Shown here piece after piece: positions 1 to 64,000 of a stretch of 64,000 bases of DNA. A program made the translations under genes and the position numbers. Location: contig JABHAL010000007.1 of assembly GCA_018674305.1 (NCBI GenBank), positions 6,976-70,975 on the forward strand, given 5' to 3'. Numbering within the stretch: the first letter of the stretch is position 1; every line of letters starts with the position of its first letter. The stretch comes from Candidatus Falkowbacteria bacterium (GTDB taxonomy: Bacteria > Patescibacteriota > Patescibacteriia > UBA11705 > JABHMO01). The notes beneath the pieces were generated by a model. The model made no database searches, was not told the origin of the DNA, and saw only the letters and a program-made list of their open reading frames with translations.

Positions 1-94
1 CAAGAAAATAAACCTGAATAAGAAAGATAAAGCACCAAGGAATAAATGATTTACATTTATATCCTTTAGCACCTTTATCCATTTAACTATCTAT

Positions 95-295
95 ATGAGT
101 AAACAAAAAACTATAAAAGCTGTTGCAAAAAGATTTCGAATTACAAAAACCAAGAAAGTCATCAAACAAAAAGCTGGCAAAGGTCATTTTAATGCTCGTG
201 AATCAGGAAAAGTCACTCGAAGCAAAAGAACCTCAACTACAGTTGACAACAAAAAGCTAGCTAAAAATATTCAAAGATTTATTCCACATAATTAA
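95..295 (+). CDS. rpmI: 50S ribosomal protein L35
   Basis: 66-aa basic protein 'MSKQKTIKAVAKRFRITKTKKV...' matching the L35 consensus. It sits immediately upstream of rplT. Confidence 0.88.
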   Translation: MSKQKTIKAVAKRFRITKTKKVIKQKAGKGHFNARESGKVTRSKRTSTTVDNKKLAKNIQRFIPHN

Positions 296-380
296 ATAAC
301 CAATAGCGCGTGACCCATAACACATACTCCATACTTAAGTAGAGGATACGGGATACGGGACACGAGATACGTAAATATAT

Positions 381-770
381 ATGCCAAGAGTAAAAAGAGG
401 TACAACTCATGTAAAGAAAAGACGAAAAATCCTTAAAGCTGTTAAAGGCTATCGTCATGGTAGAAAAAACCTGATCAAATTAGCAAAAACTGCAATTCTT
501 AAAGCTGGTAGTTACGCTTACAGAGATCGGAAAGCAAAAAAAAGGTCTATGCGTAGACTTTGGCAGATTAAGCTTAACGCTGCTGTTCGTGTATTTGATC
601 TAAGCTACAGTAAATTTATAGACTTGCTTAAGAAAAATAAAATTGAACTAGATCGTAAAGTTTTAGCGGACATAGCTGAAAATAACACTGAAATTTTTGC
701 TAAGCTGGTTAAAACCCTTAAAGGCGATAAACCCAAGGCAGTCAAAGCTGAGGCAGAACAAGTTAAATAA
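381..770 (+). CDS. rplT: 50S ribosomal protein L20
   Basis: 'MPRVKRG...KAGSYAYRDRKAKKR..WQIKLNAA...SYSKFI' matches L20. The rpmI-rplT order is conserved. Confidence 0.92.
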   Translation: MPRVKRGTTHVKKRRKILKAVKGYRHGRKNLIKLAKTAILKAGSYAYRDRKAKKRSMRRLWQIKLNAAVRVFDLSYSKFIDLLKKNKIELDRKVLADIAENNTEIFAKLVKTLKGDKPKAVKAEAEQVK

Positions 771-796
771 AATTCACATTCAAGAATATCATAAAA

Positions 797-819
797 ACAC
801 GACAAACGTCGTGTTTTTA
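797..819 (+). terminator. Rho-independent terminator after rplT
   Basis: Stem ACACGAC/GTCGTGT followed by a TTTTTAT run. Confidence 0.6.
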
Positions 820-896
820 TGGCGGACCGGACGGGACTCGAACCCGCGATCTCCTGCGTGACAGGCAGGTGTGTTAACCAACTACACCACCGATCC
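820..896 (-). tRNA. tRNA-Asp (anticodon GTC)
   Basis: Reverse complement reads GGATCGGTGGTGTAGTTGGTTAACACACCTGCCTGTCACGCAGGAGATCGCGGGTTCGAGTCCCGTCCGGTCCGCCA. Anticodon loop CTGTCAC, T-loop GGTTCGAGTCC, encoded CCA. Confidence 0.9.
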
Positions 897-1022
897 AGAC
901 AAATTGTGTTTGTAATATACTCCTTTTCTTTCTTGACGTCAAGAGTTGTTGTTGACAAAACCAGCACTTGCCAAAATTATCAATATATATTATACTCTTC
1001 ACATAAATCGTAAAAATTCATT

Positions 1023-1106
1023 ATGGCAAAAAAGAACAAGAAACGCAGTACTGGTTTTAAAGTTCCACAAATCAAAAGACTGCAAAAAAGAAGTAAAACA
1101 AAATAA
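1023..1106 (+). CDS. Putative 27-aa highly basic peptide (MAKKNKKRSTGFKVPQIKRLQKRSKTK)
   Basis: ATG-initiated ORF. It ends 5 nt before a strong bidirectional terminator and follows a TTGACA-like -35 at 947-952. It is shorter than the ORF-track cutoff. Confidence 0.25.
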   Translation: MAKKNKKRSTGFKVPQIKRLQKRSKTK

Positions 1107-1110
1107 AAAA

Positions 1111-1158
1111 ATACTCAGCAAGCGAAGAATTTTTCTTCTTCTACTGAGTATTTTTTTA
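1111..1158. terminator. Bidirectional terminator hairpin
   Basis: ATACTCAG...CTGAGTAT stem with an A-run before it and a T7 run after it. Confidence 0.55.
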
Positions 1159-1169
1159 TTGGAGAAAAT

Positions 1170-1400
1170 TTATCCCACGTCAACTTCCAGTAGTCCTAAT
1201 GATACCAAAACATACAAAACCACTAAAGCCAGGGCGGCGATTATAAACCAGAACAAAACAATTTTCCATTTGGACCTCCAAAAATCTACTTTCTTAATCA
1301 CCTCCCCCTTACCAACTCGATAAAGAATGACGACTACCCAAAATGCACAAATTAAAACCACCAAGGCTAAAGTTCTTTTGTAAGTAAAAAATTCTAACAT
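1170..1400 (-). CDS. Small hydrophobic membrane protein
   Basis: 76 aa with two predicted TM helices. Confidence 0.4.
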   Translation of the reverse strand: MLEFFTYKRTLALVVLICAFWVVVILYRVGKGEVIKKVDFWRSKWKIVLFWFIIAALALVVLYVLVSLGLLEVDVG

Positions 1401-1534
1401 ATTTTTTTATTAAAAGCCGGCCACGGCATAATTATCTGTTAAAACACGATAAATTAACCAACCGCCTAAAACCACGAAAAACATCACTAAGTTGATTACC
1501 CAAAAAATTGTATGCTGTTTTGGTTTAAACATAT

Positions 1535-4500
1535 TTATTTTTTATTTAATGAATCTAAATTATAATAATCTTCATGCATCTCATTTAAATCAACGTCTTT
1601 AATTTCCCCTTTAAACTTTTGCCCCTCTGGTCTCACCACTTTTTGTTTACCTTCGACAACCTCTTCTTTTTGTTGTCCTAATCCAGTGCGCAAAGTAACT
1701 GGCTGATCTTTTTTCTGAGCTTCTTCAATTCCCTTGCCCAGCTTATGCGACCTTAACTTAAAATCTTCTGTTAAATAACCACTGGTTTCTTTTTCTAAAT
1801 TAAACACCTCACTGCGCTTCTGATAATAACCAGGCTTTTCAGCAGTAACATAATATTCCTGATTACCAACCAAAAAGGCATAACGTCCCTTGCTATCAGT
1901 AACTTGAGTTTCAAGTAATTTATTAAACCTAGTTTCAAACACTCTAACAATAGTTCTGCTCAGTGTTTTTTTGTTTTCCACATCTCGAACCAGCCCCCAA
2001 CTCTTTGGCTTGTCACCTTTAGCCAGTCGATTAAACAACAAATATAAAACAATTTGTCCGATAATCAATAACGCAAACTTTAGACTTGGATTGATGATAA
2101 ATGAAATAATAGCGGCCACTGGTGCGATCAGAGTAAGTAATGTTTGCATTCGCTTGAACCAATATAACTTCAATACTTTTTCCCCTTTTTGAACCATTTT
2201 AACTGGATCCATAGCGATTGGCATAGCAATCGCATCACGTTCTCTAACTTCAATCGTTTCACCATAGTATACGGCTTCAAACTGTCCATCCTTTTGTACA
2301 TTATTTAATAATTTACATGGAAACTTGTAATCTTTTTTCTGAACCTCAACATAGTATTTACCAGGATTAAGTATGAATTCATAACGACCAGCCTTGTCAG
2401 TTACTTTTGTTCTTACCAGTTTTTTAGTTTCCGCATTGTAAACTCGAACCACCGCTAAATCAACCGGCTTTTTACTGGCCGCATCATAAACAATTCCCCA
2501 GCCTCGTCTTCGTTTTTTAGTTAAAAGTAATAACGGCTGAGTGAATAAAAACTGTAAATATGTTAAAACACCTGCTCCACTTGCACCAGTTGCTCCAACT
2601 GTAGCTAGTGACGCCACTGAAGTTGCAGTTACTGTAGCTGCTGCTGGAGTTTTCACTGTCTCATTTGCTTTTTCCAAAGCTGGATTATCAACGGTCGCTT
2701 TCTGAACAATTTTAGTCGTCCTAACTACCGCCTTAACTGATTTTTCAACTTGCTGTTGCGCCTTTACTATATCAACCCGAGTGATCACACTGATAACTTT
2801 AGCAATTCCTTTTGTTGTACTTTGCACAACCTTGCCATCCATTAACTTTTCAGTTTCATATATTATTTCAAACTTAATCTCTTGTTCTGTTTTGTCCCAA
2901 GATTTTTTTGCATCAATATCTTCATAAATTTCAATCAACTCAGGATCCAATTTAATATTATCTGGAACATGACTTTGACCGACGACCACATCAATAATAT
3001 CGTCTTTAACAATCGGGCCTTGCCAATCATCAACAACCGGTACTCCTCCATCGTCACCTGTATTTGGTACTACCGGCAAAGGCACTACTGGTTCTCCTGG
3101 TCCTTCATCGTCATTATCACCAGGCTGACCATCATCGCCTGGTTGTAAATCATCAGCTTGTCCTCCGTCTGCTTCTGGAATTACTGGTGGAACAACTGGT
3201 TTTATAGGGGGAACAACCGGAGGAATGACTGGATCATCAATCGGTTCATCAATTGGTTCATCAATTGGTTCGTCAGCTGCTGGCTCGTTAAATGGCTCAT
3301 CGACTGGATCATCCCCAGGTTCATCAACTGGTTCGTCAACTGGCTCATCAACCGGCTCATCAACCGGTTCGTCAACCGGATCATCAACCGGTGGCTGTGA
3401 AGAAACTAAGAAAAATGACTCTTCGGTTGGTTCAACTGAAAGATTTTCAGCTTCATCAATCGCCTTAACCGAAACTTTATGTTCACCAGGATAATAGCTA
3501 TCTTCAAATGAATAGCGCCAACTATCAGAATCAACTTCAATCGTATCAATCAAAATAGTATCATCTAAATATATTAAAATTTGTTCTGTGTCAGCTTTAA
3601 TTTTTCCCGAAATAGTGACATCCGCCCCAATTTTATTATCAACTTCCTCTCCAACAATAATTGACATCAAGGTAATTGATGGCGCATCTGGCGGATTAGT
3701 ATCAACTAAAACAGTATGAATATCTGAACAAACATCTTCATTAGCAACTTTAATTGTATGCAATCCATCAATCAATGAATCACCTACCTGCCAAACAAAA
3801 TTTTTATCTGGCTGTGACACAAATGAATAAACTTCTATATTATCAATATAAATGACTACCCTCATTGAACCCTCGGCAGAAGCTCCGATTACATATGGCT
3901 CATTGTTATTGGTCACTATTCCATCAGCTGGTTCATTTAAAATTGGAGGCTCTATTTCTGGCACTGGATCTGGTATTGGTACAGGTATCGGTGCTGGCGC
4001 TGGATCACTCCCACCACCGCCACCAGAACGAGCTCCCAAAGTTTTAACATTTGTGCCACTAGAAAAGGAAGTCTCTTCTCCATCACCATTCCTAGATTTA
4101 ACTCTATATTGATATGTTGTCGACTCACTTAGACCTGTATTTTGCCAAGAATTTGTTTGTACCCAACCTGAATTTGTTCCCGCTGTAACATTTTCAAAAT
4201 ACAAACCAGAACCACCTGAAGTTAAATTATCCAAAGTTCCTAAAGCACTCATAGTTATACTGTCAATTAAAATACTACTTGTGCTAATTCCCGTTGGTGT
4301 ATTCTGGGAGGTGTAAACCGTTGTCGTCACCGAAGAAGTTTCAGTTAAATCTTCATTACGCGCTTTAACTGACACTTCATAAGCTGTGTTTGCTAACAAA
4401 CTTGACTGAGCCCAAGACATTCCGGGAATCCATCCACTATTATCTGAAGGCGTTAAAGTACTGGCATAATATGTGTCTTGAGCACCGCCACTACTCCAGC

Positions 4501-6916
4501 CCCACGTAATGGAAGCCGTCGTATTAGCACTGTGAGTTAAACTAGTCGGTGCATCTGCGTCAGTATAGGCACTGGCTGTACTTGAAGCAATCCCTGTACC
4601 TTTGGCATTAACGGCTCTAACATAAACTGTATATTGAGTATTAGCACTTAAAGAATCCCCACCATCAGTAATTGTTGTTTGAGTATAATTACTTGTAGCT
4701 GCGCCGACGGAACCAATTAAAGAATCATCAGAAGATCTATATACATAATAATCAGTGGCCCCAGCTACATCATCCCAATTCCAATCAATTGATCTGGTAT
4801 CTCCCGCAGAAGATGCCAATCCAGTTGGCCGAGCAGGCGGGGTAATTATCTCTGCCGTTTCTGGAGTTGAGGCGGTGTTCAAAGTACCATCTCCGTTATA
4901 TGATGAAAATCTAAATTTATAACAAGTAGCCGCACTTAAACTGGTAACTGTGTACGGACTGCTAGAATTATCTGAAACGTTATCAAACAAGGTTGTTTCA
5001 TATCCATCACAATCAGTATCTTGTTCAATTTTTAAACCCGTTTGCGACTGATCCGTCCAAGTTAAAGTCTGTTGATAACTAGCTTTTGTCGTCGCATCGG
5101 CCAATCCAACCCCTGAAACTTGATTCGCAGCAGTATACTTTGCAATTTCAACCGCATTACTCAGATGCCCATAATCATCTTCTGTCCAGATATTAGCCAC
5201 ATACTGAGTATTTGCAGTTAAACTTCCAATCTCATTAGTACCCCCTTGTGTATATGAACCTGAAGCAATAGTAACATCCAACGTATCCGAAGTAGCGACA
5301 CCAGAGGCACCAGCTTTATAGTAAACATTGTATTCGTTTAAATTTGTATCTGTGCCAACTGCACCTAGAGTATGAACAATTGTGCTTGTCGTAACGGTAT
5401 CTAAAGTCAGATTACCTGATGACACCGGAGCCACATTATCTAGAGTTAAAGTTGTTGTCACAGCTGTACCATCAACCACATCATCATTAGGTGTTATTTG
5501 AATACAGTAAGTACCGTCCGCAGAAGCTACATCAGTTGCAGTAGACCAGTCAAAAGTTACTGTGTTCGCACCCGATCCGGTATCAATCCTATAAGTAGCA
5601 GTTGTACCTATTTGATATGTATCATCATTTTCAACACTTGGCACGCCTCCACTATCACTGGTGTCTGCTGTAGAACTTACAGCTTCATCCATTGTTGGGT
5701 CACTGGTCCCGCTACTACAATCAGATCCAGCTTTATATTCAACTTTCAACATAACATCATCATCATCACCGTCATCAACCTCAACTGAAATATCGACTGT
5801 GCCAGTTCCATCTGTTTTTTGTACCGCTGAATTAATCGTCACAGTTGGCACCGAATTAAGAGGATCATCAGTAAAAATACCAGCACTACCAGCAGTAGCA
5901 ACCCCATAAGCTGTACCACCACTAACATCAACTGTTGAGATACTATTTGTATTATAATAAGCAATATAAATAATTCCACCACCGCCACCACCACCATCAT
6001 CACCACTAGCATCACTAGCGTTACCACCTTTTGCCGAGACTGATATCGGTGTTCCAGTAACAGTCCCTGCAGTGATTTTTATAGCACCCCCACCGCCACC
6101 ACCAGCTCCGTCTAAAAAATGCCAAGGGTTTCTACCAGCAGCCGTGATTGTACCATTAACAGTCAAAGTATCAGAAACATTCAATATAATTAAACCACCA
6201 CCAGCCCCGCCCAAAGCAGAATTATCACCAGAATCAGCTGCACCAGCACCACCAGCTCCTAGATATATTGGATTTGTTGCACTATCATATGCAGAACCAC
6301 CTGCATTGTCAGTATCACCAACACCACCAGCTCCATAATGAGCACCACCACCACCACCTTGATTTGCTCCAAATTTTCCTTCACCATCAGTACCAACTGG
6401 AGCATAACCATTAGCACCACCACCACCACTAGCACCACCATCAAAACCCAGTGCGTATACATTGATCGAGCCACCAGACTGGACATCTATATTTGCAGCA
6501 GTGATATCAACTTCATAAACATGTGTGGTGGAATTATTTCCATGATTTAATGTCCCTCCTGACTCGACGGTCAATGTTCCTGATATTGTCTGAGTGTTTA
6601 TATTACTTTGTGTCAACGTTCCACCACTCGCAATCGTAATATTAGCAACTTCATTAATAGTATAATCTCCAATATCGACAGCATGACTTACAGTCACACT
6701 ATCCCCCACCTGAGGAACTGTGCTAGCACAATTACTCCAAGTACCAACAGTAGCCCAAGCACCAGCACCAGCAGAGGTACAGCTAGAAGCTTGTGCCTTT
6801 TGCATAGTCAAAGATGGGGTGTCACCTGGAAGAAAATTAAAACTAGCGCTGTATATAATTACAATCAGCACAGTGGCTAAATTAATCCACTTAATTTTTT
6901 TCTTAAGCTTTTCCAT
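1535..6916 (-). CDS. Giant cell-surface protein (1793 aa)
   Basis: N-terminal signal/anchor (KKKIKWINLATVLIVIIYSA) followed by a Gly-rich region. Then come a Big-like domain, FN3-like repeats, a (PVDE)n acidic Pro-rich linker, TM segments and two CarboxypepD_reg/CnaB-like beta-sandwich modules ('DKAGRYEFILNPGKYYVEV'). Confidence 0.85.
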   Translation of the reverse strand: MEKLKKKIKWINLATVLIVIIYSASFNFLPGDTPSLTMQKAQASSCTSAGAGAWATVGTWSNCASTVPQVGDSVTVSHAVDIGDYTINEVANITIASGGTLTQSNINTQTISGTLTVESGGTLNHGNNSTTHVYEVDITAANIDVQSGGSINVYALGFDGGASGGGGANGYAPVGTDGEGKFGANQGGGGGAHYGAGGVGDTDNAGGSAYDSATNPIYLGAGGAGAADSGDNSALGGAGGGLIILNVSDTLTVNGTITAAGRNPWHFLDGAGGGGGGAIKITAGTVTGTPISVSAKGGNASDASGDDGGGGGGGIIYIAYYNTNSISTVDVSGGTAYGVATAGSAGIFTDDPLNSVPTVTINSAVQKTDGTGTVDISVEVDDGDDDDVMLKVEYKAGSDCSSGTSDPTMDEAVSSTADTSDSGGVPSVENDDTYQIGTTATYRIDTGSGANTVTFDWSTATDVASADGTYCIQITPNDDVVDGTAVTTTLTLDNVAPVSSGNLTLDTVTTSTIVHTLGAVGTDTNLNEYNVYYKAGASGVATSDTLDVTIASGSYTQGGTNEIGSLTANTQYVANIWTEDDYGHLSNAVEIAKYTAANQVSGVGLADATTKASYQQTLTWTDQSQTGLKIEQDTDCDGYETTLFDNVSDNSSSPYTVTSLSAATCYKFRFSSYNGDGTLNTASTPETAEIITPPARPTGLASSAGDTRSIDWNWDDVAGATDYYVYRSSDDSLIGSVGAATSNYTQTTITDGGDSLSANTQYTVYVRAVNAKGTGIASSTASAYTDADAPTSLTHSANTTASITWGWSSGGAQDTYYASTLTPSDNSGWIPGMSWAQSSLLANTAYEVSVKARNEDLTETSSVTTTVYTSQNTPTGISTSSILIDSITMSALGTLDNLTSGGSGLYFENVTAGTNSGWVQTNSWQNTGLSESTTYQYRVKSRNGDGEETSFSSGTNVKTLGARSGGGGGSDPAPAPIPVPIPDPVPEIEPPILNEPADGIVTNNNEPYVIGASAEGSMRVVIYIDNIEVYSFVSQPDKNFVWQVGDSLIDGLHTIKVANEDVCSDIHTVLVDTNPPDAPSITLMSIIVGEEVDNKIGADVTISGKIKADTEQILIYLDDTILIDTIEVDSDSWRYSFEDSYYPGEHKVSVKAIDEAENLSVEPTEESFFLVSSQPPVDDPVDEPVDEPVDEPVDEPVDEPGDDPVDEPFNEPAADEPIDEPIDEPIDDPVIPPVVPPIKPVVPPVIPEADGGQADDLQPGDDGQPGDNDDEGPGEPVVPLPVVPNTGDDGGVPVVDDWQGPIVKDDIIDVVVGQSHVPDNIKLDPELIEIYEDIDAKKSWDKTEQEIKFEIIYETEKLMDGKVVQSTTKGIAKVISVITRVDIVKAQQQVEKSVKAVVRTTKIVQKATVDNPALEKANETVKTPAAATVTATSVASLATVGATGASGAGVLTYLQFLFTQPLLLLTKKRRRGWGIVYDAASKKPVDLAVVRVYNAETKKLVRTKVTDKAGRYEFILNPGKYYVEVQKKDYKFPCKLLNNVQKDGQFEAVYYGETIEVRERDAIAMPIAMDPVKMVQKGEKVLKLYWFKRMQTLLTLIAPVAAIISFIINPSLKFALLIIGQIVLYLLFNRLAKGDKPKSWGLVRDVENKKTLSRTIVRVFETRFNKLLETQVTDSKGRYAFLVGNQEYYVTAEKPGYYQKRSEVFNLEKETSGYLTEDFKLRSHKLGKGIEEAQKKDQPVTLRTGLGQQKEEVVEGKQKVVRPEGQKFKGEIKDVDLNEMHEDYYNLDSLNKK
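3227..3393 (-). repeat. In-frame 12-bp tandem repeat encoding (P-V/I-D-E)n, about 7 perfect plus degenerate copies
   Basis: gactggatcatc / aactggctcatc units are visible directly in the sequence. Confidence 0.8.
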
Positions 6917-7034
6917 TTAAAATTTACTCTTTTAAATCAAAACTATTCGCGATGATTTTTCTACCGCAAAAAATACCAGACGCTAATTGCTAATACAAAA
7001 CCTGTCTAGTTTTTTCATACTATTTATTAGCTAA

Positions 7035-7060
7035 ATTATACCATTTTCAAGTTCTTTAAA
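7035..7060 (-). promoter_or_regulatory. Extended -10 promoter (TGGTATAAT on the minus strand) for giant gene 1
   Basis: The reverse complement of attataccat gives aTGgTATAAT. The promoter is duplicated upstream of paralog 2. Confidence 0.45.
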
Positions 7061-7065
7061 CAACA

Positions 7066-7100
7066 AAAAGTGTGTTTTTATCCACACTTTTTGTTATATA
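7066..7100 (-). terminator. Terminator hairpin of giant gene 2
   Basis: AGTGTG-GATAAAAA-CACACT stem plus a T-run on the minus strand. Confidence 0.5.
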
Positions 7101-7131
7101 ATTCTCACTTGAAAAAACTTTTTGCTCAGAC

Positions 7132-10100
7132 CTATTTCAAACTATCTACATCATAATAATCTTCATGCATTTGATCAAGATCAACATCTTTAATTTCACC
7201 CTTAAACTTCTCTTCGTCACGGCGAATAACTCGTTTTATACCTTGAATCATTTTTTCCTTTTGTTGTCCTAGTCCAGTACGCAAAGTAACTTGCTGATCT
7301 TTTTTCTGAGCTTGTTCAATTCCCTTGCCCAGCTTATGCGACCTTAACTTGAAATCTTCCGTTAAATAACCAGTCTCTTCTTTCTCCAAATTAAACACTT
7401 CACTTCTCTTCTGATAATAGCCTGGCTTTTCAGCAGTAACATAATATTCCTGATTACCTACCAAGAAAGCATATCGACCCTTACCATCTGTAACCTGGGT
7501 ATCTAATAATTTATTAAACTTTGTTTCAAACACTCTAACAATAGTTCTACTTAACGTTTTTTTATTCTCCAAATCACGCACAATTCCCCAACTCTTAGGT
7601 TTATCACCTTTAGCCAGACGACTGAACAAGAAATACAAGGCAACTTGCCCGACAATAAGTAAGCCAAATTTCAAAGTTGGATTAATAATAAATGAAACAA
7701 TAGCCGCCACTGGTGCAATCAAAGTAAACAGTGTTTGTGTCTTTTTGAACCAAAACAACTTCATCACTTTTTCACCTTTTTGGGCTAATTTAATCGGATC
7801 CAGAGCAATCGGCATAGATACGGCATCACGCTCTTGAACTTCAATCACTTCTCCATAATACACATCTTCAAAATGTCCATCAGTGGTTACCTTATCTAAT
7901 ATTTTACATGGAAACTTGTAATCTTTTTTCTGAACTTCAATATAATATTTACCTGGCTTCAAAATAAATTCATAACGACCAGCCTTGTCAGTTACTTTAG
8001 TTCGTACCAATTTCTTGGTTTCCGCATTGTAAACTCGAACCACTGCTAAATCAACTGGCTTTTTACTAGCTGCGTCATAAACAATTCCCCAGCCTTTACG
8101 TCTTTTTTTAGTTAGAAGTAATAACGGCTGAGTGAATAAAAACTGTAAATATGTTAAGACACCTGCACCACTAGCGCCAGTTGCACCAACTGTAGCCAGT
8201 GAAGCTACGGAAGTTGCAGTTACTGTAGCTGCTGCTGGAGTTTTCACTGTCTCATTAGCTTTTTCCAAAGCTGGATTATCAACGGTCGCTTTCTGAACAA
8301 TTTTGGTCGTTCTAACTACCGCCTTAACTGATTTTTCAACTTCCTGTTGCGCTTTTACTACATCAACGCGAGTAATCACACTAATAACTTTAGCAATTCC
8401 TTTTGTTGTACTTTGCACAACTTTGCCATCCATTAACTTTTCAGTTTCATATATTATTTCAAATTTAATTTCTTGTTCAGTTTTATCCCAAGAATTTTTT
8501 GCATCAATATCTTCATAAATTTCAATCAACTCAGGATCCAATTTAATATTATCCGGAACATGACTTTGACCAACAACCACATCAATAATATCGTCTTTAA
8601 CAATCGGACCTTGCCAGTCATCAACAACCGGCACTCCTCCGTCGTCACCTGCATTTGGTACTACCGGCAAAGGAACTACTGGAGCTCCTGGCCCTTGATC
8701 GTCATTATCACCAGGCTGACCATCATCTCCTGGTTGCGAATCATCAGCTTGTCCTCCGTCTGCTTCTGGAATTACTGGTGGTACAACTAGTGGCGCTACT
8801 GGTGGAATAACTGGTTTTATAGGAGGAATAACCGGAGGAACGACTGGATCGTCAACTGGTTTATCAACTGGTTCGTCAACTGGCTCATCGACTGGCTCAT
8901 CAACTGGCTCATCAACTGGCTCGTCAACTGGCTCGTCGACAGGCTCATCGACTGGTTCATCAACTGGCTCGTCGACAGGCTCATCGACTGGTTCGTCAAC
9001 TGGTTCGTCAACGGGTTCATCAACTGGTGGTTGTGAAGAAACTAATAAAAATGACTCTTCGGTTGGTTCATCTGAAAGATTTTTAGCTTCATCAATCGCC
9101 TTAACCGAAACTTTATGTTCACCAGGATAATAGCTATCTTCAAATGAATAGCTCCATTTTTCAGAATCAACTACGATTGTGTCAATCAAAATCGTATCAT
9201 CCAAATATATTAAAATTTGTTTTGTGTCAGCTTTAATTTTTCCCGAAATAGTAACATCCGCTCCAATTTTATTATCAACTTCCGCTCCTACAATAATTGA
9301 CATCAAAGTAATTGACGGTGCATCTGGCGGACTGGTGTCAACTAAAATACTATGGATATCTGAATAAACATCTTCATTGGCAACTTTGATTGAATGCAAT
9401 CCATCAGCTAATGGATCACTTATTTGCCAAACAAAATTCTTATCCGGTTGAGAAACAAATGAATGAACTTCTATATCATCAACATAAACATCTACTGTCA
9501 TTAAACCCTCGGTAGAAGATCCGATTACATATGGTTTATTATTATTGGTGACCATTCCATCAGCTGGTTCGCTTAAGACGGGGGGATCTATTTCTGGATC
9601 CGGATCTGGTATTGGTATAGGTATCGGTGCTGGATCACCACCTCCACCTGATCGAGCCCCCAAAGTTATAACATTAGTACCACTAGAAAAGGAAGTCTCT
9701 ACTCCATCACCATTCCTAGTTTTAACTCGATACTGATAAGTTGTAGATTCGCTTAATCCAGTTTCTACCCATGAGTTTGTTTGTACCCAACCTGAATTTG
9801 TTCCCGCTGTAACATTTTCAAAATACAAACCAGAACTATCTGAAGTTAAATTATCAAAAGTTCCTGTCGCAGACAAAGTTATACTATCAATCAAAATATT
9901 ACTAGAACTAATACCGCTTGGTGTATTTTGCGCTGTGTAAAATATGGTCGATGAAGAGTCTACTGTAGTAGAAGTTTCATCACTGTCACCATTTCTCGCT
10001 TTGACTGTATATGAATATTGAGTATTAGCACTTAAACTAGAATTTGCCCAACTATTAGTCTGGATCCAACCAGAATTTGTACTAGCCGTAGTATTTGTAA

Positions 10101-13100
10101 AATACAAGCCAGAACTTCCTTCAGTCAAATTACCCAAAGTTCCGTCAGCAATGATAGTCAATGAAGTTGTTGACAAATCACTTTTAGTAATACCAATCGG
10201 TATGTTCTGTGAAGTATATGCGGTATAAGTTGAAGGTGATGTTTCAGTTCCTTCTTCGTTTTTAGCTTTAACACTAACTTCAATCGCTGCATTTGCGGAC
10301 AACCCGCTCTGAACCCAACCATTAGCGGAAACCCAACCACTATTATCTGCCGGTGTAGCAGTACTAGCATAATATGAATTCTGTGCACCGCCACTACTCC
10401 AGCCCCAAGTGATAGAAGCCGTCGTATTAGCACTGTGAGTTAAGCTAGTTGGTGCATCTGCATCAGTATAGGCACTGGCAGGACTTGATCCAATACCAGC
10501 CCCTTGTGCATTGGTAGCACGAACATAAACTGTATATTGAGTATTAGCATCCAATGAACTTAACTGATATTGACTGGTAGCTGAACCAACAGTAGCAAGA
10601 CGAACATCATCCGAAGAACGATAAACATCATAATCAGTTGCCCCGGTTACATCATTCCAATCCCAAGTAATTGAATCTGCATCTGCTGCACTGTTTGTAA
10701 GTCCTGTTGGCTGAGCAGGACCAGTTGTATCCTGACTACTAGCTGCTCCGTCCGCCAAGTTATTATCACCATCCCCATCGTATGAAGATGTTCTAAACTG
10801 ATAACAAGTTCCCGCAGATAGTCCAGTGACCGAATATGGTGAGGTTGCCATCACTGAAGCATTGTTATACAAAACTGTATCATAAGTAGCATCACAACCG
10901 GTATCTTGTGCAATAGCCATACCACTTGGAGTAGGGCTTGGAACACTCCAAGTTAAAGTCATTACATAGTCATCCTTGTCAGTTGCCTCGGCCACCGTGA
11001 AACTGGTAACTGTACTAGCATGAGTATATTCAGTCACAGTTGAACCAAAAGCGGTTTCCGTATTATCTCCATTTCTAGCTTTGACTTTGAAACCATATCG
11101 CGTATTTGAGGTAAGACCTGTCATTGTAACTGTTCCCCAGGCAGACGCTGTTTGATAAGTTTCTGCCGCCTCCAGACTTCCATCACCCTTAAGATATTCT
11201 CCCGACACCGTTTCTTGGATCGCATATTCAGTTGTCGAAGGATTGCCATCGCCAGCAGTAACAGCCACCTGAATTTGAGTAGTTGTAAGGCCAGTAACGG
11301 TTGGCGATGACGGAGCATTAGCAAGAGTATATTTAAAAATTGAAGCCACACTTTGCTCATTACCATAATCATCAACTGCCCAAATATCAAAATAATATTT
11401 TTCATTCACTGATAATCCAGTTATTGTTGTTGTCGTGGTTGTCCGAGTTGCCAAAGCTACATCATCACCATTATCCCATTCAACAGCACCCCCACTTCGT
11501 CCTTCAGCATCAGCTTGGAATATGCTATACCAAATTTCATAATGATTAAAATTAGTTTCAGTTGCTATTGTCCAATCTACAGTCTGGGTAGTTGTAGTAG
11601 ATGAATCCCAGGCGAAAGCAAATAATCCAGTTGGATCAACATTGTCTAAGGTCATTGTCTGATTTGCCGCAGTTCCATCAGATGTATCATCATTAACAGT
11701 AACATTAATACAATTAGTGCCGTTAGCAGAAGCCAAATCAGTATCAGAATCCCAATCAAAACTTACCGAATTAGAGCCTGATGAAGTTATTACCCGAGTC
11801 CGAGTGGTTGCAGTCGCACCTATTTGATAAGCACCACCTGCAATATCCGGAGCGCCACCGCTATCATCAAAATCAGCCGTTGCAGCCGAACCTAATATTG
11901 TAGCCGCTGACCACGGACCATCACAAGCCCCATCACTATCAGATTCATATTGAATTTTTACTTTAGTGTCATCATCATCAGCATCATCCACTTCAATTGA
12001 AATCGTCACATCCCCGGAACCGTCCGTTTTCTGGGTAGCGCTATTCACACTAACAGTAGGATTTGAATTATACGAAATTGTTGCCGAAGAATAATTCAAA
12101 TCCGTCGCCGTAATATCTTGGTAGGAAATCCCCGTTAAAGAACCACTTCTAGCAATACTCACATATTCCCCAGTATTGTCAGTAGTATCAACCGTTTCAA
12201 ATGACCAACTACCATTATTATCACCAAAAACAAGGTCATTTGCTGTCTCGTCATAAAACGCAACTTGAGGAATTGTTCCGTCAAAAAGAAGACTTACCCA
12301 ATCCTGAACCGTATAAGTTCCTGTATGAATCTGCGTACAAGTCCAGCCGGCATTATCACAGCCAGAACCCGCTGACTGATAGGCATAATACAAATCATCT
12401 GAAAGAGGGTAAGCAATACCAACCTTATCGTTACTATCAATATCCATTCCAATATTTTCATGATATATAACTCCGGTAGCAATATCATCAACAGCATAAC
12501 AGGTCCAGTCTGAGTCATTGGCACCTGCGGCGTCACAACTAGCACCACCATCACGTTTTCCATAAATAAGCTTTTTGTCATTAATGTCATTACTAACAAT
12601 ATGTGGGACATTGTTACTATCAAACTTCAAAACATTATCATTACCAATATTATTAGTGGTGTAGACATCTTCACAAGACCAATCAGATGAGGCGCACCCA
12701 CTACCACCACCACCACCAACATACCAGGCATACCGCAGATCAGCAGTATTGCTATATTTATAGAGAATACCAGGATTATTAGAATCATTCAGATCCATAC
12801 TTGGAAAAAGCCCTACTGTATTAGTACTATCAATTGTTGTACAAGCCCAATTATTGTGAGTACAAGTTGATTCAGACCCTGAACCTGTATATATAGCATA
12901 CTCTAAGTCTCCACTATAAAAATTATAAAAAGCAATCCGCGGATTGTCCGAAGTATCAAACTTCAAGGAAACGCCCAACGCCTTAGCCGTATCCACCTGA
13001 ATAGGAGTACCCCAACTACTTCCATTGTAATAAACATAATACAAATCAAAACCTGACCCTCCCGTATTGCGAGCATAAGCAATACCCGGATTACCACTAC

Positions 13101-13260
13101 TATCATAATCCAAAGAAGTATGCCAAAGATTAGTAGTATCAACAGTCGTATTTGTCCAGGAATGTGCCAGAGCAATATAGGAAATCAAAAATATCGGAAC
13201 TAATACTAAGATCCATAGTCCAATAGTTTTACAAATAAAATTTTTGTTTAATCCCTTCAT
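7132..13260 (-). CDS. Giant cell-surface protein paralog (2042 aa)
   Basis: The C-terminal ~700 aa, including the 3' ~2.2 kb of DNA, are nearly identical to 1535..6916. The N-terminus differs and has YVYY/'DSNNPGI' beta-propeller-like repeats and extra FN3 modules. Confidence 0.85.
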   Translation of the reverse strand: MKGLNKNFICKTIGLWILVLVPIFLISYIALAHSWTNTTVDTTNLWHTSLDYDSSGNPGIAYARNTGGSGFDLYYVYYNGSSWGTPIQVDTAKALGVSLKFDTSDNPRIAFYNFYSGDLEYAIYTGSGSESTCTHNNWACTTIDSTNTVGLFPSMDLNDSNNPGILYKYSNTADLRYAWYVGGGGGSGCASSDWSCEDVYTTNNIGNDNVLKFDSNNVPHIVSNDINDKKLIYGKRDGGASCDAAGANDSDWTCYAVDDIATGVIYHENIGMDIDSNDKVGIAYPLSDDLYYAYQSAGSGCDNAGWTCTQIHTGTYTVQDWVSLLFDGTIPQVAFYDETANDLVFGDNNGSWSFETVDTTDNTGEYVSIARSGSLTGISYQDITATDLNYSSATISYNSNPTVSVNSATQKTDGSGDVTISIEVDDADDDDTKVKIQYESDSDGACDGPWSAATILGSAATADFDDSGGAPDIAGGAYQIGATATTRTRVITSSGSNSVSFDWDSDTDLASANGTNCINVTVNDDTSDGTAANQTMTLDNVDPTGLFAFAWDSSTTTTQTVDWTIATETNFNHYEIWYSIFQADAEGRSGGAVEWDNGDDVALATRTTTTTTITGLSVNEKYYFDIWAVDDYGNEQSVASIFKYTLANAPSSPTVTGLTTTQIQVAVTAGDGNPSTTEYAIQETVSGEYLKGDGSLEAAETYQTASAWGTVTMTGLTSNTRYGFKVKARNGDNTETAFGSTVTEYTHASTVTSFTVAEATDKDDYVMTLTWSVPSPTPSGMAIAQDTGCDATYDTVLYNNASVMATSPYSVTGLSAGTCYQFRTSSYDGDGDNNLADGAASSQDTTGPAQPTGLTNSAADADSITWDWNDVTGATDYDVYRSSDDVRLATVGSATSQYQLSSLDANTQYTVYVRATNAQGAGIGSSPASAYTDADAPTSLTHSANTTASITWGWSSGGAQNSYYASTATPADNSGWVSANGWVQSGLSANAAIEVSVKAKNEEGTETSPSTYTAYTSQNIPIGITKSDLSTTSLTIIADGTLGNLTEGSSGLYFTNTTASTNSGWIQTNSWANSSLSANTQYSYTVKARNGDSDETSTTVDSSSTIFYTAQNTPSGISSSNILIDSITLSATGTFDNLTSDSSGLYFENVTAGTNSGWVQTNSWVETGLSESTTYQYRVKTRNGDGVETSFSSGTNVITLGARSGGGGDPAPIPIPIPDPDPEIDPPVLSEPADGMVTNNNKPYVIGSSTEGLMTVDVYVDDIEVHSFVSQPDKNFVWQISDPLADGLHSIKVANEDVYSDIHSILVDTSPPDAPSITLMSIIVGAEVDNKIGADVTISGKIKADTKQILIYLDDTILIDTIVVDSEKWSYSFEDSYYPGEHKVSVKAIDEAKNLSDEPTEESFLLVSSQPPVDEPVDEPVDEPVDEPVDEPVDEPVDEPVDEPVDEPVDEPVDEPVDEPVDEPVDKPVDDPVVPPVIPPIKPVIPPVAPLVVPPVIPEADGGQADDSQPGDDGQPGDNDDQGPGAPVVPLPVVPNAGDDGGVPVVDDWQGPIVKDDIIDVVVGQSHVPDNIKLDPELIEIYEDIDAKNSWDKTEQEIKFEIIYETEKLMDGKVVQSTTKGIAKVISVITRVDVVKAQQEVEKSVKAVVRTTKIVQKATVDNPALEKANETVKTPAAATVTATSVASLATVGATGASGAGVLTYLQFLFTQPLLLLTKKRRKGWGIVYDAASKKPVDLAVVRVYNAETKKLVRTKVTDKAGRYEFILKPGKYYIEVQKKDYKFPCKILDKVTTDGHFEDVYYGEVIEVQERDAVSMPIALDPIKLAQKGEKVMKLFWFKKTQTLFTLIAPVAAIVSFIINPTLKFGLLIVGQVALYFLFSRLAKGDKPKSWGIVRDLENKKTLSRTIVRVFETKFNKLLDTQVTDGKGRYAFLVGNQEYYVTAEKPGYYQKRSEVFNLEKEETGYLTEDFKLRSHKLGKGIEQAQKKDQQVTLRTGLGQQKEKMIQGIKRVIRRDEEKFKGEIKDVDLDQMHEDYYDVDSLK
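8842..9027 (-). repeat. In-frame 12-bp tandem repeat encoding (PVDE)n, about 14 copies
   Basis: actggctcatca units. The repeat is expanded relative to the paralog. Confidence 0.85.
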
Positions 13261-13376
13261 TGAAAATTCACTTTTAAATCAAAACGTGTCACGACAATTT
13301 TTGTATCGTAAAAAATACTAGACGCTAAATTTGTAAACAAAACATGTCTAGTTCCTTCATACTATATATTAGCTAA

Positions 13377-13400
13377 ATTATACCATTTTCAAGACATTTA
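13377..13400 (-). promoter_or_regulatory. Extended -10 promoter (TGGTATAAT) for giant gene 2
   Basis: Same motif as at 7035-7043. The 5' leader is conserved between the paralogs. Confidence 0.45.
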
Positions 13401-13485
13401 AACAAACAAAAAATGTGGATTTATCCACATTATATTTAAATAATTAACCTTAAATAAACAAGATCAATTCGCCTGAACAATTGCT

Positions 13486-14301
13486 TTATTTTCTCCTCAG
13501 AAAACCCCTTATTCCCCGATAAACAAAAACGCTTAAGCAAACAAAAACTACAACAAAACTCAACAGCTGTGCCCAACGTAAGCCAAACACAATTGGACTA
13601 AAGTCTAACCGGTAAAACTCCAAAATTATTCGTTGAACTGAGTAAAGCAACAAATACACCAAGAATATATTACCCGCCTGCAAAGTTTTTCGCTTAAATC
13701 TCCAATACGTAAGCCCCAATAGAACTCCCAATATAATTAGATTACCGAAACTCTCATACAGAAACGTTGGGTGAAAAAATTCAAATTCAAAAAATCCGAC
13801 TGGACGATTAACTAAATCAATAGGAATCCCCCACGCTGCATCGGTCGGCCGGCCAAAAATTTCTTGATTAAAGTAATTACCAACTCTTCCAATGACCTGG
13901 GCTGCAACTAATCCAACCGCAATCAAATCCGCAACTAACCAAAAATCTCTTTTTTTCAACTTGGCATAAACATAGGTTGTGACAAACCCTCCTAGCATAA
14001 TCCCGTGAATAGCTAAACCACCTTGCCAAACATGAAACACGCTCCCCCAGTCACCACGGTACAATTCCCAAGCATAAATCACGTAATAAATTCGAGCACC
14101 CAAAACTGCCCCAACCACCCAGTAAATTAAAAGATTATGAAAAAACTTTTTATTTAACTTGTAGTGATCAGCTAACTTTAGAATCAAGGCAAAACCCAGG
14201 AGCCCACCGATCACCATCAACAAACCATACCAATGCACTTGGAGTGGCCCAAAACTAAAAACAGTTGGTTCTGGATGATAAGTATGTAAAAAATTAAACA
14301 T
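13486..14301 (-). CDS. lgt: Prolipoprotein diacylglyceryl transferase
   Basis: Lgt signatures 'GPLQVHWYGLLMVIG', 'GARIYYV', 'WQGGLAIHG' and 'GRVGNYFNQEIFG'. Confidence 0.9.
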   Translation of the reverse strand: MFNFLHTYHPEPTVFSFGPLQVHWYGLLMVIGGLLGFALILKLADHYKLNKKFFHNLLIYWVVGAVLGARIYYVIYAWELYRGDWGSVFHVWQGGLAIHGIMLGGFVTTYVYAKLKKRDFWLVADLIAVGLVAAQVIGRVGNYFNQEIFGRPTDAAWGIPIDLVNRPVGFFEFEFFHPTFLYESFGNLIILGVLLGLTYWRFKRKTLQAGNIFLVYLLLYSVQRIILEFYRLDFSPIVFGLRWAQLLSFVVVFVCLSVFVYRGIRGFLRRK

Positions 14302-14430
14302 AGTACTTCCATTATAGTAGAACTTCAGCCAAAAGAAAAGAGCCTCTTGTGAGGCTCTCTTCTTTCTCTTTAGGGTTTTCGCTTTTTTAACAAAGCTATA
14401 TATTAAACCTCACCTCTCGGCAAGTTCTAA

Positions 14431-14751
14431 TTATTTTTTCTTTTTTATTTCTTTCTGTATATCTGTCCAACGTAATTTTAATTCATTCATTATCTCGCCC
14501 CAAGCATCAGCAGTAAGTAAATCTTCCTTGGAATACTTTTTTACGATATTCTCAACAATTGTTTCGTACTCCTTTTTACCCAGTTTTTTAGCCTTAGCAA
14601 CCTCCTTAATTAATTGCTGGCTTACGGTTTTACTGACTTTATTAAATTTATCTCTATTTTTTTTGCCAGACTTTGGATTAAAAAAAACACTTATTGCTGA
14701 ACCCAATAAAGCACCTAAAGCTAAACCACTTAAAAACTTCTTAGTTTTCAT
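14431..14751 (-). CDS. YtxH-like membrane protein (DUF948)
   Basis: 'LALGALLGSAISVFFNPKSGKKNRDK' Gly-zipper motif. The start is assigned to the internal Met. Confidence 0.5.
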   Translation of the reverse strand: MKTKKFLSGLALGALLGSAISVFFNPKSGKKNRDKFNKVSKTVSQQLIKEVAKAKKLGKKEYETIVENIVKKYSKEDLLTADAWGEIMNELKLRWTDIQKEIKKKK

Positions 14752-15047
14752 AAATAAAAAAATACGGTTAATTCTCTTGATTGAATTATACCACATTAAA
14801 ATAAAAAATTCGCTAAATTATCCACAGTATCATAAAGCATAAATCATGAAACAGGAAGCAAAAACAAAAGAGAATTAAGAGATTAAGCGATTAAGAGGAT
14901 TTCAAATTGTAAAACTACATAATTACTAAATTGCCAAAAATTACTGCTTATTTTACCAAACCCTTGCATTTTTTTTTGGCATATGTTATCATTTTCCCAC
15001 AAGTAATTAATGACATGCGCTATGCGTTATACGCTACGCGACAAAAT

Positions 15048-15323
15048 ATGAAAAAAGCTATTCATCCAAAATACAACACCAGTGCTAAAGTAAAATGTGC
15101 TTGTGGTAATGAATTCACAGTTGGTTCAACTGTTGACCTTCTTAAAATTGAGTTATGTCACCTTTGTCACCCTTTTTATACCGGTAAACAAAAATTAGTT
15201 GACTCAGCTCGAAGAGTTGAAAAATTCAAAGAAAAAGTGGCCAAGCAAGCAACTACTGCTGAAACCAGAAAAGGTAAGAAAGTTAAACGAGAGAATGAGG
15301 CCAAGAAAAAGGCAGACAAATAA
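15048..15323 (+). CDS. rpmE: 50S ribosomal protein L31 with a Lys-rich C-terminal tail
   Basis: 'MKKAIHPKY...[15 protein letters not shown]...[13 protein letters not shown]'. The start is the internal ATG at 15048. Confidence 0.85.
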
Positions 15324-15489
15324 CTTCCTTTCATAAACCGTCTTTTTGTTTTATAATGAAAACGAACATGGGCGGTTTTTAAATTACAAGAAGAGCAAGG
15401 AGATATAGAAGGTAAAAAAGATAACATAAATTAATAATCCTAAAGTCATCCCCCTCAAACTTCTTTAGCCCTTTTTCTCCCCTTCTAAT

Positions 15490-16542
15490 ATGCAAGAAAA
15501 AATAGATAAAATTAAACAAACATTTAAAGAACTCGAAGATCAACTTCAAGATCCTTCAGTTACTTGTGATCAGGGCAAATTAAAAAAAATCGGCAGTGAA
15601 CACGCCGAACTAAAAGATTTAATTGAGCTAATAAATAAATTCGAAAAAATTGATTCTGACCTAAAACAAGCTCGCGAAACGTCAGAAACTGAAACTGGAG
15701 AATTAAAAGAATTTGCTCTAGCTGAAATTGAAGAACTAGAACCACAGATTAACCAACTCGAAGATCAATTAAAAAAAGAATTAACCACCAAAGACCCTAA
15801 CGACAAAAAGGATGTAATCATAGAAATCCGGGCAGGCACAGGTGGAGACGAATCTGCTTTATTTACAGCTGAACTTTTTCGAATGTACTCTCGTTACGCT
15901 GAATCCCAAGGTTGGAAAGTAAATATTTTATCCTCAAATCAAATTGGCATCGGTGGCTTCAAAGAAGTTATTTTTGAAGTTAAAGGACAATCAGTTTTTG
16001 CTACTTTCAAATATGAACGTGGTACACACCGAGTACAACGTGTACCAGAAACTGAAAAGCAGGGCCGCGTACATACTTCAGCAGTTACTGTTGCCGTTTT
16101 ACCAGAAGTTGAAGAAGTTGATGTAAAAATCGAAGACAAGGATTTAAAAATTGACACTTATGCTTCCGGTGGTGCTGGTGGGCAAAGTGTAAATACAACT
16201 AACTCCGCAGTTCGAATCACCCACCTACCAACCAATACAGTTGTTTCTTGCCAAGACGAAAGATCACAAGCTCAGAACAGAATAAAAGCCATGCGAGTAC
16301 TACGTTCCAAAATTTACGAAGGCGAGATGCAAAAACAACACGACGCGCTTGGTGCTGACCGAAAAAAACAGATTGGATCTGGCGATCGCTCAGAAAAAAT
16401 ACGCACTTACAATTTTCCACAAGATCGAATTACGGATCACCGAATTAAAACCAATTGGAATAATATACCAACCGTCCTTGATGGTGACATGGGCAAAATC
16501 ATTGAAACATTGAAAGCTGAGGAATTTAAACTTCAGGAATAA
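15490..16542 (+). CDS. prfA: Peptide chain release factor 1
   Basis: GGQ motif '[23 protein letters not shown]' and PxT-type tripeptide '[15 protein letters not shown]'. Confidence 0.92.
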
Positions 16543-16555
16543 AAATAAATACATT

Positions 16556-16879
16556 ATGAAAAAAATCATTACAATCCTTATTGTAACTCTTTTCATTGCA
16601 ACCGGCTGTACTCTAGCAAACCAAAAAAAATCCACTGCTATTAAATGTAAAAAACTTTCCAGTTCAGAATGTTCACAAAACTCTACCTGCGATCAAATCA
16701 CAAATCTCCCGAACACAGCACCCGGGACACTTGGCATTCTCGGGTTTAGTCAATATTGTGTACCAAAAGGCGATAATGATTCCTGCGCAAAATTTGCAAC
16801 TCAAAAATCTTGCTTAAGCAATGAACAATGCGCTTATGCTAATATTAAAAGTAGTGGGGTGTGTTATATTAATGATTAG
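16556..16879 (+). CDS. Cys-rich secreted lipoprotein
   Basis: Signal peptide plus lipobox 'FIATGC', with 10 Cys in the mature part. Confidence 0.5.
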   Translation: MKKIITILIVTLFIATGCTLANQKKSTAIKCKKLSSSECSQNSTCDQITNLPNTAPGTLGILGFSQYCVPKGDNDSCAKFATQKSCLSNEQCAYANIKSSGVCYIND

Positions 16880-16886
16880 AATTTAA

Positions 16887-16913
16887 CAAAAAAGACTCCG
16901 CTTGGCAGAGTCT
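16887..16913 (-). terminator. Terminator hairpin (AGACTC...GAGTCT)
   Basis: Stem-loop with a T-run on the minus strand, downstream of 16926..17111. Confidence 0.45.
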
Positions 16914-16925
16914 AGTATGAATTGT

Positions 16926-17111
16926 TTAACTACTACTTTTACGTTTACCCAGTCGCCGTCCCATCTCCTTGCAATAATAGCTAGCGTGATCATCATAATC
17001 CCGAATACCGCAATCACGTAAACCATATTTTACGGCATCAAAGAACTTTTCTTTGTTTTTCAATCTTTCGGCAACCACATCTGCAACTCTTTCCCACTGC
17101 TCTTCTGTCAT
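16926..17111 (-). CDS. Small hypothetical protein
   Basis: 61-aa ORF followed by a terminator. Confidence 0.3.
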   Translation of the reverse strand: MTEEQWERVADVVAERLKNKEKFFDAVKYGLRDCGIRDYDDHASYYCKEMGRRLGKRKSSS

Positions 17112-17249
17112 TACTAATCCTCATAGCTGAGTTAAACAATGAACTACCTAAAGCACTTAAGACATTAACATTAAAATTGTTTTGTGTCAAAAATCGTAAG
17201 GCAACAAGAACGATCAAAAAACAACGGCAATCTCCGTTGTTTTTCTAAA

Positions 17250-18275
17250 TTATTTTTCCAGTTCTTTTTTTATGTAATGATCCTGCATCGGCTTAACATA
17301 CAATTCACGAGAAATATTCGTTAAAAAAACTTTTATTGCCGACGATATTGAACCCTTTTTCCTAATCTGCTCAGATGCATAAAACTTATGCTGTAAACCT
17401 TTTTCTTTTTTTGTATCCATTAAAGGATCATCAAAAACGTCAATATCAATAATTTGAAAATTATAATCTGTATCAGAATCATTTGACCGTTCAACAAAAA
17501 CATTTCCCGTTCTAGAAACATCTCCGCGAGAAGGCTTTGCTCCTTGCGTAGAATCCGTAATATCCAAGACGACCTCTGATGTTGCCTGCAGAAGATCAAT
17601 TTGTTCTAAAAACTTTTTCCAAGCTTTTTGCAAATCATCATATTCTTGCCTTCCTGCCATTAACCTACCAACCGATTCTCCCTTCGCAAAAGGCTGATCA
17701 ATCATTCTTTTGTAATTTCCCTCTGCGTCGCGATAAATAACAATATTATCAAACAAAACATTGATATTAATTTCACCCTCTTGTAGACTCATAAACTCTT
17801 TTTGCTGACGTTCAAATAGTTCCAACGCGCACATATTGCGCATTAACTTAACTATTGAAATTGGATCTTGATCATGACGCCCCTTCGAAACTTTCAAAAC
17901 TCGTTTTTCACCTGCCGAATTAACGAAAATTAAATTCTTATTTTCGGCACCTTCGGTTTGTTCTGTTTCTGGATCCTTTTCCAAAGCATTTAAATATACT
18001 CGAGCTTCCTCCGTTATACTAGGTATTCTAGATAGTTCAGACTCCTGCTCTAAAATTTTTCGCTGTGCAGGACTAGCTTTTTCCATTTTTGCTAATAACT
18101 CCTCCAACCTACATTTACGTTCTTCGATCTCTTCAATTGACAATTCCTTATCTAACCAAAAAACACTGTCAGACGTTTTTACTTCTTTGATAAAATTACT
18201 AAAATTCAATTCTGACTCTTTTGGACCATCTTTTCCTTCAGCTGGTAAAAATTGGTTTGCTTTAAATTTTTCCAT
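17250..18275 (-). CDS. Hypothetical protein (341 aa)
   Basis: Long ORF with no recognisable motif. It is inserted between prfA and prmC. Confidence 0.5.
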   Translation of the reverse strand: MEKFKANQFLPAEGKDGPKESELNFSNFIKEVKTSDSVFWLDKELSIEEIEERKCRLEELLAKMEKASPAQRKILEQESELSRIPSITEEARVYLNALEKDPETEQTEGAENKNLIFVNSAGEKRVLKVSKGRHDQDPISIVKLMRNMCALELFERQQKEFMSLQEGEININVLFDNIVIYRDAEGNYKRMIDQPFAKGESVGRLMAGRQEYDDLQKAWKKFLEQIDLLQATSEVVLDITDSTQGAKPSRGDVSRTGNVFVERSNDSDTDYNFQIIDIDVFDDPLMDTKKEKGLQHKFYASEQIRKKGSISSAIKVFLTNISRELYVKPMQDHYIKKELEK

Positions 18276-18324
18276 ACTATACTTTTATTAATCTATATAT
18301 ATGTTACCATAAAAGCATCAAAAT

Positions 18325-19209
18325 ATGAAAACCATAAAACAATTATTAACAGAAGCTAATTCAAAATTACGAAAGAATAGTATTAAAACTGCACGTCTTG
18401 ACGCTGAGGTTATTCTAAGTTTTGTTTTGAATAAACCAAAGGAATATCTTTACACTTATCCTGAAGGAATTGTAAGTAAAGACACGATTAATCGCTTCTT
18501 AACTCTTATCAAAAAGAGATCTTCCCACTACCCAATCGCCTACCTCACCAACAACAAAGAATTTTTTGGACTAGACTTTTACGTTGATGAGAATGTATTG
18601 GTGCCGCGGCCGGAGACAGAGTCGCTGGTGGAAGAAACTCTTAAAGAAGTAAAGACGCGATTAATCGCGTCTCCACACTCAGAAATAAATATCGCGGAAA
18701 TCGGTACCGGCTCCGGGTGTATAGCAGTGGCGTTAGCAAAAGAAGTAGAGACGCGATTAATCGCGTCGCCACCAATTAAGATAATGGCCACTGACATTTC
18801 GGCCGCGGCACTGAAAATTGCTAGGCGCAACGCGCGTAAACACAAGGTCTTATCTAGAATTAAATTTTATCAAGGTAATCTGCTTGAACCACTTAAAAAC
18901 AAAAAAATTGACTTAATTGTAGCCAATCTTCCCTACCTTGATTCTGATTACAAAAATCTTTTAAACTCTTCAGATAAAAAAGCTCTTAAGTTTGAGCCTT
19001 CACTTGCTCTTTATTCAGGTAAAGAAGGCTTGAACCATTATGCTGAATTTTTTGAACAAGTGGCAGAGCTTAAACATAAGCCTAAATTCATTTTAGTTGA
19101 ATTTGGTCCAAAGCAAACCTCTGCACTCAAAAAAATCATTCACCAAAACTTAGGTCCAGCAAAATTAACCAAAGTCCAACCTGGAACTTTAATGATTGAA
19201 TTAACGTAA
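18325..19209 (+). CDS. prmC: Release-factor glutamine methyltransferase (HemK/PrmC family)
   Basis: SAM-binding 'IAEIGTGSGCIAVALA' and 'IVANLPYL' (NPPY-like). It contains a duplicated in-frame palindromic segment. Confidence 0.8.
   Translation: MKTIKQLLTEANSKLRKNSIKTARLDAEVILSFVLNKPKEYLYTYPEGIVSKDTINRFLTLIKKRSSHYPIAYLTNNKEFFGLDFYVDENVLVPRPETESLVEETLKEVKTRLIASPHSEINIAEIGTGSGCIAVALAKEVETRLIASPPIKIMATDISAAALKIARRNARKHKVLSRIKFYQGNLLEPLKNKKIDLIVANLPYLDSDYKNLLNSSDKKALKFEPSLALYSGKEGLNHYAEFFEQVAELKHKPKFILVEFGPKQTSALKKIIHQNLGPAKLTKVQPGTLMIELT
18644..18676 (+). repeat. 33-bp direct repeat copy 1 containing the 18-bp perfect palindrome GACGCGATTAATCGCGTC
   Basis: Seen directly. Copy 2 lies exactly 96 bp downstream at 18740..18772. 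Confidence 0.9.
18740..18772 (+). repeat. 33-bp direct repeat copy 2 (palindrome GACGCGATTAATCGCGTC)
   Basis: Two mismatches relative to copy 1. Both copies encode the peptide 'KEV(K/E)TRLIASP'. Confidence 0.9.
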
Positions 19210-19306
19210 TACAAAATTTTAAGTAAAATTAAATAATTGTTCATTTCACAAAGACCCTGAAGTACATTTGCGCAAGCTTAATAACTTCAGGACGAAGGAG
19301 TCTATA

Positions 19307-20332
19307 ATGAAGCCAAGATCTGCTTTTCGTAATCGTGGTAGATCAAAAGGAAGCCCACGAAGCAACTCCACCTTCTCTGAAATCAATAGGTACCTAGCAC
19401 CATTTAGCCAGCACATGAACAATTTTAAAAGTGTTGACAATATCGGATTGATTAAAAACTATCACCTGGTAAAGAGTCCCCGCGCAAAGACAAAAATCAG
19501 AGATCTACTTGTCTATAACAATATTAAACTGGTAGTCAAAATTGCCTTAAAATACTCTAACCAAGGAGTGCCAGTCGATGACTTGATCCAAGAAGGTGTT
19601 CTGGGTCTAATGAAAGCAATTGACAAATTTGACCCCGGAAGAGGCTTTTTATTGCCCACTTATGCAGTCTGGTGGATCCGACAAGCAGTTTCAAGAGCGG
19701 TTCAAGATCAAACCAATGAAGATCCCTACCGCGTCTCAAATAATTTCCGAGACAAAATATCAATTGTAAAAGTGGAAACCTACAAGCTCGTTCGCGATAG
19801 CAATGGAAAATGGCCCACTCCAGAAGAAGTACTTGTTGAAATTAAAAAAAGAGACACTCAAGCCAGTGAAAATTTCACACTTGAAGATGTCCAAAAAGTA
19901 CAAGCCCACTTAACCAATCGAAATATTCAACTTGATGTAGAGCTTGAATCTATCGAGAGTAAAGAAACAACATCAATAGAAAGCTTATTTCCGGACACAA
20001 TTCATTCCTATGCCGACATTGATACTATGATTCAAGCGCGCCGTAAATTTGCAGAAAGCCAGGAGTTTCTTGACACGATAGAACAATATATCTACAGATT
20101 AGAAATCAGAATGGGAGTAATTCTTAAACATCGACTGGGAATTAATGGTGCTGAAGAAATGACACTTGAAGAGCTTGCTCAAATTTTCAAAGTCAGTAGA
20201 GAAAGAATACGCCAGATTGAAGCCAAAGGATATGAACTTTTAGAAAAAACTCTCGGATTGGAAAAAAAAGAACTTCAATATTTAATTCTTTCTCACGAAG
20301 AAGTAGGCAAAATAGTAGGCTCCGATTCATAA
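19307..20332 (+). CDS. RNA polymerase sigma-70 family factor
   Basis: Region 2 'DLIQEGVLGLMKAIDKFDPGRGF..TYAVWWIRQAV' and region 4 'TLEELAQIFKVSRERIRQIEAKG'. SD AAGGAG lies 7 nt upstream of the ATG at 19307. Confidence 0.8.
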   Translation: MKPRSAFRNRGRSKGSPRSNSTFSEINRYLAPFSQHMNNFKSVDNIGLIKNYHLVKSPRAKTKIRDLLVYNNIKLVVKIALKYSNQGVPVDDLIQEGVLGLMKAIDKFDPGRGFLLPTYAVWWIRQAVSRAVQDQTNEDPYRVSNNFRDKISIVKVETYKLVRDSNGKWPTPEEVLVEIKKRDTQASENFTLEDVQKVQAHLTNRNIQLDVELESIESKETTSIESLFPDTIHSYADIDTMIQARRKFAESQEFLDTIEQYIYRLEIRMGVILKHRLGINGAEEMTLEELAQIFKVSRERIRQIEAKGYELLEKTLGLEKKELQYLILSHEEVGKIVGSDS

Positions 20333-20364
20333 AGAGTAAGTTGCACCGGACTTGCTCTTTTTTA
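20333..20364 (+). terminator. Terminator after the sigma factor gene
   Basis: AGAGTAAG...CTTGCTCT stem plus TTTTTTAT. Confidence 0.5.
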
Positions 20365-20459
20365 TTTAGCACAAAGTGGTCCCGTTGGGACAAAAAAACT
20401 GCCTTTGCTCTGTTGAGCTCCGGCAGGCAGACGAACCTTGTAAAATTCGTTATTCAAAT

Positions 20460-20696
20460 TTAAACTTTTTGATTTTCCTGCAAATCATCTTCGACATGAG
20501 GCCCATTATCAAGAAAACTCCAAAGATAGGTACCAATCAAGATGACCGCACCAAGAACGATTGGCCAAATAAAGCAAAGTAAAACCATTGCCAAATCAAC
20601 AAAAACGTTTGACTCTTTGGTTATCTGTGACCTGACAATATGAGTGTAACAAAGGACAATTCCAACTAACCATGTGAACAATAATATTGTATTCAA
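20460..20696 (-). CDS. Small membrane protein
   Basis: 78 aa with two TM helices. Confidence 0.35.
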   Translation of the reverse strand: MNTILLFTWLVGIVLCYTHIVRSQITKESNVFVDLAMVLLCFIWPIVLGAVILIGTYLWSFLDNGPHVEDDLQENQKV

Positions 20697-20774
20697 TGGG
20701 TCCTCCTCTTGAGTTTATAAAGTCAAAAGTTTGTAAAGTTTATAAAGTTAGACTGACAATAAAACTATCTAATT

Positions 20775-21311
20775 CTACTTTACCAAAACCACATCACTAT
20801 ATTCTACTTTTAACTTTTCTAAGACTTCATCAATATTTTCCAAATCTGAATATTTAACTCGGGCAATATACGTCACTTCATCAGAAATTATTTTGTTGTT
20901 CTGAAAATTTTCAATTGACAAATCCTTCAATTCAGGAAAATCCTCTAGAAATGTTTTTATTAGCTTATCAGTTTGTTCTTTATTTGACAATCCTAACGAA
21001 TCTTTGAAATAAATATAGCCAGTAACTATTTCAAATTGCAATTGTTCTACCTGTATAGCTTCAGCCGCCTTCTCTTTCTTTAGTCTCTCTGCTTCCTGTT
21101 CAATTAAACTTGATAAATATTCGCCCACTTCTGCATTATCATTTTTCCAGGTTTCAACATAAAAACCACCGTCCTCATAAGCTGAAAGATCAATTTGTGG
21201 TGCTTTTGCCAAATTTCTGCCGTGCATTAAATTCCAACCATAAATTATCAGGCCGGAAGTGACTACCACCACAATAAAAATTTTTATGAATGTATCAAAA
21301 GGTTTCTCCAT
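20775..21311 (-). CDS. Membrane-anchored hypothetical protein
   Basis: N-terminal TM helix followed by a coiled-coil-like region. Confidence 0.5.
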   Translation of the reverse strand: MEKPFDTFIKIFIVVVVTSGLIIYGWNLMHGRNLAKAPQIDLSAYEDGGFYVETWKNDNAEVGEYLSSLIEQEAERLKKEKAAEAIQVEQLQFEIVTGYIYFKDSLGLSNKEQTDKLIKTFLEDFPELKDLSIENFQNNKIISDEVTYIARVKYSDLENIDEVLEKLKVEYSDVVLVK

Positions 21312-21421
21312 ATATAATTAGACAATTACACTAATTGACCTAAACAGCTCCTAATAAACAATAACCGGTCCACAAGTTAACTTGGCGTTTATAGCTGGGG
21401 CATTATTTAGAGTAATTTTCA

Positions 21422-22495
21422 CTACTGAATCATTTGCTCAAGATCCTCCTCCACTACAACTTTAGGAAAATGATCTGGAACTACTTCAATCCAAGTCTTC
21501 CCACTATTAAATAATATTTCCTGACCAGATTGATTATAAAATCTAGTTCGTGAGGTTAAATTTGGTCGCTTCCAGGTCGCCTGTATAACTTGGCCATCTA
21601 GAAAAACTATTGCCTTAGCTGAACCAATGGTCGTAGTTTTTCGCCGGCCATAACTATCAATTACTGTACTTTCGGTATAAATAATGGCAATATTTTTTGC
21701 TTTAATCTTTGCACCATCACTATCTTCGTGCTCTTGGCCAGCTTGGTACCGTTGGTAGTTATTGTTTTCTCTATCGTAATACCAATCTATCGTAAAATCT
21801 CTAGTGGCAAAATCAACAGTAATCTTTTTTGTTTTACCTCTTTGTACTAATTCTGTATCTGGTTTAAATTTCCAACTTTCAAAATCATAGGCAGGTTGCC
21901 AACCTTTATTGTCCACGGCTTTGGTAATCAATTCACTAGAAGTATATACATTATGTGGCTGGCGCCTCAACCAAGAACGCCAAAAATATTGGCCTGAAGA
22001 AAACTCATTCAAATCAAAAGAATAAACCTTACTAATTAAATCCAGAGCTTCATTACTACCACCAACATGCACATATGGCCCATTGAACTCTCTAGCCCAA
22101 TCAACATAAAACGGTCGGGCGGAACGGACAGGGCCAATTTTCTCAATCACTTTATCAGCACTAAAAACTGCTAAAAATCGGGTTATTGGCGACTCTACAA
22201 TTGCTTCATAAACCAGGCTCGCTTCAGCCAAGCCACTGGGTGGACGTGAATCAACATGATTTTCTATCATCACCGCATAAACACCGGGCTCTTCATCCTC
22301 CGTAAAACACAAACCATCAATTTTTTTAATTTTTTCACAAATATCTAAAGTTTGCTGAATAATTTCATTAATTTCAGATTGATCTTGCTGTTGTTTTCTT
22401 CTTTCTTTTTGTAAATACAACAAACCTGTAACTGCCAAACCGACGATTACTAAAATCAACACACCTGTTATATAAAATTTAAATTTCTTATCCAT
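21422..22495 (-). CDS. Membrane-anchored hypothetical protein (possibly DUF3048-like)
   Basis: N-terminal TM helix followed by a large extracytoplasmic domain. The family assignment is tentative. Confidence 0.5.
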   Translation of the reverse strand: MDKKFKFYITGVLILVIVGLAVTGLLYLQKERRKQQQDQSEINEIIQQTLDICEKIKKIDGLCFTEDEEPGVYAVMIENHVDSRPPSGLAEASLVYEAIVESPITRFLAVFSADKVIEKIGPVRSARPFYVDWAREFNGPYVHVGGSNEALDLISKVYSFDLNEFSSGQYFWRSWLRRQPHNVYTSSELITKAVDNKGWQPAYDFESWKFKPDTELVQRGKTKKITVDFATRDFTIDWYYDRENNNYQRYQAGQEHEDSDGAKIKAKNIAIIYTESTVIDSYGRRKTTTIGSAKAIVFLDGQVIQATWKRPNLTSRTRFYNQSGQEILFNSGKTWIEVVPDHFPKVVVEEDLEQMIQ

Positions 22496-22557
22496 TTTGT
22501 TAAATTAAAAGTGCTCCATTATCTTCTATAATAGAGCACTTTAATATTCGAAGCAAA

Positions 22558-23247
22558 TTATTCTTTTTTATCTTCAGCTACAGGGTCTGAGCCTTCACTC
22601 TTTTCCTCAGCACTATCACCTTCAGTTTTATCACCTTCTTCAGCATCCTCCGCCTGTTCCTCTGCAACCTTAACCTCAGCTTCTGTAGGTTTTTCCTCAA
22701 CAGTTGGTGGTGCAACCAAGGCAACAACTTCTTCTAGGTCAGCCAAAATCTCAACCGTGTCTGGTAAATTCAAATCTTTAATTTTAATCCTGTCTTCAAA
22801 AGTCTTCAAAAGACCAAGATCAACTTTAACCTCTGAAACGATATCTCTTGGCAGGCAACGAATAGTTACGCTGTCCAAATTAGTAATCAAAATTCCACTA
22901 TGAACCTTTTCTGCTGGGGCTTCGCCAACCAACACAATTTGAGCTTCAATTTCCAATTTTTGACCACGCTTAATTTGATACAAGTCAACATGTAAAAACA
23001 TTGTCTTAACAGGATCAGAACTGACATCTTTTACTAAAACTTCTCGCGGCTCTTTTTCTCCTTCAATAGAAAGATTGATTAATGAACTTTCTCCTGCTTT
23101 TTCATAAAGCTTATCAAAGTCAACAGCACTTAAGTGGATCAAAACATTTTCCTTAAGTTCAGGACCATAAACAACAGCTGGAATTTGCCCTTCTGGTCTT
23201 ACCTCTGCCTTTTGGTCTCTTTTTTTAGCTTTTAATTCGTATACCAT
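22558..23247 (-). CDS. rplY: 50S ribosomal protein L25 / general stress protein Ctc
   Basis: 'MVYELKAKKR...EGQIPAVVYG' L25 N-terminus plus an acidic C-terminal tail. Confidence 0.85.
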   Translation of the reverse strand: MVYELKAKKRDQKAEVRPEGQIPAVVYGPELKENVLIHLSAVDFDKLYEKAGESSLINLSIEGEKEPREVLVKDVSSDPVKTMFLHVDLYQIKRGQKLEIEAQIVLVGEAPAEKVHSGILITNLDSVTIRCLPRDIVSEVKVDLGLLKTFEDRIKIKDLNLPDTVEILADLEEVVALVAPPTVEEKPTEAEVKVAEEQAEDAEEGDKTEGDSAEEKSEGSDPVAEDKKE

Positions 23248-23254
23248 ATTAATA

Positions 23255-23566
23255 TTATTTTATTAATTGTTTAGCTTGTAATTTTTTATAAAAATCCAGT
23301 AAATCATCTGACACTAATGGGCCACGATGAATAAATTTTATGATCTCCTCTGAATTTAACTCCGTCAATACACCAACTAAATTAATACCCTGTTCCGATG
23401 TTGACAGCAAAACGACTACGGCGCCATGACAGCTTTTACATTCAATATGTAACATCTGACCTTGATCGGTTTCCTCAATCATTTTGATTGTTGCTGGAAA
23501 CTGCTTTTTTTTGCAAACCGGACACTCAGCAATTAATTTAGAATTTTTAAATTGCTCAAAAATCAT
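23255..23566 (-). CDS. Zinc-ribbon hypothetical protein
   Basis: CPVC...CKSC motif. Confidence 0.4.
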   Translation of the reverse strand: MIFEQFKNSKLIAECPVCKKKQFPATIKMIEETDQGQMLHIECKSCHGAVVVLLSTSEQGINLVGVLTELNSEEIIKFIHRGPLVSDDLLDFYKKLQAKQLIK

Positions 23567-23703
23567 ATAAAACTAAGAGTTTGTTTTTATTTTAGGGACT
23601 GTTTCCGAATACAAGTCTGTACTCTCCTCGCTTTTAATCCCCTATAAGTCAAACAGGATTGTAACAAAAAAACAAAATCTTGTCAAATGTGTTAATTAAC
23701 TAT

Positions 23704-24798
23704 TTATCGGTGAACAGCAACACTTTCAGCAAGGCCAACCATTATTAAACAGGCTATCAAAAAACTGCCTCCATAACTTAAAAAGGGTAAAGAAATTCCC
23801 ATAACTGGCATGATCCCCATATTCATTCCAACATTTACCATTATATGCAGAAAAAATATAACCATTACACCAAGGACAATAAATAAGCCAAAATCATTAC
23901 GTGCTTGTTTGGCGATCTTAATCAAACGATAAAAGATTAACCCACAAAGACCCAACACTAAAGATACCCCAAACAACCCCAACTCTTCAGCAATTACAGC
24001 AAATATAAAATCTGTTTGAGCTTCTGGGATAAAACGCAACTGACTCTGCGATCCGAAACCCAATCCCCGACCCCACAAACGCCCTGAGCCAATACCGATA
24101 ATTGACTGGGATACATTATAACCACCACCCAAGGGATCAAGCTGTGGATTAATAAAAACCATTATTCTCTCTTTTTGGTAATCTTCCAAAAATAACACCC
24201 AGGACAACATAGAAAACACAACAGCTATAATTAACAAGACCACAATATACTTTTTATCGACCCCTGTTAAAACTAACAAAATGAACCAACAACCAGCCAA
24301 AATCAAAGTAGACCCTAAATCTGGTTGAAACATGACCGGAATCGCCATTGCTAAAAATATCCCCAGACTAACAATTACATGCTTACTGGAATTGAACCGC
24401 TGGAAACGATTACTAAAAAATTTAGCCAATAAAATTATTAATGCAACTTTTGCTAATTCAACAGGTTGTAATCCCAAGCCACCAATTGAAAACCAACCCC
24501 TAGTACCGCGAACCGTCGTTCCTATAAATAATACCAGAGTCAACATTGACAAAATTGCTACAAAAATCAAACGACTATGCACCCACCAACTAGAATAGTT
24601 TATTAAACTAATAATAAATAGTAAAAGAAAACCTATTACTCCAAAAACTATCTGTTTATTAAAATCATTAAAATCCGCTTGCTCTTGACTAAGACTAACG
24701 CTATAAATTGCTGCCAAACCTAAACAAAATAACAAAAGAACACCCAGACACAATAGCCAGTCAAATTTCTGAAAATCCTGGATGATTCTTTTGAACAT
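23704..24798 (-). CDS. rodA: SEDS family peptidoglycan polymerase (RodA/FtsW)
   Basis: 'RFIPEAQTDFIFAVIAEELG' SEDS signature. It has about 10 TM helices. It is called rodA because the ftsW copy sits in the mraY-murD cluster. Confidence 0.8.
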   Translation of the reverse strand: MFKRIIQDFQKFDWLLCLGVLLLFCLGLAAIYSVSLSQEQADFNDFNKQIVFGVIGFLLLFIISLINYSSWWVHSRLIFVAILSMLTLVLFIGTTVRGTRGWFSIGGLGLQPVELAKVALIILLAKFFSNRFQRFNSSKHVIVSLGIFLAMAIPVMFQPDLGSTLILAGCWFILLVLTGVDKKYIVVLLIIAVVFSMLSWVLFLEDYQKERIMVFINPQLDPLGGGYNVSQSIIGIGSGRLWGRGLGFGSQSQLRFIPEAQTDFIFAVIAEELGLFGVSLVLGLCGLIFYRLIKIAKQARNDFGLFIVLGVMVIFFLHIMVNVGMNMGIMPVMGISLPFLSYGGSFLIACLIMVGLAESVAVHR

Positions 24799-24875
24799 AA
24801 TTAGGGATTCCTAAAAGATGGAGTATTAACTCCATCTTAGCTAAATATCATAAATTTGTATAGGGACATTTTAGG

Positions 24876-25754
24876 CTATGGCAGATCAACCTCAAAACTC
24901 TTGAAAACATCTGGATTAAGAATATTTATATCAGGTACAATTTTCAAATCGACACCACGAGGAATGGCTTGAAAAATGTTTAGACTTTCTGTTTTTTGCT
25001 CTCCCGAATTAATACTATCCAAGATAGTTTGAGTAACTGCGATCACCTTGTCACGCTTCAATACGAATACGACAAATCGCGGCTGCCAAAAGTTATAAGC
25101 GCTTTTATTAATTACATCAAAACGCATATTCGCTATGTCTTCTTTTTTACTTAGCCCACTCTGTTTAGCGGCCAATATTTCAATATTTTCAAATGAAAAA
25201 TTTAAAAATTTATTTCTGGTCTCTTCGTAATCAAATACTTTCAACCATTTAACATTTTCAACTATTAAATTGGCAGAATTGACGATTCCCTGGGATTTAA
25301 AACCTAAATTGAGCACGTACTTTGTTTGTTCTGGTAAAACAAAATCAGTTTTTATTTCTGTTTTTTCGTCATCACCTAATATAAAATAGTAATCAAATGA
25401 TTCAATATACCAACGCTGATTCGGATTATAAACTTCCGTATACAAATCGTACATATTTTCACCAGTTTTGATTACCTCCGTTTCCAGGACTTGAAGATCT
25501 GAAGGATTATTCAATTCTACCAAAAGTTGTTGGTTTAATTTATTTTTACTAATGTCAGCTAAAAGTGCCTCACGACTGCTAGCATCTGTACCATAATAAT
25601 CAATTATTCCCTTAATACCAAAAACTAACAAGGAGCCAGCTAATATAGCTAAAATAAAAATTCCAAGCTTGCGTAGCAAAACCCGATGCGTTACATACCA
25701 ATAACCAGCCTTGAGCTGATCATCTGATAAATTGTTATAAATATTATTTGGCAT
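24876..25754 (-). CDS. Membrane-anchored hypothetical protein
   Basis: The start is assigned to 'MPNNIYNN'. It has a single TM helix. Confidence 0.45.
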   Translation of the reverse strand: MPNNIYNNLSDDQLKAGYWYVTHRVLLRKLGIFILAILAGSLLVFGIKGIIDYYGTDASSREALLADISKNKLNQQLLVELNNPSDLQVLETEVIKTGENMYDLYTEVYNPNQRWYIESFDYYFILGDDEKTEIKTDFVLPEQTKYVLNLGFKSQGIVNSANLIVENVKWLKVFDYEETRNKFLNFSFENIEILAAKQSGLSKKEDIANMRFDVINKSAYNFWQPRFVVFVLKRDKVIAVTQTILDSINSGEQKTESLNIFQAIPRGVDLKIVPDINILNPDVFKSFEVDLP

Positions 25755-25790
25755 ACATTTTACTAAAAATATTATACCACAAACTGGAAC

Positions 25791-25845
25791 CAATACACAA
25801 TATCAAATACACAATACCCAATACACAATACCCAATACACAATAG
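25791..25845. repeat. Four tandem copies of a 14-bp unit (AATACACAATACCC) in the divergent promoter region upstream of gyrB
   Basis: Seen directly. Confidence 0.85.
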
Positions 25846-26062
25846 AACAACTAAACAAACATTCCATTAACTGTTAAATATTTGGACAATATTGGGGCAA
25901 TACTTGAGTAATATTAATATTAGCTTATTAACTTTTTATCCCCCGAAGCTCTTCACAAAGCCATTTTTTCATGCTAAAATGTAGATGAAACAATTAATCA
26001 AAAAATTAAGAATATCCAATATTTGTATAATTTTAAATTTGTGTATTCTTGCGTTTTTATAA

Positions 26063-28186
<2,124 letters not shown>

Positions 28187-28286
28187 GAAAATGCCTCGAC
28201 GTAAGTCGGGGTTTTTTATGCGAAATGATTTCGCATAGAAACAAGTTATGTGAAATACATTTTTACTTTTTTATTCTCAAAAAATT

Positions 28287-29048
28287 ATGCCAGAAAAATT
28301 CAAACCTAATGCTGAGCGAGAACTTAGACGTGAAATAACTATCCGCACATTGACGCCTATTCAGGTCGGTGTTGAGGGTCCCAAATACATTGCTGAAGTG
28401 GAAGATCCAACATCGAAAGATCCTTATACTATGTTTGTAAAATCGATGTACGAGAGAAAAGACGCACTTCAGCAGCAAAGACAGTGGCAAGATTTAAAGG
28501 AACTCGGCATTAATGTTCCTGAAAGGGCCTGGGCTCATGAATTTAACAATGGTGCACAAACATTAGTGGCGACTGACTTGTCTGGAAATGGTAGAAGATT
28601 AGTGCTTTCATGTAATAATCCAGAGCTTAAAACTCCAGAAGGGAGAGGGGTAATAAAGACGATCCCCACCGAAACAAAGCAAATGATTAAAGATCATCTG
28701 TTATTTTCTGCAATCGCCGTTTCAGGACTTGGGCCAACACAAATTGCGAGAAGATACTCATTATCAAATGATACTTTCGCACTTGTAATAGATCCACAAC
28801 ATCCTGAAACAGCTAAGCCAGTCGCCATTGATTACGGAGTTGATTTACATGAGCCCAGACCCAACGAAGCACAACAAGATTTATTGCGTAGCAGTCTGTT
28901 TGGCGCGGGTTGTTTTTATGCAATTGTTGTTGGAGAAGAGCTAGAGTTGCCAGACGATCCAATTTTTGCTTCGGTAGATCGCGCTGCACTTAAAAAATAC
29001 TGTCAAGAAACAGTTGAATTTTTCTGGCATGAAAATGAAAAAAAGTAA
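28287..29048 (+). CDS. Hypothetical protein (253 aa)
   Basis: Long ORF that is somewhat GC-richer than the neighbouring genes. Confidence 0.5.
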   Translation: MPEKFKPNAERELRREITIRTLTPIQVGVEGPKYIAEVEDPTSKDPYTMFVKSMYERKDALQQQRQWQDLKELGINVPERAWAHEFNNGAQTLVATDLSGNGRRLVLSCNNPELKTPEGRGVIKTIPTETKQMIKDHLLFSAIAVSGLGPTQIARRYSLSNDTFALVIDPQHPETAKPVAIDYGVDLHEPRPNEAQQDLLRSSLFGAGCFYAIVVGEELELPDDPIFASVDRAALKKYCQETVEFFWHENEKK

Positions 29049-29240
29049 AAATGTACATCATATAACACGCAGTATGCGGTTTCGCTCCCGTTGGTCGCTC
29101 CACTCATATTTGGCAATGGTAAGCTCCTCCGTCGCAAATTTTACCACTGCCAAACATCGCATACTGCGGAACGTTAAACGAAATACCAATAAATTCTTTT
29201 CATTTTAATTTGGGGAAATTTTATTTTCACGTCAAAATAT

Positions 29241-29762
29241 ATGGCAAAATCACTTAATATAAAATTTGAAAAAGCTGTGCGAATTCTGTCAGAGTATATG
29301 CCACTGTCAGATAAAAATAGCAGAAAGCCAATTATGTTTCACGACATACGCGTTGGCGTGTATTTATATGAAAATGGTTATTCAGAAGATATTGTTTTAG
29401 CTGGCATTTTGCACGATGCGATTGAGTGGTCTGGTGCTGACGAACAATTACTGAGAGATGAGTTCGGCGATAATGTTGTACGCTTGATTTGTGCTAGTAC
29501 CAAAGATGATACGATTGCAGACAAAGAAAAAAGAACCAACGAACTGATTCAACGGTGTGTACAAAACGGGCAAGACGCTCTCATTGTTAAAACGGCTGAT
29601 ATTATTGATAGTTTCAAGTGGTATTCCAGCCAAAACAACGAGAATGAATTAAAAAAACATTGCATAAAGAATGCCAACGCTATTTTCAAGTTTAAACCGG
29701 AAGATTTTGACGATAAAATATTTAACGAATTAAAAAGTTGGCAAGAAAGGTTTGCGAATTAA
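29241..29762 (+). CDS. HD-domain phosphohydrolase
   Basis: 'MFHDIRVG...LAGILHDAIE' H..HD motif. Confidence 0.7.
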   Translation: MAKSLNIKFEKAVRILSEYMPLSDKNSRKPIMFHDIRVGVYLYENGYSEDIVLAGILHDAIEWSGADEQLLRDEFGDNVVRLICASTKDDTIADKEKRTNELIQRCVQNGQDALIVKTADIIDSFKWYSSQNNENELKKHCIKNANAIFKFKPEDFDDKIFNELKSWQERFAN

Positions 29763-29907
29763 ACCGAATAAAACTTCCTTAAATACAATAAGGAATAAAT
29801 TGCGCGTGGCTGGACAAAATATTAGAGGCTTCTTTTGAGAAATAATTTTATTTTATAAAACTCATTAATTTCACTAAATTTATATAATCCCTCAACCTTT
29901 TTATAAT

Positions 29908-30627
29908 ATGCCAAAAACTGGTTTCTCAACAGGAAGTTTACGCAGAGCAAATGTTCCCTTTGATGAAAGAATCCAATTGTATCATTCATTAGGAGCGGAT
30001 GCGATTGAACTTAGCTTTGCAACACCCACTGAATTATTCGGGTATAGGTTATCAGATCAATCAAAGCAAAACATTGAAAAATTTTCGGCTGTTTCAATTC
30101 ATGCTCCATGGAAAGAACTTAGATACAATTCAGATTCTAAAACTCAGGAAATAATCAACAAACTAAAAGAATTATCTGATCAACTTCCCATTACAGGGTT
30201 AGTCTTACATCCAGATATTATTGATGATTTTAAGATATTAGAACAATCAGGATTACCATTTTTATTAGAAAACATGGACAGAAGAAAAACCTATGGGACT
30301 CATCCAGAACATTTCAACGAATTGAAAACAAAATGTGACTTTAGGTTTGTTTTGGATGTTGAACATGCATATGAACATGATCCAAGCATGAAACTTGCTA
30401 AAGAATTCGTTGAAGTTATGGGAGATAGATTAAACCACATGCACGTTAGTGGCTGTAGTGACTCAGCGGGTCATGTTCCTACTTATTGCGCTATTAACAA
30501 AAAAGAAATTACTGAAATACTAAAACTAAAATTAGCAGTACCAATAATACTAGAGGGAGCCATATTAGAAGATGTTTCAAATTCAATCTCAAAAGAACTA
30601 GATTACATTAGAAGTTTTGAAAATTAA
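29908..30627 (+). CDS. Xylose-isomerase-like TIM-barrel protein (sugar phosphate isomerase/epimerase or AP endonuclease 2 family)
   Basis: 'GADAIELSF', 'SIHAPW', 'LLENMD' and 'HMHVSG' motifs. Confidence 0.6.
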   Translation: MPKTGFSTGSLRRANVPFDERIQLYHSLGADAIELSFATPTELFGYRLSDQSKQNIEKFSAVSIHAPWKELRYNSDSKTQEIINKLKELSDQLPITGLVLHPDIIDDFKILEQSGLPFLLENMDRRKTYGTHPEHFNELKTKCDFRFVLDVEHAYEHDPSMKLAKEFVEVMGDRLNHMHVSGCSDSAGHVPTYCAINKKEITEILKLKLAVPIILEGAILEDVSNSISKELDYIRSFEN

Positions 30628-30650
30628 TAAATTAACATCAACCCATACTT

Positions 30651-31136
30651 ATGCTAAAAATCAAACCATTCAAACAATCTTACGGAATGTGTGGGGCCGC
30701 TTCAATGAAGATGGTTATGGATTATTATGGAATTATTCACTCTGAAAAATATTGGGCAATGAAAATCGCCAACAAAATCGATCCAAAAACCGGTAAGATT
30801 ATCCTTTTTAACGGACTATCTGATAAGAAGATGTTGAGAATCGCTAAATCATTGGGATTTAAAGGAGTTTGGAAAGAAGAAGCCTTAATTTCAGAACTCA
30901 GAAAATACATTAGCAAAAACATTCCGGTAATCGTCAATTGGTACTCCCCTGAACAAGGCGGACATTTTTCTGTAGTCGTGGGCTTTGAAAAAAATAATAT
31001 TTTATTGGCTGACCCACACTTTGGCAAAATAAAAAAAATGTTAACTGACGATTTTAAGGACAAATGGTTTGACTTTATTGGACCACCCGCCAAAAAAAAT
31101 TTACTGGTAAGACCAATTGTTGTTTGGTACAAATAA
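30651..31136 (+). CDS. Papain-like (peptidase C39-like) domain protein
   Basis: 'QSYGMCGAASMKMVMDYYG' active-site Cys context and a downstream 'GGHFSVVVG' His. Confidence 0.45.
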   Translation: MLKIKPFKQSYGMCGAASMKMVMDYYGIIHSEKYWAMKIANKIDPKTGKIILFNGLSDKKMLRIAKSLGFKGVWKEEALISELRKYISKNIPVIVNWYSPEQGGHFSVVVGFEKNNILLADPHFGKIKKMLTDDFKDKWFDFIGPPAKKNLLVRPIVVWYK

Positions 31137-31165
31137 TATACTACAAAATTCCAATATCAAAAAAA

Positions 31166-31188
31166 ACCGGCGTGAGCCGGTCTTTTTT
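31166..31188. terminator. Bidirectional terminator (ACCGGCGTGAGCCGGT plus T-run)
   Basis: GC-rich stem flanked by an A-run and a T-run. Confidence 0.6.
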
Positions 31189-31191
31189 ATT

Positions 31192-31668
31192 TTATTTTTT
31201 CAATTGTCTTTTCTTCCAAAATATATATACAAATAATATTAACAAAACCGAGTAATTCCCTATCATAAACCATCCATTGCCCCAGCTAATACCTGGGAAC
31301 TTCCATTCTGATACTGGCCACAAGAATGGGGTCGGCAGAAAATCTCTGGTGTGAGTAAAAAGATCAAAAACAATTGCGATCGGCCAGGACAGCATATAAA
31401 CTGGAAATTTTTTCAGAACCAAGAACACAATCAAAATACATGCACCTGCCACAAACAAACTATGGCTGATATTATAAAGTGTGAATGTCCAATCAGGAAT
31501 ATTATTCAAATCTGGCTCACCAAACTTGCGCTCAAAAATAATTTTATAAATAGCAAAAATCAACCAAGACATTGAATCTGGTAATAGGCCGAACAATACG
31601 GCTAGCTTAACTTGTTTTAGTTTGTGAAATAAGCCATAACTCCACAAACCGTGAGCTAGATAGTCCAT
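31192..31668 (-). CDS. Integral membrane protein (YdjM-like metal-dependent hydrolase?)
   Basis: 158 aa with 4 TM helices and an N-terminal 'MDYLAHGLW'. Confidence 0.4.
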   Translation of the reverse strand: MDYLAHGLWSYGLFHKLKQVKLAVLFGLLPDSMSWLIFAIYKIIFERKFGEPDLNNIPDWTFTLYNISHSLFVAGACILIVFLVLKKFPVYMLSWPIAIVFDLFTHTRDFLPTPFLWPVSEWKFPGISWGNGWFMIGNYSVLLILFVYIFWKKRQLKK

Positions 31669-31804
31669 GATTCAATTATAACATGTTCCAAAATAGTCAA
31701 CAAAAAATACCTTCATCCAACCTGTATAATCTTTACATGGTTTATTTTAGAGACAAAATTTACAATTTTAAGGTTTCGACTTTTTGACCCAAAAAGTAGC
31801 AAAA

Positions 31805-31888
31805 AGGCTGGGGCTCCACTCCTTCGACAAGCTCAGGATGACAAGTGGAGTTTACCCCGAGCCAGTCGAGGGGCCCCAGACCCCGCCC
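31805..31888 (+). ncRNA. GC-rich structured element of unknown class
   Basis: Nested stems (GGGGCTCCACT / AGTGGAGTTTACCCC). An extended -10 TGTATAAT lies at 31723-31730. No CDS is present. Strand and extent are uncertain. Confidence 0.3.
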
Positions 31889-31965
31889 TGCTAATAATAT
31901 TCTAAGCGTCAAATCAATTAAGCAACAACCTAATTCTAATTGAAAAATGACTTGTTATTTATGAA

Positions 31966-31995
31966 TAAAAAAGCCCACTGAATTGTTCAGTGAGC
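31966..31995 (-). terminator. Terminator of the VWA gene
   Basis: GCTCACTGAA-CAA-TTCAGTGGGC plus T7 on the minus strand. Confidence 0.55.
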
Positions 31996-32010
31996 TTTGT
32001 AACAGTCCCA

Positions 32011-33663
32011 TTAACGAAGGTTGCGCACAACCACTTGCAGGGCTGTACCAAACTCTTCCAGACACTCTTCCATTGAAGTGTAAATCAATTCAATAGGATA
32101 AATATCTGGAACGTGATGCACTCCAACCATGAAATGCACAACAATGATCCCCCTAGCCAGAAGTTGTTGAGTCATTTTTCTAACCAGAGCAATATCATCT
32201 GGCCCATCATCGCAAAGAACGAGAAGTACCTTACGACGCTTGGTCGACCTAGCCAACTTTGAACCAGCGCTCTTCAACATGTGAGTATCTGAATTAGCAC
32301 CTTCACCTTCTAGGTTAACAAACCCAGAGTCTCGACTGGCTGGGCCAAAATCGTACACTGCCTCCGAACTAAAACCCCAAAGATGTCCTTCACAAGCTGG
32401 ACTTAGTCGTAAAATCGCTTCGGTAAACAGCGTAGCAATTCGTTTGGCTTTTTCCAGTTTGCTTTCACTCATTGAACCGCTGGTATCAACCGCTAAATGA
32501 ATTTCAGCGTCAATGTTACGTTCAACAATTGTTTCCGTAAAAACATCTGGAAATCCAAGCGCAATACCAGCTGCCTCATCCATATCCAGATCACCCTCAT
32601 ACTGACTATACAGCTCCGAATATTCTGGGTTTTCCAAAAATCGAAACTTTCGCATCAAGGGTTTAAGCAATTCTCTATTTTGCTGTAAATACTTTTGATA
32701 CAGCGCATGATTAGCTGAATCTGCTTTTACTTTTTTAACTTTAACATTGTTCTTTAACCCGACTGAAATTGGGCCAGGGTGAACCATGTTCAGAGATTTC
32801 AACTTTTGAGCCAGTTGTTTCAGCCCAGTGTTACGCACCGTAGCTACATGTAATTTAGCAATCTGCCTCAGCGCCTTTAACAATGCCTTGGGCAACTCCC
32901 CTTTTCCTCTTGCAAAATTGCTAAAGAACTGAGAGAAGAGCCAAAATTCAATCTCTGGCCGTTCATCTTCGGAATTCCGTATTTGCCATTCGCCAAGAAT
33001 GTTTTTGACTTTTAGAGCTCGCCAATAAAACTCTTCTGGCGTTGCCGTAACCAGGATTTTTCTACGCAACTGCTTCATTGCTCTACGAGTTTCTTTAAAC
33101 TTCGGGCTTTTGTGCCACTTAGCAGCAAAGAAAAAATCCTCATAAACATCTTCAGCTGGCCAGTTACGTAAGAACTGGTACATTTGAGCCTTATTCATGC
33201 CACGTTTAGTCAAAAAACCCTCGTACTTTTCATAGCGTGAATTTACACACAAGTACAACAATCGACCACGCAAGGCCTTAGCAAAACCAGGCGAATCATC
33301 AGCTAACAAAATATCATCCTTGCGATCCAACATGATTTGCAAGATATGATACAATGTCCGGTCTTCCTTGTCCATTGCCCTTTTCAATAACTCAGGACCA
33401 AATGGTGAAAACAGGATATGACCAGCTTCATGATAAACGCTACCATAGCCAACCTGCTCAAACCCTTTCACAAAATAGTATGGGTTCATGAAAATATCAG
33501 CCTTGCAGTCGGTAGCCGCAGTTTCAACACGGGGATCCCAAATAAACCTGAATGGCCGATTAATAATCATCGCCACATCATTGCATAGATAAGGAAACTC
33601 TCGTTCCAACAAGGCCATATCTTGTTCTGATAATGGCTTGTCAAATAAAAGGTCTGGATTCAT
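32011..33663 (-). CDS. DUF2201-like protein: N-terminal putative HExxH metallopeptidase domain plus C-terminal VWA (MIDAS) domain
   Basis: 'YHEAGHILFSPFG' (HExxH), 'HLAVDTSGSM' MIDAS DxSxS motif, 'VLLVLCDDGPDD'. Confidence 0.7.
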   Translation of the reverse strand: MNPDLLFDKPLSEQDMALLEREFPYLCNDVAMIINRPFRFIWDPRVETAATDCKADIFMNPYYFVKGFEQVGYGSVYHEAGHILFSPFGPELLKRAMDKEDRTLYHILQIMLDRKDDILLADDSPGFAKALRGRLLYLCVNSRYEKYEGFLTKRGMNKAQMYQFLRNWPAEDVYEDFFFAAKWHKSPKFKETRRAMKQLRRKILVTATPEEFYWRALKVKNILGEWQIRNSEDERPEIEFWLFSQFFSNFARGKGELPKALLKALRQIAKLHVATVRNTGLKQLAQKLKSLNMVHPGPISVGLKNNVKVKKVKADSANHALYQKYLQQNRELLKPLMRKFRFLENPEYSELYSQYEGDLDMDEAAGIALGFPDVFTETIVERNIDAEIHLAVDTSGSMSESKLEKAKRIATLFTEAILRLSPACEGHLWGFSSEAVYDFGPASRDSGFVNLEGEGANSDTHMLKSAGSKLARSTKRRKVLLVLCDDGPDDIALVRKMTQQLLARGIIVVHFMVGVHHVPDIYPIELIYTSMEECLEEFGTALQVVVRNLR

Positions 33664-33931
33664 TTTATTACCTCATTTTTTTAATGATCAATATTTTATT
33701 TAAAAAATGAAAGATTCAAGATTTAAGGTCAAAGACCCAGGAAAGGTTCAGGGCTCAAGACACGAAGAAAAAAAAGGCTTTATTATTTAGTCTAAATCCG
33801 CCTAGTCTCTTACTCCTTGAACCTTACTACTTCCCTTTCCCTTTGCTCTTGAATCCTTAACCCTTTATCTTTTATACTATTCTATTTCTAATTTCAAGTT
33901 TCTCTTGGAACCTTTGAAACCAGAAATAGAA

Positions 33932-33979
33932 GCGGGAAATGAATTTCACTTCCCGCTATGACTGATGTTTGCTAATGGT
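33932..33979. repeat. Repeat unit 0 of the structured-repeat family
   Basis: Hairpin AGCGGGAAATGAATTTCACTTCCCGCT plus downstream GTTTGCTAATGG motif. This is the same architecture as units 1-9. Confidence 0.7.
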
Positions 33980-34195
33980 GAGCTTGGGTTTGTCAGCCAC
34001 TGTCAGGCCGTAGCCTGCAGTGAAGGAAACAACAATAGCGCGTCAGCGCGACGTTGACGAGCAAAGGCCGACCTGACTGAGGCTGACTAACTGCACTCAA
34101 GCTAAACCTAACGGAACGCTTCTTACTGACATTGATACAATATCAGCTTAACGAAGATCTGATTTAGAAAAATCAGCGGTTCAAACAAACTCAGT

Positions 34196-35347
34196 CTATA
34201 TTGAAAGATCAGCAATACTTTTTCTCATTGCAGAAAAAGCTTTAGCTACTTCACTGTTGGCATCTCTGGGTTTTCGGTCCCTTGTGCCATTGACACCAAT
34301 TTCACCTTCATACCACCCCAGGAATCCCTTGATAATAGCGGACTCCAAATCAACACCATGCTTGAGCAAGTAGCCTACTGTTCGACAACCACGATAACTG
34401 GGTGAAAACGCCAAATTGCCAGCACGCTCTGCAGTTCGCAAATTACGTGCAACTTCAACAATTTTCAGAGCCTGTGATTCCAAAATGCCGACTTCAGAAG
34501 CCAGCTTTTGAGACTCATAATCCTTAGGCATCTCCCTGACCCGCATCGGTGCAAAGCGATCCTTAAGTGCCGCATCAACACCATGTGTCCCCAGATATTC
34601 ATCACCCATGTTCATAGTGCCCATAAAGTGAATATTCCCTGGCAACACAATTGTGTTACTACCTTCCGCGGTAGGAAAGGTGACCTGACGAGTGTCATCG
34701 AACAAGCCATGCATACTCTCATTAGTCTTGGCATGCACTCGGTTAATTTCATCCAGCACTACCAAAAACTGCGTTGCCAAACCTTCTCTCTCCGCAATCA
34801 TGGCGCGTTCAATGTAATCGTAAAAGCCAGAACGGATAAAAAGACTTGAGCCATTGGCTGCCGCATTGGAGCCAAACAGATCTGTGGTCTTTTTCATGGT
34901 GTAAACATCAACCTTATACGGTTGCTGCCAGCCCAAAGCCTGAGCAATGGCAAAAGGTAAAGTTGTCTTGCCAGTTCCTTTCGGTCCAATCAGCAAAACA
35001 TCAATACCTTCGTTAAGCCAAACCAACAAAGTTTTCAGGTCGAGATTCTCGATCCAAAAATTGCTCAATTCAGCAATACTTTCCCATTTCTTCAACTTTT
35101 GCACTTTGGCAACCAATTGCACAATAGCGATTTTTTGACGCCCTTTACCAGGCCGCCTTTCAACCAGTTCAACCTGCCAGACATCGCCATTTTCAATCTT
35201 GATTCCACTTGGCGGATGGTTCACTTGAACCAGGGTACTTCGCATATCTTCATCTACGAATTTCCAACCCAAGACACCACTGGCATCAAATTTTGCTCTC
35301 ACTTTCAGGATATCAGCCATTTTTACCTCTCTTTTTGTAATGTTCAA
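34196..35347 (-). CDS. MoxR-like AAA+ ATPase (AAA_5 family)
   Basis: Walker A 'LLIGPKGTGKTTL' and Walker B 'FLVVLDEINRV'. Confidence 0.8.
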   Translation of the reverse strand: MNITKREVKMADILKVRAKFDASGVLGWKFVDEDMRSTLVQVNHPPSGIKIENGDVWQVELVERRPGKGRQKIAIVQLVAKVQKLKKWESIAELSNFWIENLDLKTLLVWLNEGIDVLLIGPKGTGKTTLPFAIAQALGWQQPYKVDVYTMKKTTDLFGSNAAANGSSLFIRSGFYDYIERAMIAEREGLATQFLVVLDEINRVHAKTNESMHGLFDDTRQVTFPTAEGSNTIVLPGNIHFMGTMNMGDEYLGTHGVDAALKDRFAPMRVREMPKDYESQKLASEVGILESQALKIVEVARNLRTAERAGNLAFSPSYRGCRTVGYLLKHGVDLESAIIKGFLGWYEGEIGVNGTRDRKPRDANSEVAKAFSAMRKSIADLSI

Positions 35348-35397
35348 ATTTCCAAATTCTTATCACCTATTTAATCAAATAAGTTTCAAGAATTTGA

Positions 35398-37634
35398 GCT
35401 GGAAGTGTTACACTTCCAGCTAAGTTAGTTTGCTAAGGACCTGTAGGACCGTAACAGTTTCGCTACGAAATGAGATTTGCTCATTGTCATTCGTAACGAC
35501 TTTTCGTTACGAATGCGTAGCGACAACAGTTACGGTGCCGTAGCGTGAACCGCATGAGTCCCGAAGGGCGGGGAACGCTACGAGGACTAGCAATAATATA
35601 CTTAAACGCAAACCTTGTATTGATACAATACAAGTAAAGCTTTTGCCAAAGCTTCAAACAAACTAACTTCTAATCTCTAAATCCAATCCTTTAGCTTCAG
35701 AGATTAAAGGGGAAATGGTTCACTTCCCCTGAATCAGTTTGCTATGGCTGTTGTAGGCTTGTGAAAAACTTGCTGTCAAGAATGCAGCAAGAATTGCAGC
35801 AGGGTTGCAGCAAATTTGTCACAAGGCCGTCACGGGAACTTCCCACCGGAGTGACCGTGAGGAACCCTGGCAACACCAAATTAAACCTTAACCTTACATT
35901 GCTACAATGCAAGCAAAGGACAAAGTCCTCCAACAAACTGATTTTCAACCTTTAAATCCAAATCCTTAGATTCAAAGGTTAAAGGGGAAATGATTCACTT
36001 CCCCAAAGCTGTTTTGTTTGCATAAGGTTGCTTCTGTTTGTGACGCAAGCCGTAGGCGGGGTCACAAACCGAACCCCAGTTGCGATGCGCGACTGGGTGA
36101 GAGCACTGGCTAAACCTTAAGGGTTGTTGTCTCACTGACTTTGATAACAAAATCAACTATAACGACAACTCACTACAAGTAGTGACAACAACAAACCAAA
36201 CTACAGCTCACCTGAACAATTAAATATCAAGTTTAACTACTCAGGTAAGCCGGGGAAATGATTCACTTCCCCGGAGCTGTTTTGTTTGCATATGGTTGCC
36301 GGAGTCTGTGACACCTAAAGCGAAGTGTAGTGTCACAGATCAGGCTAGCCCCACGCCCTCAGGGGAATACGTGGGGCTGGACTGGGTACTGGCGCAACCT
36401 TATGATCGTTGTCTCACTAACTTTGCAAGTCAAAGATAGTTAAAACGACAACTCACTATAAATAGTGACAATTAACCAAACTACAGCTCACCTGAATAAT
36501 TAAAATCAATTTAACTACTCAGGTAAGCCGGGGAAATGATTCACTTCCCCGGAGCTGTTTTGTTTGCATATGGTTGCCGGAGTCTGTGACATCTAAAACG
36601 CAGTGTAGTGTCACAGATCAGTTTAGCCTCACGCCCTTTAGGGGAAACGTGGGGCTAAACTGGGGAACTGGCGCAACCTTACGATCGTTGTCTTACTAAC
36701 TTTGCTAATCAAAGCTAGTTAAAACGACAACTCACTATAAATAGTGACGATTAACCAAACTACAGCTCACTTGAATACTTTAATATAAAACACTCAAGTG
36801 AACTGGGGAATGTTGCATTCCCCATGTGCTAGTTTGCTATGGTTAATGATCCAGTCTCAGTAAAGATTTCACAGAAAACTTTCTGAGACTGGCCAGTGCA
36901 GGGGTTCCATTAACAGGCGAAGCCCGGGAGCCCAAGCTGGTAGTGGTTGGCAACTACCTATAAAAATGCCTATCTTATTTTGCTACAAAATAAGTTTTAG
37001 CAGACTTTTGCTAAAGCCCAACCAACAAACTAACTTCAACTAAAAAGCTCAAACAGATTGAACACTTTAGTTGAAGGAGGAATGCTGCATTCCTCCTAAT
37101 AAAAGTACAAATTTGCTATGGCACGAAAAGCAACGCGACATTTTGACCTTGCTTCTAAGCGAAGCGCAACAGAGAAAGGTCAAAATATAGTTCGCCATCA
37201 ACCAGGGATCGTTATCCAAACCAATCTTGATTCAAGACTGGCAGTCTACCATGATATTTACACGATTGGGTAGAATCTATAACAATCAAACAAATCTGCC
37301 AACCACTAATTTCAAATTAATTAAAAGCATTGGTTGACTGGAGAATGCTGCATTCTCCAGTAGGGGCGCTCCCCAAAAAGCTAGTTTCATTGGTTGTGAT
37401 GTTATCAGGATTTCGAAGAAATCCGGATAACTTGTGACGTTGAGGGTCGGTGGTGTTAACCAGAAAACCCGAAGCGTCAAAAAACACTGGCTGGAGCTAT
37501 CCAACCCTACAAACTTGTTTTGAATTCAAAACAAGTACGACCCGTGAAAAAGGTCAAACAAACTAGCTTTCAACTTGTAAACTTTAACTCAAAGCTACAA
37601 TTCACAAGTTGAAGGGAAACTCTAGGAGTTTCCC
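35398..37634. repeat. Tandem array of nine ~260-280-bp non-coding structured repeat units
   Basis: Unit-initial GC hairpins at 35398-35420, 35709-35729, 35984-36004, 36250-36274, 36528-36552, 36805-36823, 37076-37096, 37338-37360 and 37614-37634. Each is followed after 7-17 nt by a G/ATTTGC(T)A(W)GG motif (absent from truncated unit 9). Each unit ends with a long-range inverted repeat. Hairpin stems differ between units by paired compensatory substitutions. Units 4 and 5 are about 90% identical. Confidence 0.85.
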
Positions 37635-37654
37635 TTGTAATTATACTAGAACCA

Positions 37655-39208
37655 CTACTTCAATGCCATATGCGCCAAACTGTGAGCACTGGTATTCAAT
37701 TCACGTGGCACATGGTGAAAACGCACTGTACCAATTTCCTTAACAAGTGCCTTCACCTGTGCAACCAGGGTTCGCAAATGAGGCTTACTCACTGCAAACT
37801 TGCCGTTAAGCTGATTCACAACCAGCATACTGTCGGTAAAGCAGTCCAACTCAGCAATGCCAAGTTCTTTAGCTGCCGTCAAACCAACAATTATTGCTTG
37901 ATATTCAGCCTGATTACTTGTCGCCTTCCCAATCAGCTGGGAAATAGTTGATACTTCAGTTCGATCCTTAATCAAAACTGCACCGATACCAGCCTGGTAA
38001 GACTTCCTGGCCGCACCGTCAACAAACAATAGATTGTCACCAAGCAACTGAGAAGAAACATCACCTTGGCCGTCAATCACTACCATGCTCAACTGCTTTG
38101 CCAAATCCTGCAAACCACTCGGCAACAAGGCGTTGTCCAAATATTGCAATGACTTCGCAACCTTGCCAGCATGCAAACGATCTTCAATCTTGCCAACCAG
38201 AACGCGCAGTTTGGATGGTAGCTTCTCCGGATACAACTGACGAACCGCACCCAATGTGCCATTCACCTTACCCAGAATGTGCTCATCCCAAACTTCGATT
38301 TTGAGCCAGTTGTTAAAAGCAGCTCGTAACTGATTCACTTTCCGCGGCGCCATGGTCAAACGACCATCAGGACAAATCACGATCCCAGTTACAATCGGAA
38401 CTTCACCGGTTTCAGGACTGTAGTACTTAGTTTTGTCAGGCCGAGTGTGAGGAATAAAGCCATGCTCCTTGATTAGCGCAAGGATCTTGGCCCTCATTTC
38501 CTCTGGGATCTCTTTGTCAGAAGATACCGTAATGTCATCAAACCAAGAAGTCATGTTAAAACCCTGCAAAGGGCTTGAACTTTCGTGCAGATAACTGAAT
38601 ATAGCTGTGTCCATTTTGTAACACACAATACCCAGAATACGCGGTGAAGTTGGTGGGCCTTGCGGAAGTCGATCATGCAAACAAAGCAAATCAACTACTG
38701 CCTCCAGCATGTTCTTCACGTCATCTTCCAACCAAGTAACATCACCAAACTGTCGGAGCATGAATCGAAATGGTTTTTGCAAACACTTACGAATTCGACT
38801 GCGAAGAACTGTAGGATAAGCATTAATAATATCAACGCCAAACGCAACCTTGTTACCCATGTGCGCAGCCGCATGCTCCACGATCCCAGTTCCACCCTGG
38901 CAACCATAACGAGAAAAATGGATCGGAATCTGATCCAAAAACTGCGCCTTGATTGATCGTTGTACAGTCTTCAACTCAGCACAGGGCGCTGCAAAATAGC
39001 GATAACCCTTGCCACGACCCTTGAACTTACGCCACTCTCGGTATGCCTTTCCCTGACGAATCTTGTCCAAAGCAAAGTTCCAGCTAGCCTTATCCAGCTT
39101 AAAAAGCAGACGCAAATACTGTGCCAAACGCTCGGACAACACCAGGATGGTGCCAAAGTCCGTGTACTCGTCCAGAGGATTGACCTTTTTCTTCTTTTCC
39201 GTTGGCAT
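37655..39208 (-). CDS. Reverse transcriptase fused to a C-terminal RNase H (archaeal type 1 / RVT_3-like) domain
   Basis: RT motifs 'RYFAAPCAELKTVQRSI', 'GVDIINAYPTV', 'LPQGPPTSPRILGIVCY' and 'WFDDITVSS' (YxDD-type). RNase H motifs 'VDGAA..GIGAVL', 'SNQAEYQAII', 'CFTDSMLVV' and 'HHVPRELNTSAHSLA'. RBS AGGAGG. TTGACA -35 on the minus strand at 39282-39277. Confidence 0.85.
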   Translation of the reverse strand: MPTEKKKKVNPLDEYTDFGTILVLSERLAQYLRLLFKLDKASWNFALDKIRQGKAYREWRKFKGRGKGYRYFAAPCAELKTVQRSIKAQFLDQIPIHFSRYGCQGGTGIVEHAAAHMGNKVAFGVDIINAYPTVLRSRIRKCLQKPFRFMLRQFGDVTWLEDDVKNMLEAVVDLLCLHDRLPQGPPTSPRILGIVCYKMDTAIFSYLHESSSPLQGFNMTSWFDDITVSSDKEIPEEMRAKILALIKEHGFIPHTRPDKTKYYSPETGEVPIVTGIVICPDGRLTMAPRKVNQLRAAFNNWLKIEVWDEHILGKVNGTLGAVRQLYPEKLPSKLRVLVGKIEDRLHAGKVAKSLQYLDNALLPSGLQDLAKQLSMVVIDGQGDVSSQLLGDNLLFVDGAARKSYQAGIGAVLIKDRTEVSTISQLIGKATSNQAEYQAIIVGLTAAKELGIAELDCFTDSMLVVNQLNGKFAVSKPHLRTLVAQVKALVKEIGTVRFHHVPRELNTSAHSLAHMALK

Positions 39209-39252
39209 TTTCAGCCTCCTATTTTAATATAATGAACATACTTTAACTGATA

Positions 39253-39282
39253 ACTTTAGCAAATTTTCTAACTTTTGTCAAG
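39253..39282 (-). promoter_or_regulatory. Putative sigma-70 promoter of the RT gene (TTGACA-17-TAAAGT)
   Basis: Read from the minus strand. The -10 element is weak. Confidence 0.3.
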
Positions 39283-39311
39283 ATTTAGGTCAATTTAGTC
39301 TAAAACTGCAC

Positions 39312-39340
39312 AAAAAAACAGTAAATTAATAATTTACTGT
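39312..39340 (-). terminator. Terminator hairpin ACAGTAAATTA..TAATTTACTGT plus T7
   Basis: Immediately follows the stop of ORF 39341..39628. Confidence 0.55.
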
Positions 39341-39628
39341 TTATCTCATAGGCGAATTGTTCTTCCAATTTTCCACTTCCAGCTCATCGGCTATTTTTCG
39401 TTTAAGTTTAGCTGTCAATTTAATAATTTTTTTACATTTCTGACAAGTAATTACCGCGCAACTTAAATGTGCCTTAGTTACAACTTGAGAATGCTCACAA
39501 GGAAGCTGAATCCTTTTTGTCATTACCATAACGTTCCCCTCCGTAACGTTCATCTCGTTAATTAATCTATCTATACCATATCTATTAATAAATAACAACC
39601 CACTGACTTGACATAATTTTATTTTCAT
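39341..39628 (-). CDS. Small Cys-containing hypothetical protein
   Basis: 95-aa ORF (possibly starting at the internal Met 'MNVTEG'). 'CEH..C...TCQKC' pattern. Confidence 0.3.
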   Translation of the reverse strand: MKIKLCQVSGLLFINRYGIDRLINEMNVTEGNVMVMTKRIQLPCEHSQVVTKAHLSCAVITCQKCKKIIKLTAKLKRKIADELEVENWKNNSPMR

Positions 39629-39708
39629 TTATAATATAGTCATAGAGGCCAGAGGGCCTTTTTAGAATACTTTCATATAATAAAAACACATAAAGATAAC
39701 AAATCAAT

Positions 39709-39900
39709 ATGGATTTCAAAGACAACCGAATGGTCAAGTATTTAATTGAAGCTAAGCAGGAATTAAAGAAAGTAACTTGGCCAACAAAAAAAGAAACAAC
39801 CAAACACACTTTAATTGTAATTGGACTAAGTTTATTCGTAGCTGCATTCCTGGGTGTTTTGGACTTTGCATTTTCTAGAGCACTAGCACTCTTTTTATAA
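39709..39900 (+). CDS. secE: Preprotein translocase subunit SecE
   Basis: 'AKQELKKVTWPTKKETTKHTLIVIGLSLFVAAFLGVLDF' matches the SecE core. It precedes nusG. Confidence 0.8.
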   Translation: MDFKDNRMVKYLIEAKQELKKVTWPTKKETTKHTLIVIGLSLFVAAFLGVLDFAFSRALALFL

Positions 39901-40020
39901 AAAAGAAGGGACAAAAGTTATAATTCAGGTAACCGATTATTGTTACCCCCTTTATCTCCTTTATCCCCTTGGCGTGAAGTTATTCGAAGAATATACTTCA
40001 TGCATTTATCCCCTTTTAAT

Positions 40021-40563
40021 ATGGCAAAACAAGTAAGACGTGGGAAACGTTGGTATGTCATTCATACTTACTCTGGTTACGAAGAAAATGTTTCTGAAAA
40101 TTTAAAACAGAGAATTGAGTCAATGGACATGGAAGACAAAATTTTCAACATTCTAATTCCCACAGAGAAAAAAATAAAAATTAAAAACGGCAAAAGAAAA
40201 ATTATCACTGAGAAGATTTTTCCTGGTTATGTATTTGTAGAACTTCTAGTGACTGATGACTCTTGGTACGTTGTAAGAAACACTCCAAACGTAACTGGTT
40301 TCATTGGAACAGGAACAATTCCTACACCTATTTCTGAGAAAGAAATGAAAGAGCTACAAAAACGAATGGGCGTGGACGAACCAAAATACACAATTGATGT
40401 TTCAGTCGACTCCCCTGTCAAAATCATTGACGGACCATTCAAGAACTTTGAAGGTAAAATTTCAGCGGTTGATGATGAAAGAGGAAAGATTAAAGTGTTA
40501 GTTAGTATGTTTGGGAGAGAAACTCCAATTGAATTGGACTATTTACAAGTAACGAAAATATAG
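40021..40563 (+). CDS. nusG: Transcription antitermination factor NusG
   Basis: 'KRWYVIHTYSGYEENV' NGN domain and C-terminal KOW 'GPFKNFEGKISAVD'. The start is the internal ATG at 40021. Confidence 0.9.
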   Translation: MAKQVRRGKRWYVIHTYSGYEENVSENLKQRIESMDMEDKIFNILIPTEKKIKIKNGKRKIITEKIFPGYVFVELLVTDDSWYVVRNTPNVTGFIGTGTIPTPISEKEMKELQKRMGVDEPKYTIDVSVDSPVKIIDGPFKNFEGKISAVDDERGKIKVLVSMFGRETPIELDYLQVTKI

Positions 40564-40734
40564 ACAAAAAGGAAAAAAGAGCAAGAAGGCTAAAGAAGAT
40601 TATACAATTATTATAGTTCTATTATCCCCTTTACCTCCTTAAGCTCCTTTATCTCCTATAACCAAGTTGCTGAGATTTTATCATTGTTCCATATTCCATG
40701 TTTCATGATAGATACCCCAGCTCTTACAAACAAT

Positions 40735-41157
40735 ATGGCAAAAAAAGAATTAACAAAGATCAAATTGCAAATTCAAGGTGGTAAAGCCACTCCGGCCCCA
40801 CCAGTTGGACCAGCCCTTGGTCAACATGGTATTGCAATTCAGGATTTTTGTAGTCAATTTAATGAAGCGACCAAAAATCAAGGTGGAGACATTGTCCCAG
40901 TTGTTATTACAGTATACGAGGATCGCAGCTTTGATTTCATAATGAAAACCCCACCAGCTTCTGAGCTTATTAAAAAAGCTGCTGGAATAAAAAAAGGTGC
41001 GAGTAATCCATTAACAGATAAAGCTGGTAAAATTACGAAACAACAACTTCGAGAAATCGCTGAAAAAAAGTTACCAGATTTAAACACCAACGACGTAGAT
41101 CAAGCTGCCAAGATTATTGCTGGAACAGCTAGACAAATGGGTATTACCGTTGAATAG
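40735..41157 (+). CDS. rplK: 50S ribosomal protein L11
   Basis: '[33 protein letters not shown]'. The start is at 40735. Confidence 0.92.
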
Positions 41158-41186
41158 TTGACAAAACAAATTAAATACAATAGAAT
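41158..41186 (+). promoter_or_regulatory. Sigma-70 promoter (TTGACA-17-TAGAAT) directly after the rplK stop
   Basis: Near-consensus hexamers. It precedes a 200-nt structured leader ahead of rplA. Confidence 0.5.
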
Positions 41187-41229
41187 AGGAAATGTTGTGG
41201 AAGTTCTAAATAACTTTAGAACGTTCGTA

Positions 41230-41332
41230 CCACGACCCAATCCATTTCATGGATTGCAGGGACAGAATAGTATTCTGGCCCGATGGAAAATATTTATATT
41301 TTCCAAGGTCGTGGTTAAAGCCACGATTTTTT
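41230..41332 (+). promoter_or_regulatory. Leader with mutually exclusive structures upstream of rplA (attenuator-like; L1 autoregulatory site?)
   Basis: Long-range stem CCACGACC(41230-37)/GGTCGTGG(41307-14) overlaps the terminator hairpin CGTGG-TTAAAG-CCACG (41310-25) plus T6. Confidence 0.4.
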
Positions 41333-41381
41333 ATTCTTCTATTACTAATTACTTTTTACTCATTACTAATTACACAAACTT

Positions 41382-42065
41382 ATGGCACAAAACACACGAT
41401 TAAAAAAGCTTTATACCTCTTTTGATAGAGACAAGCTTTACACAATCGAAGAAGCGCTAGCAACTGTAAAAAATTCAGCTACTGCTAAATTCGATGAAAC
41501 AATTGAATTACACATTAGATTGGGTATTGACCCAAAAAAGGGTGACCAACAAGTTCGTAGCACCGTTGTCTTACCTCACACTTTCGGTGAAGCAAAAAAA
41601 GTAGCTGCCTTTGTACCAACAGACAGAGAAAAAGAAGCCAAGGAATCTGGTGCTGACAAAGTTTATACTGAAGCTGATGTTCAAGCTTTGAAGAAATCAG
41701 GCAAAATCGATTTTGATATTGCTGTTTCTGTCCCAGAATTTATGAAGAACCTAGCGCCATTAGCTAGAATTCTTGGTCCAAAAGGTTTAATGCCATCACC
41801 AAAAAATGACACTATTACTACCAACCTAAAAAAAACTATTGCTGAATTAAAAAAAGGTAAAATCGCATTTAAAAATGATGATTCTGCTAATATTCACCAA
41901 GCAATTGGTAAGGTCAGTACAGACGACAAAGCTTTGATCGAAAATTACAGAACCTTCTTAGAAGCTGTAACCAAAGCTAAACCAGAAACATCCAAAGGCA
42001 CTTTTGTCAAAGGTTCAACTTTGTGTTCAAGCATGGGCCCTGGCGTAAAAGTTACACTGGAATAA
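41382..42065 (+). CDS. rplA: 50S ribosomal protein L1
   Basis: 'FDETIELHIRLGIDPKKGDQQVR..VVLPH' L1 signature. Confidence 0.92.
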   Translation: MAQNTRLKKLYTSFDRDKLYTIEEALATVKNSATAKFDETIELHIRLGIDPKKGDQQVRSTVVLPHTFGEAKKVAAFVPTDREKEAKESGADKVYTEADVQALKKSGKIDFDIAVSVPEFMKNLAPLARILGPKGLMPSPKNDTITTNLKKTIAELKKGKIAFKNDDSANIHQAIGKVSTDDKALIENYRTFLEAVTKAKPETSKGTFVKGSTLCSSMGPGVKVTLE

Positions 42066-42212
42066 ATTTATTCCTTCAAATAAAAAACACCGCTCACATC
42101 CCAGGCTGTCATCCTGAACTTGTTTCAGGATCTAGCCTGCGAGAATAAACCCACTCAACAATTTTAGATTCTGAAATGAATTCATAATGACAAAATTGTT
42201 GGATTAAAAAAA

Positions 42213-42239
42213 ACCGCTCACTTGGTGAGTCGGTTTTTT
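42213..42239. terminator. Terminator hairpin ACCGCTCACTTGGTGAGTCGGT plus T-run (copy 1)
   Basis: Bidirectional: A-run before and T-run after. A near-identical copy lies at 42914-42942. Confidence 0.55.
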
Positions 42240-42244
42240 GTTGT

Positions 42245-42481
42245 TCAAAACGGCGGATTCATATGATAGTTTTTGTCCGCCTCCATCCCCTTTTCTTTCT
42301 CCAAGCGAAGAGCTCGCCGTTCTCGCAAAATCGCGCAGGCCGCCAATGACTGTGTAGCATTCGCAGCTACCCTCTTTTCATCTTTCTTGTTAAAACTTTC
42401 AGATCTTGTAAGGACCATTTGTGAAAACTCCAACAATTCTTCATCAGTCATGTCTTTGATCTTCTTTTTACCATCCACCAT
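42245..42481 (-). CDS. Small hypothetical protein
   Basis: 78 aa, hydrophilic. Confidence 0.35.
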   Translation of the reverse strand: MVDGKKKIKDMTDEELLEFSQMVLTRSESFNKKDEKRVAANATQSLAACAILRERRALRLEKEKGMEADKNYHMNPPF

Positions 42482-42490
42482 ATTATCCTC

Positions 42491-42853
42491 CTATAAGAAT
42501 AAGGCAAAACCATTCCCAATAAACAAAGATGCATAAAACCATGTAAGACTGGTATAGTTCATTATGTTAGTTTCTTGTGGAGATTCAACAACTCCAAACA
42601 AAATTAAAAGTGTAAAAACCAATAAGGCTGCCAGGCTACAAATAAAACTAACTGCTCGGCCGTATATAATTGAAAAAAATATGGCTGACAAAAAAACAAT
42701 CACGCACAAACTTTCAGTTAAAAACATACCCACCTGAGCATGATTCACGCGAAGCAGTAGTAAATTTACAATCTTAAGAACAAACAACATTCCAACAAGA
42801 CAAATGACCAATTGATGATTTTTCTTCTCAACTTCACATTTCAATGAGCTCAT
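42491..42853 (-). CDS. Small membrane protein
   Basis: 120 aa with 3-4 TM helices. Confidence 0.4.
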   Translation of the reverse strand: MSSLKCEVEKKNHQLVICLVGMLFVLKIVNLLLLRVNHAQVGMFLTESLCVIVFLSAIFFSIIYGRAVSFICSLAALLVFTLLILFGVVESPQETNIMNYTSLTWFYASLFIGNGFALFL

Positions 42854-42913
42854 TTTTCACCTCCATATTGAACTAAATTTACCATCTAGAATCAGACTTG
42901 TCAATAATAAAAA

Positions 42914-42942
42914 ACCGCTCACTTGGTGAGACGGTTATTTTT
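42914..42942. terminator. Terminator hairpin ACCGCTCACTTGGTGAGACGGT (copy 2)
   Basis: Direct repeat of 42213-42239 with one substitution. Confidence 0.5.
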
Positions 42943-43163
42943 GGGAACTAACTACTTTACCCCGCAATCTTCACTTAATCTTATTGATCGAACTTTCTAC
43001 GGAGTTCAGCCAAACGCAACGTTGAGTCTGCTAGCCTAGCACATGCTATCTTGATCTCTGGCTGGAAATGATCGACACCTGTCTCAATCAAAGAAGCAGC
43101 ATAATCCAACAACTCATCCTGATCCATGTATTGAATTTTTTTTGGTGCATCCATTATACACTC

Positions 43164-43469
43164 CTAATCAACTGGCACAAAACCGGGGGTACTCTCTTCG
43201 ATGAACTCTTCAAAACAATTAAAGCATATCACTTCGCCATGACGATAAGTGTTTCGCAAGTATTCTTCTAGCTTTGCCCTAAAGGCTCTATCTAGATTTA
43301 AAATGACAACTCCCCGCTTGACCTTCACAATTTCAAACTGACGGTGAATACCATCACCCTGCTCATCACATTCTGCGCAAGATCGCTCCACTCCTTCCTC
43401 AATAATGCTGAAAAAAATATGCAAGCCATTGAATCCAGCCTCAGCGTTCTTTACTACACATTTATACAT
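43164..43469 (-). CDS. Hypothetical protein (101 aa)
   Basis: ORF with a CAEC...CFNC Cys pattern. A possible 57-aa ORF lies immediately upstream on the same strand (42977-43150). Confidence 0.4.
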   Translation of the reverse strand: MYKCVVKNAEAGFNGLHIFFSIIEEGVERSCAECDEQGDGIHRQFEIVKVKRGVVILNLDRAFRAKLEEYLRNTYRHGEVICFNCFEEFIEESTPGFVPVD

Positions 43470-43632
43470 GACATCCTCCTGTAAAATGAACCTAGTCTAA
43501 ATTAAAAGCATTCTTTTAATCATTTTCTAATCCTAGCATTTACTATAATTTTTGTCAACCTTATACACTTCTCAGGCCTCAACTTATCTGGTAAAATAAT
43601 TATGACAATGAAACTCATCTCATGCTTGTTGT

Positions 43633-44466
43633 ATGGCTACTCAATATGATGAACAATTCCGAGCAGCGGTTCTCAAAATAATGAATGAAGGGTTTGATGA
43701 ATACAATGAAAGAACCGGCCACACCTGTAAAGTTTTACCAGGTGTGACTTTTGAATTAGACACAGGGTTCCCTTTGCTAACCTTGAGAAAAATCCCAATA
43801 AAACTATTCGTGGCTGAGCAAATTTGGTATATTATGGGTAGTAGAAACCCCGATGACTTTGTTAATAAATTCACAGGAATTTGGAAAGATTTCACAGAAG
43901 AAGATGGCACCATTCCTGCAGCTTATGGTCACCGCTGGAGAAGCGCCTTTGGGAGAGATCAATTAGGCCTACTAGTTAAACATTTACAAGAAAATCCCGG
44001 CTCACGCCATGGAGTAGTCATTACCTGGGATCCACGTGAAGATGGTCTCGGTAATCCAGAATCAAAAAAGAACGTCCCCTGCCCTTACACTTGGACGGCT
44101 AACATTATAGGAAACAAACTACATATTCATTCTGTAATTAGATCAAACGACATGATGCTCGGCTGTCCACACGATGTGGCAGGTTTTTATTTATTACTTT
44201 GTGTCGTGGCTGCGAAACTTGGAGTTAAACCAGGAAAATTGACCCATACAATTTCCAATGCCCACATTTATGACATTCACTTTCAACATGCCTGGGAATT
44301 GGTGGAAAGAAATAATGATCACCCACCCCTTCAGTTTGAATCTCAAGCAGATCATTATGACCGAGCCGAAGCTGGTGATGAATCTTTGGTTCAAGAAATT
44401 GTAGACCAATTACAAAAAAATTATAATCCACTTGGTCCAATAAAAGGAATGAAGATAGTGTTATAA
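43633..44466 (+). CDS. Thymidylate synthase family pyrimidine C5-(hydroxy)methylase; Asp replaces the dUMP-specificity Asn
   Basis: Gap-free alignment to E. coli ThyA. 'VPCPY' aligns with PCH (catalytic Cys). 'RSNDMMLGCPHD' aligns with 'RSCDVFLGLPFN', so N177 becomes D. E58 and Y94 equivalents are present. Confidence 0.8.
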   Translation: MATQYDEQFRAAVLKIMNEGFDEYNERTGHTCKVLPGVTFELDTGFPLLTLRKIPIKLFVAEQIWYIMGSRNPDDFVNKFTGIWKDFTEEDGTIPAAYGHRWRSAFGRDQLGLLVKHLQENPGSRHGVVITWDPREDGLGNPESKKNVPCPYTWTANIIGNKLHIHSVIRSNDMMLGCPHDVAGFYLLLCVVAAKLGVKPGKLTHTISNAHIYDIHFQHAWELVERNNDHPPLQFESQADHYDRAEAGDESLVQEIVDQLQKNYNPLGPIKGMKIVL

Positions 44467-44592
44467 AATTATCAATTTTTCAATTTTCATTAAATTATAA
44501 ATTATCAGTTTTCAAATTATTCACACGACACGATAATTGAAAATTAGATCATTGAGAATTTATTGCAAATTGGAAATTACAAATTGAAAATT

Positions 44593-45105
44593 ATGAAAAA
44601 CACCCTCATGATGGTAATCACAACAGACGGTTTTATTGCCAAAAATGCTGGCCAGCCGTCAATCGAATGGACGTCAAATGCGGACAAAGAACTTTTTGTT
44701 GAAAAAACTAAGCAAGCTGGCGTAATCATAATGGGCAATTCAACTTACAAAACTATCAACAGACCGTTACCCGGTCGATTAATTAAAGTTTTAACGCGAA
44801 TTCCTGAGCAATTTACAAACATTGAAGGACAAATTGAATATACAAACAAACAACCACAAGAACTTCTAAAAGAACTTGAAGACAAAGGATTTACTGAAGC
44901 AATCCTGGCCGGCGGAACACAGGTCAATTCCCTATTTTTAGATCAAGGGTTAGTTGACGAATTGCTAATCACTATTGAACCAATTTTATTCGGTGGTGGA
45001 TTAAATCTATTCAAGGATTTAAATTTGAACATTAAACTTGAACTTCTAGAATATAAGGATTTGGGAAGTAATGTAATTAATTTAAAATATAAAATAATAA
45101 AATAA
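44593..45105 (+). CDS. Dihydrofolate reductase-like (RibD C-terminal / DHFR family)
   Basis: 'MMVITTDGFIA' and 'ILAGGTQVNSLFLDQGLVDELLITIEPILFGGG'. Confidence 0.65.
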   Translation: MKNTLMMVITTDGFIAKNAGQPSIEWTSNADKELFVEKTKQAGVIIMGNSTYKTINRPLPGRLIKVLTRIPEQFTNIEGQIEYTNKQPQELLKELEDKGFTEAILAGGTQVNSLFLDQGLVDELLITIEPILFGGGLNLFKDLNLNIKLELLEYKDLGSNVINLKYKIIK

Positions 45106-45134
45106 GCGAGGGGTAATTATTCTAACAAAACAAT

Positions 45135-45860
45135 ATGTCTACTCTAACTAAAAAAGAAATCCTACAAAGAATCCAAGAAGGAAAAATTACTTTCGCTCCA
45201 GAACTAGATGAATTTCAACTATCACCGAACTCAATTGATCTTCGTGTTGGCTGGAGTTTTTATATTCCTCACAGTTGGAAAATGAATTCAAAAGGTCGAG
45301 TAGCTGTTATTGCTGATTACCTGGACTACCAGAACATGGAAGAATATTTTAAGTTAATTAAACTTAGCCCAGGTCAATGCTTTGAAATTCTTCCGAAGGA
45401 ATTCATCTTGATTTCTACCTTAGAAAAAATAACCTTAAACTGTGGGGACATTGCTGGAACACTAATGCCCAGAAGTTCCGCGCTAAGAAGGGGCCTACAA
45501 ATTGAAACTGGAATGATTGATTGTCGTTATAGTGGCCAATTAACTATTCCCGTGGTTAACAACTCTCATCATATTATAAAATTGTATCCAGGAGAAAGAA
45601 TTTGCCAGGTACAACTATACAAACTAGAGAGTGATTTATCAAAAGAGGATGCAAAGAAACACGGCAAACAAGATGCTAAATATGCCGGTTCAACGCCCTA
45701 CTCTCTAGAATCCAAGGCTGACAACACTGAAGAAATTGAACAAATTAAACAAGGTAACCTAATAGAGCTCAAGCAAAAAAATAATTTGAAGACGTTGGCA
45801 GAAACGTCGCAACAGCTACCCAAAACTAATCAAGGAAATACTAATGCTCAGCAACTATAA
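45135..45860 (+). CDS. dCTP deaminase / dUTPase-superfamily protein with a long C-terminal tail
   Basis: 'SPNSIDLRVG' and 'RSSALRRGLQIETGMIDCRYSGQLTIPVVN' Dcd-like motifs. Confidence 0.65.
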   Translation: MSTLTKKEILQRIQEGKITFAPELDEFQLSPNSIDLRVGWSFYIPHSWKMNSKGRVAVIADYLDYQNMEEYFKLIKLSPGQCFEILPKEFILISTLEKITLNCGDIAGTLMPRSSALRRGLQIETGMIDCRYSGQLTIPVVNNSHHIIKLYPGERICQVQLYKLESDLSKEDAKKHGKQDAKYAGSTPYSLESKADNTEEIEQIKQGNLIELKQKNNLKTLAETSQQLPKTNQGNTNAQQL

Positions 45861-46317
45861 ATCACTAAAGGCATATCCATATATGCCGCCTGGATGTGAA
45901 ATTGTGTACGTCAAAGACGATAATCCTTTTATCCAGGCGGCGAAAAAAGTCGCTCTAGAATCTGGCTGTGTTAAACAATCAACTGGAGCTGTGATTGTAA
46001 TTGACAATCAAATAGTTGCCCAAGGCTCTAATGCAGGCCTGCGAGTTGAAGTTTGCCCACGAGTAGTTGAGAAATGCGCCACTGGGAAAGGTTATCATCA
46101 CTGCAAAGAGACTTGCAAACAAGATGGCCATGCCGAAGAACAAACAGCCAAGGATTTTCAAAGGAAAGCCTTAAGTTCTGAAGGTGCTGAAATGTTTCTT
46201 TGGGGTCATTGGTGGTGTTGTGAACCTTGCTGGGATTGGATAAAGAAAATTGGTTTAACAAAAGTTCATTTACTCGAAGGTGCCACTGAGATGTTTGACC
46301 TTGATGCCTCAAAATAA
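45844..46317 (+). CDS. dCMP / cytidine deaminase family zinc enzyme
   Basis: 'HAEEQ' and 'CCEPC' zinc-binding motifs (HAE...PCxxC). Confidence 0.7.
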   Translation: MLSNYKSLKAYPYMPPGCEIVYVKDDNPFIQAAKKVALESGCVKQSTGAVIVIDNQIVAQGSNAGLRVEVCPRVVEKCATGKGYHHCKETCKQDGHAEEQTAKDFQRKALSSEGAEMFLWGHWWCCEPCWDWIKKIGLTKVHLLEGATEMFDLDASK

Positions 46318-46359
46318 GGGCAAAAACTGCCCTTTTTATTTTACATAACACATATTAAT

Positions 46360-46917
46360 ATGAAAAAATTAATTATTGGATTTGTCGGTGAAATTGCTAG
46401 TGGCAAGGGCGAAGCTAGCGACTACATAACCAAAAAACACCAAACCGGTTATTTTCGTTTCTCTACAATTATCAGGGAAGTTCTCAAACGACTTCATCTA
46501 GAAGAATCACGAGAAACAATGCAAAGAATCTCTCTTGTTCTTCGAGAAAATTTTGGCCAGGACCTATTTGCAAAAGTAATAGCAAAAGATGCAGAAAATG
46601 ATCCACATCAAATTGTTTGCGTAGACGGAATTCGAAGAACTCCCGACATAAAATATCTCCGAGAGCTCCCCAATTTTCATTTAATTAATATCCAAACTGA
46701 AGAAAAAATTCGATTTGAAAGAATCATCAGGCGTGCAGAAAACCCTGACGATAAAAACAAAACTTTTCAGGAATTTCAAAAAGATCAGCAAGGAGAAACT
46801 GAACTAACCATTCGCGAAGTTGCCAAGCAAGCTAATTTCATTGTAAATAACAATGGAACATTCGAAGAATTGTACTCTCAGCTTGACGACTTGATTACCA
46901 AATTAAATACAGGCTAA
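46360..46917 (+). CDS. P-loop deoxynucleoside-monophosphate kinase, T4 gp1-like
   Basis: N-terminal 'MKKLIIGFVGEIASGKGEASDYI' and C-terminal 'IVNNNGTFEELYSQLDDLI' resemble T4 gp1 ('MKLIFLSGVKRSGKDTTADFI' ... 'VITNDGSLEELFSKIKNTL'). Confidence 0.55.
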   Translation: MKKLIIGFVGEIASGKGEASDYITKKHQTGYFRFSTIIREVLKRLHLEESRETMQRISLVLRENFGQDLFAKVIAKDAENDPHQIVCVDGIRRTPDIKYLRELPNFHLINIQTEEKIRFERIIRRAENPDDKNKTFQEFQKDQQGETELTIREVAKQANFIVNNNGTFEELYSQLDDLITKLNTG

Positions 46918-46943
46918 AAAAATGATTAATAAAATATAAAAAT

Positions 46944-47483
46944 ATGATTTTAGGAGTTGACGAACTTCATCGTCTAGTTAAAGAACAAAATCTAGTAGAA
47001 AATCTTTGTGATCGAGAATTAAATAATCCAGAGGGTTGTGGATTTGATCTTCGACTTGGTGCTGTATACGAAATTCAAGGTCAAGGCTATCTAGGTATTG
47101 AACAAAGAAAAACCCCAACCGAAAAGTTATTAGCTGAATATGACCCAACCAACAAACAATCATTCATTTTTGAACCTGGTAAATATTATTTAATGAAAAC
47201 AATTGAACGTATCAACACCCCAGACAATCTGGCGGTTCTTTTTCGCCCTAGAACAACTATCTTTCGCTCCGGAATGATGATATTCACAGGAAACGTTGCT
47301 CCAGGTTACAAAGGTGAATTAATTTTTGGAATCACAAACATGGGAAATAACCCAATCAACATTGAATTGGGCGCTCGCGTAGTTCATGCCTTATTTATTG
47401 AAGTCAAAGGTTCAACTAACTTATACAGGGGCCAATGGCAGAACGGTCGAGTTAGCGCCAACCAACTTGAAACTCAAGTTTGA
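46944..47483 (+). CDS. Second dCTP deaminase / dUTPase-superfamily protein
   Basis: 'GNVAPGYKGELIFGITNMGNNPINIELGARVVHALF' Dcd/dUTPase motif. Confidence 0.65.
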   Translation: MILGVDELHRLVKEQNLVENLCDRELNNPEGCGFDLRLGAVYEIQGQGYLGIEQRKTPTEKLLAEYDPTNKQSFIFEPGKYYLMKTIERINTPDNLAVLFRPRTTIFRSGMMIFTGNVAPGYKGELIFGITNMGNNPINIELGARVVHALFIEVKGSTNLYRGQWQNGRVSANQLETQV

Positions 47484-47486
47484 CAT

Positions 47487-48434
47487 ATGAATATTCAGAC
47501 CAAAAATCTCACCGCCAGTCTTATTCAGCTAACTGCTGAGAATATTTCGTTTTATGCTTTTCAACTTATAGTTGGTAATTGTTTAACCAGCAAATATAAG
47601 TTTACCAATGAATATATTCAACCACGAAAAACAGTCGAAGAATATGTAAACTTAATAAATGATTTTAAAAAACTAAACTTCAAGGGACACTTCCCTACTT
47701 TTGCCAGTTTAGTAAATGCTGAATTTATTCTAAACCAATCACAACTAAAAACTGTTCTTCACAAATCACTTAATCAAAACAAACCAGAATTGACACAACT
47801 TGCAGAACAATTAACATCTGATTCAATTACAACAACAACTACAGAAAATTTTGAGTCCCTTGAATATTCAAGTCAAGAAAAAAATTGCCCCTCTATCAGG
47901 ATTTTAGACATCGACAAGTCATTCAAAAACAAACTCTTGTTTTATTATCTATTTTTCAGAAACAGCAACCCAATATCAGAACTGATGGACAAAGCTGAAC
48001 TAATGACCATGGAAACTCAAGAACAAATTATCAAAAACATTTTCAACGCCGGTATTCAAGCTTCACTACCTTCGACCATAAGTAAATACCCATTTTGTAC
48101 TACTCAATTAGCGGTTCCTTTCTCAGAATATTTACCAATTTTTAATATTATCCAACCATCAGTTTGTTTTCAACCTTTTTCCACCAGACATGGCTTTTCG
48201 ACACCAGAGGAAGCTCCCAAATCAGAGCAACATGAACTATTATTAACTACCATGCAAAAAGCTAAAGATAATTTCGAAAAAAACAAGGACCCATATATCA
48301 TTCCACTCAACTTCAAGCAAAGCGCCAATCTAACTATAAACCTACTCCAATACGAAAAGTTAAAAAAATCTAATCAACCAATAAGTCAATCAATCATAAA
48401 AGAAATAAAAAATAATTTTAATTTTTTACCATAA
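47487..48434 (+). CDS. Hypothetical protein (315 aa) within the nucleotide-metabolism cluster
   Basis: ORF tightly packed between Dcd-like and tmk. Confidence 0.45.
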   Translation: MNIQTKNLTASLIQLTAENISFYAFQLIVGNCLTSKYKFTNEYIQPRKTVEEYVNLINDFKKLNFKGHFPTFASLVNAEFILNQSQLKTVLHKSLNQNKPELTQLAEQLTSDSITTTTTENFESLEYSSQEKNCPSIRILDIDKSFKNKLLFYYLFFRNSNPISELMDKAELMTMETQEQIIKNIFNAGIQASLPSTISKYPFCTTQLAVPFSEYLPIFNIIQPSVCFQPFSTRHGFSTPEEAPKSEQHELLLTTMQKAKDNFEKNKDPYIIPLNFKQSANLTINLLQYEKLKKSNQPISQSIIKEIKNNFNFLP

Positions 48435-48463
48435 GCAATAATTATATGATGGAGGATCAAATC

Positions 48464-49090
48464 ATGGGACAATTCATTGTTTTTGAAGGCGGTGAAGGGA
48501 CTGGGAAAACCACCCAAATTCAACGACTAGAAAACCGATTCAAGAAACACGGTCATAACGTTTTTTTGACTCGTGAACCAGGTGGCACAGAATGTGTTCT
48601 GGCTGAAAAAATCAGAACCCTATTAAAAGATCCGGCCCACACGGAAATGGTGCCGGAAGCTGAATTATTTTTATTTTTGGCTTCACGTGCACAACACGTT
48701 CGTCAAGTTATTCTCCCTCATATAAAACGAGGGGAAATTGTTATTTCTGACCGTTTTCATGGTTCCACATTTGCCTATCAACATTTCGGACGTGGCCTGT
48801 TTAACTTAGAAGAAGTAAAAAAGATTAATCAATTTGCCACTGGTGGCCTTGAGCCACATTTAACAATTTTATTAGACATCGACCCTCATGCTGGAATTGG
48901 GAGGATTGGTGATAGAAGAGATGGTGATCGACTGGACAGTGAAAGCATGGGTTTTCACCAAAAAGTTCGTACTGGTTTTTTAACTCTAGCGGAAACTCGC
49001 GCAGACTGGGCAGTAGTTAATGCAGACAATAACATTGAAGCTATTCATGATGATATTTGGCGACATATAGTTCACAAACTAGAATTATAA
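48464..49090 (+). CDS. tmk: Thymidylate kinase
   Basis: 'FIVFEGGEGTGKTTQ', 'LTREPGGT' and 'DRF'. SD GGAGGA lies 7 nt upstream of the ATG at 48464. Confidence 0.85.
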   Translation: MGQFIVFEGGEGTGKTTQIQRLENRFKKHGHNVFLTREPGGTECVLAEKIRTLLKDPAHTEMVPEAELFLFLASRAQHVRQVILPHIKRGEIVISDRFHGSTFAYQHFGRGLFNLEEVKKINQFATGGLEPHLTILLDIDPHAGIGRIGDRRDGDRLDSESMGFHQKVRTGFLTLAETRADWAVVNADNNIEAIHDDIWRHIVHKLEL

Positions 49091-49102
49091 TGGAGGTTAT
49101 TA

Positions 49103-49732
49103 ATGTTTAGACGAGGTTGTATTGACGTAATTGTTAGTTGTATGCGTGGAGGAAAAAGTGAACTTGCTCTTCATTGGATAAACCAAGAAAGCTATGGTAA
49201 AGGCAGAAAATACTTAATATTTCAACCTGATATTGCTGACCGAGAAGTGTGCTTGACTAATGGTGAAAAAATTGAGACCAAAGGTAGAGCTGTAAGTCGT
49301 TGTGGAACAATTTCTCATGAAAATGCAATTATTTTTCCTAAAAATGATCCTTGGAAAATCCTGGAATTCATTACTCCGGACATCACCACTGTTCTGATTG
49401 AAGAAGGCCATTTTTGTCACACTGACTTAGTTAAAGTTTGTAAAATTCTGGCTGAAAAGCATCTAATTCGAGTAATTGTTACTGGATTAGATCAAACTTT
49501 CCTAGAAGAACCTTTTGGTCCTATGCCCCACCTTTTATGTGAAGCTGACCATGTGAGAAAACTAAGTGCTGTATGCATGCACTGTGGTGAAGCTCCAGCA
49601 ACTAAAAGCTGGTTACATCCGACTTACAGAGAAAAAGTTCTTTCTGGATCAATTCATGTTGGTGATGAAGACTATCTTTCTGTTTGTCGACATTGCTTCC
49701 GCGAACTTGAAGCTAATCCACCGAAACCTTAA
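49103..49732 (+). CDS. tdk: Thymidine kinase (TK1 family)
   Basis: P-loop 'CMRGGKSE' and C-terminal zinc ribbon 'CMHCGE...CRHCF'. Confidence 0.7.
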   Translation: MFRRGCIDVIVSCMRGGKSELALHWINQESYGKGRKYLIFQPDIADREVCLTNGEKIETKGRAVSRCGTISHENAIIFPKNDPWKILEFITPDITTVLIEEGHFCHTDLVKVCKILAEKHLIRVIVTGLDQTFLEEPFGPMPHLLCEADHVRKLSAVCMHCGEAPATKSWLHPTYREKVLSGSIHVGDEDYLSVCRHCFRELEANPPKP

Positions 49733-49749
49733 ACAAAACAAGGGCTGTC

Positions 49750-49788
49750 TGCCACTCTCAGGCGCCCTTTATTTTTTAACCCAAATTT
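49750..49788 (+). terminator. Terminator after tdk
   Basis: AAGGGC...GCCCTT stem plus TTTATTTTTT. Confidence 0.45.
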
Positions 49789-49838
49789 GTTATAATCTTC
49801 TTGTTATCACCTTTATCCCTTTTATCCCCTTTTTCCAT

Positions 49839-51365
49839 ATGAAACTTGAGACAATAATTGGCTTGGAGCTCCACGTTCAGCTAAAAACCAAAACTAAAAT
49901 GTTTTGTTCCTGTTCCAATGCCGAAGCTGATCAACCAAATAAGAATATTTGTCCAATCTGCCTTGGTCATCCAGGAGTTCTACCAACTATAAACCAAGAA
50001 GCTGCCAGCATGGCCATCCGAGTAGCACTCGCTTTGAATTGTAAAATTGCCAACTTCACTAAATTTGATCGGAAAAATTACTTTTACCCAGACCTTCCAA
50101 AAGGTTATCAAATTTCACAATACGATAAACCAATTGCGGAACATGGCTGGATCGCCATTAATAACAAAGCTAAAGATGCTCTATCTGGTCGACTGGACAA
50201 AGAAGATGAACTCAAACGCATTGGTATCATTCGGTTACACATGGAGGAAGATTCGGCTAAATCAACTCATTCAGATAAAGACAGTTTAATTGATTATAAT
50301 CGTGGAGGAACACCACTAATTGAGATTGTAACCGCTCCCCATTTTTCGACTCCAGGAGAAGCTAAAGCTTTTGCACAAGAATTAAGATTAATCATGCGTC
50401 ACCTGGAAATATCTGATGCTGATATGGAGAAAGGTCACCTGCGTTGCGATGCTAACATTTCCCTTCGTCCTGAAGGAGATAGTAATTTATATCCCAAAGC
50501 CGAAATTAAAAATATCAATTCTTTTCGATCCATTGAAAGGGCCATGGCTCACGAGATTGAAAGACAAACCATTCTTTGGAGAGAAAACAATCCTCCGACC
50601 ACAGAAGAAACTCGAGGCTGGGACGACGCCAAGGGGCAAACTGTTTCACAGAGAACCAAAGAGCAGGAACATGATTATAGATATTTTCCTGAACCAGATT
50701 TACCACCATTAACCTTCACTGAAAAACAAATCGACGAATTTAAAGCTGAACAACATGAACTACCACAAGACAAACGTCGTCGTTTTATGGACATGTATGG
50801 CTTCACAGGAGAGGAATCAAAAATATTAACTGAGGAGAAAAAGTTATCTTTTTACGTTGAACAAATTATTTCTGAACTCAAAGACTGGCTTCATTCACTA
50901 GAAGGCATTGAAGGAACAGAAGAAGAAATCTGGAATAGAAATAAGAAAAAAATTATCAAGCTAGTAACCGGATGGATAATTAATAAGTTTTTACCACTAC
51001 TAGATGAACTAAAAATTCCGTTAACAAAAAATAAAATAACTGCCGAAAACTTTGCAGAATTTATTACTCTAATCTATCAAAATAAAGTTAACAGTGCTGC
51101 TGCACAAATGATTCTAAAGCAAATGGCCAAAACCGGAGCTGACCCCTCTCATGTAATGGACGACTTTGACTTAAGCCAAATTAGTTCAGAGAAAGATTTA
51201 GCAAGCATTATTCAAAAAGTCATAAAAGATAACCCCGAGCAAGTTGAACAATTCAAGGCTGGCAAAGAAACTGTTCTAAAATATTTTGTGGGACTAGTCA
51301 TGCGAGAAACCAAAGGTAAGGCTGACCCAAAGAAAACAGAAAAGCTACTTAAAGATAAACTGTAA
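49839..51365 (+). CDS. gatB: Asp/Glu-tRNA(Asn/Gln) amidotransferase subunit B
   Basis: 'MKLETIIGLELHVQL...MFCSCS...ICPICLGHPGVLP' at the N-terminus and a C-terminal YqeY-like domain. The start is the internal ATG at 49839. Extended -10 TGTTATAAT lies at 49783-49791. Confidence 0.9.
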   Translation: MKLETIIGLELHVQLKTKTKMFCSCSNAEADQPNKNICPICLGHPGVLPTINQEAASMAIRVALALNCKIANFTKFDRKNYFYPDLPKGYQISQYDKPIAEHGWIAINNKAKDALSGRLDKEDELKRIGIIRLHMEEDSAKSTHSDKDSLIDYNRGGTPLIEIVTAPHFSTPGEAKAFAQELRLIMRHLEISDADMEKGHLRCDANISLRPEGDSNLYPKAEIKNINSFRSIERAMAHEIERQTILWRENNPPTTEETRGWDDAKGQTVSQRTKEQEHDYRYFPEPDLPPLTFTEKQIDEFKAEQHELPQDKRRRFMDMYGFTGEESKILTEEKKLSFYVEQIISELKDWLHSLEGIEGTEEEIWNRNKKKIIKLVTGWIINKFLPLLDELKIPLTKNKITAENFAEFITLIYQNKVNSAAAQMILKQMAKTGADPSHVMDDFDLSQISSEKDLASIIQKVIKDNPEQVEQFKAGKETVLKYFVGLVMRETKGKADPKKTEKLLKDKL

Positions 51366-51387
51366 ACAATAAACTTTCAATATAAAA

Positions 51388-51426
51388 AGAGCGGACCTCA
51401 CGTGAGAAGTCCGCTCTTTGGTTTTA
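51388..51426. terminator. Bidirectional terminator GAGCGGAC..GTCCGCTC
   Basis: Flanked by an A-run and a T-run. It sits between the convergent gatB and the Cys-rich gene. Confidence 0.6.
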
Positions 51427-51996
51427 CCACTCGTAGCAGTAGTGATCCGTCGCGCAGAAGAAACCACCTGGGCAATCGTAATCACTCCAGCAAACTTCTT
51501 CTTCGTAGCAGTGTCCGTCTACGTCACAATAGTACCCAGCTACACAATCATAGTCTGAATAACAACCGTCCTCGTAGTCGTAACAACTACCATCATCTGC
51601 GCAATAGGAATTCGTTGGACAATCGTAATCATCCCAGCAACCGTAGTCCGAACTTGAATACCCCGACTCATGACAGTAGCCGTACATATCACAGTACGTA
51701 CCGTACGGACATTCGTCACTTGTGTAACAAGCGAATTCCACTGCTTCATAGCAGTAACCATCGGTGGCACAGTATGTATCGTACATACAATCACTGTCTG
51801 AGTAGCAATAGTCAGAAACCACAACGACCGAAGCACTCGGAGAAGAATAGGCATAGCAATATCCATCACTAGCACAATATTCATCCGAATAGCAGTCATA
51901 ATCATCCCAACAAGCTGGATAGCAATCAATGCAATCAAGAACGCACCCAGACATCAAAATTACCACAATCACAAAGATAAACAAATATCTCATCAC
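51424..51996 (-). CDS. Repetitive Cys/Tyr/Asp-rich secreted lipoprotein
   Basis: Signal peptide plus lipobox 'LMSGC'. It has about seven repeats of 'DYDC....YC..DG.CY' and about 30 Cys in 190 aa. Confidence 0.55.
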   Translation of the reverse strand: MMRYLFIFVIVVILMSGCVLDCIDCYPACWDDYDCYSDEYCASDGYCYAYSSPSASVVVVSDYCYSDSDCMYDTYCATDGYCYEAVEFACYTSDECPYGTYCDMYGYCHESGYSSSDYGCWDDYDCPTNSYCADDGSCYDYEDGCYSDYDCVAGYYCDVDGHCYEEEVCWSDYDCPGGFFCATDHYCYEW

Positions 51997-52493
51997 TCAC
52001 CTCCTGGTTATTCACCATTAACATTATACTATATTTAACAGTTGAGTATAGCAAATATAGCACAAAAAGTCAATACTAGATCAAAGATATTGCACGTATA
52101 TTACGCTAATATTAGACAAATATTATCATAACAGAAGCTGAATATTTGCTGAATATTTGTTCAATCTTTGATTTTAACATTGACATTCATTTTCAATTAT
52201 GATAATTTAATTTCGAGCCTTGATGATTGCTGCGGAAATTGCGATCGGATGGGTTTTGGGGCACGGTAACTCCTGGTGCTCAGTTATGTGAGCGAAAGCT
52301 CACTGAGATAAAACTGGGATTTTCTAAAGCCTTAGGGACAGCTTATTAGCCGATGTGCTTTCAAGCAAGAACACCGTGGGACAATGCGGTGATCAGGCAC
52401 CCAGGAATTTGCTTTTAGTGATTGGATCGATCCATAAAACGTTTTTCACAAAAAAGCTTTTTCCCGAAAGGTTACCACCGACCCAAACAAAAA

Positions 52494-52527
52494 AGTCTCG
52501 CAGTCAAACTGTGAGACTTTTCTTTTT
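52494..52527. terminator. Bidirectional terminator downstream of miaA
   Basis: AGTCTCGCAG..CTGTGAGACT stem with flanking A and T runs. Confidence 0.5.
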
Positions 52528-53521
52528 ATATAAAGTCGTTCACTAGATTATTCGCTTCATTATAATCCTTAATCCAATGGATTGTTTTATCTCTTTTGAA
52601 CCAGGTTAACTGCCGTTTGGCGTAACGGCGCGTATCTCGTTTAACTAAACGAACGGCCTCTACGCCGTTAATTTCATTATTTAAAAATTGACAAACCTGC
52701 CGATAACCAATACCGCTCATAGAAGAAGAACTACAGTCATAACCTTTTTTGATCAAAGACTTTACTTCTTCAACTAAACCTTCCTTCATCATTTGATCTA
52801 CTCGTTTGTCAATTTTTGCATACAGTTCTTCTCTTGGTAAAGCTATCCCAAGTTGTAAAAATTCAAATTCACCTTCCCCCACTTGAGGTTCCAATGGCTT
52901 TTTGGTTTTTAAAATAATTTCTGCCGCGCGCACAACTCTACGTGAATTGGAGGTGTCAATTTTATTTTCAATTCCTGGATCGATTTCCCTTATCTCACTT
53001 AGCAAAGCCTTAATCCCCTTTTTCTCAATCTGCTTTTCTAACCTGGCTCGAAGTTTCTCATCAAAACCGTCTAATAATTGATAATCATTTACCAATGCAG
53101 AAATATATAGTCCGGTTCCACCGACAATAATTGGCATCCGACTAGGATTGTCTTTTATAATTTGTTTAACTTGTTTTAACCAGTCGTCCAGACTAAACTC
53201 CTGATTCGGTTCAATAATATCCACCATGTATTCTTGAATTTGGTCCGAATGTTCCAAGTTTTTTTTCTTTAATCCTTGCTCCTTAATCTTTCCTGGCTCT
53301 TGGCTCTTGAATCCTGAATCCTCACCAACAAGATAATATTTTCCCTCTTTCCAAACACCTGGATCCTTGTTGGTGCCAATATCCATCTGTTTATAAACCT
53401 GGCGCGAATCTGCAGAAATCAAAAAACCGTTAAACTGTTTTGCGAGTTTGAGAGCGATACCTGATTTACCACTGGCGGTTGGACCAAGGACGATGATTAC
53501 TTTTTGTTTTTTCTTGTTCAT
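52526..53521 (-). CDS. miaA: tRNA dimethylallyltransferase
   Basis: 'VIIVLGPTASGKSGIALKLA' P-loop and 'ADSRQVYKQMDIGTNK'. The start is assigned to the ATG at 53521. Confidence 0.85.
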   Translation of the reverse strand: MNKKKQKVIIVLGPTASGKSGIALKLAKQFNGFLISADSRQVYKQMDIGTNKDPGVWKEGKYYLVGEDSGFKSQEPGKIKEQGLKKKNLEHSDQIQEYMVDIIEPNQEFSLDDWLKQVKQIIKDNPSRMPIIVGGTGLYISALVNDYQLLDGFDEKLRARLEKQIEKKGIKALLSEIREIDPGIENKIDTSNSRRVVRAAEIILKTKKPLEPQVGEGEFEFLQLGIALPREELYAKIDKRVDQMMKEGLVEEVKSLIKKGYDCSSSSMSGIGYRQVCQFLNNEINGVEAVRLVKRDTRRYAKRQLTWFKRDKTIHWIKDYNEANNLVNDFI

Positions 53522-53672
53522 AAAAACATTAAAACAATAACAATAAAACATTAACTGGTCAATAGGTTGACTTTATTCAAAATACAATTACTTAAACAAT
53601 CTATAAAGCTATTTTTTCATTTTAAAACCGTTCAAACGTTTGAACGGTTTATTGTTTTTTTGAAAATCTTTT

Positions 53673-53990
53673 TTAATTAATTCCATTTCCATCATTTCCT
53701 CTTGCCATAGTAGTTGCCCTTAGATTGAGCTCAATCATTTGTTGCTCTGACAAGTTAAAAATTGAACCAATTGTTTGATCATGACAAAATTCTAATACCC
53801 CCGCGGCAATTTCACTTGAGATAGCTAACTTTTCATCACTAGCAGTCCCATCAAACACATTACCTCCAGGAATATCATTTGTCCGACAAAATTTCATAAT
53901 ATCTGCCATCAACATTGCATGCATGGGCATATTGCCAGTTTTTCGTATCAGTTCAGCGCGTTCCAGCATTTTTCTAATATCTGCATTCAT
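53673..53990 (-). CDS. Hypothetical protein (105 aa)
   Basis: ORF only. Confidence 0.35.
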   Translation of the reverse strand: MNADIRKMLERAELIRKTGNMPMHAMLMADIMKFCRTNDIPGGNVFDGTASDEKLAISSEIAAGVLEFCHDQTIGSIFNLSEQQMIELNLRATTMARGNDGNGIN

Positions 53991-54038
53991 ATCTCCTCCC
54001 CAAATTTAGAGTGCCGTTCTTAATCTATTTTAACACAA

Positions 54039-55316
54039 CTACTTTATTAATTCACCATACAACAACCACTCTTGAGCTTTATTTACTTTTACCTTTATTA
54101 AATCGCCTACTTTCACATTGTCATTTTTCACTCGAACTCTTTTCATTTCCAAACTATTTCCCTCAGCATAACGAGTCGTCACTTTATCAATCAAAACCTC
54201 TACAACTTTATCTAAATACTTTTGATTTATTTCGAGAGCAATTTTTTTAACCAACGTTTGAATTTTATGCCAACGCCTTTTCTTTTCTTCATAGGAGACA
54301 TCATCTTTAAATTCTGCTGCTTTAGTTCCGCTTCTTGGTGAATACATGGCATGATAGGAAATATCTAATCTTAATTTTTCATATAATTTCAAAGTGTTTT
54401 CGAACTGTTCTTTTGTTTCTCCAGGAAATCCCACAATAATATCCGTTCCAATCGTAATCTCTGGTTTAATTTTTCTTAATTTTTTAATAAGTAATAAAAA
54501 GTCCTCCGCTGTATATTTTCGATTCATCTTTTTTAGTATTTGATTATCACCTGACTGTAAAGCTAAATGAAGATGATTAATCATTTTTGGCAAGGCTAAA
54601 GCTTGAATCACATCATCATGTAAATCTTTTGGGTGACTAGAAGTGAAACCAATTCGTTTTAAATCCTTTATTTGATCCACCTCCCAGAGAAGTTTGGCAA
54701 AATTTTGTTTAAATGGATTTTCAGCAGAAAAACCATTGCTGGGATTATATGAATTGACATTCTGACCTAGCAAATGAATTTCTTTTACACCAGAAGCAAC
54801 CAAACTTTTAACCTCCTCCACAACTTTTTTAACCGGGCGACTAACTTCTCGACCACGAGCATATGGCACAGCGCAATAACTACAATAATTATTACAACCA
54901 GTCATAATTGGGACATATGCTAGATAATCTTTTTTTAATTTTGGTAGAGTGTCAAAATAGTTTTCACTGGTATACTCCTGTTTTGAGTGTAAGAACTTTT
55001 CTAGTTCACTCAATTTTTTTATATTAAAAACAAAATCAAACTTTTTTTGAAAACTTTTCTTATCTTCATCAAGCAAACAGCCAGTTAAAATAGTAGTAAG
55101 TTCTTTTTTTGATTTTAACATCTTACATTTTTTAACAATCCCCCAAATTCGATCAATTGCAGTTTGTCTTACGCTACAAGCATTTACCACGATAAAATCT
55201 GCTTGCTCCATTTTCTCTACTAGTGAATAACTTAGGTGTTCAAAAACAGCCGCCACTCTTTCAGAATCCGACTTATTCATTTGACAACCATAAGTTATAA
55301 CATGATATGTTTTCAT
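54039..55316 (-). CDS. miaB: tRNA methylthiotransferase (radical SAM; MiaB/RimO family)
   Basis: 'YHVITYGCQMN' N-terminal Cys triad and 'IMTGCNNYCSYCAVPYARGRE' radical-SAM CxxxCxxC. ATG at 55316. Confidence 0.85.
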   Translation of the reverse strand: MKTYHVITYGCQMNKSDSERVAAVFEHLSYSLVEKMEQADFIVVNACSVRQTAIDRIWGIVKKCKMLKSKKELTTILTGCLLDEDKKSFQKKFDFVFNIKKLSELEKFLHSKQEYTSENYFDTLPKLKKDYLAYVPIMTGCNNYCSYCAVPYARGREVSRPVKKVVEEVKSLVASGVKEIHLLGQNVNSYNPSNGFSAENPFKQNFAKLLWEVDQIKDLKRIGFTSSHPKDLHDDVIQALALPKMINHLHLALQSGDNQILKKMNRKYTAEDFLLLIKKLRKIKPEITIGTDIIVGFPGETKEQFENTLKLYEKLRLDISYHAMYSPRSGTKAAEFKDDVSYEEKKRRWHKIQTLVKKIALEINQKYLDKVVEVLIDKVTTRYAEGNSLEMKRVRVKNDNVKVGDLIKVKVNKAQEWLLYGELIK

Positions 55317-55429
55317 ACGTACAAAATAGCATAATTTACACAATTATTCAAGCTTGACAAAACTCTTCAAATTACGCAAAATATATGCTACAATGTCAAA
55401 GAATTTAAGATTTTGAAATTCGCTTATAT

Positions 55430-55831
55430 ATGTTGATTCATTTCCATCAATTTATCAATAAGTTAAAAAACACTCCCGCCTGGAAAAATAAGTTAATTTT
55501 GATTTCCAGTGGGATTGGTATTTTAATTAATATTTTGATCTGGTTGCTAATTTATTACAAGTTCTACCCAGCAGTTTATAACCTACCAGAAGAACAAGCT
55601 TTTATTCCCTTGCATTATAATATTTATTTAGGCATTGATCTTTTTGGTCGCTGGCAAAAAATATTCTACTTACCTGGAATTGGCTTAGCAATTTTTCTAA
55701 TAAACACAATTTTTGCGCTGATTATCTACAACAAAAAAGAACTGGTCAGCTACTTTCTAACAATTACTTCAACTGTGTGCCAAGTATTATTATTTTTCTC
55801 AACATTACTAACAATTTTAATTAATATTTAG
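55430..55831 (+). CDS. Small membrane protein
   Basis: 133 aa with 4 TM helices. Confidence 0.4.
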   Translation: MLIHFHQFINKLKNTPAWKNKLILISSGIGILINILIWLLIYYKFYPAVYNLPEEQAFIPLHYNIYLGIDLFGRWQKIFYLPGIGLAIFLINTIFALIIYNKKELVSYFLTITSTVCQVLLFFSTLLTILINI

Positions 55832-55833
55832 TT

Positions 55834-56883
55834 ATGGAAACAGCCCTAGTATTTAAAATCGGACTTTTAAGTCTTTTTTCTTTCTTAATTGCTTTTTTTT
55901 CAACTCCGCTATTAACTCATTTTTTGTACAAATATAAAATGGGAAAGCAAATCCGAGACTCTAAGTCAGCTCCAATTTTTGCTTCCCTACACAAAGCAAA
56001 GTCAGGTACCCCAACCATGGGTGGGATTTTAATTTGGGCGCCTGTACTATTCTTAGCTCTACTCTTCCCTTTTCTAGAAATGTTCTGGCCCGGAAGCGTT
56101 GTCAGTAAATTAAACTTTTTGACCCGAGAACAAACCTTATTGCCACTAGGTCTATTAATGTTTGCTGCCGTTGTCGGTCTGATCGATGATTATCTAGGTG
56201 TTCGAAAAATAGGTCCCAAAGGAGGTGGTCTAAGCGTTATTTACCGACTTAGCCTGTACACTATCATTGCGGCCATTGGTGCGCTATGGTTTTATTTCAA
56301 GTTAGATTGGGACGTTTTTCATGTACCCTTTGTCGGCAATTTTGAAATTGGTTTTTGGTATATTCCATTATTTGTTTTCATAATCGTGGCTACTGCTTTT
56401 TCAGTCAACGAAATTGATGGTCTCGATGGTCTTGCTGGTGGAACTTTAGCCACAACTTTTGCAGCACTAGGTGCCATTTGCTTTGCTCAAGGGAAATTTG
56501 AATTAGCTGCTATGTGTGGCGTTATCATGGGAGCCCTGGTGGCTTTTTTATGGTTCAATATCAATCCAGCCCGCTTCTTTATGGGTGACACTGGAGCAAT
56601 GAGCTTAGGAATAACCGTTGGAATCATTGCTATGTTAACCAATACAGCATTGCTATTACCCATAATCGGATTACTCTTTGTAATTGAATCTTTATCTGTA
56701 ATAATTCAAGTGTTGTCAAAAAAAATTCGCAAAAAGAAAGTCTTTCTTTCAGCTCCGATTCATCACCATTTTCAAGCTCTTGGCTGGCCAGAGCAAAAAG
56801 TTGTTATGCGATTTTGGCTAATTTCTTCAATTACTGCAGTGGCCGGTGTAATAGTTTTTCTATTAGATAAAGGCTGGTATTAA
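55834..56883 (+). CDS. mraY: Phospho-N-acetylmuramoyl-pentapeptide transferase
   Basis: 'VNEIDGLDGLAGG', 'IDDYLGV' and 'HHHFQALGWPEQKVVMRFW' MraY signatures. Confidence 0.88.
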   Translation: METALVFKIGLLSLFSFLIAFFSTPLLTHFLYKYKMGKQIRDSKSAPIFASLHKAKSGTPTMGGILIWAPVLFLALLFPFLEMFWPGSVVSKLNFLTREQTLLPLGLLMFAAVVGLIDDYLGVRKIGPKGGGLSVIYRLSLYTIIAAIGALWFYFKLDWDVFHVPFVGNFEIGFWYIPLFVFIIVATAFSVNEIDGLDGLAGGTLATTFAALGAICFAQGKFELAAMCGVIMGALVAFLWFNINPARFFMGDTGAMSLGITVGIIAMLTNTALLLPIIGLLFVIESLSVIIQVLSKKIRKKKVFLSAPIHHHFQALGWPEQKVVMRFWLISSITAVAGVIVFLLDKGWY

Positions 56884-56904
56884 CCCTATAATATCCAATA
56901 CGCA

Positions 56905-58248
56905 ATGCCAAATAAAACATTACCAAACTATAAAAATAAAAAAATTCTAATCTTAGGATTAGGTTTACTTGGTCGTGGTCTCAAAGACGCGATTTTTTTT
57001 GCTGAGAAAGGCGCGCAAGTCACAGTTACAGATTTGAAAACTGCCGAAGAACTTGAAACCTCACTAGAAAAACTAAAACCTTATTCAAATATCAAATATA
57101 CACTGGAAGAACACAAAGAAGAAGACATTCTAAGTGCAGACTTGATCATTCGCAATGCAGGAATTCCACTAAAGTCCCCCTTTTTGAAATTAGCTTTCAA
57201 AAATAACATTCCCGTTGATATGGACGAATCATTATTTGCTGAATATTGTCCCTGTCCAATTATTGGTATAACTGGGACTCGTGGTAAAAGTACAACCACC
57301 ACAATAATTGGACAAATGCTGCAAAAAATTTGGGCAAATGAAAAAAGGAATGTTTATATTTCAGGAAATCTCCAAGGTGAAGCGACCTTACCCCTAATCA
57401 ATCAGGTAACAAAAAATGATTTAGTCGTTTTGGAATTATCCAGTTGGCAATTACAAGGATTCGGCTGGAAAAAAATCAGTCCACACATTGCTGTTTTCAC
57501 TAATATCTTTCCAGATCATCTCAATAGCTACAAATCCATGCGCGAGTATATTAATGACAAAAAACTAATTTTTCAAAATCAAAAAAAATCTGACTACTGT
57601 TTAATTAATGCTGAAAATAACTACACAAAAAAGATTTCCTCTGAAATCAAATCAAAAACAATAAATTTTCACAAAAAGGATGTCCCAGCCTCCTGGAAAC
57701 TAAAAGTTGATGGAGCTCACAATCTAGAAAACTTGTCAGCCGCGTTAGCGGTAGGTAAAATTTTAGGTTTCACAAAAAAACACATGAGGGACTCAATCGA
57801 AGCTTTTTCAGGAATTGAACACCGACTAGAAAAAGTTGGCACTGTTAACGATATTAAATTTATAAATGACACCACTAGCACAACTCCAATAGCTGGAAAA
57901 ATGGCTCTAAATTCAGTCGAGCCTCCAGTTATACTTTTAGCTGGTGGAGCAACAAAAAATCTCAATCTGACAGAATTCGCAAGAACTATTGTTAAAAAAG
58001 TAAAAGTAGTTGTTCTTCTCGAGGGGTCTGCGACTGATGAACTTGAAAAGAAAATAATAAAATATGGCGGTAAAAACATTATTGCTGGTAGGTATAATGA
58101 TTTCAAGAAAGCGATTGAACACGCCTACAGCCTAAGCCTGCCTGGTGATACAATTCTACTTTCTCCAGGTTGCGCCAGCTTTGGAATGTTTATTAACGAA
58201 TTTGATCGTGGTGAGCAATTTAAAACTTTTGTTAAACAACTTAAATAA
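56905..58248 (+). CDS. murD: UDP-N-acetylmuramoylalanine--D-glutamate ligase
   Basis: Mur ligase P-loop 'IIGITGTRGKSTTTTI'. Position between mraY and ftsW. Confidence 0.85.
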   Translation: MPNKTLPNYKNKKILILGLGLLGRGLKDAIFFAEKGAQVTVTDLKTAEELETSLEKLKPYSNIKYTLEEHKEEDILSADLIIRNAGIPLKSPFLKLAFKNNIPVDMDESLFAEYCPCPIIGITGTRGKSTTTTIIGQMLQKIWANEKRNVYISGNLQGEATLPLINQVTKNDLVVLELSSWQLQGFGWKKISPHIAVFTNIFPDHLNSYKSMREYINDKKLIFQNQKKSDYCLINAENNYTKKISSEIKSKTINFHKKDVPASWKLKVDGAHNLENLSAALAVGKILGFTKKHMRDSIEAFSGIEHRLEKVGTVNDIKFINDTTSTTPIAGKMALNSVEPPVILLAGGATKNLNLTEFARTIVKKVKVVVLLEGSATDELEKKIIKYGGKNIIAGRYNDFKKAIEHAYSLSLPGDTILLSPGCASFGMFINEFDRGEQFKTFVKQLK

Positions 58249-59370
58249 ATGCACCAAAAAAGATCAAAATACCATTCTCCTGACATGCCCCTAATCGTAA
58301 CATTGGGGGTACTTATTGTCTTAGGCTTGATTGTCTTGTCGTCAGCTGGTACAGCAGTTGGTTATCAAAAGTTCAATGATAGTTACTATTTTGCAAAACA
58401 TCAAATTCTATTTGGGTTACTTCCAGGATTAGCTTTACTTTTTATTTTTGCTAGAATTAATTACCAAATTTGGAAGAAATTCATTTTGCCCTTATTAGCT
58501 GTTTCAATATTACTTTTGGTCATAGTTTTTATACCTGGTGTTGGTGTTCAATATGGAACGGCGAAAAGTTGGATCAACATGGGTGGATTCTCTTTTCAGC
58601 CAGCTGAACTTGTTAAATTGACCTTTTTATTGTACTTGGCAACCTGGTTAGAAAAACGAGGAACTTTCGGTGTTAAGGATTTGTATTCCGGATTTTTACC
58701 ATTTGTCTTTCTAATCGGTATAATTTCAGTATTGATGTTACTACAACCAGACATGGGAACTTTATCAATTATCATTTTCATGTGTATTGCAGTTTACTTT
58801 GCCTCAGGCGCAAAATTCAAACATGTGTTTTTTTTATTTCTGGCTGGCGCCAGCTCAATTTACCTTCTAATAATCAACTCTGCTTACCGAGCAGCCAGAT
58901 TAACCACTTTTCTACATCCAGAACTTGATCCGCAAGGAATTGGCTATCACATTAATCAGGCTTTTTTAGCAATTGGATCTGGTGGTTTTTGGGGACGAGG
59001 CTTTGGTCACTCCAGACAAAAATTTCAATATTTACCAGAAGCAACTGGTGATTCAATTTTCGCAATATACGCTGAGGAGCTAGGTTTTATTCTCTGTATC
59101 TTCTTGTTGGCATTATTTATTTTCCTAATGTATAGAGGATTAATAATTGCGAAACATTCTATTGATCAATTTGGTCGACTTGTGGCTACTGGTATTGTAA
59201 GTTGGTTAGTGTTTCAAGCATTTTTCAATATTGCTTCCATGTCTGGACTTTTACCGATGACCGGCATCCCCTTGCCATTCATAAGCTATGGGGGTTCAGC
59301 GCTAGCTGTAACTATGATGGCCATGGGCATATTAATAAATATTTCTAAACAAACAAAAATGCTAAAATAA
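58249..59370 (+). CDS. ftsW: SEDS family cell-division protein FtsW
   Basis: 'FQYLPEATGDSIFAIYAEELG'. Located in the mraY-murD-ftsW cluster. Confidence 0.85.
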   Translation: MHQKRSKYHSPDMPLIVTLGVLIVLGLIVLSSAGTAVGYQKFNDSYYFAKHQILFGLLPGLALLFIFARINYQIWKKFILPLLAVSILLLVIVFIPGVGVQYGTAKSWINMGGFSFQPAELVKLTFLLYLATWLEKRGTFGVKDLYSGFLPFVFLIGIISVLMLLQPDMGTLSIIIFMCIAVYFASGAKFKHVFFLFLAGASSIYLLIINSAYRAARLTTFLHPELDPQGIGYHINQAFLAIGSGGFWGRGFGHSRQKFQYLPEATGDSIFAIYAEELGFILCIFLLALFIFLMYRGLIIAKHSIDQFGRLVATGIVSWLVFQAFFNIASMSGLLPMTGIPLPFISYGGSALAVTMMAMGILINISKQTKMLK

Positions 59371-59415
59371 AAATCAGCTTTTCCAGCTGATTTTTACTTC
59401 ATGTGCTTTCCACTG

Positions 59416-60582
59416 TTACGGCGCCATCTGCCGTAATTTTTTTATAGTTGAAGTTATAACTTTAATAAAATGACTGATTTCATCTTCAGAATTAAATCTT
59501 CCAAGAGAGATACGAACACTGCCATGAGACCACTCAGGTTTAATTCCCATCGCGGTTAAAACATGAGAAGGTTCCAAAGACCCAGAAGAACAAGCGCTAC
59601 CAGTTGAAATTGCAATACCCTCCATGTCCAACATCATCAAGATGCTTTCACCTTCTGCTTTTAGAAAACTAATATTGATCAAATTTGGCAATTGACTTTC
59701 AGACTCGCCATTAAAACGAACATTTTCAATATTTTCCAATTCCTTGACTATCTGTTCTTTGATTTTTTTCACTTTTTTACTTTCTTCTCCTACTAATTCA
59801 ATTGCCTCGCCTAATCCCGCAACGCCTGGCACATTCAAAGTACCTGGTCGCAAATTATATTCCTGATGACCTCCACAAATGATTGGTTCCAGCTTAGCAG
59901 CAGCTCGAATATATAGCGCACCAACACCTTTGGGGCCATATATTTTATGACCTGATAAACTCAAAAAATCAACGCCAAGATTATCAACCTTGCAATCAAG
60001 ATAATTAACTGCTTGGACTGCATCAGTGTGAAAATAAATTGGTAGCCCTGAACTCCCCCTGTTCGTCTGAACTTGTTTTAGGATTTCGTCAACCTTTTTT
60101 AATGGCTGAATAGAACCGACTTCATTATTGGCATACATTATTGAAACCAAAACTGTGTTATCTTTTATTTTACTTTCCAGTTGTTCAAGATCAATAATTC
60201 CAGCTTTATCAACCTTAACATAATCAACTTCGACCATTGGACGTTTTTCCAATTCCTTACAAACTTCCAATACTGCTGGGTGTTCAATCTGAGATGTTAT
60301 TATGTGAATTTCTTTATTTTGTTTTGTAAAGTACTTAACGACTCCTTGTAAAATCAAATTATTTGATTCCGTTGCGCCTGATGTGAAAATAATTTCCTGG
60401 GCTTCACAACCCAAAAATCTGGCCACCTGGTCTCTGGCTTTATCAACTGCAGCTAATGCCTTTTGACCAAAACTGTGCATTGATCCAGAATTACCAAACT
60501 CTTCCTGTAAATATGGCGCCATGGTTTCAAAAACTTTTGGATCAACCTTAGTGGTTGCTGAATTGTCGTAATAAATTTTCAT
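59416..60582 (-). CDS. iscS: Cysteine desulfurase (class V aminotransferase)
   Basis: 'SLSGHKIYGPKGVGALYIR' PLP-Lys motif and 'SSGSACSS' active-site Cys loop. Confidence 0.88.
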   Translation of the reverse strand: MKIYYDNSATTKVDPKVFETMAPYLQEEFGNSGSMHSFGQKALAAVDKARDQVARFLGCEAQEIIFTSGATESNNLILQGVVKYFTKQNKEIHIITSQIEHPAVLEVCKELEKRPMVEVDYVKVDKAGIIDLEQLESKIKDNTVLVSIMYANNEVGSIQPLKKVDEILKQVQTNRGSSGLPIYFHTDAVQAVNYLDCKVDNLGVDFLSLSGHKIYGPKGVGALYIRAAAKLEPIICGGHQEYNLRPGTLNVPGVAGLGEAIELVGEESKKVKKIKEQIVKELENIENVRFNGESESQLPNLINISFLKAEGESILMMLDMEGIAISTGSACSSGSLEPSHVLTAMGIKPEWSHGSVRISLGRFNSEDEISHFIKVITSTIKKLRQMAP

Positions 60583-60659
60583 AAAAGTTAATTAAACGAA
60601 CTGGGTGAATTAAGTTAAATTAGCTGAATTACTTAATCTCTTAATTCTCTTTTCAAAAA

Positions 60660-60878
60660 TTAAACAGCTTCAACATCTTTCACCTCTGGAAATTCCTCTT
60701 TTAATAATCTTCCGATACCATCTTTGAGTGTGACTTGCGACATTGGACAACCATGGCAAGCGCCAGTTAATTTAACTTTAACAATACCATCCACAAAATC
60801 AACAAACTCAACGTCTCCGCCGTCAGCTTGTAACATTGGTCTTATTTTTTCTAGAGCTTTTTCAATTTTATCTTTCAT
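60660..60878 (-). CDS. nfu: NifU C-terminal-like (Nfu) Fe-S carrier
   Basis: 'GACHGCPMS' CxxC motif. Confidence 0.75.
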   Translation of the reverse strand: MKDKIEKALEKIRPMLQADGGDVEFVDFVDGIVKVKLTGACHGCPMSQVTLKDGIGRLLKEEFPEVKDVEAV

Positions 60879-60899
60879 AAATTTAATATTTACTATTAA

Positions 60900-61280
60900 T
60901 TATTTACTTTTGTAATCTTCTATTGCTTTTTTTAACCCTTCTTCTGCTAAAACTGAACAATGATATTTAAGAGCTGGGACTTGTCCTAATTTCTTTACAA
61001 TATCGTCTTTTGTAATAGCAAAAGCTTGTTTAAAAGTCTTTCCCTTGGCCAACTCGGTCAAAACTGAAGTTGCAGCAATAGCTGCTGCGCAACCTAAAGT
61101 TTCAAATTTAACATCTTCTAAAATTGTATCGTCTCCTAGTTCTTCACCTACTTTAATATATATTTTCATTACATCACCGCACTTAATATTACCAACCTCC
61201 CCGACACCATCAGCATCTTCTATCTGACCTTGATTTCTGGGACTTTTAAAATGATCCATTAGTTCTTCTGAATATTGCAT
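60900..61280 (-). CDS. iscU: Fe-S cluster scaffold IscU/NifU N-terminal family
   Basis: 'GNIKCGDVMKIYIKV', 'LGCAAAIAATS' and 'KYHCSVLAEE'. Confidence 0.85.
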   Translation of the reverse strand: MQYSEELMDHFKSPRNQGQIEDADGVGEVGNIKCGDVMKIYIKVGEELGDDTILEDVKFETLGCAAAIAATSVLTELAKGKTFKQAFAITKDDIVKKLGQVPALKYHCSVLAEEGLKKAIEDYKSK

Positions 61281-61285
61281 ATTTT

Positions 61286-61669
61286 TTATAATTCACTTAG
61301 TTTAATATTTTTTAACGTTTTAGTTATTTGTTTATAAAGTTTAGTCCAAATTGGTAAAACTTTGCACTTGCAATCACAACATGCCCCACTTGTTACACAC
61401 TCATACGGAGCAACTGAACCCTCAAGAGCTTCAATTACTTGAAGAGAATTTATCTTGCTTGCAGGCTTGGTTAAATAATAACCACCCTTAACACCTTTAT
61501 CTGCCTTTACCAAACCAGCTTTTTTTAGACTAGCAAATAATCGTTCCAAATAAGATAGCGAGATTTTTTCCTTATCAGCAATCCAAGCCAAAGAAACTGA
61601 CTTTTTGCCAGCTTTATCTAAATGTACAATTGCCCTTAGACCATACTCTGCTTTGGTGCTAAATTTCAT
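61286..61669 (-). CDS. iscR: Rrf2-family regulator (IscR-like)
   Basis: 'MKFSTKAEYGLRAIVHL' wHTH and a Cys cluster 'CVTSGACCDCKCK'. Confidence 0.75.
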   Translation of the reverse strand: MKFSTKAEYGLRAIVHLDKAGKKSVSLAWIADKEKISLSYLERLFASLKKAGLVKADKGVKGGYYLTKPASKINSLQVIEALEGSVAPYECVTSGACCDCKCKVLPIWTKLYKQITKTLKNIKLSEL

Positions 61670-61733
61670 AAAAATAAATACCAACTAGTTTAGTTGGTAT
61701 TAGTGTAGCACACTTAAAAATAGTGTCAAGTTG

Positions 61734-62843
61734 TTAGTTCTCTACAGATTTAATCCGAGCATTCCTCATATCGCTCAGCCCCTCATACAACCCTGCTTTG
61801 TATTTATCCAGTGATTCACCGTAAAAAAGAATTCTTATTGCATCAGCAAAGTTTCTAGTCACGGGAATAACTGTTAACTTTTTCAAAACAGCTCTTTTCT
61901 CTGGATCAATCGGAATTGTGTCAGTTACAATTACTTCCTGGATTGAGGTATTGGCTTCCATGGCAGCTAAGCCCTTCATGGAACTAAACACTGCGTGAGT
62001 CGGTGCTAAAATTAAGGATTTAACACCTTTTGAAATGAGAAAGTCTGCACCATCATTCATTGTTCCACCACTGGCTACTTCGTCGTCTGGCATAATGCCA
62101 ATTCGTCCCTTGACTCTATCAACGCCAATTAACGCTTCTGGCACGGCCTTTTCATCATCACCATATCGACGTTTATCAATGATTGCCATAGGTAAACCCA
62201 GGTTAGTTGCCAAGGCACCACAGGGCTTGGAATCACCGACGTCAGGTGCAATTACCGCATAATTAGTTAAATCATGCTTTTCCAAAAAATGTCGAGCAAT
62301 GATCGGCTTTCCCTTGAGAACCTCCACTTTGACTCTTTTCTCATCAAAGAAACCATTAATCTGAGCAAAGTGTGGGTCCATCAATAATATGCGATCAGCT
62401 CCTGATTCAGTAAGCAAATCAGCCATTAATCGCGCGCCTATACAAACTCTCGCATGATCTTTTTTGTCACTACGCACATACGGCATATATGGCATCACAA
62501 CCGTGACGCTGGATGCTCCGGAAGTTTTCAAAGCATGAATCATCAAAAATAACTCCATGATCATATCGCTAAGCCGAAGATTACATCCCCACAGGTCATT
62601 ACCCTGTTCGTCTTTTCCTATCAAGGCCCTGCCGTGTGCTTGAGTTTGGATTATAAAACAATGAAAATCTCTGACATTTTCCTTGATATCAACCAAACAG
62701 TTGCCATTAGAGAACCAAGTAATTTGTTTGCCTTTTTTGTCAGCCAGATCAGGTTCATACAACTTCACATCTAAATGCCTTGCAACTTCACGTGCAAACT
62801 TCAAATGTGAATTACCTGCAAATAACTTCAATCCCTTAGGCAT
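61734..62843 (-). CDS. prs: Ribose-phosphate pyrophosphokinase
   Basis: 'GADRILLMDPHFAQINGFFD' and 'IIDKRR...DDEVASGGTM' PRPP-binding motifs. The protein is longer than usual. The start is assigned to the ATG at 62843. Confidence 0.75.
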   Translation of the reverse strand: MPKGLKLFAGNSHLKFAREVARHLDVKLYEPDLADKKGKQITWFSNGNCLVDIKENVRDFHCFIIQTQAHGRALIGKDEQGNDLWGCNLRLSDMIMELFLMIHALKTSGASSVTVVMPYMPYVRSDKKDHARVCIGARLMADLLTESGADRILLMDPHFAQINGFFDEKRVKVEVLKGKPIIARHFLEKHDLTNYAVIAPDVGDSKPCGALATNLGLPMAIIDKRRYGDDEKAVPEALIGVDRVKGRIGIMPDDEVASGGTMNDGADFLISKGVKSLILAPTHAVFSSMKGLAAMEANTSIQEVIVTDTIPIDPEKRAVLKKLTVIPVTRNFADAIRILFYGESLDKYKAGLYEGLSDMRNARIKSVEN

Positions 62844-62983
62844 AGTTTTTCTCCCTTGATTCAGGTGCAATGTGTAATCTGAACCGTAGAACATAATAAA
62901 TATTGGTCACAACAATAGTTTAGCAAACCAGTCAATTTTGTCAAAATAAAAAAGCTACTCAATATAAGTAGCTATTCTCTATG

Positions 62984-63775
62984 TTAATTATCGAGAATTC
63001 CTTTTACTAACAGAACTCGTTTGGAACCCTTTAACATCTTCTTTTCTTTTTCATCATCTTCAACTAATTCATCGTATGGGCGAAATGGTTGGCCATCAGT
63101 TTTTAAGGGCAGATCATGAATTGCTTCAATAATCGTTTGGTATTTATATTTATAACCATCCCCTTTTCGGGTTCCCACATCATTGGTAATAAATTCATTG
63201 CGGTCATAACCACGAATAACTAAGAAGTGATATAAAGGACCAGGCTCTGTATAATTTGGATTACCCAATTCACGGCCAGCAGTCGGGATTAATATTAAAT
63301 AACCCTGGCTTAAATATTTTTTCATTAAATCAACTTCAACCTGCTCAACAATTTTCACATCCAAATTAAAATACTCTTTTGCCATAATCTCAACTTCTAC
63401 AAGCTCAGTATCAGAATACAAGCCAAACTTTTGTTTCTCCCACTCAACAACTTCAATGATTTCTTTGTCCATTAATTCATTGGTCAATTTTTTATTATTA
63501 AAATAATAATAAGCTTGAATTAGAGCTGCTTCTTCACAAGCTTCCTGATATGGCAAGTCCCAATTAGCCAGCGGAGCTTGAGAGGCAAAATCCACATTTA
63601 AATTTACCGTAGTTGGAACTTCTTCTTCTTTAGGCTCATTTTCTAAATCAACTTGCCAATCTTTTACTTTGTATTCAAAACTAGCCAACTGATCCTGAAC
63701 CTGGCCAATAGCTTGATCATAGCTTGCTCCGTTAAGAACAGCCAAACTAATTAGAATTAAGATGAATAACTTCAT
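62984..63775 (-). CDS. Secreted papain-like (C39-like) domain protein
   Basis: Signal peptide. 'PYQEACEEAALIQAYYY' Cys context and a C-terminal 'YHFLVIRGYD' His region. It is a distant paralog of 30651..31136. Confidence 0.45.
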   Translation of the reverse strand: MKLFILILISLAVLNGASYDQAIGQVQDQLASFEYKVKDWQVDLENEPKEEEVPTTVNLNVDFASQAPLANWDLPYQEACEEAALIQAYYYFNNKKLTNELMDKEIIEVVEWEKQKFGLYSDTELVEVEIMAKEYFNLDVKIVEQVEVDLMKKYLSQGYLILIPTAGRELGNPNYTEPGPLYHFLVIRGYDRNEFITNDVGTRKGDGYKYKYQTIIEAIHDLPLKTDGQPFRPYDELVEDDEKEKKMLKGSKRVLLVKGILDN

Positions 63776-64000
63776 ATAATTGATTTATACATATAGCAAA
63801 CCAAATTTTTGAGTAACTGTCAATTTAATACCTTAAATAACTAAATTTGTTGATAAATACTTGACAAAGTCGATAAATTTTTATAAACTGTATATCAGCT
63901 AATGACTGATGAATTCTAAAAACATAAATAACTAAATTTAGCGATATATGGCACATAAAAAAGCGGGTGGTAGTAGTTCAAATTTAAAAGATTCAAATGC

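Follow-up and report, generated by a model that had tools for sequence, protein, structure and literature searches.

A predicted dCMP methyltransferase heads a conserved deoxypyrimidine operon of Patescibacteria and suggests a methylate-first route to thymidine nucleotides

Introduction

What does a thymidylate synthase (TS) homolog make when it bears Asp at the position of Asn177 of Escherichia coli ThyA? The question is raised by a 64,000-nucleotide stretch of DNA (the window) from Candidatus Falkowbacteria bacterium, an ultra-small member of Patescibacteria (CPR). Nine same-strand genes of its chromosome, all belonging to a deoxypyrimidine cluster, are headed by a TS-family ORF and flanked by nusG-rplK-rplA on one side and gatB on the other. 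An earlier note on this DNA gave the cluster content correctly (DHFR, two Dcd/dUTPase-fold proteins, a dCMP-deaminase-family protein, a P-loop kinase, a 315-aa ORF, Tmk and Tdk) and interpreted it as a T4-like module for C5-modified cytosine nucleotides. The features of the locus are as follows.

43569-43597, + strand: candidate promoter-like site upstream of the TS gene (consensus scan only; 9/12 hexamer matches, extended TG)
43633-44466, + strand: TS-family protein, 277 aa, predicted dCMP C5-methyltransferase (PF00303, E = 3.5e-48)
44563-45105, + strand: dihydrofolate reductase (DHFR), 180 aa from a TTG start, likely start ATG at 44593 (PF00186, PF01872)
45135-45860, + strand: DCD1, Dcd-family protein, 241 aa (TIGR02274, 101 bits)
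45844-46317, + strand: divergent dCMP-deaminase-family zinc deaminase, 157 aa (46-ortholog profile; PF00383)
46316-46334, + strand: candidate terminator-like hairpin directly 3' of the deaminase stop (7-bp stem with 4 GC pairs, T-rich tail; consensus match only)
46340-46369: candidate promoter-like site after the hairpin (consensus match only)
46360-46917, + strand: P-loop nucleotide kinase, UPF0200/AdkA-like, 185 aa (PHROG 139 'dNMP kinase', 1.7e-17)
46944-47483, + strand: DCD2, dUTPase/Dcd-fold protein, 179 aa, accessory to the operon
47487-48434, + strand: orphan ORF, 315 aa, lineage-specific insertion
48446-49090, + strand: thymidylate kinase Tmk, 214 aa (TIGR00041, 178.9 bits, above cut-off)
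49103-49732, + strand: thymidine kinase Tdk, 209 aa (PF00265, 1.7e-24)

The hairpin may mark a boundary between a core unit (TS-DHFR-DCD1-deaminase) and the kinase genes.

Substrate and product of the TS homolog

The TS homolog scores under every NCBIfam ThyA equivalog cut-off, the nearest being TIGR03284 (103.9 bits versus 108.35). Gap-free HMMER alignments to solved TSs ('irsndmmlgcphd' opposite 'qrsadiflgvpfn') and a MAFFT alignment with E. coli ThyA bear out what had been proposed for its active site: Asp181 (GAT, 44173-44175) corresponds to Asn177, whereas the catalytic Cys and Glu58 are kept (Cys150, 44080-44082, for Cys146; Glu62 for Glu58), as is Tyr94 (Tyr98). In fact, all catalytic TS residues are retained except at positions 177 and 147 (E. 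coli numbering), Pro151 standing in place of His147; further key residues are Asn147 and Asp173. The two residues by which TS binds the 3'-OH of deoxyribose, His211 and Tyr213, are also present.

Every one of the 120 nearest homologs (64-99% identity) has Asp here, as do all 82 loci collected from GTDB (Genome Taxonomy Database) genomes and 51/51 determinable TSs lying beside the partner deaminase in independent metagenome loci. With this conservation, Asp181 is neither a chance substitution nor a sequencing error. Of the 50%-identity cluster representatives, the 150 closest include 127 of Asp type, and all those with E <= 1e-30 that cover the site have Asp. A single canonical Asn-type thyA was found next to an operon of this kind (locus L162), and it carries an in-frame TAA stop.

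Cytosine-modifying TSs are best told apart from canonical ones by Asp at position 177 and a non-His residue at position 147 (PMC8670742), and the TS homolog has both features. As summarised in the same article, one substitution, N177D in the E. coli enzyme or N229D in that of L. casei, is enough to exchange dUMP for dCMP as the substrate (Hardy & Nalivaika 1992; Liu & Santi 1992). The CPR protein resembles these mutants in having the Asn-to-Asp change on an otherwise normal TS scaffold, but it is a natural enzyme with additional co-varying changes, W83F, R127H, L143N and H147P, common to more than 100 Asp-type cluster representatives. In its AF2 model (pLDDT 89), the best TM-score was obtained with 1NJC, L. 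casei N229D with bound dCMP (TMq 0.82). The substrate of the TS homolog is almost certainly a cytosine nucleotide, and its product a C5-modified dCMP.

As to the nature of the modification, dCMP hydroxymethylases feature an acidic residue at position 143, Ser/Thr two residues before Tyr94 and an absent C-terminal tail (PMC6400193, PMC13326640). None of these was found in the TS homolog: position 143, three residues before the catalytic Cys, is occupied by Asn like its Xp12 counterpart, no Ser/Thr precedes the Tyr by two, and the tail (...PIKGMKIVL) is present. The residues at positions 83, 93, 143, 147, 169 and 177 are identical to those of the Xp12, Mallos and RDJL enzymes (among them Phe83, Ala93, Asn143 and Asp169), and all four proteins share the insertion 'DPxEDGLG...KNVPCP'. 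Identity to Xp12-type dCMP methylases is 37-39% (146-166 bits), versus 25% to T4 gp42; BLASTP scores are 146 bits for Xp12, 92.8 for E. coli ThyA and 53.5 for gp42. Production of 5-methyl-dC has been shown for the Xp12 enzyme and for five of seven metagenomic Asp-type TSs (bioRxiv 10.1101/2024.12.05.627091). Because the hydroxymethylase signature is missing, the tail is kept and identity is closer to the Xp12-type methylases, the predicted product is 5-methyl-dCMP and not 5-hydroxymethyl-dCMP. The cytosine nucleotide substrate proposed in the earlier note is supported; of the two products that it named, 5-hydroxymethyl- and 5-methyl-dCMP, the hydroxymethylated one is not.

Phylogenetic analysis placed CPR TS sequences in a single clade in 100/100 NJ bootstraps. 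The query and Xp12 formed a clade devoid of Asn-type sequences and of gp42 in 74/100 NJ replicates. Removal of the signature columns lowered this value to 58/100, so bootstrap support for the query-Xp12 grouping is moderate.

Partner enzymes

The closest solved relative of the DHFR is the Thermotoga maritima enzyme (1CZ3, E = 1e-23), and CPR folA can stand in for the missing gene in an E. coli folA deletion (PMC11974145). In DCD1, aligned with M. tuberculosis Dcd ('tipvvn' opposite 'itlelsn'), Pro139 (45549-45551) replaces the catalytic Glu of dCTP deaminases while Asp129 is kept; the same Glu-to-Pro change is found in 40 of 43 operon orthologs and likewise in metagenome loci. Since the catalytic Glu is replaced, DCD1 cannot deaminate. 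Presumably, it is a dNTP pyrophosphatase converting dCTP to dCMP, although dUTP or 5-methyl-dCTP may be its substrate instead.

The deaminase contains His96, Glu98, Cys126 and Cys129 and a motif 'GHWWCCxxCW'. A profile of 46 orthologs, 45 of which match PF00383, retrieved the dCMP deaminases 2HVV (2.7e-10), 4P9C, T4 cd (1VQ2) and human DCTD (2W4L). Vertebrate DCTD is a dCMP-deaminase-family enzyme that turns 5-methyl-dCMP into dTMP; the reaction sanitises salvaged nucleotides, and is neither biosynthetic nor fed by a dedicated dCMP methylase. The CPR deaminase has no specific relationship to that of Xp12 (hhalign probability 5%), nor any BLAST similarity to that of Mallos. Selectivity for 5-methylcytosine is polyphyletic among PF00383 deaminases and unreadable from sequence; the one characterised partner deaminase, the phage enzyme mSCD-B5, is active on triphosphates only. 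Some of the partner deaminases bear a PF05014-like (dNMP-binding-type) domain. We infer that the CPR protein is a 5-methyl-dC-nucleotide deaminase.

Gene neighbourhoods and chromosomal setting

At the 82 GTDB loci, Asp-type TS is adjoined by the deaminase in 72 cases and by DHFR in 60, and its neighbours include DCD1 in 43 and Tmk in 37. Reciprocally, starting from the deaminase, TS was found at 27/27 metagenome loci with enough flanking sequence; the TSs of this reciprocal test comprise 51 Asp-type, nine undeterminable and one Asn-type sequence. The proposed steps are linked by fusion proteins combining Asp-type TS with the deaminase (P0136) or a MazG-like NTP pyrophosphatase (P0166), DCD1 with the deaminase (L166), and P-loop kinase with Tmk (L024); Tmk-Tdk fusions occur in related loci. 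The near-obligate association of the TS with a deaminase, with DHFR and with Tmk speaks for a supply of thymidylate in which methylation precedes deamination, and makes the hypermodified genome considered earlier the less probable reading.

Housekeeping neighbours of the nusG-rplK-rplA/gatB kind are present at 47 of the 82 loci, and a search of viral contigs found no close relatives. The operon is neither a phage-like nor a defence island; it is a housekeeping unit whose place next to nusG-rplK-rplA is conserved in many lineages of Patescibacteria.

Proposed route to thymidine nucleotides

The explanation that we favour, and consider reasonably likely, is that the operon encodes a dUMP-independent housekeeping route of Patescibacteria leading from dCTP via dCMP and 5-methyl-dCMP to thymidine nucleotides. 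DCD1, with its nucleotide/pyrophosphatase scaffold kept and the deaminase Glu changed to Pro, would hydrolyse dCTP to dCMP and PPi. Given its residues and homology to the tested Xp12 enzyme, the TS homolog would then use methylene-tetrahydrofolate to convert dCMP into 5-methyl-dCMP and dihydrofolate, from which the adjacent DHFR, secure in its family assignment, would regenerate tetrahydrofolate. The adjacent deaminase would produce a thymine nucleotide from the 5-methylcytosine nucleotide. It would act either on the monophosphate (5-methyl-dCMP to dTMP) or, once this has been phosphorylated, on the triphosphate (5-methyl-dCTP to dTTP), as mSCD-B5 does. Tmk would provide dTDP and Tdk would add salvage, the P-loop kinase, DCD2 and the 315-aa ORF being accessory. 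With a TS built for dCMP and a deaminase adjoining it, cytosine is probably methylated first and deaminated afterwards, so that dUMP would not be an intermediate; if the proposed steps hold, it is bypassed. The case for the inverted order comes chiefly from the TS residues and from the missing Glu of DCD1, because the same gene set also serves the canonical pathway. To date, a methylate-first thymidine route has been described from a few phages only, and our literature search found no report of methylation followed by deamination in a cellular organism; if true, the two chemical steps from a cytosine to a thymine nucleotide would run in reverse of the textbook order.

Alternative explanations

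According to the first alternative, also the fallback of the earlier note, the TS homolog is a divergent conventional dUMP-dependent enzyme whose Asp is a tolerated lineage quirk; dUMP would come from the deaminase and dUTPase-fold proteins, with DHFR recycling folate and Tmk acting last. Protein families, cofactor cycle and end product are those of canonical dTMP synthesis (Dcd/Dut or dCMP deaminase, ThyA, FolA, Tmk), as is the thyA-folA type adjacency. Public annotation reads thymidylate synthase, the remaining catalytic residues are intact and CPR folA is functional in E. coli. Nevertheless, we regard this explanation as unlikely and weaker than the methylate-first route. The N177D and N229D mutants, as summarised above, change substrate; the natural Asp-type enzymes characterised in the literature examined here all act on a cytosine nucleotide; the whole derived residue set is common to the query and validated dCMP methylases; and the ThyA equivalog cut-offs are all missed. 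Unlike in the canonical pathway, the CPR enzymes combine Asn177 to Asp and His147 to Pro in TS with a Dcd homolog unable to deaminate, and deamination would follow methylation.

A second alternative is that 5-methyl-dCTP is incorporated during replication, 5-methylcytosine replacing part or all of cytosine as in phages Xp12 and PaMx74, where replacement is complete. DCD1 would remove dCTP, the kinase phosphorylate 5-methyl-dCMP and the deaminase divert part of the pool to dTTP. Every phage function has a counterpart here (dCMP methylase, DHFR, deaminase, NTP-pyrophosphatase candidate, extra nucleotide kinase): the TS sub-type is shared, including identity level, six positions, insertion and tail, as are the neighbour trio of dCMP methyltransferase, PF00383 deaminase and DHFR and the proposed derivation of thymine nucleotides from a deaminated 5-methylcytosine nucleotide. 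Moreover, triphosphate-only activity as in mSCD-B5 would require a 5-methyl-dCTP pool. We nonetheless find this explanation improbable. The phage modules reside in lytic phages, with 5mC replacing C in their DNA, whereas the CPR module is a conserved housekeeping operon of cellular chromosomes in many lineages, for which the literature search returned no report of unusual DNA. The kinase occurs at only 24/82 loci and DCD1 at 43/82, while the co-operonic Tmk and the PF05014-like domain fit a monophosphate route. The CPR operon also differs in its deaminase sub-family ('GHWWCC'), in the fold of the NTP-pyrophosphatase candidate (Dcd versus HAD or MazG) and in adding Tmk, Tdk and the extra kinase.

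T4-like synthesis of 5-hydroxymethyl-dCMP, for hypermodified DNA or pool manipulation, is very unlikely. The CPR cluster resembles the T4 pathway (gp42, gp1, gp56, cd, td, frd) in the clustering of deoxypyrimidine enzymes, in Asp177 and the 'RSND' motif shared with gp42, and in a gp1-like kinase signal (PHROG 139). However, the TS homolog was rejected as a T4-type dCMP hydroxymethylase, since all product-determining positions match the Xp12 methyltransferase, the tail is kept and DHFR adjoins. Position 143 is not Asp/Glu and position 83 is bulky Phe instead of Val. A hydroxymethylase yields tetrahydrofolate, so that no DHFR would be required, yet here it is the Asp-type enzyme itself with which DHFR is coupled. 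Of the TS references, gp42 is the most remote, and it is missing among the top 50 Foldseek matches, all of which are TSs. T4 gp56, invoked earlier as a model for the dCTPases, shows no similarity to either Dcd-like protein, no second (td-type) TS is present in the window, and no glucosyltransferase, or other glycosyltransferase acting on DNA, was found among window ORFs scanned against Pfam.

Finally, a role outside DNA, in secondary metabolism (as for MilA and BcmA; Asp-bearing TS homologs work in mildiomycin synthesis, PMC5175136) or in anti-phage nucleotide depletion (the kinase and deaminase match two domains of the anti-phage dCTP deaminase, NF041025; PADLOC 'dCTPase', 51 and 20.5 bits), is hardly credible, as these matches are weak and in the opposite order to the fused defence protein, biosynthetic or defence partner genes are absent, the Tmk, Tdk and DHFR context in a ribosomal-protein neighbourhood is conserved across classes, and the 3'-OH binders are kept.

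Accessory genes

The best solved relative of the P-loop kinase is the archaeal UPF0200 protein SSO1041 (1e-12, PDB), and its 51-bit PADLOC match is to the kinase-like domain of the defence protein. The resemblance to T4 gp1 reported at both termini is found, but it covers no more than a short stretch at each (E = 0.05 and 0.002). Both DCD proteins have the dCTP-deaminase/dUTPase fold, as earlier assigned, and both are devoid of the dCTP-deaminase catalytic Glu. DCD2, present at only 4/82 loci, also lacks the active-site Asp (Ala119; Glu replaced by Gly129). All 120 homologs lack this Asp, with Ser/Ala in 118 and Pro and Leu in one each, and have Gly/Ser/Ala for Glu. The orphan ORF (4/82 loci) has no match in Pfam, NCBIfam, PHROG or PADLOC; it has only three homologs among 5.8 billion proteins, and its AF2 model has a pLDDT of 43.6.

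Organization and chromosomal setting of the gene cluster

The cluster at 43633-49732 of the window consists of nine genes, all on the + strand and with intergenic gaps of -17 to 96 nt.

Genes and signals of the cluster
43633-44466, +, thymidylate-synthase-family protein (TS), 277 aa, first gene
second gene, +, DHFR
45135-45860, +, Dcd-like protein (DCD1), 241 aa
45844-46317, +, small zinc deaminase, 157 aa
46316-46334, terminator-like hairpin directly 3' of the deaminase stop, then a promoter-like site (both consensus matches only)
46360-46917, +, P-loop kinase, 185 aa
46944-47483, +, second Dcd/dUTPase-fold protein (DCD2), 179 aa
47487-48434, +, orphan ORF, 315 aa
eighth gene, +, Tmk
ninth gene, +, Tdk

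The hairpin and the promoter-like site after the deaminase hint that TS-DHFR-DCD1-deaminase might form the core transcription unit. The 315-aa ORF matched no family and has only three homologs among 5.8 billion proteins; its structure model was unusable (pLDDT 43.6).

Because housekeeping genes surround the cluster, with nusG, rplK and rplA upstream, gatB downstream, and rplT, rpmE, prfA, prmC, a sigma factor gene, ftsW, gyrB, miaA, mraY, murD, iscS-nifU and prs elsewhere in the 64 kb, the window is a piece of cellular chromosome. The nearest TS homologs all bear names of Patescibacteria/CPR (Kuenenbacteria, Falkowbacteria, Uhrbacteria and Parcubacteria). For comparison, we used 82 TS loci from GTDB genomes; they belong mostly to Patescibacteria of many classes, plus two Chloroflexota. 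TSs with Asp at the position of E. coli Asn177 are called Asp-type below, as opposed to Asn-type. A phage, prophage or mis-binned origin was ruled out by housekeeping neighbours in the window and in 47 of these loci, and by the absence of a close relative from IMG/VR. A defence system was also rejected, the PADLOC matches being weak (51 bits for the kinase-like domain and 20.5 bits for the deaminase). These matches of the kinase and the deaminase are to the corresponding domains of the anti-phage dCTP deaminase (NF041025; PADLOC 'dCTPase'), in which, however, the two are not separate genes as here and stand in the reverse order. The anti-phage protein may have been derived from such a housekeeping pair, or vice versa.

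Asp at the specificity position of the TS homolog

The earlier note had claimed an Asn-to-Asp substitution in the TS homolog, and this was borne out. In a HMMER comparison of the query TS with solved thymidylate synthases, RSNDMMLGCPHD aligned gap-free to RSADIFLGVPFN, and in a MAFFT alignment with E. coli ThyA residues Asp181, Cys150, Glu62 and Tyr98 correspond to Asn177, Cys146, Glu58 and Tyr94, respectively. The protein has the TS fold (PF00303 match), and its Arg170 and Asp173 also align to the catalytic Arg166 and Asp169 (E. coli numbering). E. coli position 147 is occupied not by His but by Pro151, identically to the TSs of phages Xp12, Mallos and RDJL; thus, neither of the canonical ThyA residues Asn177 and His147 is present. 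Moreover, the query falls under the cut-offs of all eight NCBIfam ThyA/TS equivalog models.

The Asp is kept in 120/120 nearest homologs, in 82/82 TSs from the loci of GTDB species-representative genomes and, in an independent JGI metagenome sample, in all 51 determinable TSs adjoining the partner deaminase; one further TS of that sample, in locus L162, is Asn-type. A search of 1.84 billion cluster representatives at 50% identity produced 12,388 matches to the query TS. Among the best 150 of these, position 177 is Asp in 127, all representatives with E <= 1e-30 that cover the site are Asp-type, and Asn-type proteins appear only from ~123 bits downward. Substitutions W83F, R127Q/H/R and H147P/V/I/L co-vary with Asp177. 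Positions 177 and 147 are the two that distinguished cytosine-modifying from canonical TSs in MetaGPA, a metagenomic screen for genes associated with modified-cytosine DNA (PMC8670742).

Relationship of the TS to phage enzymes

Among phage proteins, the query is closest (36-39% identity) to the TSs of Xanthomonas phage Mallos, of roseophages RDJL Phi 1 and Phi 2 and of kin of these phages; the TSs of Xp12 and PaMx74 in turn share 64% identity with that of Mallos. When six sequences were aligned, the residues at positions 83 (Phe), 93 (Ala), 143 (Asn), 147 (Pro), 169 (Asp) and 177 (Asp; E. coli numbering) proved the same in the query as in Xp12, Mallos and RDJL, and all four have the insertion 'DPxEDGLG...KNVPCP' in common. 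BLASTP scores from the query are 166 bits for RDJL, 154 for Mallos, 146 for Xp12, 92.8 for E. coli ThyA and 53.5 for gp42, the dCMP hydroxymethylase of T4. Production of 5-methyl-dC has been demonstrated experimentally for the Xp12 enzyme and for five out of seven Asp-type TSs from metagenomes, and in Xp12 and PaMx74 all C is replaced by 5mC (bioRxiv 10.1101/2024.12.05.627091).

The proposal of a T4-like hydroxymethylase, which the earlier note had raised alongside 5-methyl-dCMP synthesis, did not hold. The signature of dCMP hydroxymethylases is an acidic residue three positions before Cys (Asp145 in T4), Ser/Thr two positions before Tyr and loss of the C-terminal tail, while 5-hydroxy-dCMP synthases carry D169N instead (PMC6400193, PMC13326640). 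The query, despite its Asp177, has Asn147 in 'KNVPCP' and no acidic residue at position 143 (Leu in E. coli), has no Ser/Thr two positions before the catalytic Tyr ('PAAYG'), and retains the tail (...PIKGMKIVL). Asn147, Asp173 and this tail are features expected of an enzyme with a methyl product. The DHFR encoded directly after the TS is genuine (best solved relative, T. maritima DHFR, E 1e-23), and DHFR adjoins the Asp-type TS in 60 of the 82 loci; DHFR would not be needed by a hydroxymethylase, which releases THF.

Structural modelling and phylogeny likewise set the query apart from gp42. The top 50 structural matches of its AlphaFold model (pLDDT 89, pTM 0.90) are all thymidylate synthases, with TM-scores of 0.78-0.82 to solved TSs and the best score to L. 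casei N229D with dCMP bound (1NJC, TMq 0.82); the T4 enzyme is absent from these 50. In a neighbour-joining tree of 141 sequences, CPR proteins are monophyletic in 100/100 replicates, and the query and Xp12 fall into a clade free of Asn-type proteins and gp42 with moderate support (74/100 replicates, or 58/100 once the signature columns are removed). We conclude that the query protein is a predicted Xp12-type dCMP C5-methyltransferase, neither a T4-type hydroxymethylase nor a canonical ThyA. The adjacent DHFR lends indirect support to the predicted reaction, from dCMP and CH2-THF to 5-methyl-dCMP and DHF.

The deaminase partner

No gene is linked to the Asp-type TS more tightly than that of the deaminase, which is present in 72 of the 82 loci in both co-directional and divergent arrangements. 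A profile of 46 orthologs assigns the protein to the dCMP deaminase family, with matches to 2HVV (2.7e-10), 4P9C (3.5e-10), 1VQ2 (T4 cd) and 2W4L (human DCTD), and 45 of the 46 match PF00383. The HxE/CxxC zinc site (His96, Glu98, Cys126, Cys129) is invariant, and the CPR protein has an unusual motif, 'GHWWCCxxCW'. For a reciprocal test we started from this motif in JGI metagenomes, collected 559 relatives and examined the best 80 loci. A TS is present in all 27 of these that have at least 2.5 kb on both sides; of the TSs found in the 80 loci, 51 are Asp-type, nine are too truncated to call and one is Asn-type. A C-terminal domain similar to nucleoside 2-deoxyribosyltransferase or dNMP hydrolase (~29 bits, at the Pfam cut-off) is attached to the deaminase in some lineages.

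This pairing mirrors the adjacency of deaminase and TS genes on modified phage contigs: a TS adjoins 70% of the deaminases encoded on modified contigs vs 6% of those on unmodified ones (bioRxiv 10.1101/2024.12.05.627091). Selectivity of deaminases for 5mC (the mSCD class) is polyphyletic and not predictable from sequence, and the only feature common to the CPR deaminase and this class is the genomic pairing with an Asp-type TS. The deaminases of Xp12 and Mallos showed no specific kinship with the CPR protein.

Dcd-like proteins, kinase and gene fusions

DCD1 scores above the TIGR02274 dCTP-deaminase cut-off. However, where the 'ITLE' motif has its catalytic Glu (E. coli Glu138), the window protein has Pro139 and 40 of 43 operon orthologs likewise have Pro, so that DCD1 would be unable to deaminate; the neighbouring Asp is kept in the orthologs. 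The simplest assignment for DCD1 would be a pyrophosphatase, a bifunctional Dcd-Dut that has lost its deaminase function. The suggestion that the Dcd-fold proteins are dCTPases like T4 gp56 had to be dropped for both DCD1 and DCD2: gp56, which has no detectable similarity to DCD1, is an all-alpha protein of the MazG-like superfamily and does not have the trimeric dUTPase fold.

The kinase matches PF21448 (DNMK) only at its N-terminus and under the cut-off (E 9e-4), and BLASTP against T4 gp1, the dNMP kinase, gives two short terminal matches. Its match to PHROG 139 is full-length (1.7e-17), and its best solved relative is an archaeal UPF0200 protein.

Several components of the cluster also occur as fusion proteins, which tie the proposed pathway steps together: deaminase with Asp-type TS (protein P0136), MazG-like PRA-PH with Asp-type TS (P0166), DCD1 with deaminase (locus L166), kinase with Tmk (L024) and Tmk with Tdk. 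Loci bearing fusions, including that of deaminase with the Nuc_deoxyrib_tr-like domain, are L166, L024, L007, L018, L031, L012, L015, L047, L026 and L028.

The DCD2 family is widespread and well conserved in CPR (1244 matches), and both Dcd/dUTPase active-site acids are absent in all 120 homologs listed. Contigs of Portnoybacteria type (L092-L095) have DCD2 in the same nusG-rplK...gatB slot, next to SHMT, FolD and an archaeal-like TS homolog of 258 aa that is Asn-type; DHFR and the deaminase are both missing there. The thymidylate module at this one position thus differs between CPR lineages.

A putative route to thymidylate through dCMP methylation

From family assignments, residue states, conservation, synteny and fusions, which were observed directly for the operon, we infer substrates and products that probably make up a thymidylate route in which dCMP is methylated first and deaminated afterwards. 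DCD1 would convert dCTP to dCMP, TS would turn dCMP into 5-methyl-dCMP and DHF, DHFR would convert DHF to THF, and the deaminase would convert 5-methyl-dCMP to dTMP, from which Tmk would produce dTDP; Tdk would add salvage. Alternatively, the kinase and Ndk might raise 5-methyl-dCMP to the triphosphate, from which the deaminase would then make dTTP. The phage enzyme mSCD-B5 acts only on triphosphates and yields dTTP from 5-methyl-dCTP in this way.

The gene set would also fit an ordinary dUMP-dependent TS, but this is unlikely: the protein bears the Asp/Pro signature and misses the equivalog cut-offs, the Dcd has lost its Glu, and the mutational literature speaks against it. Somewhat less probable still, 5-methyl-dCTP might be made pre-replicatively and incorporated, with 5mC replacing much or all cytosine in the chromosomes of a large part of Patescibacteria, as in Xp12. 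No component of the Xp12 scheme is missing, and if the deaminase worked on triphosphates, there would have to be a pool of 5-methyl-dCTP; to our knowledge, wholesale pre-replicative base substitution occurs in no cellular organism. If true, these nucleotide-scavenging episymbionts could use the mark to distinguish their DNA from that of the host, and pre-replicative 5mC in a cellular genome would be a directly testable hypothesis. A hydroxymethylase making 5-hydroxymethyl-dCMP is very improbable, the gp42-like candidate having been rejected on its signature residues, C-terminal tail, sequence distance and DHFR coupling. The least likely is a metabolite or defence role, which is disfavoured by the genomic context.

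The Asn-type TS of locus L162 (metagenome contig Ga0265316_10007526) is the only one among 162 loci. Here three canonical genes, for a dUTPase, an Asn-type ThyA and DHFR_1, come after an operon of Asp-type TS, DCD1 and deaminase, and the thyA (8642-9592) is interrupted by an in-frame TAA at 9104-9106. It could be either a decaying acquired gene or an assembly error. This observation fits dispensability of canonical thyA beside the Asp-type route, although it comes from only one locus, in a metagenome assembly, and calls for caution. Nothing convincing was found for ThyX or DNA C5-methyltransferase motifs in the window and the 82 loci (~1 Mb of flanking sequence).

According to standard teaching, cells make thymidylate de novo in two ways, with ThyA or with ThyX, both of which methylate dUMP, and we know of methylation of dCMP followed by deamination as documented chemistry only in a few phages. 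In our full-text literature search, neither an Asp-type TS nor a dCMP-methylation route turned up for any cellular organism, CPR included, and CPR papers treat the gene as an ordinary thyA. Thus, while the enzymology is known from phages, its conserved cellular housekeeping use, with another deaminase sub-family and a Glu-less Dcd, appears to be unreported. If the operon works by methylating dCMP and then deaminating it, a major bacterial radiation would have a third, dUMP-independent route to thymidylate, thousands of CPR "thymidylate synthase" and "dCTP deaminase" annotations would need correction, and CPR metabolic models would change, including published ideas on thyA, folA and folate exchange. 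It would also raise the question of why uracil intermediates are avoided, and dCMP methylases, perhaps along with 5mC-selective deaminases of use in methylation sequencing, would become available from cells. Furthermore, since CPR cells pass fine filters, their contigs may add to the "modified-cytosine" signals of viral-fraction screens.

Other features of the window

A 275-280-nt unit containing the hairpin GGGGAAATGATTCACTTCCCC is repeated about five times in tandem at 35600-36900, in a 2.2-kb stretch without ORFs of at least 70 aa. The array lies between genes for an AAA_5 ATPase and a reverse transcriptase/RNase H (34196-35347 and 37655-39208, both on the - strand), the latter matching Pfam RVT_1 and RVT_3 as well as PADLOC RT_VI (109.6 bits). 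The repeats have no match in Rfam and may represent an RT-associated non-coding RNA array. At 51424-51996 (-), a 190-aa ORF consists of Cys/Tyr/Asp-rich repeats (CYSDxDC...DGYCY) and has no Pfam match; it is overlapped by ORFs on both strands. Finally, two adjacent genes at 1535-6916 (-) and 7132-13260 (-) encode giant proteins (1793 and 2042 aa) that bear fibronectin type III repeats and are presumably located at the cell surface.
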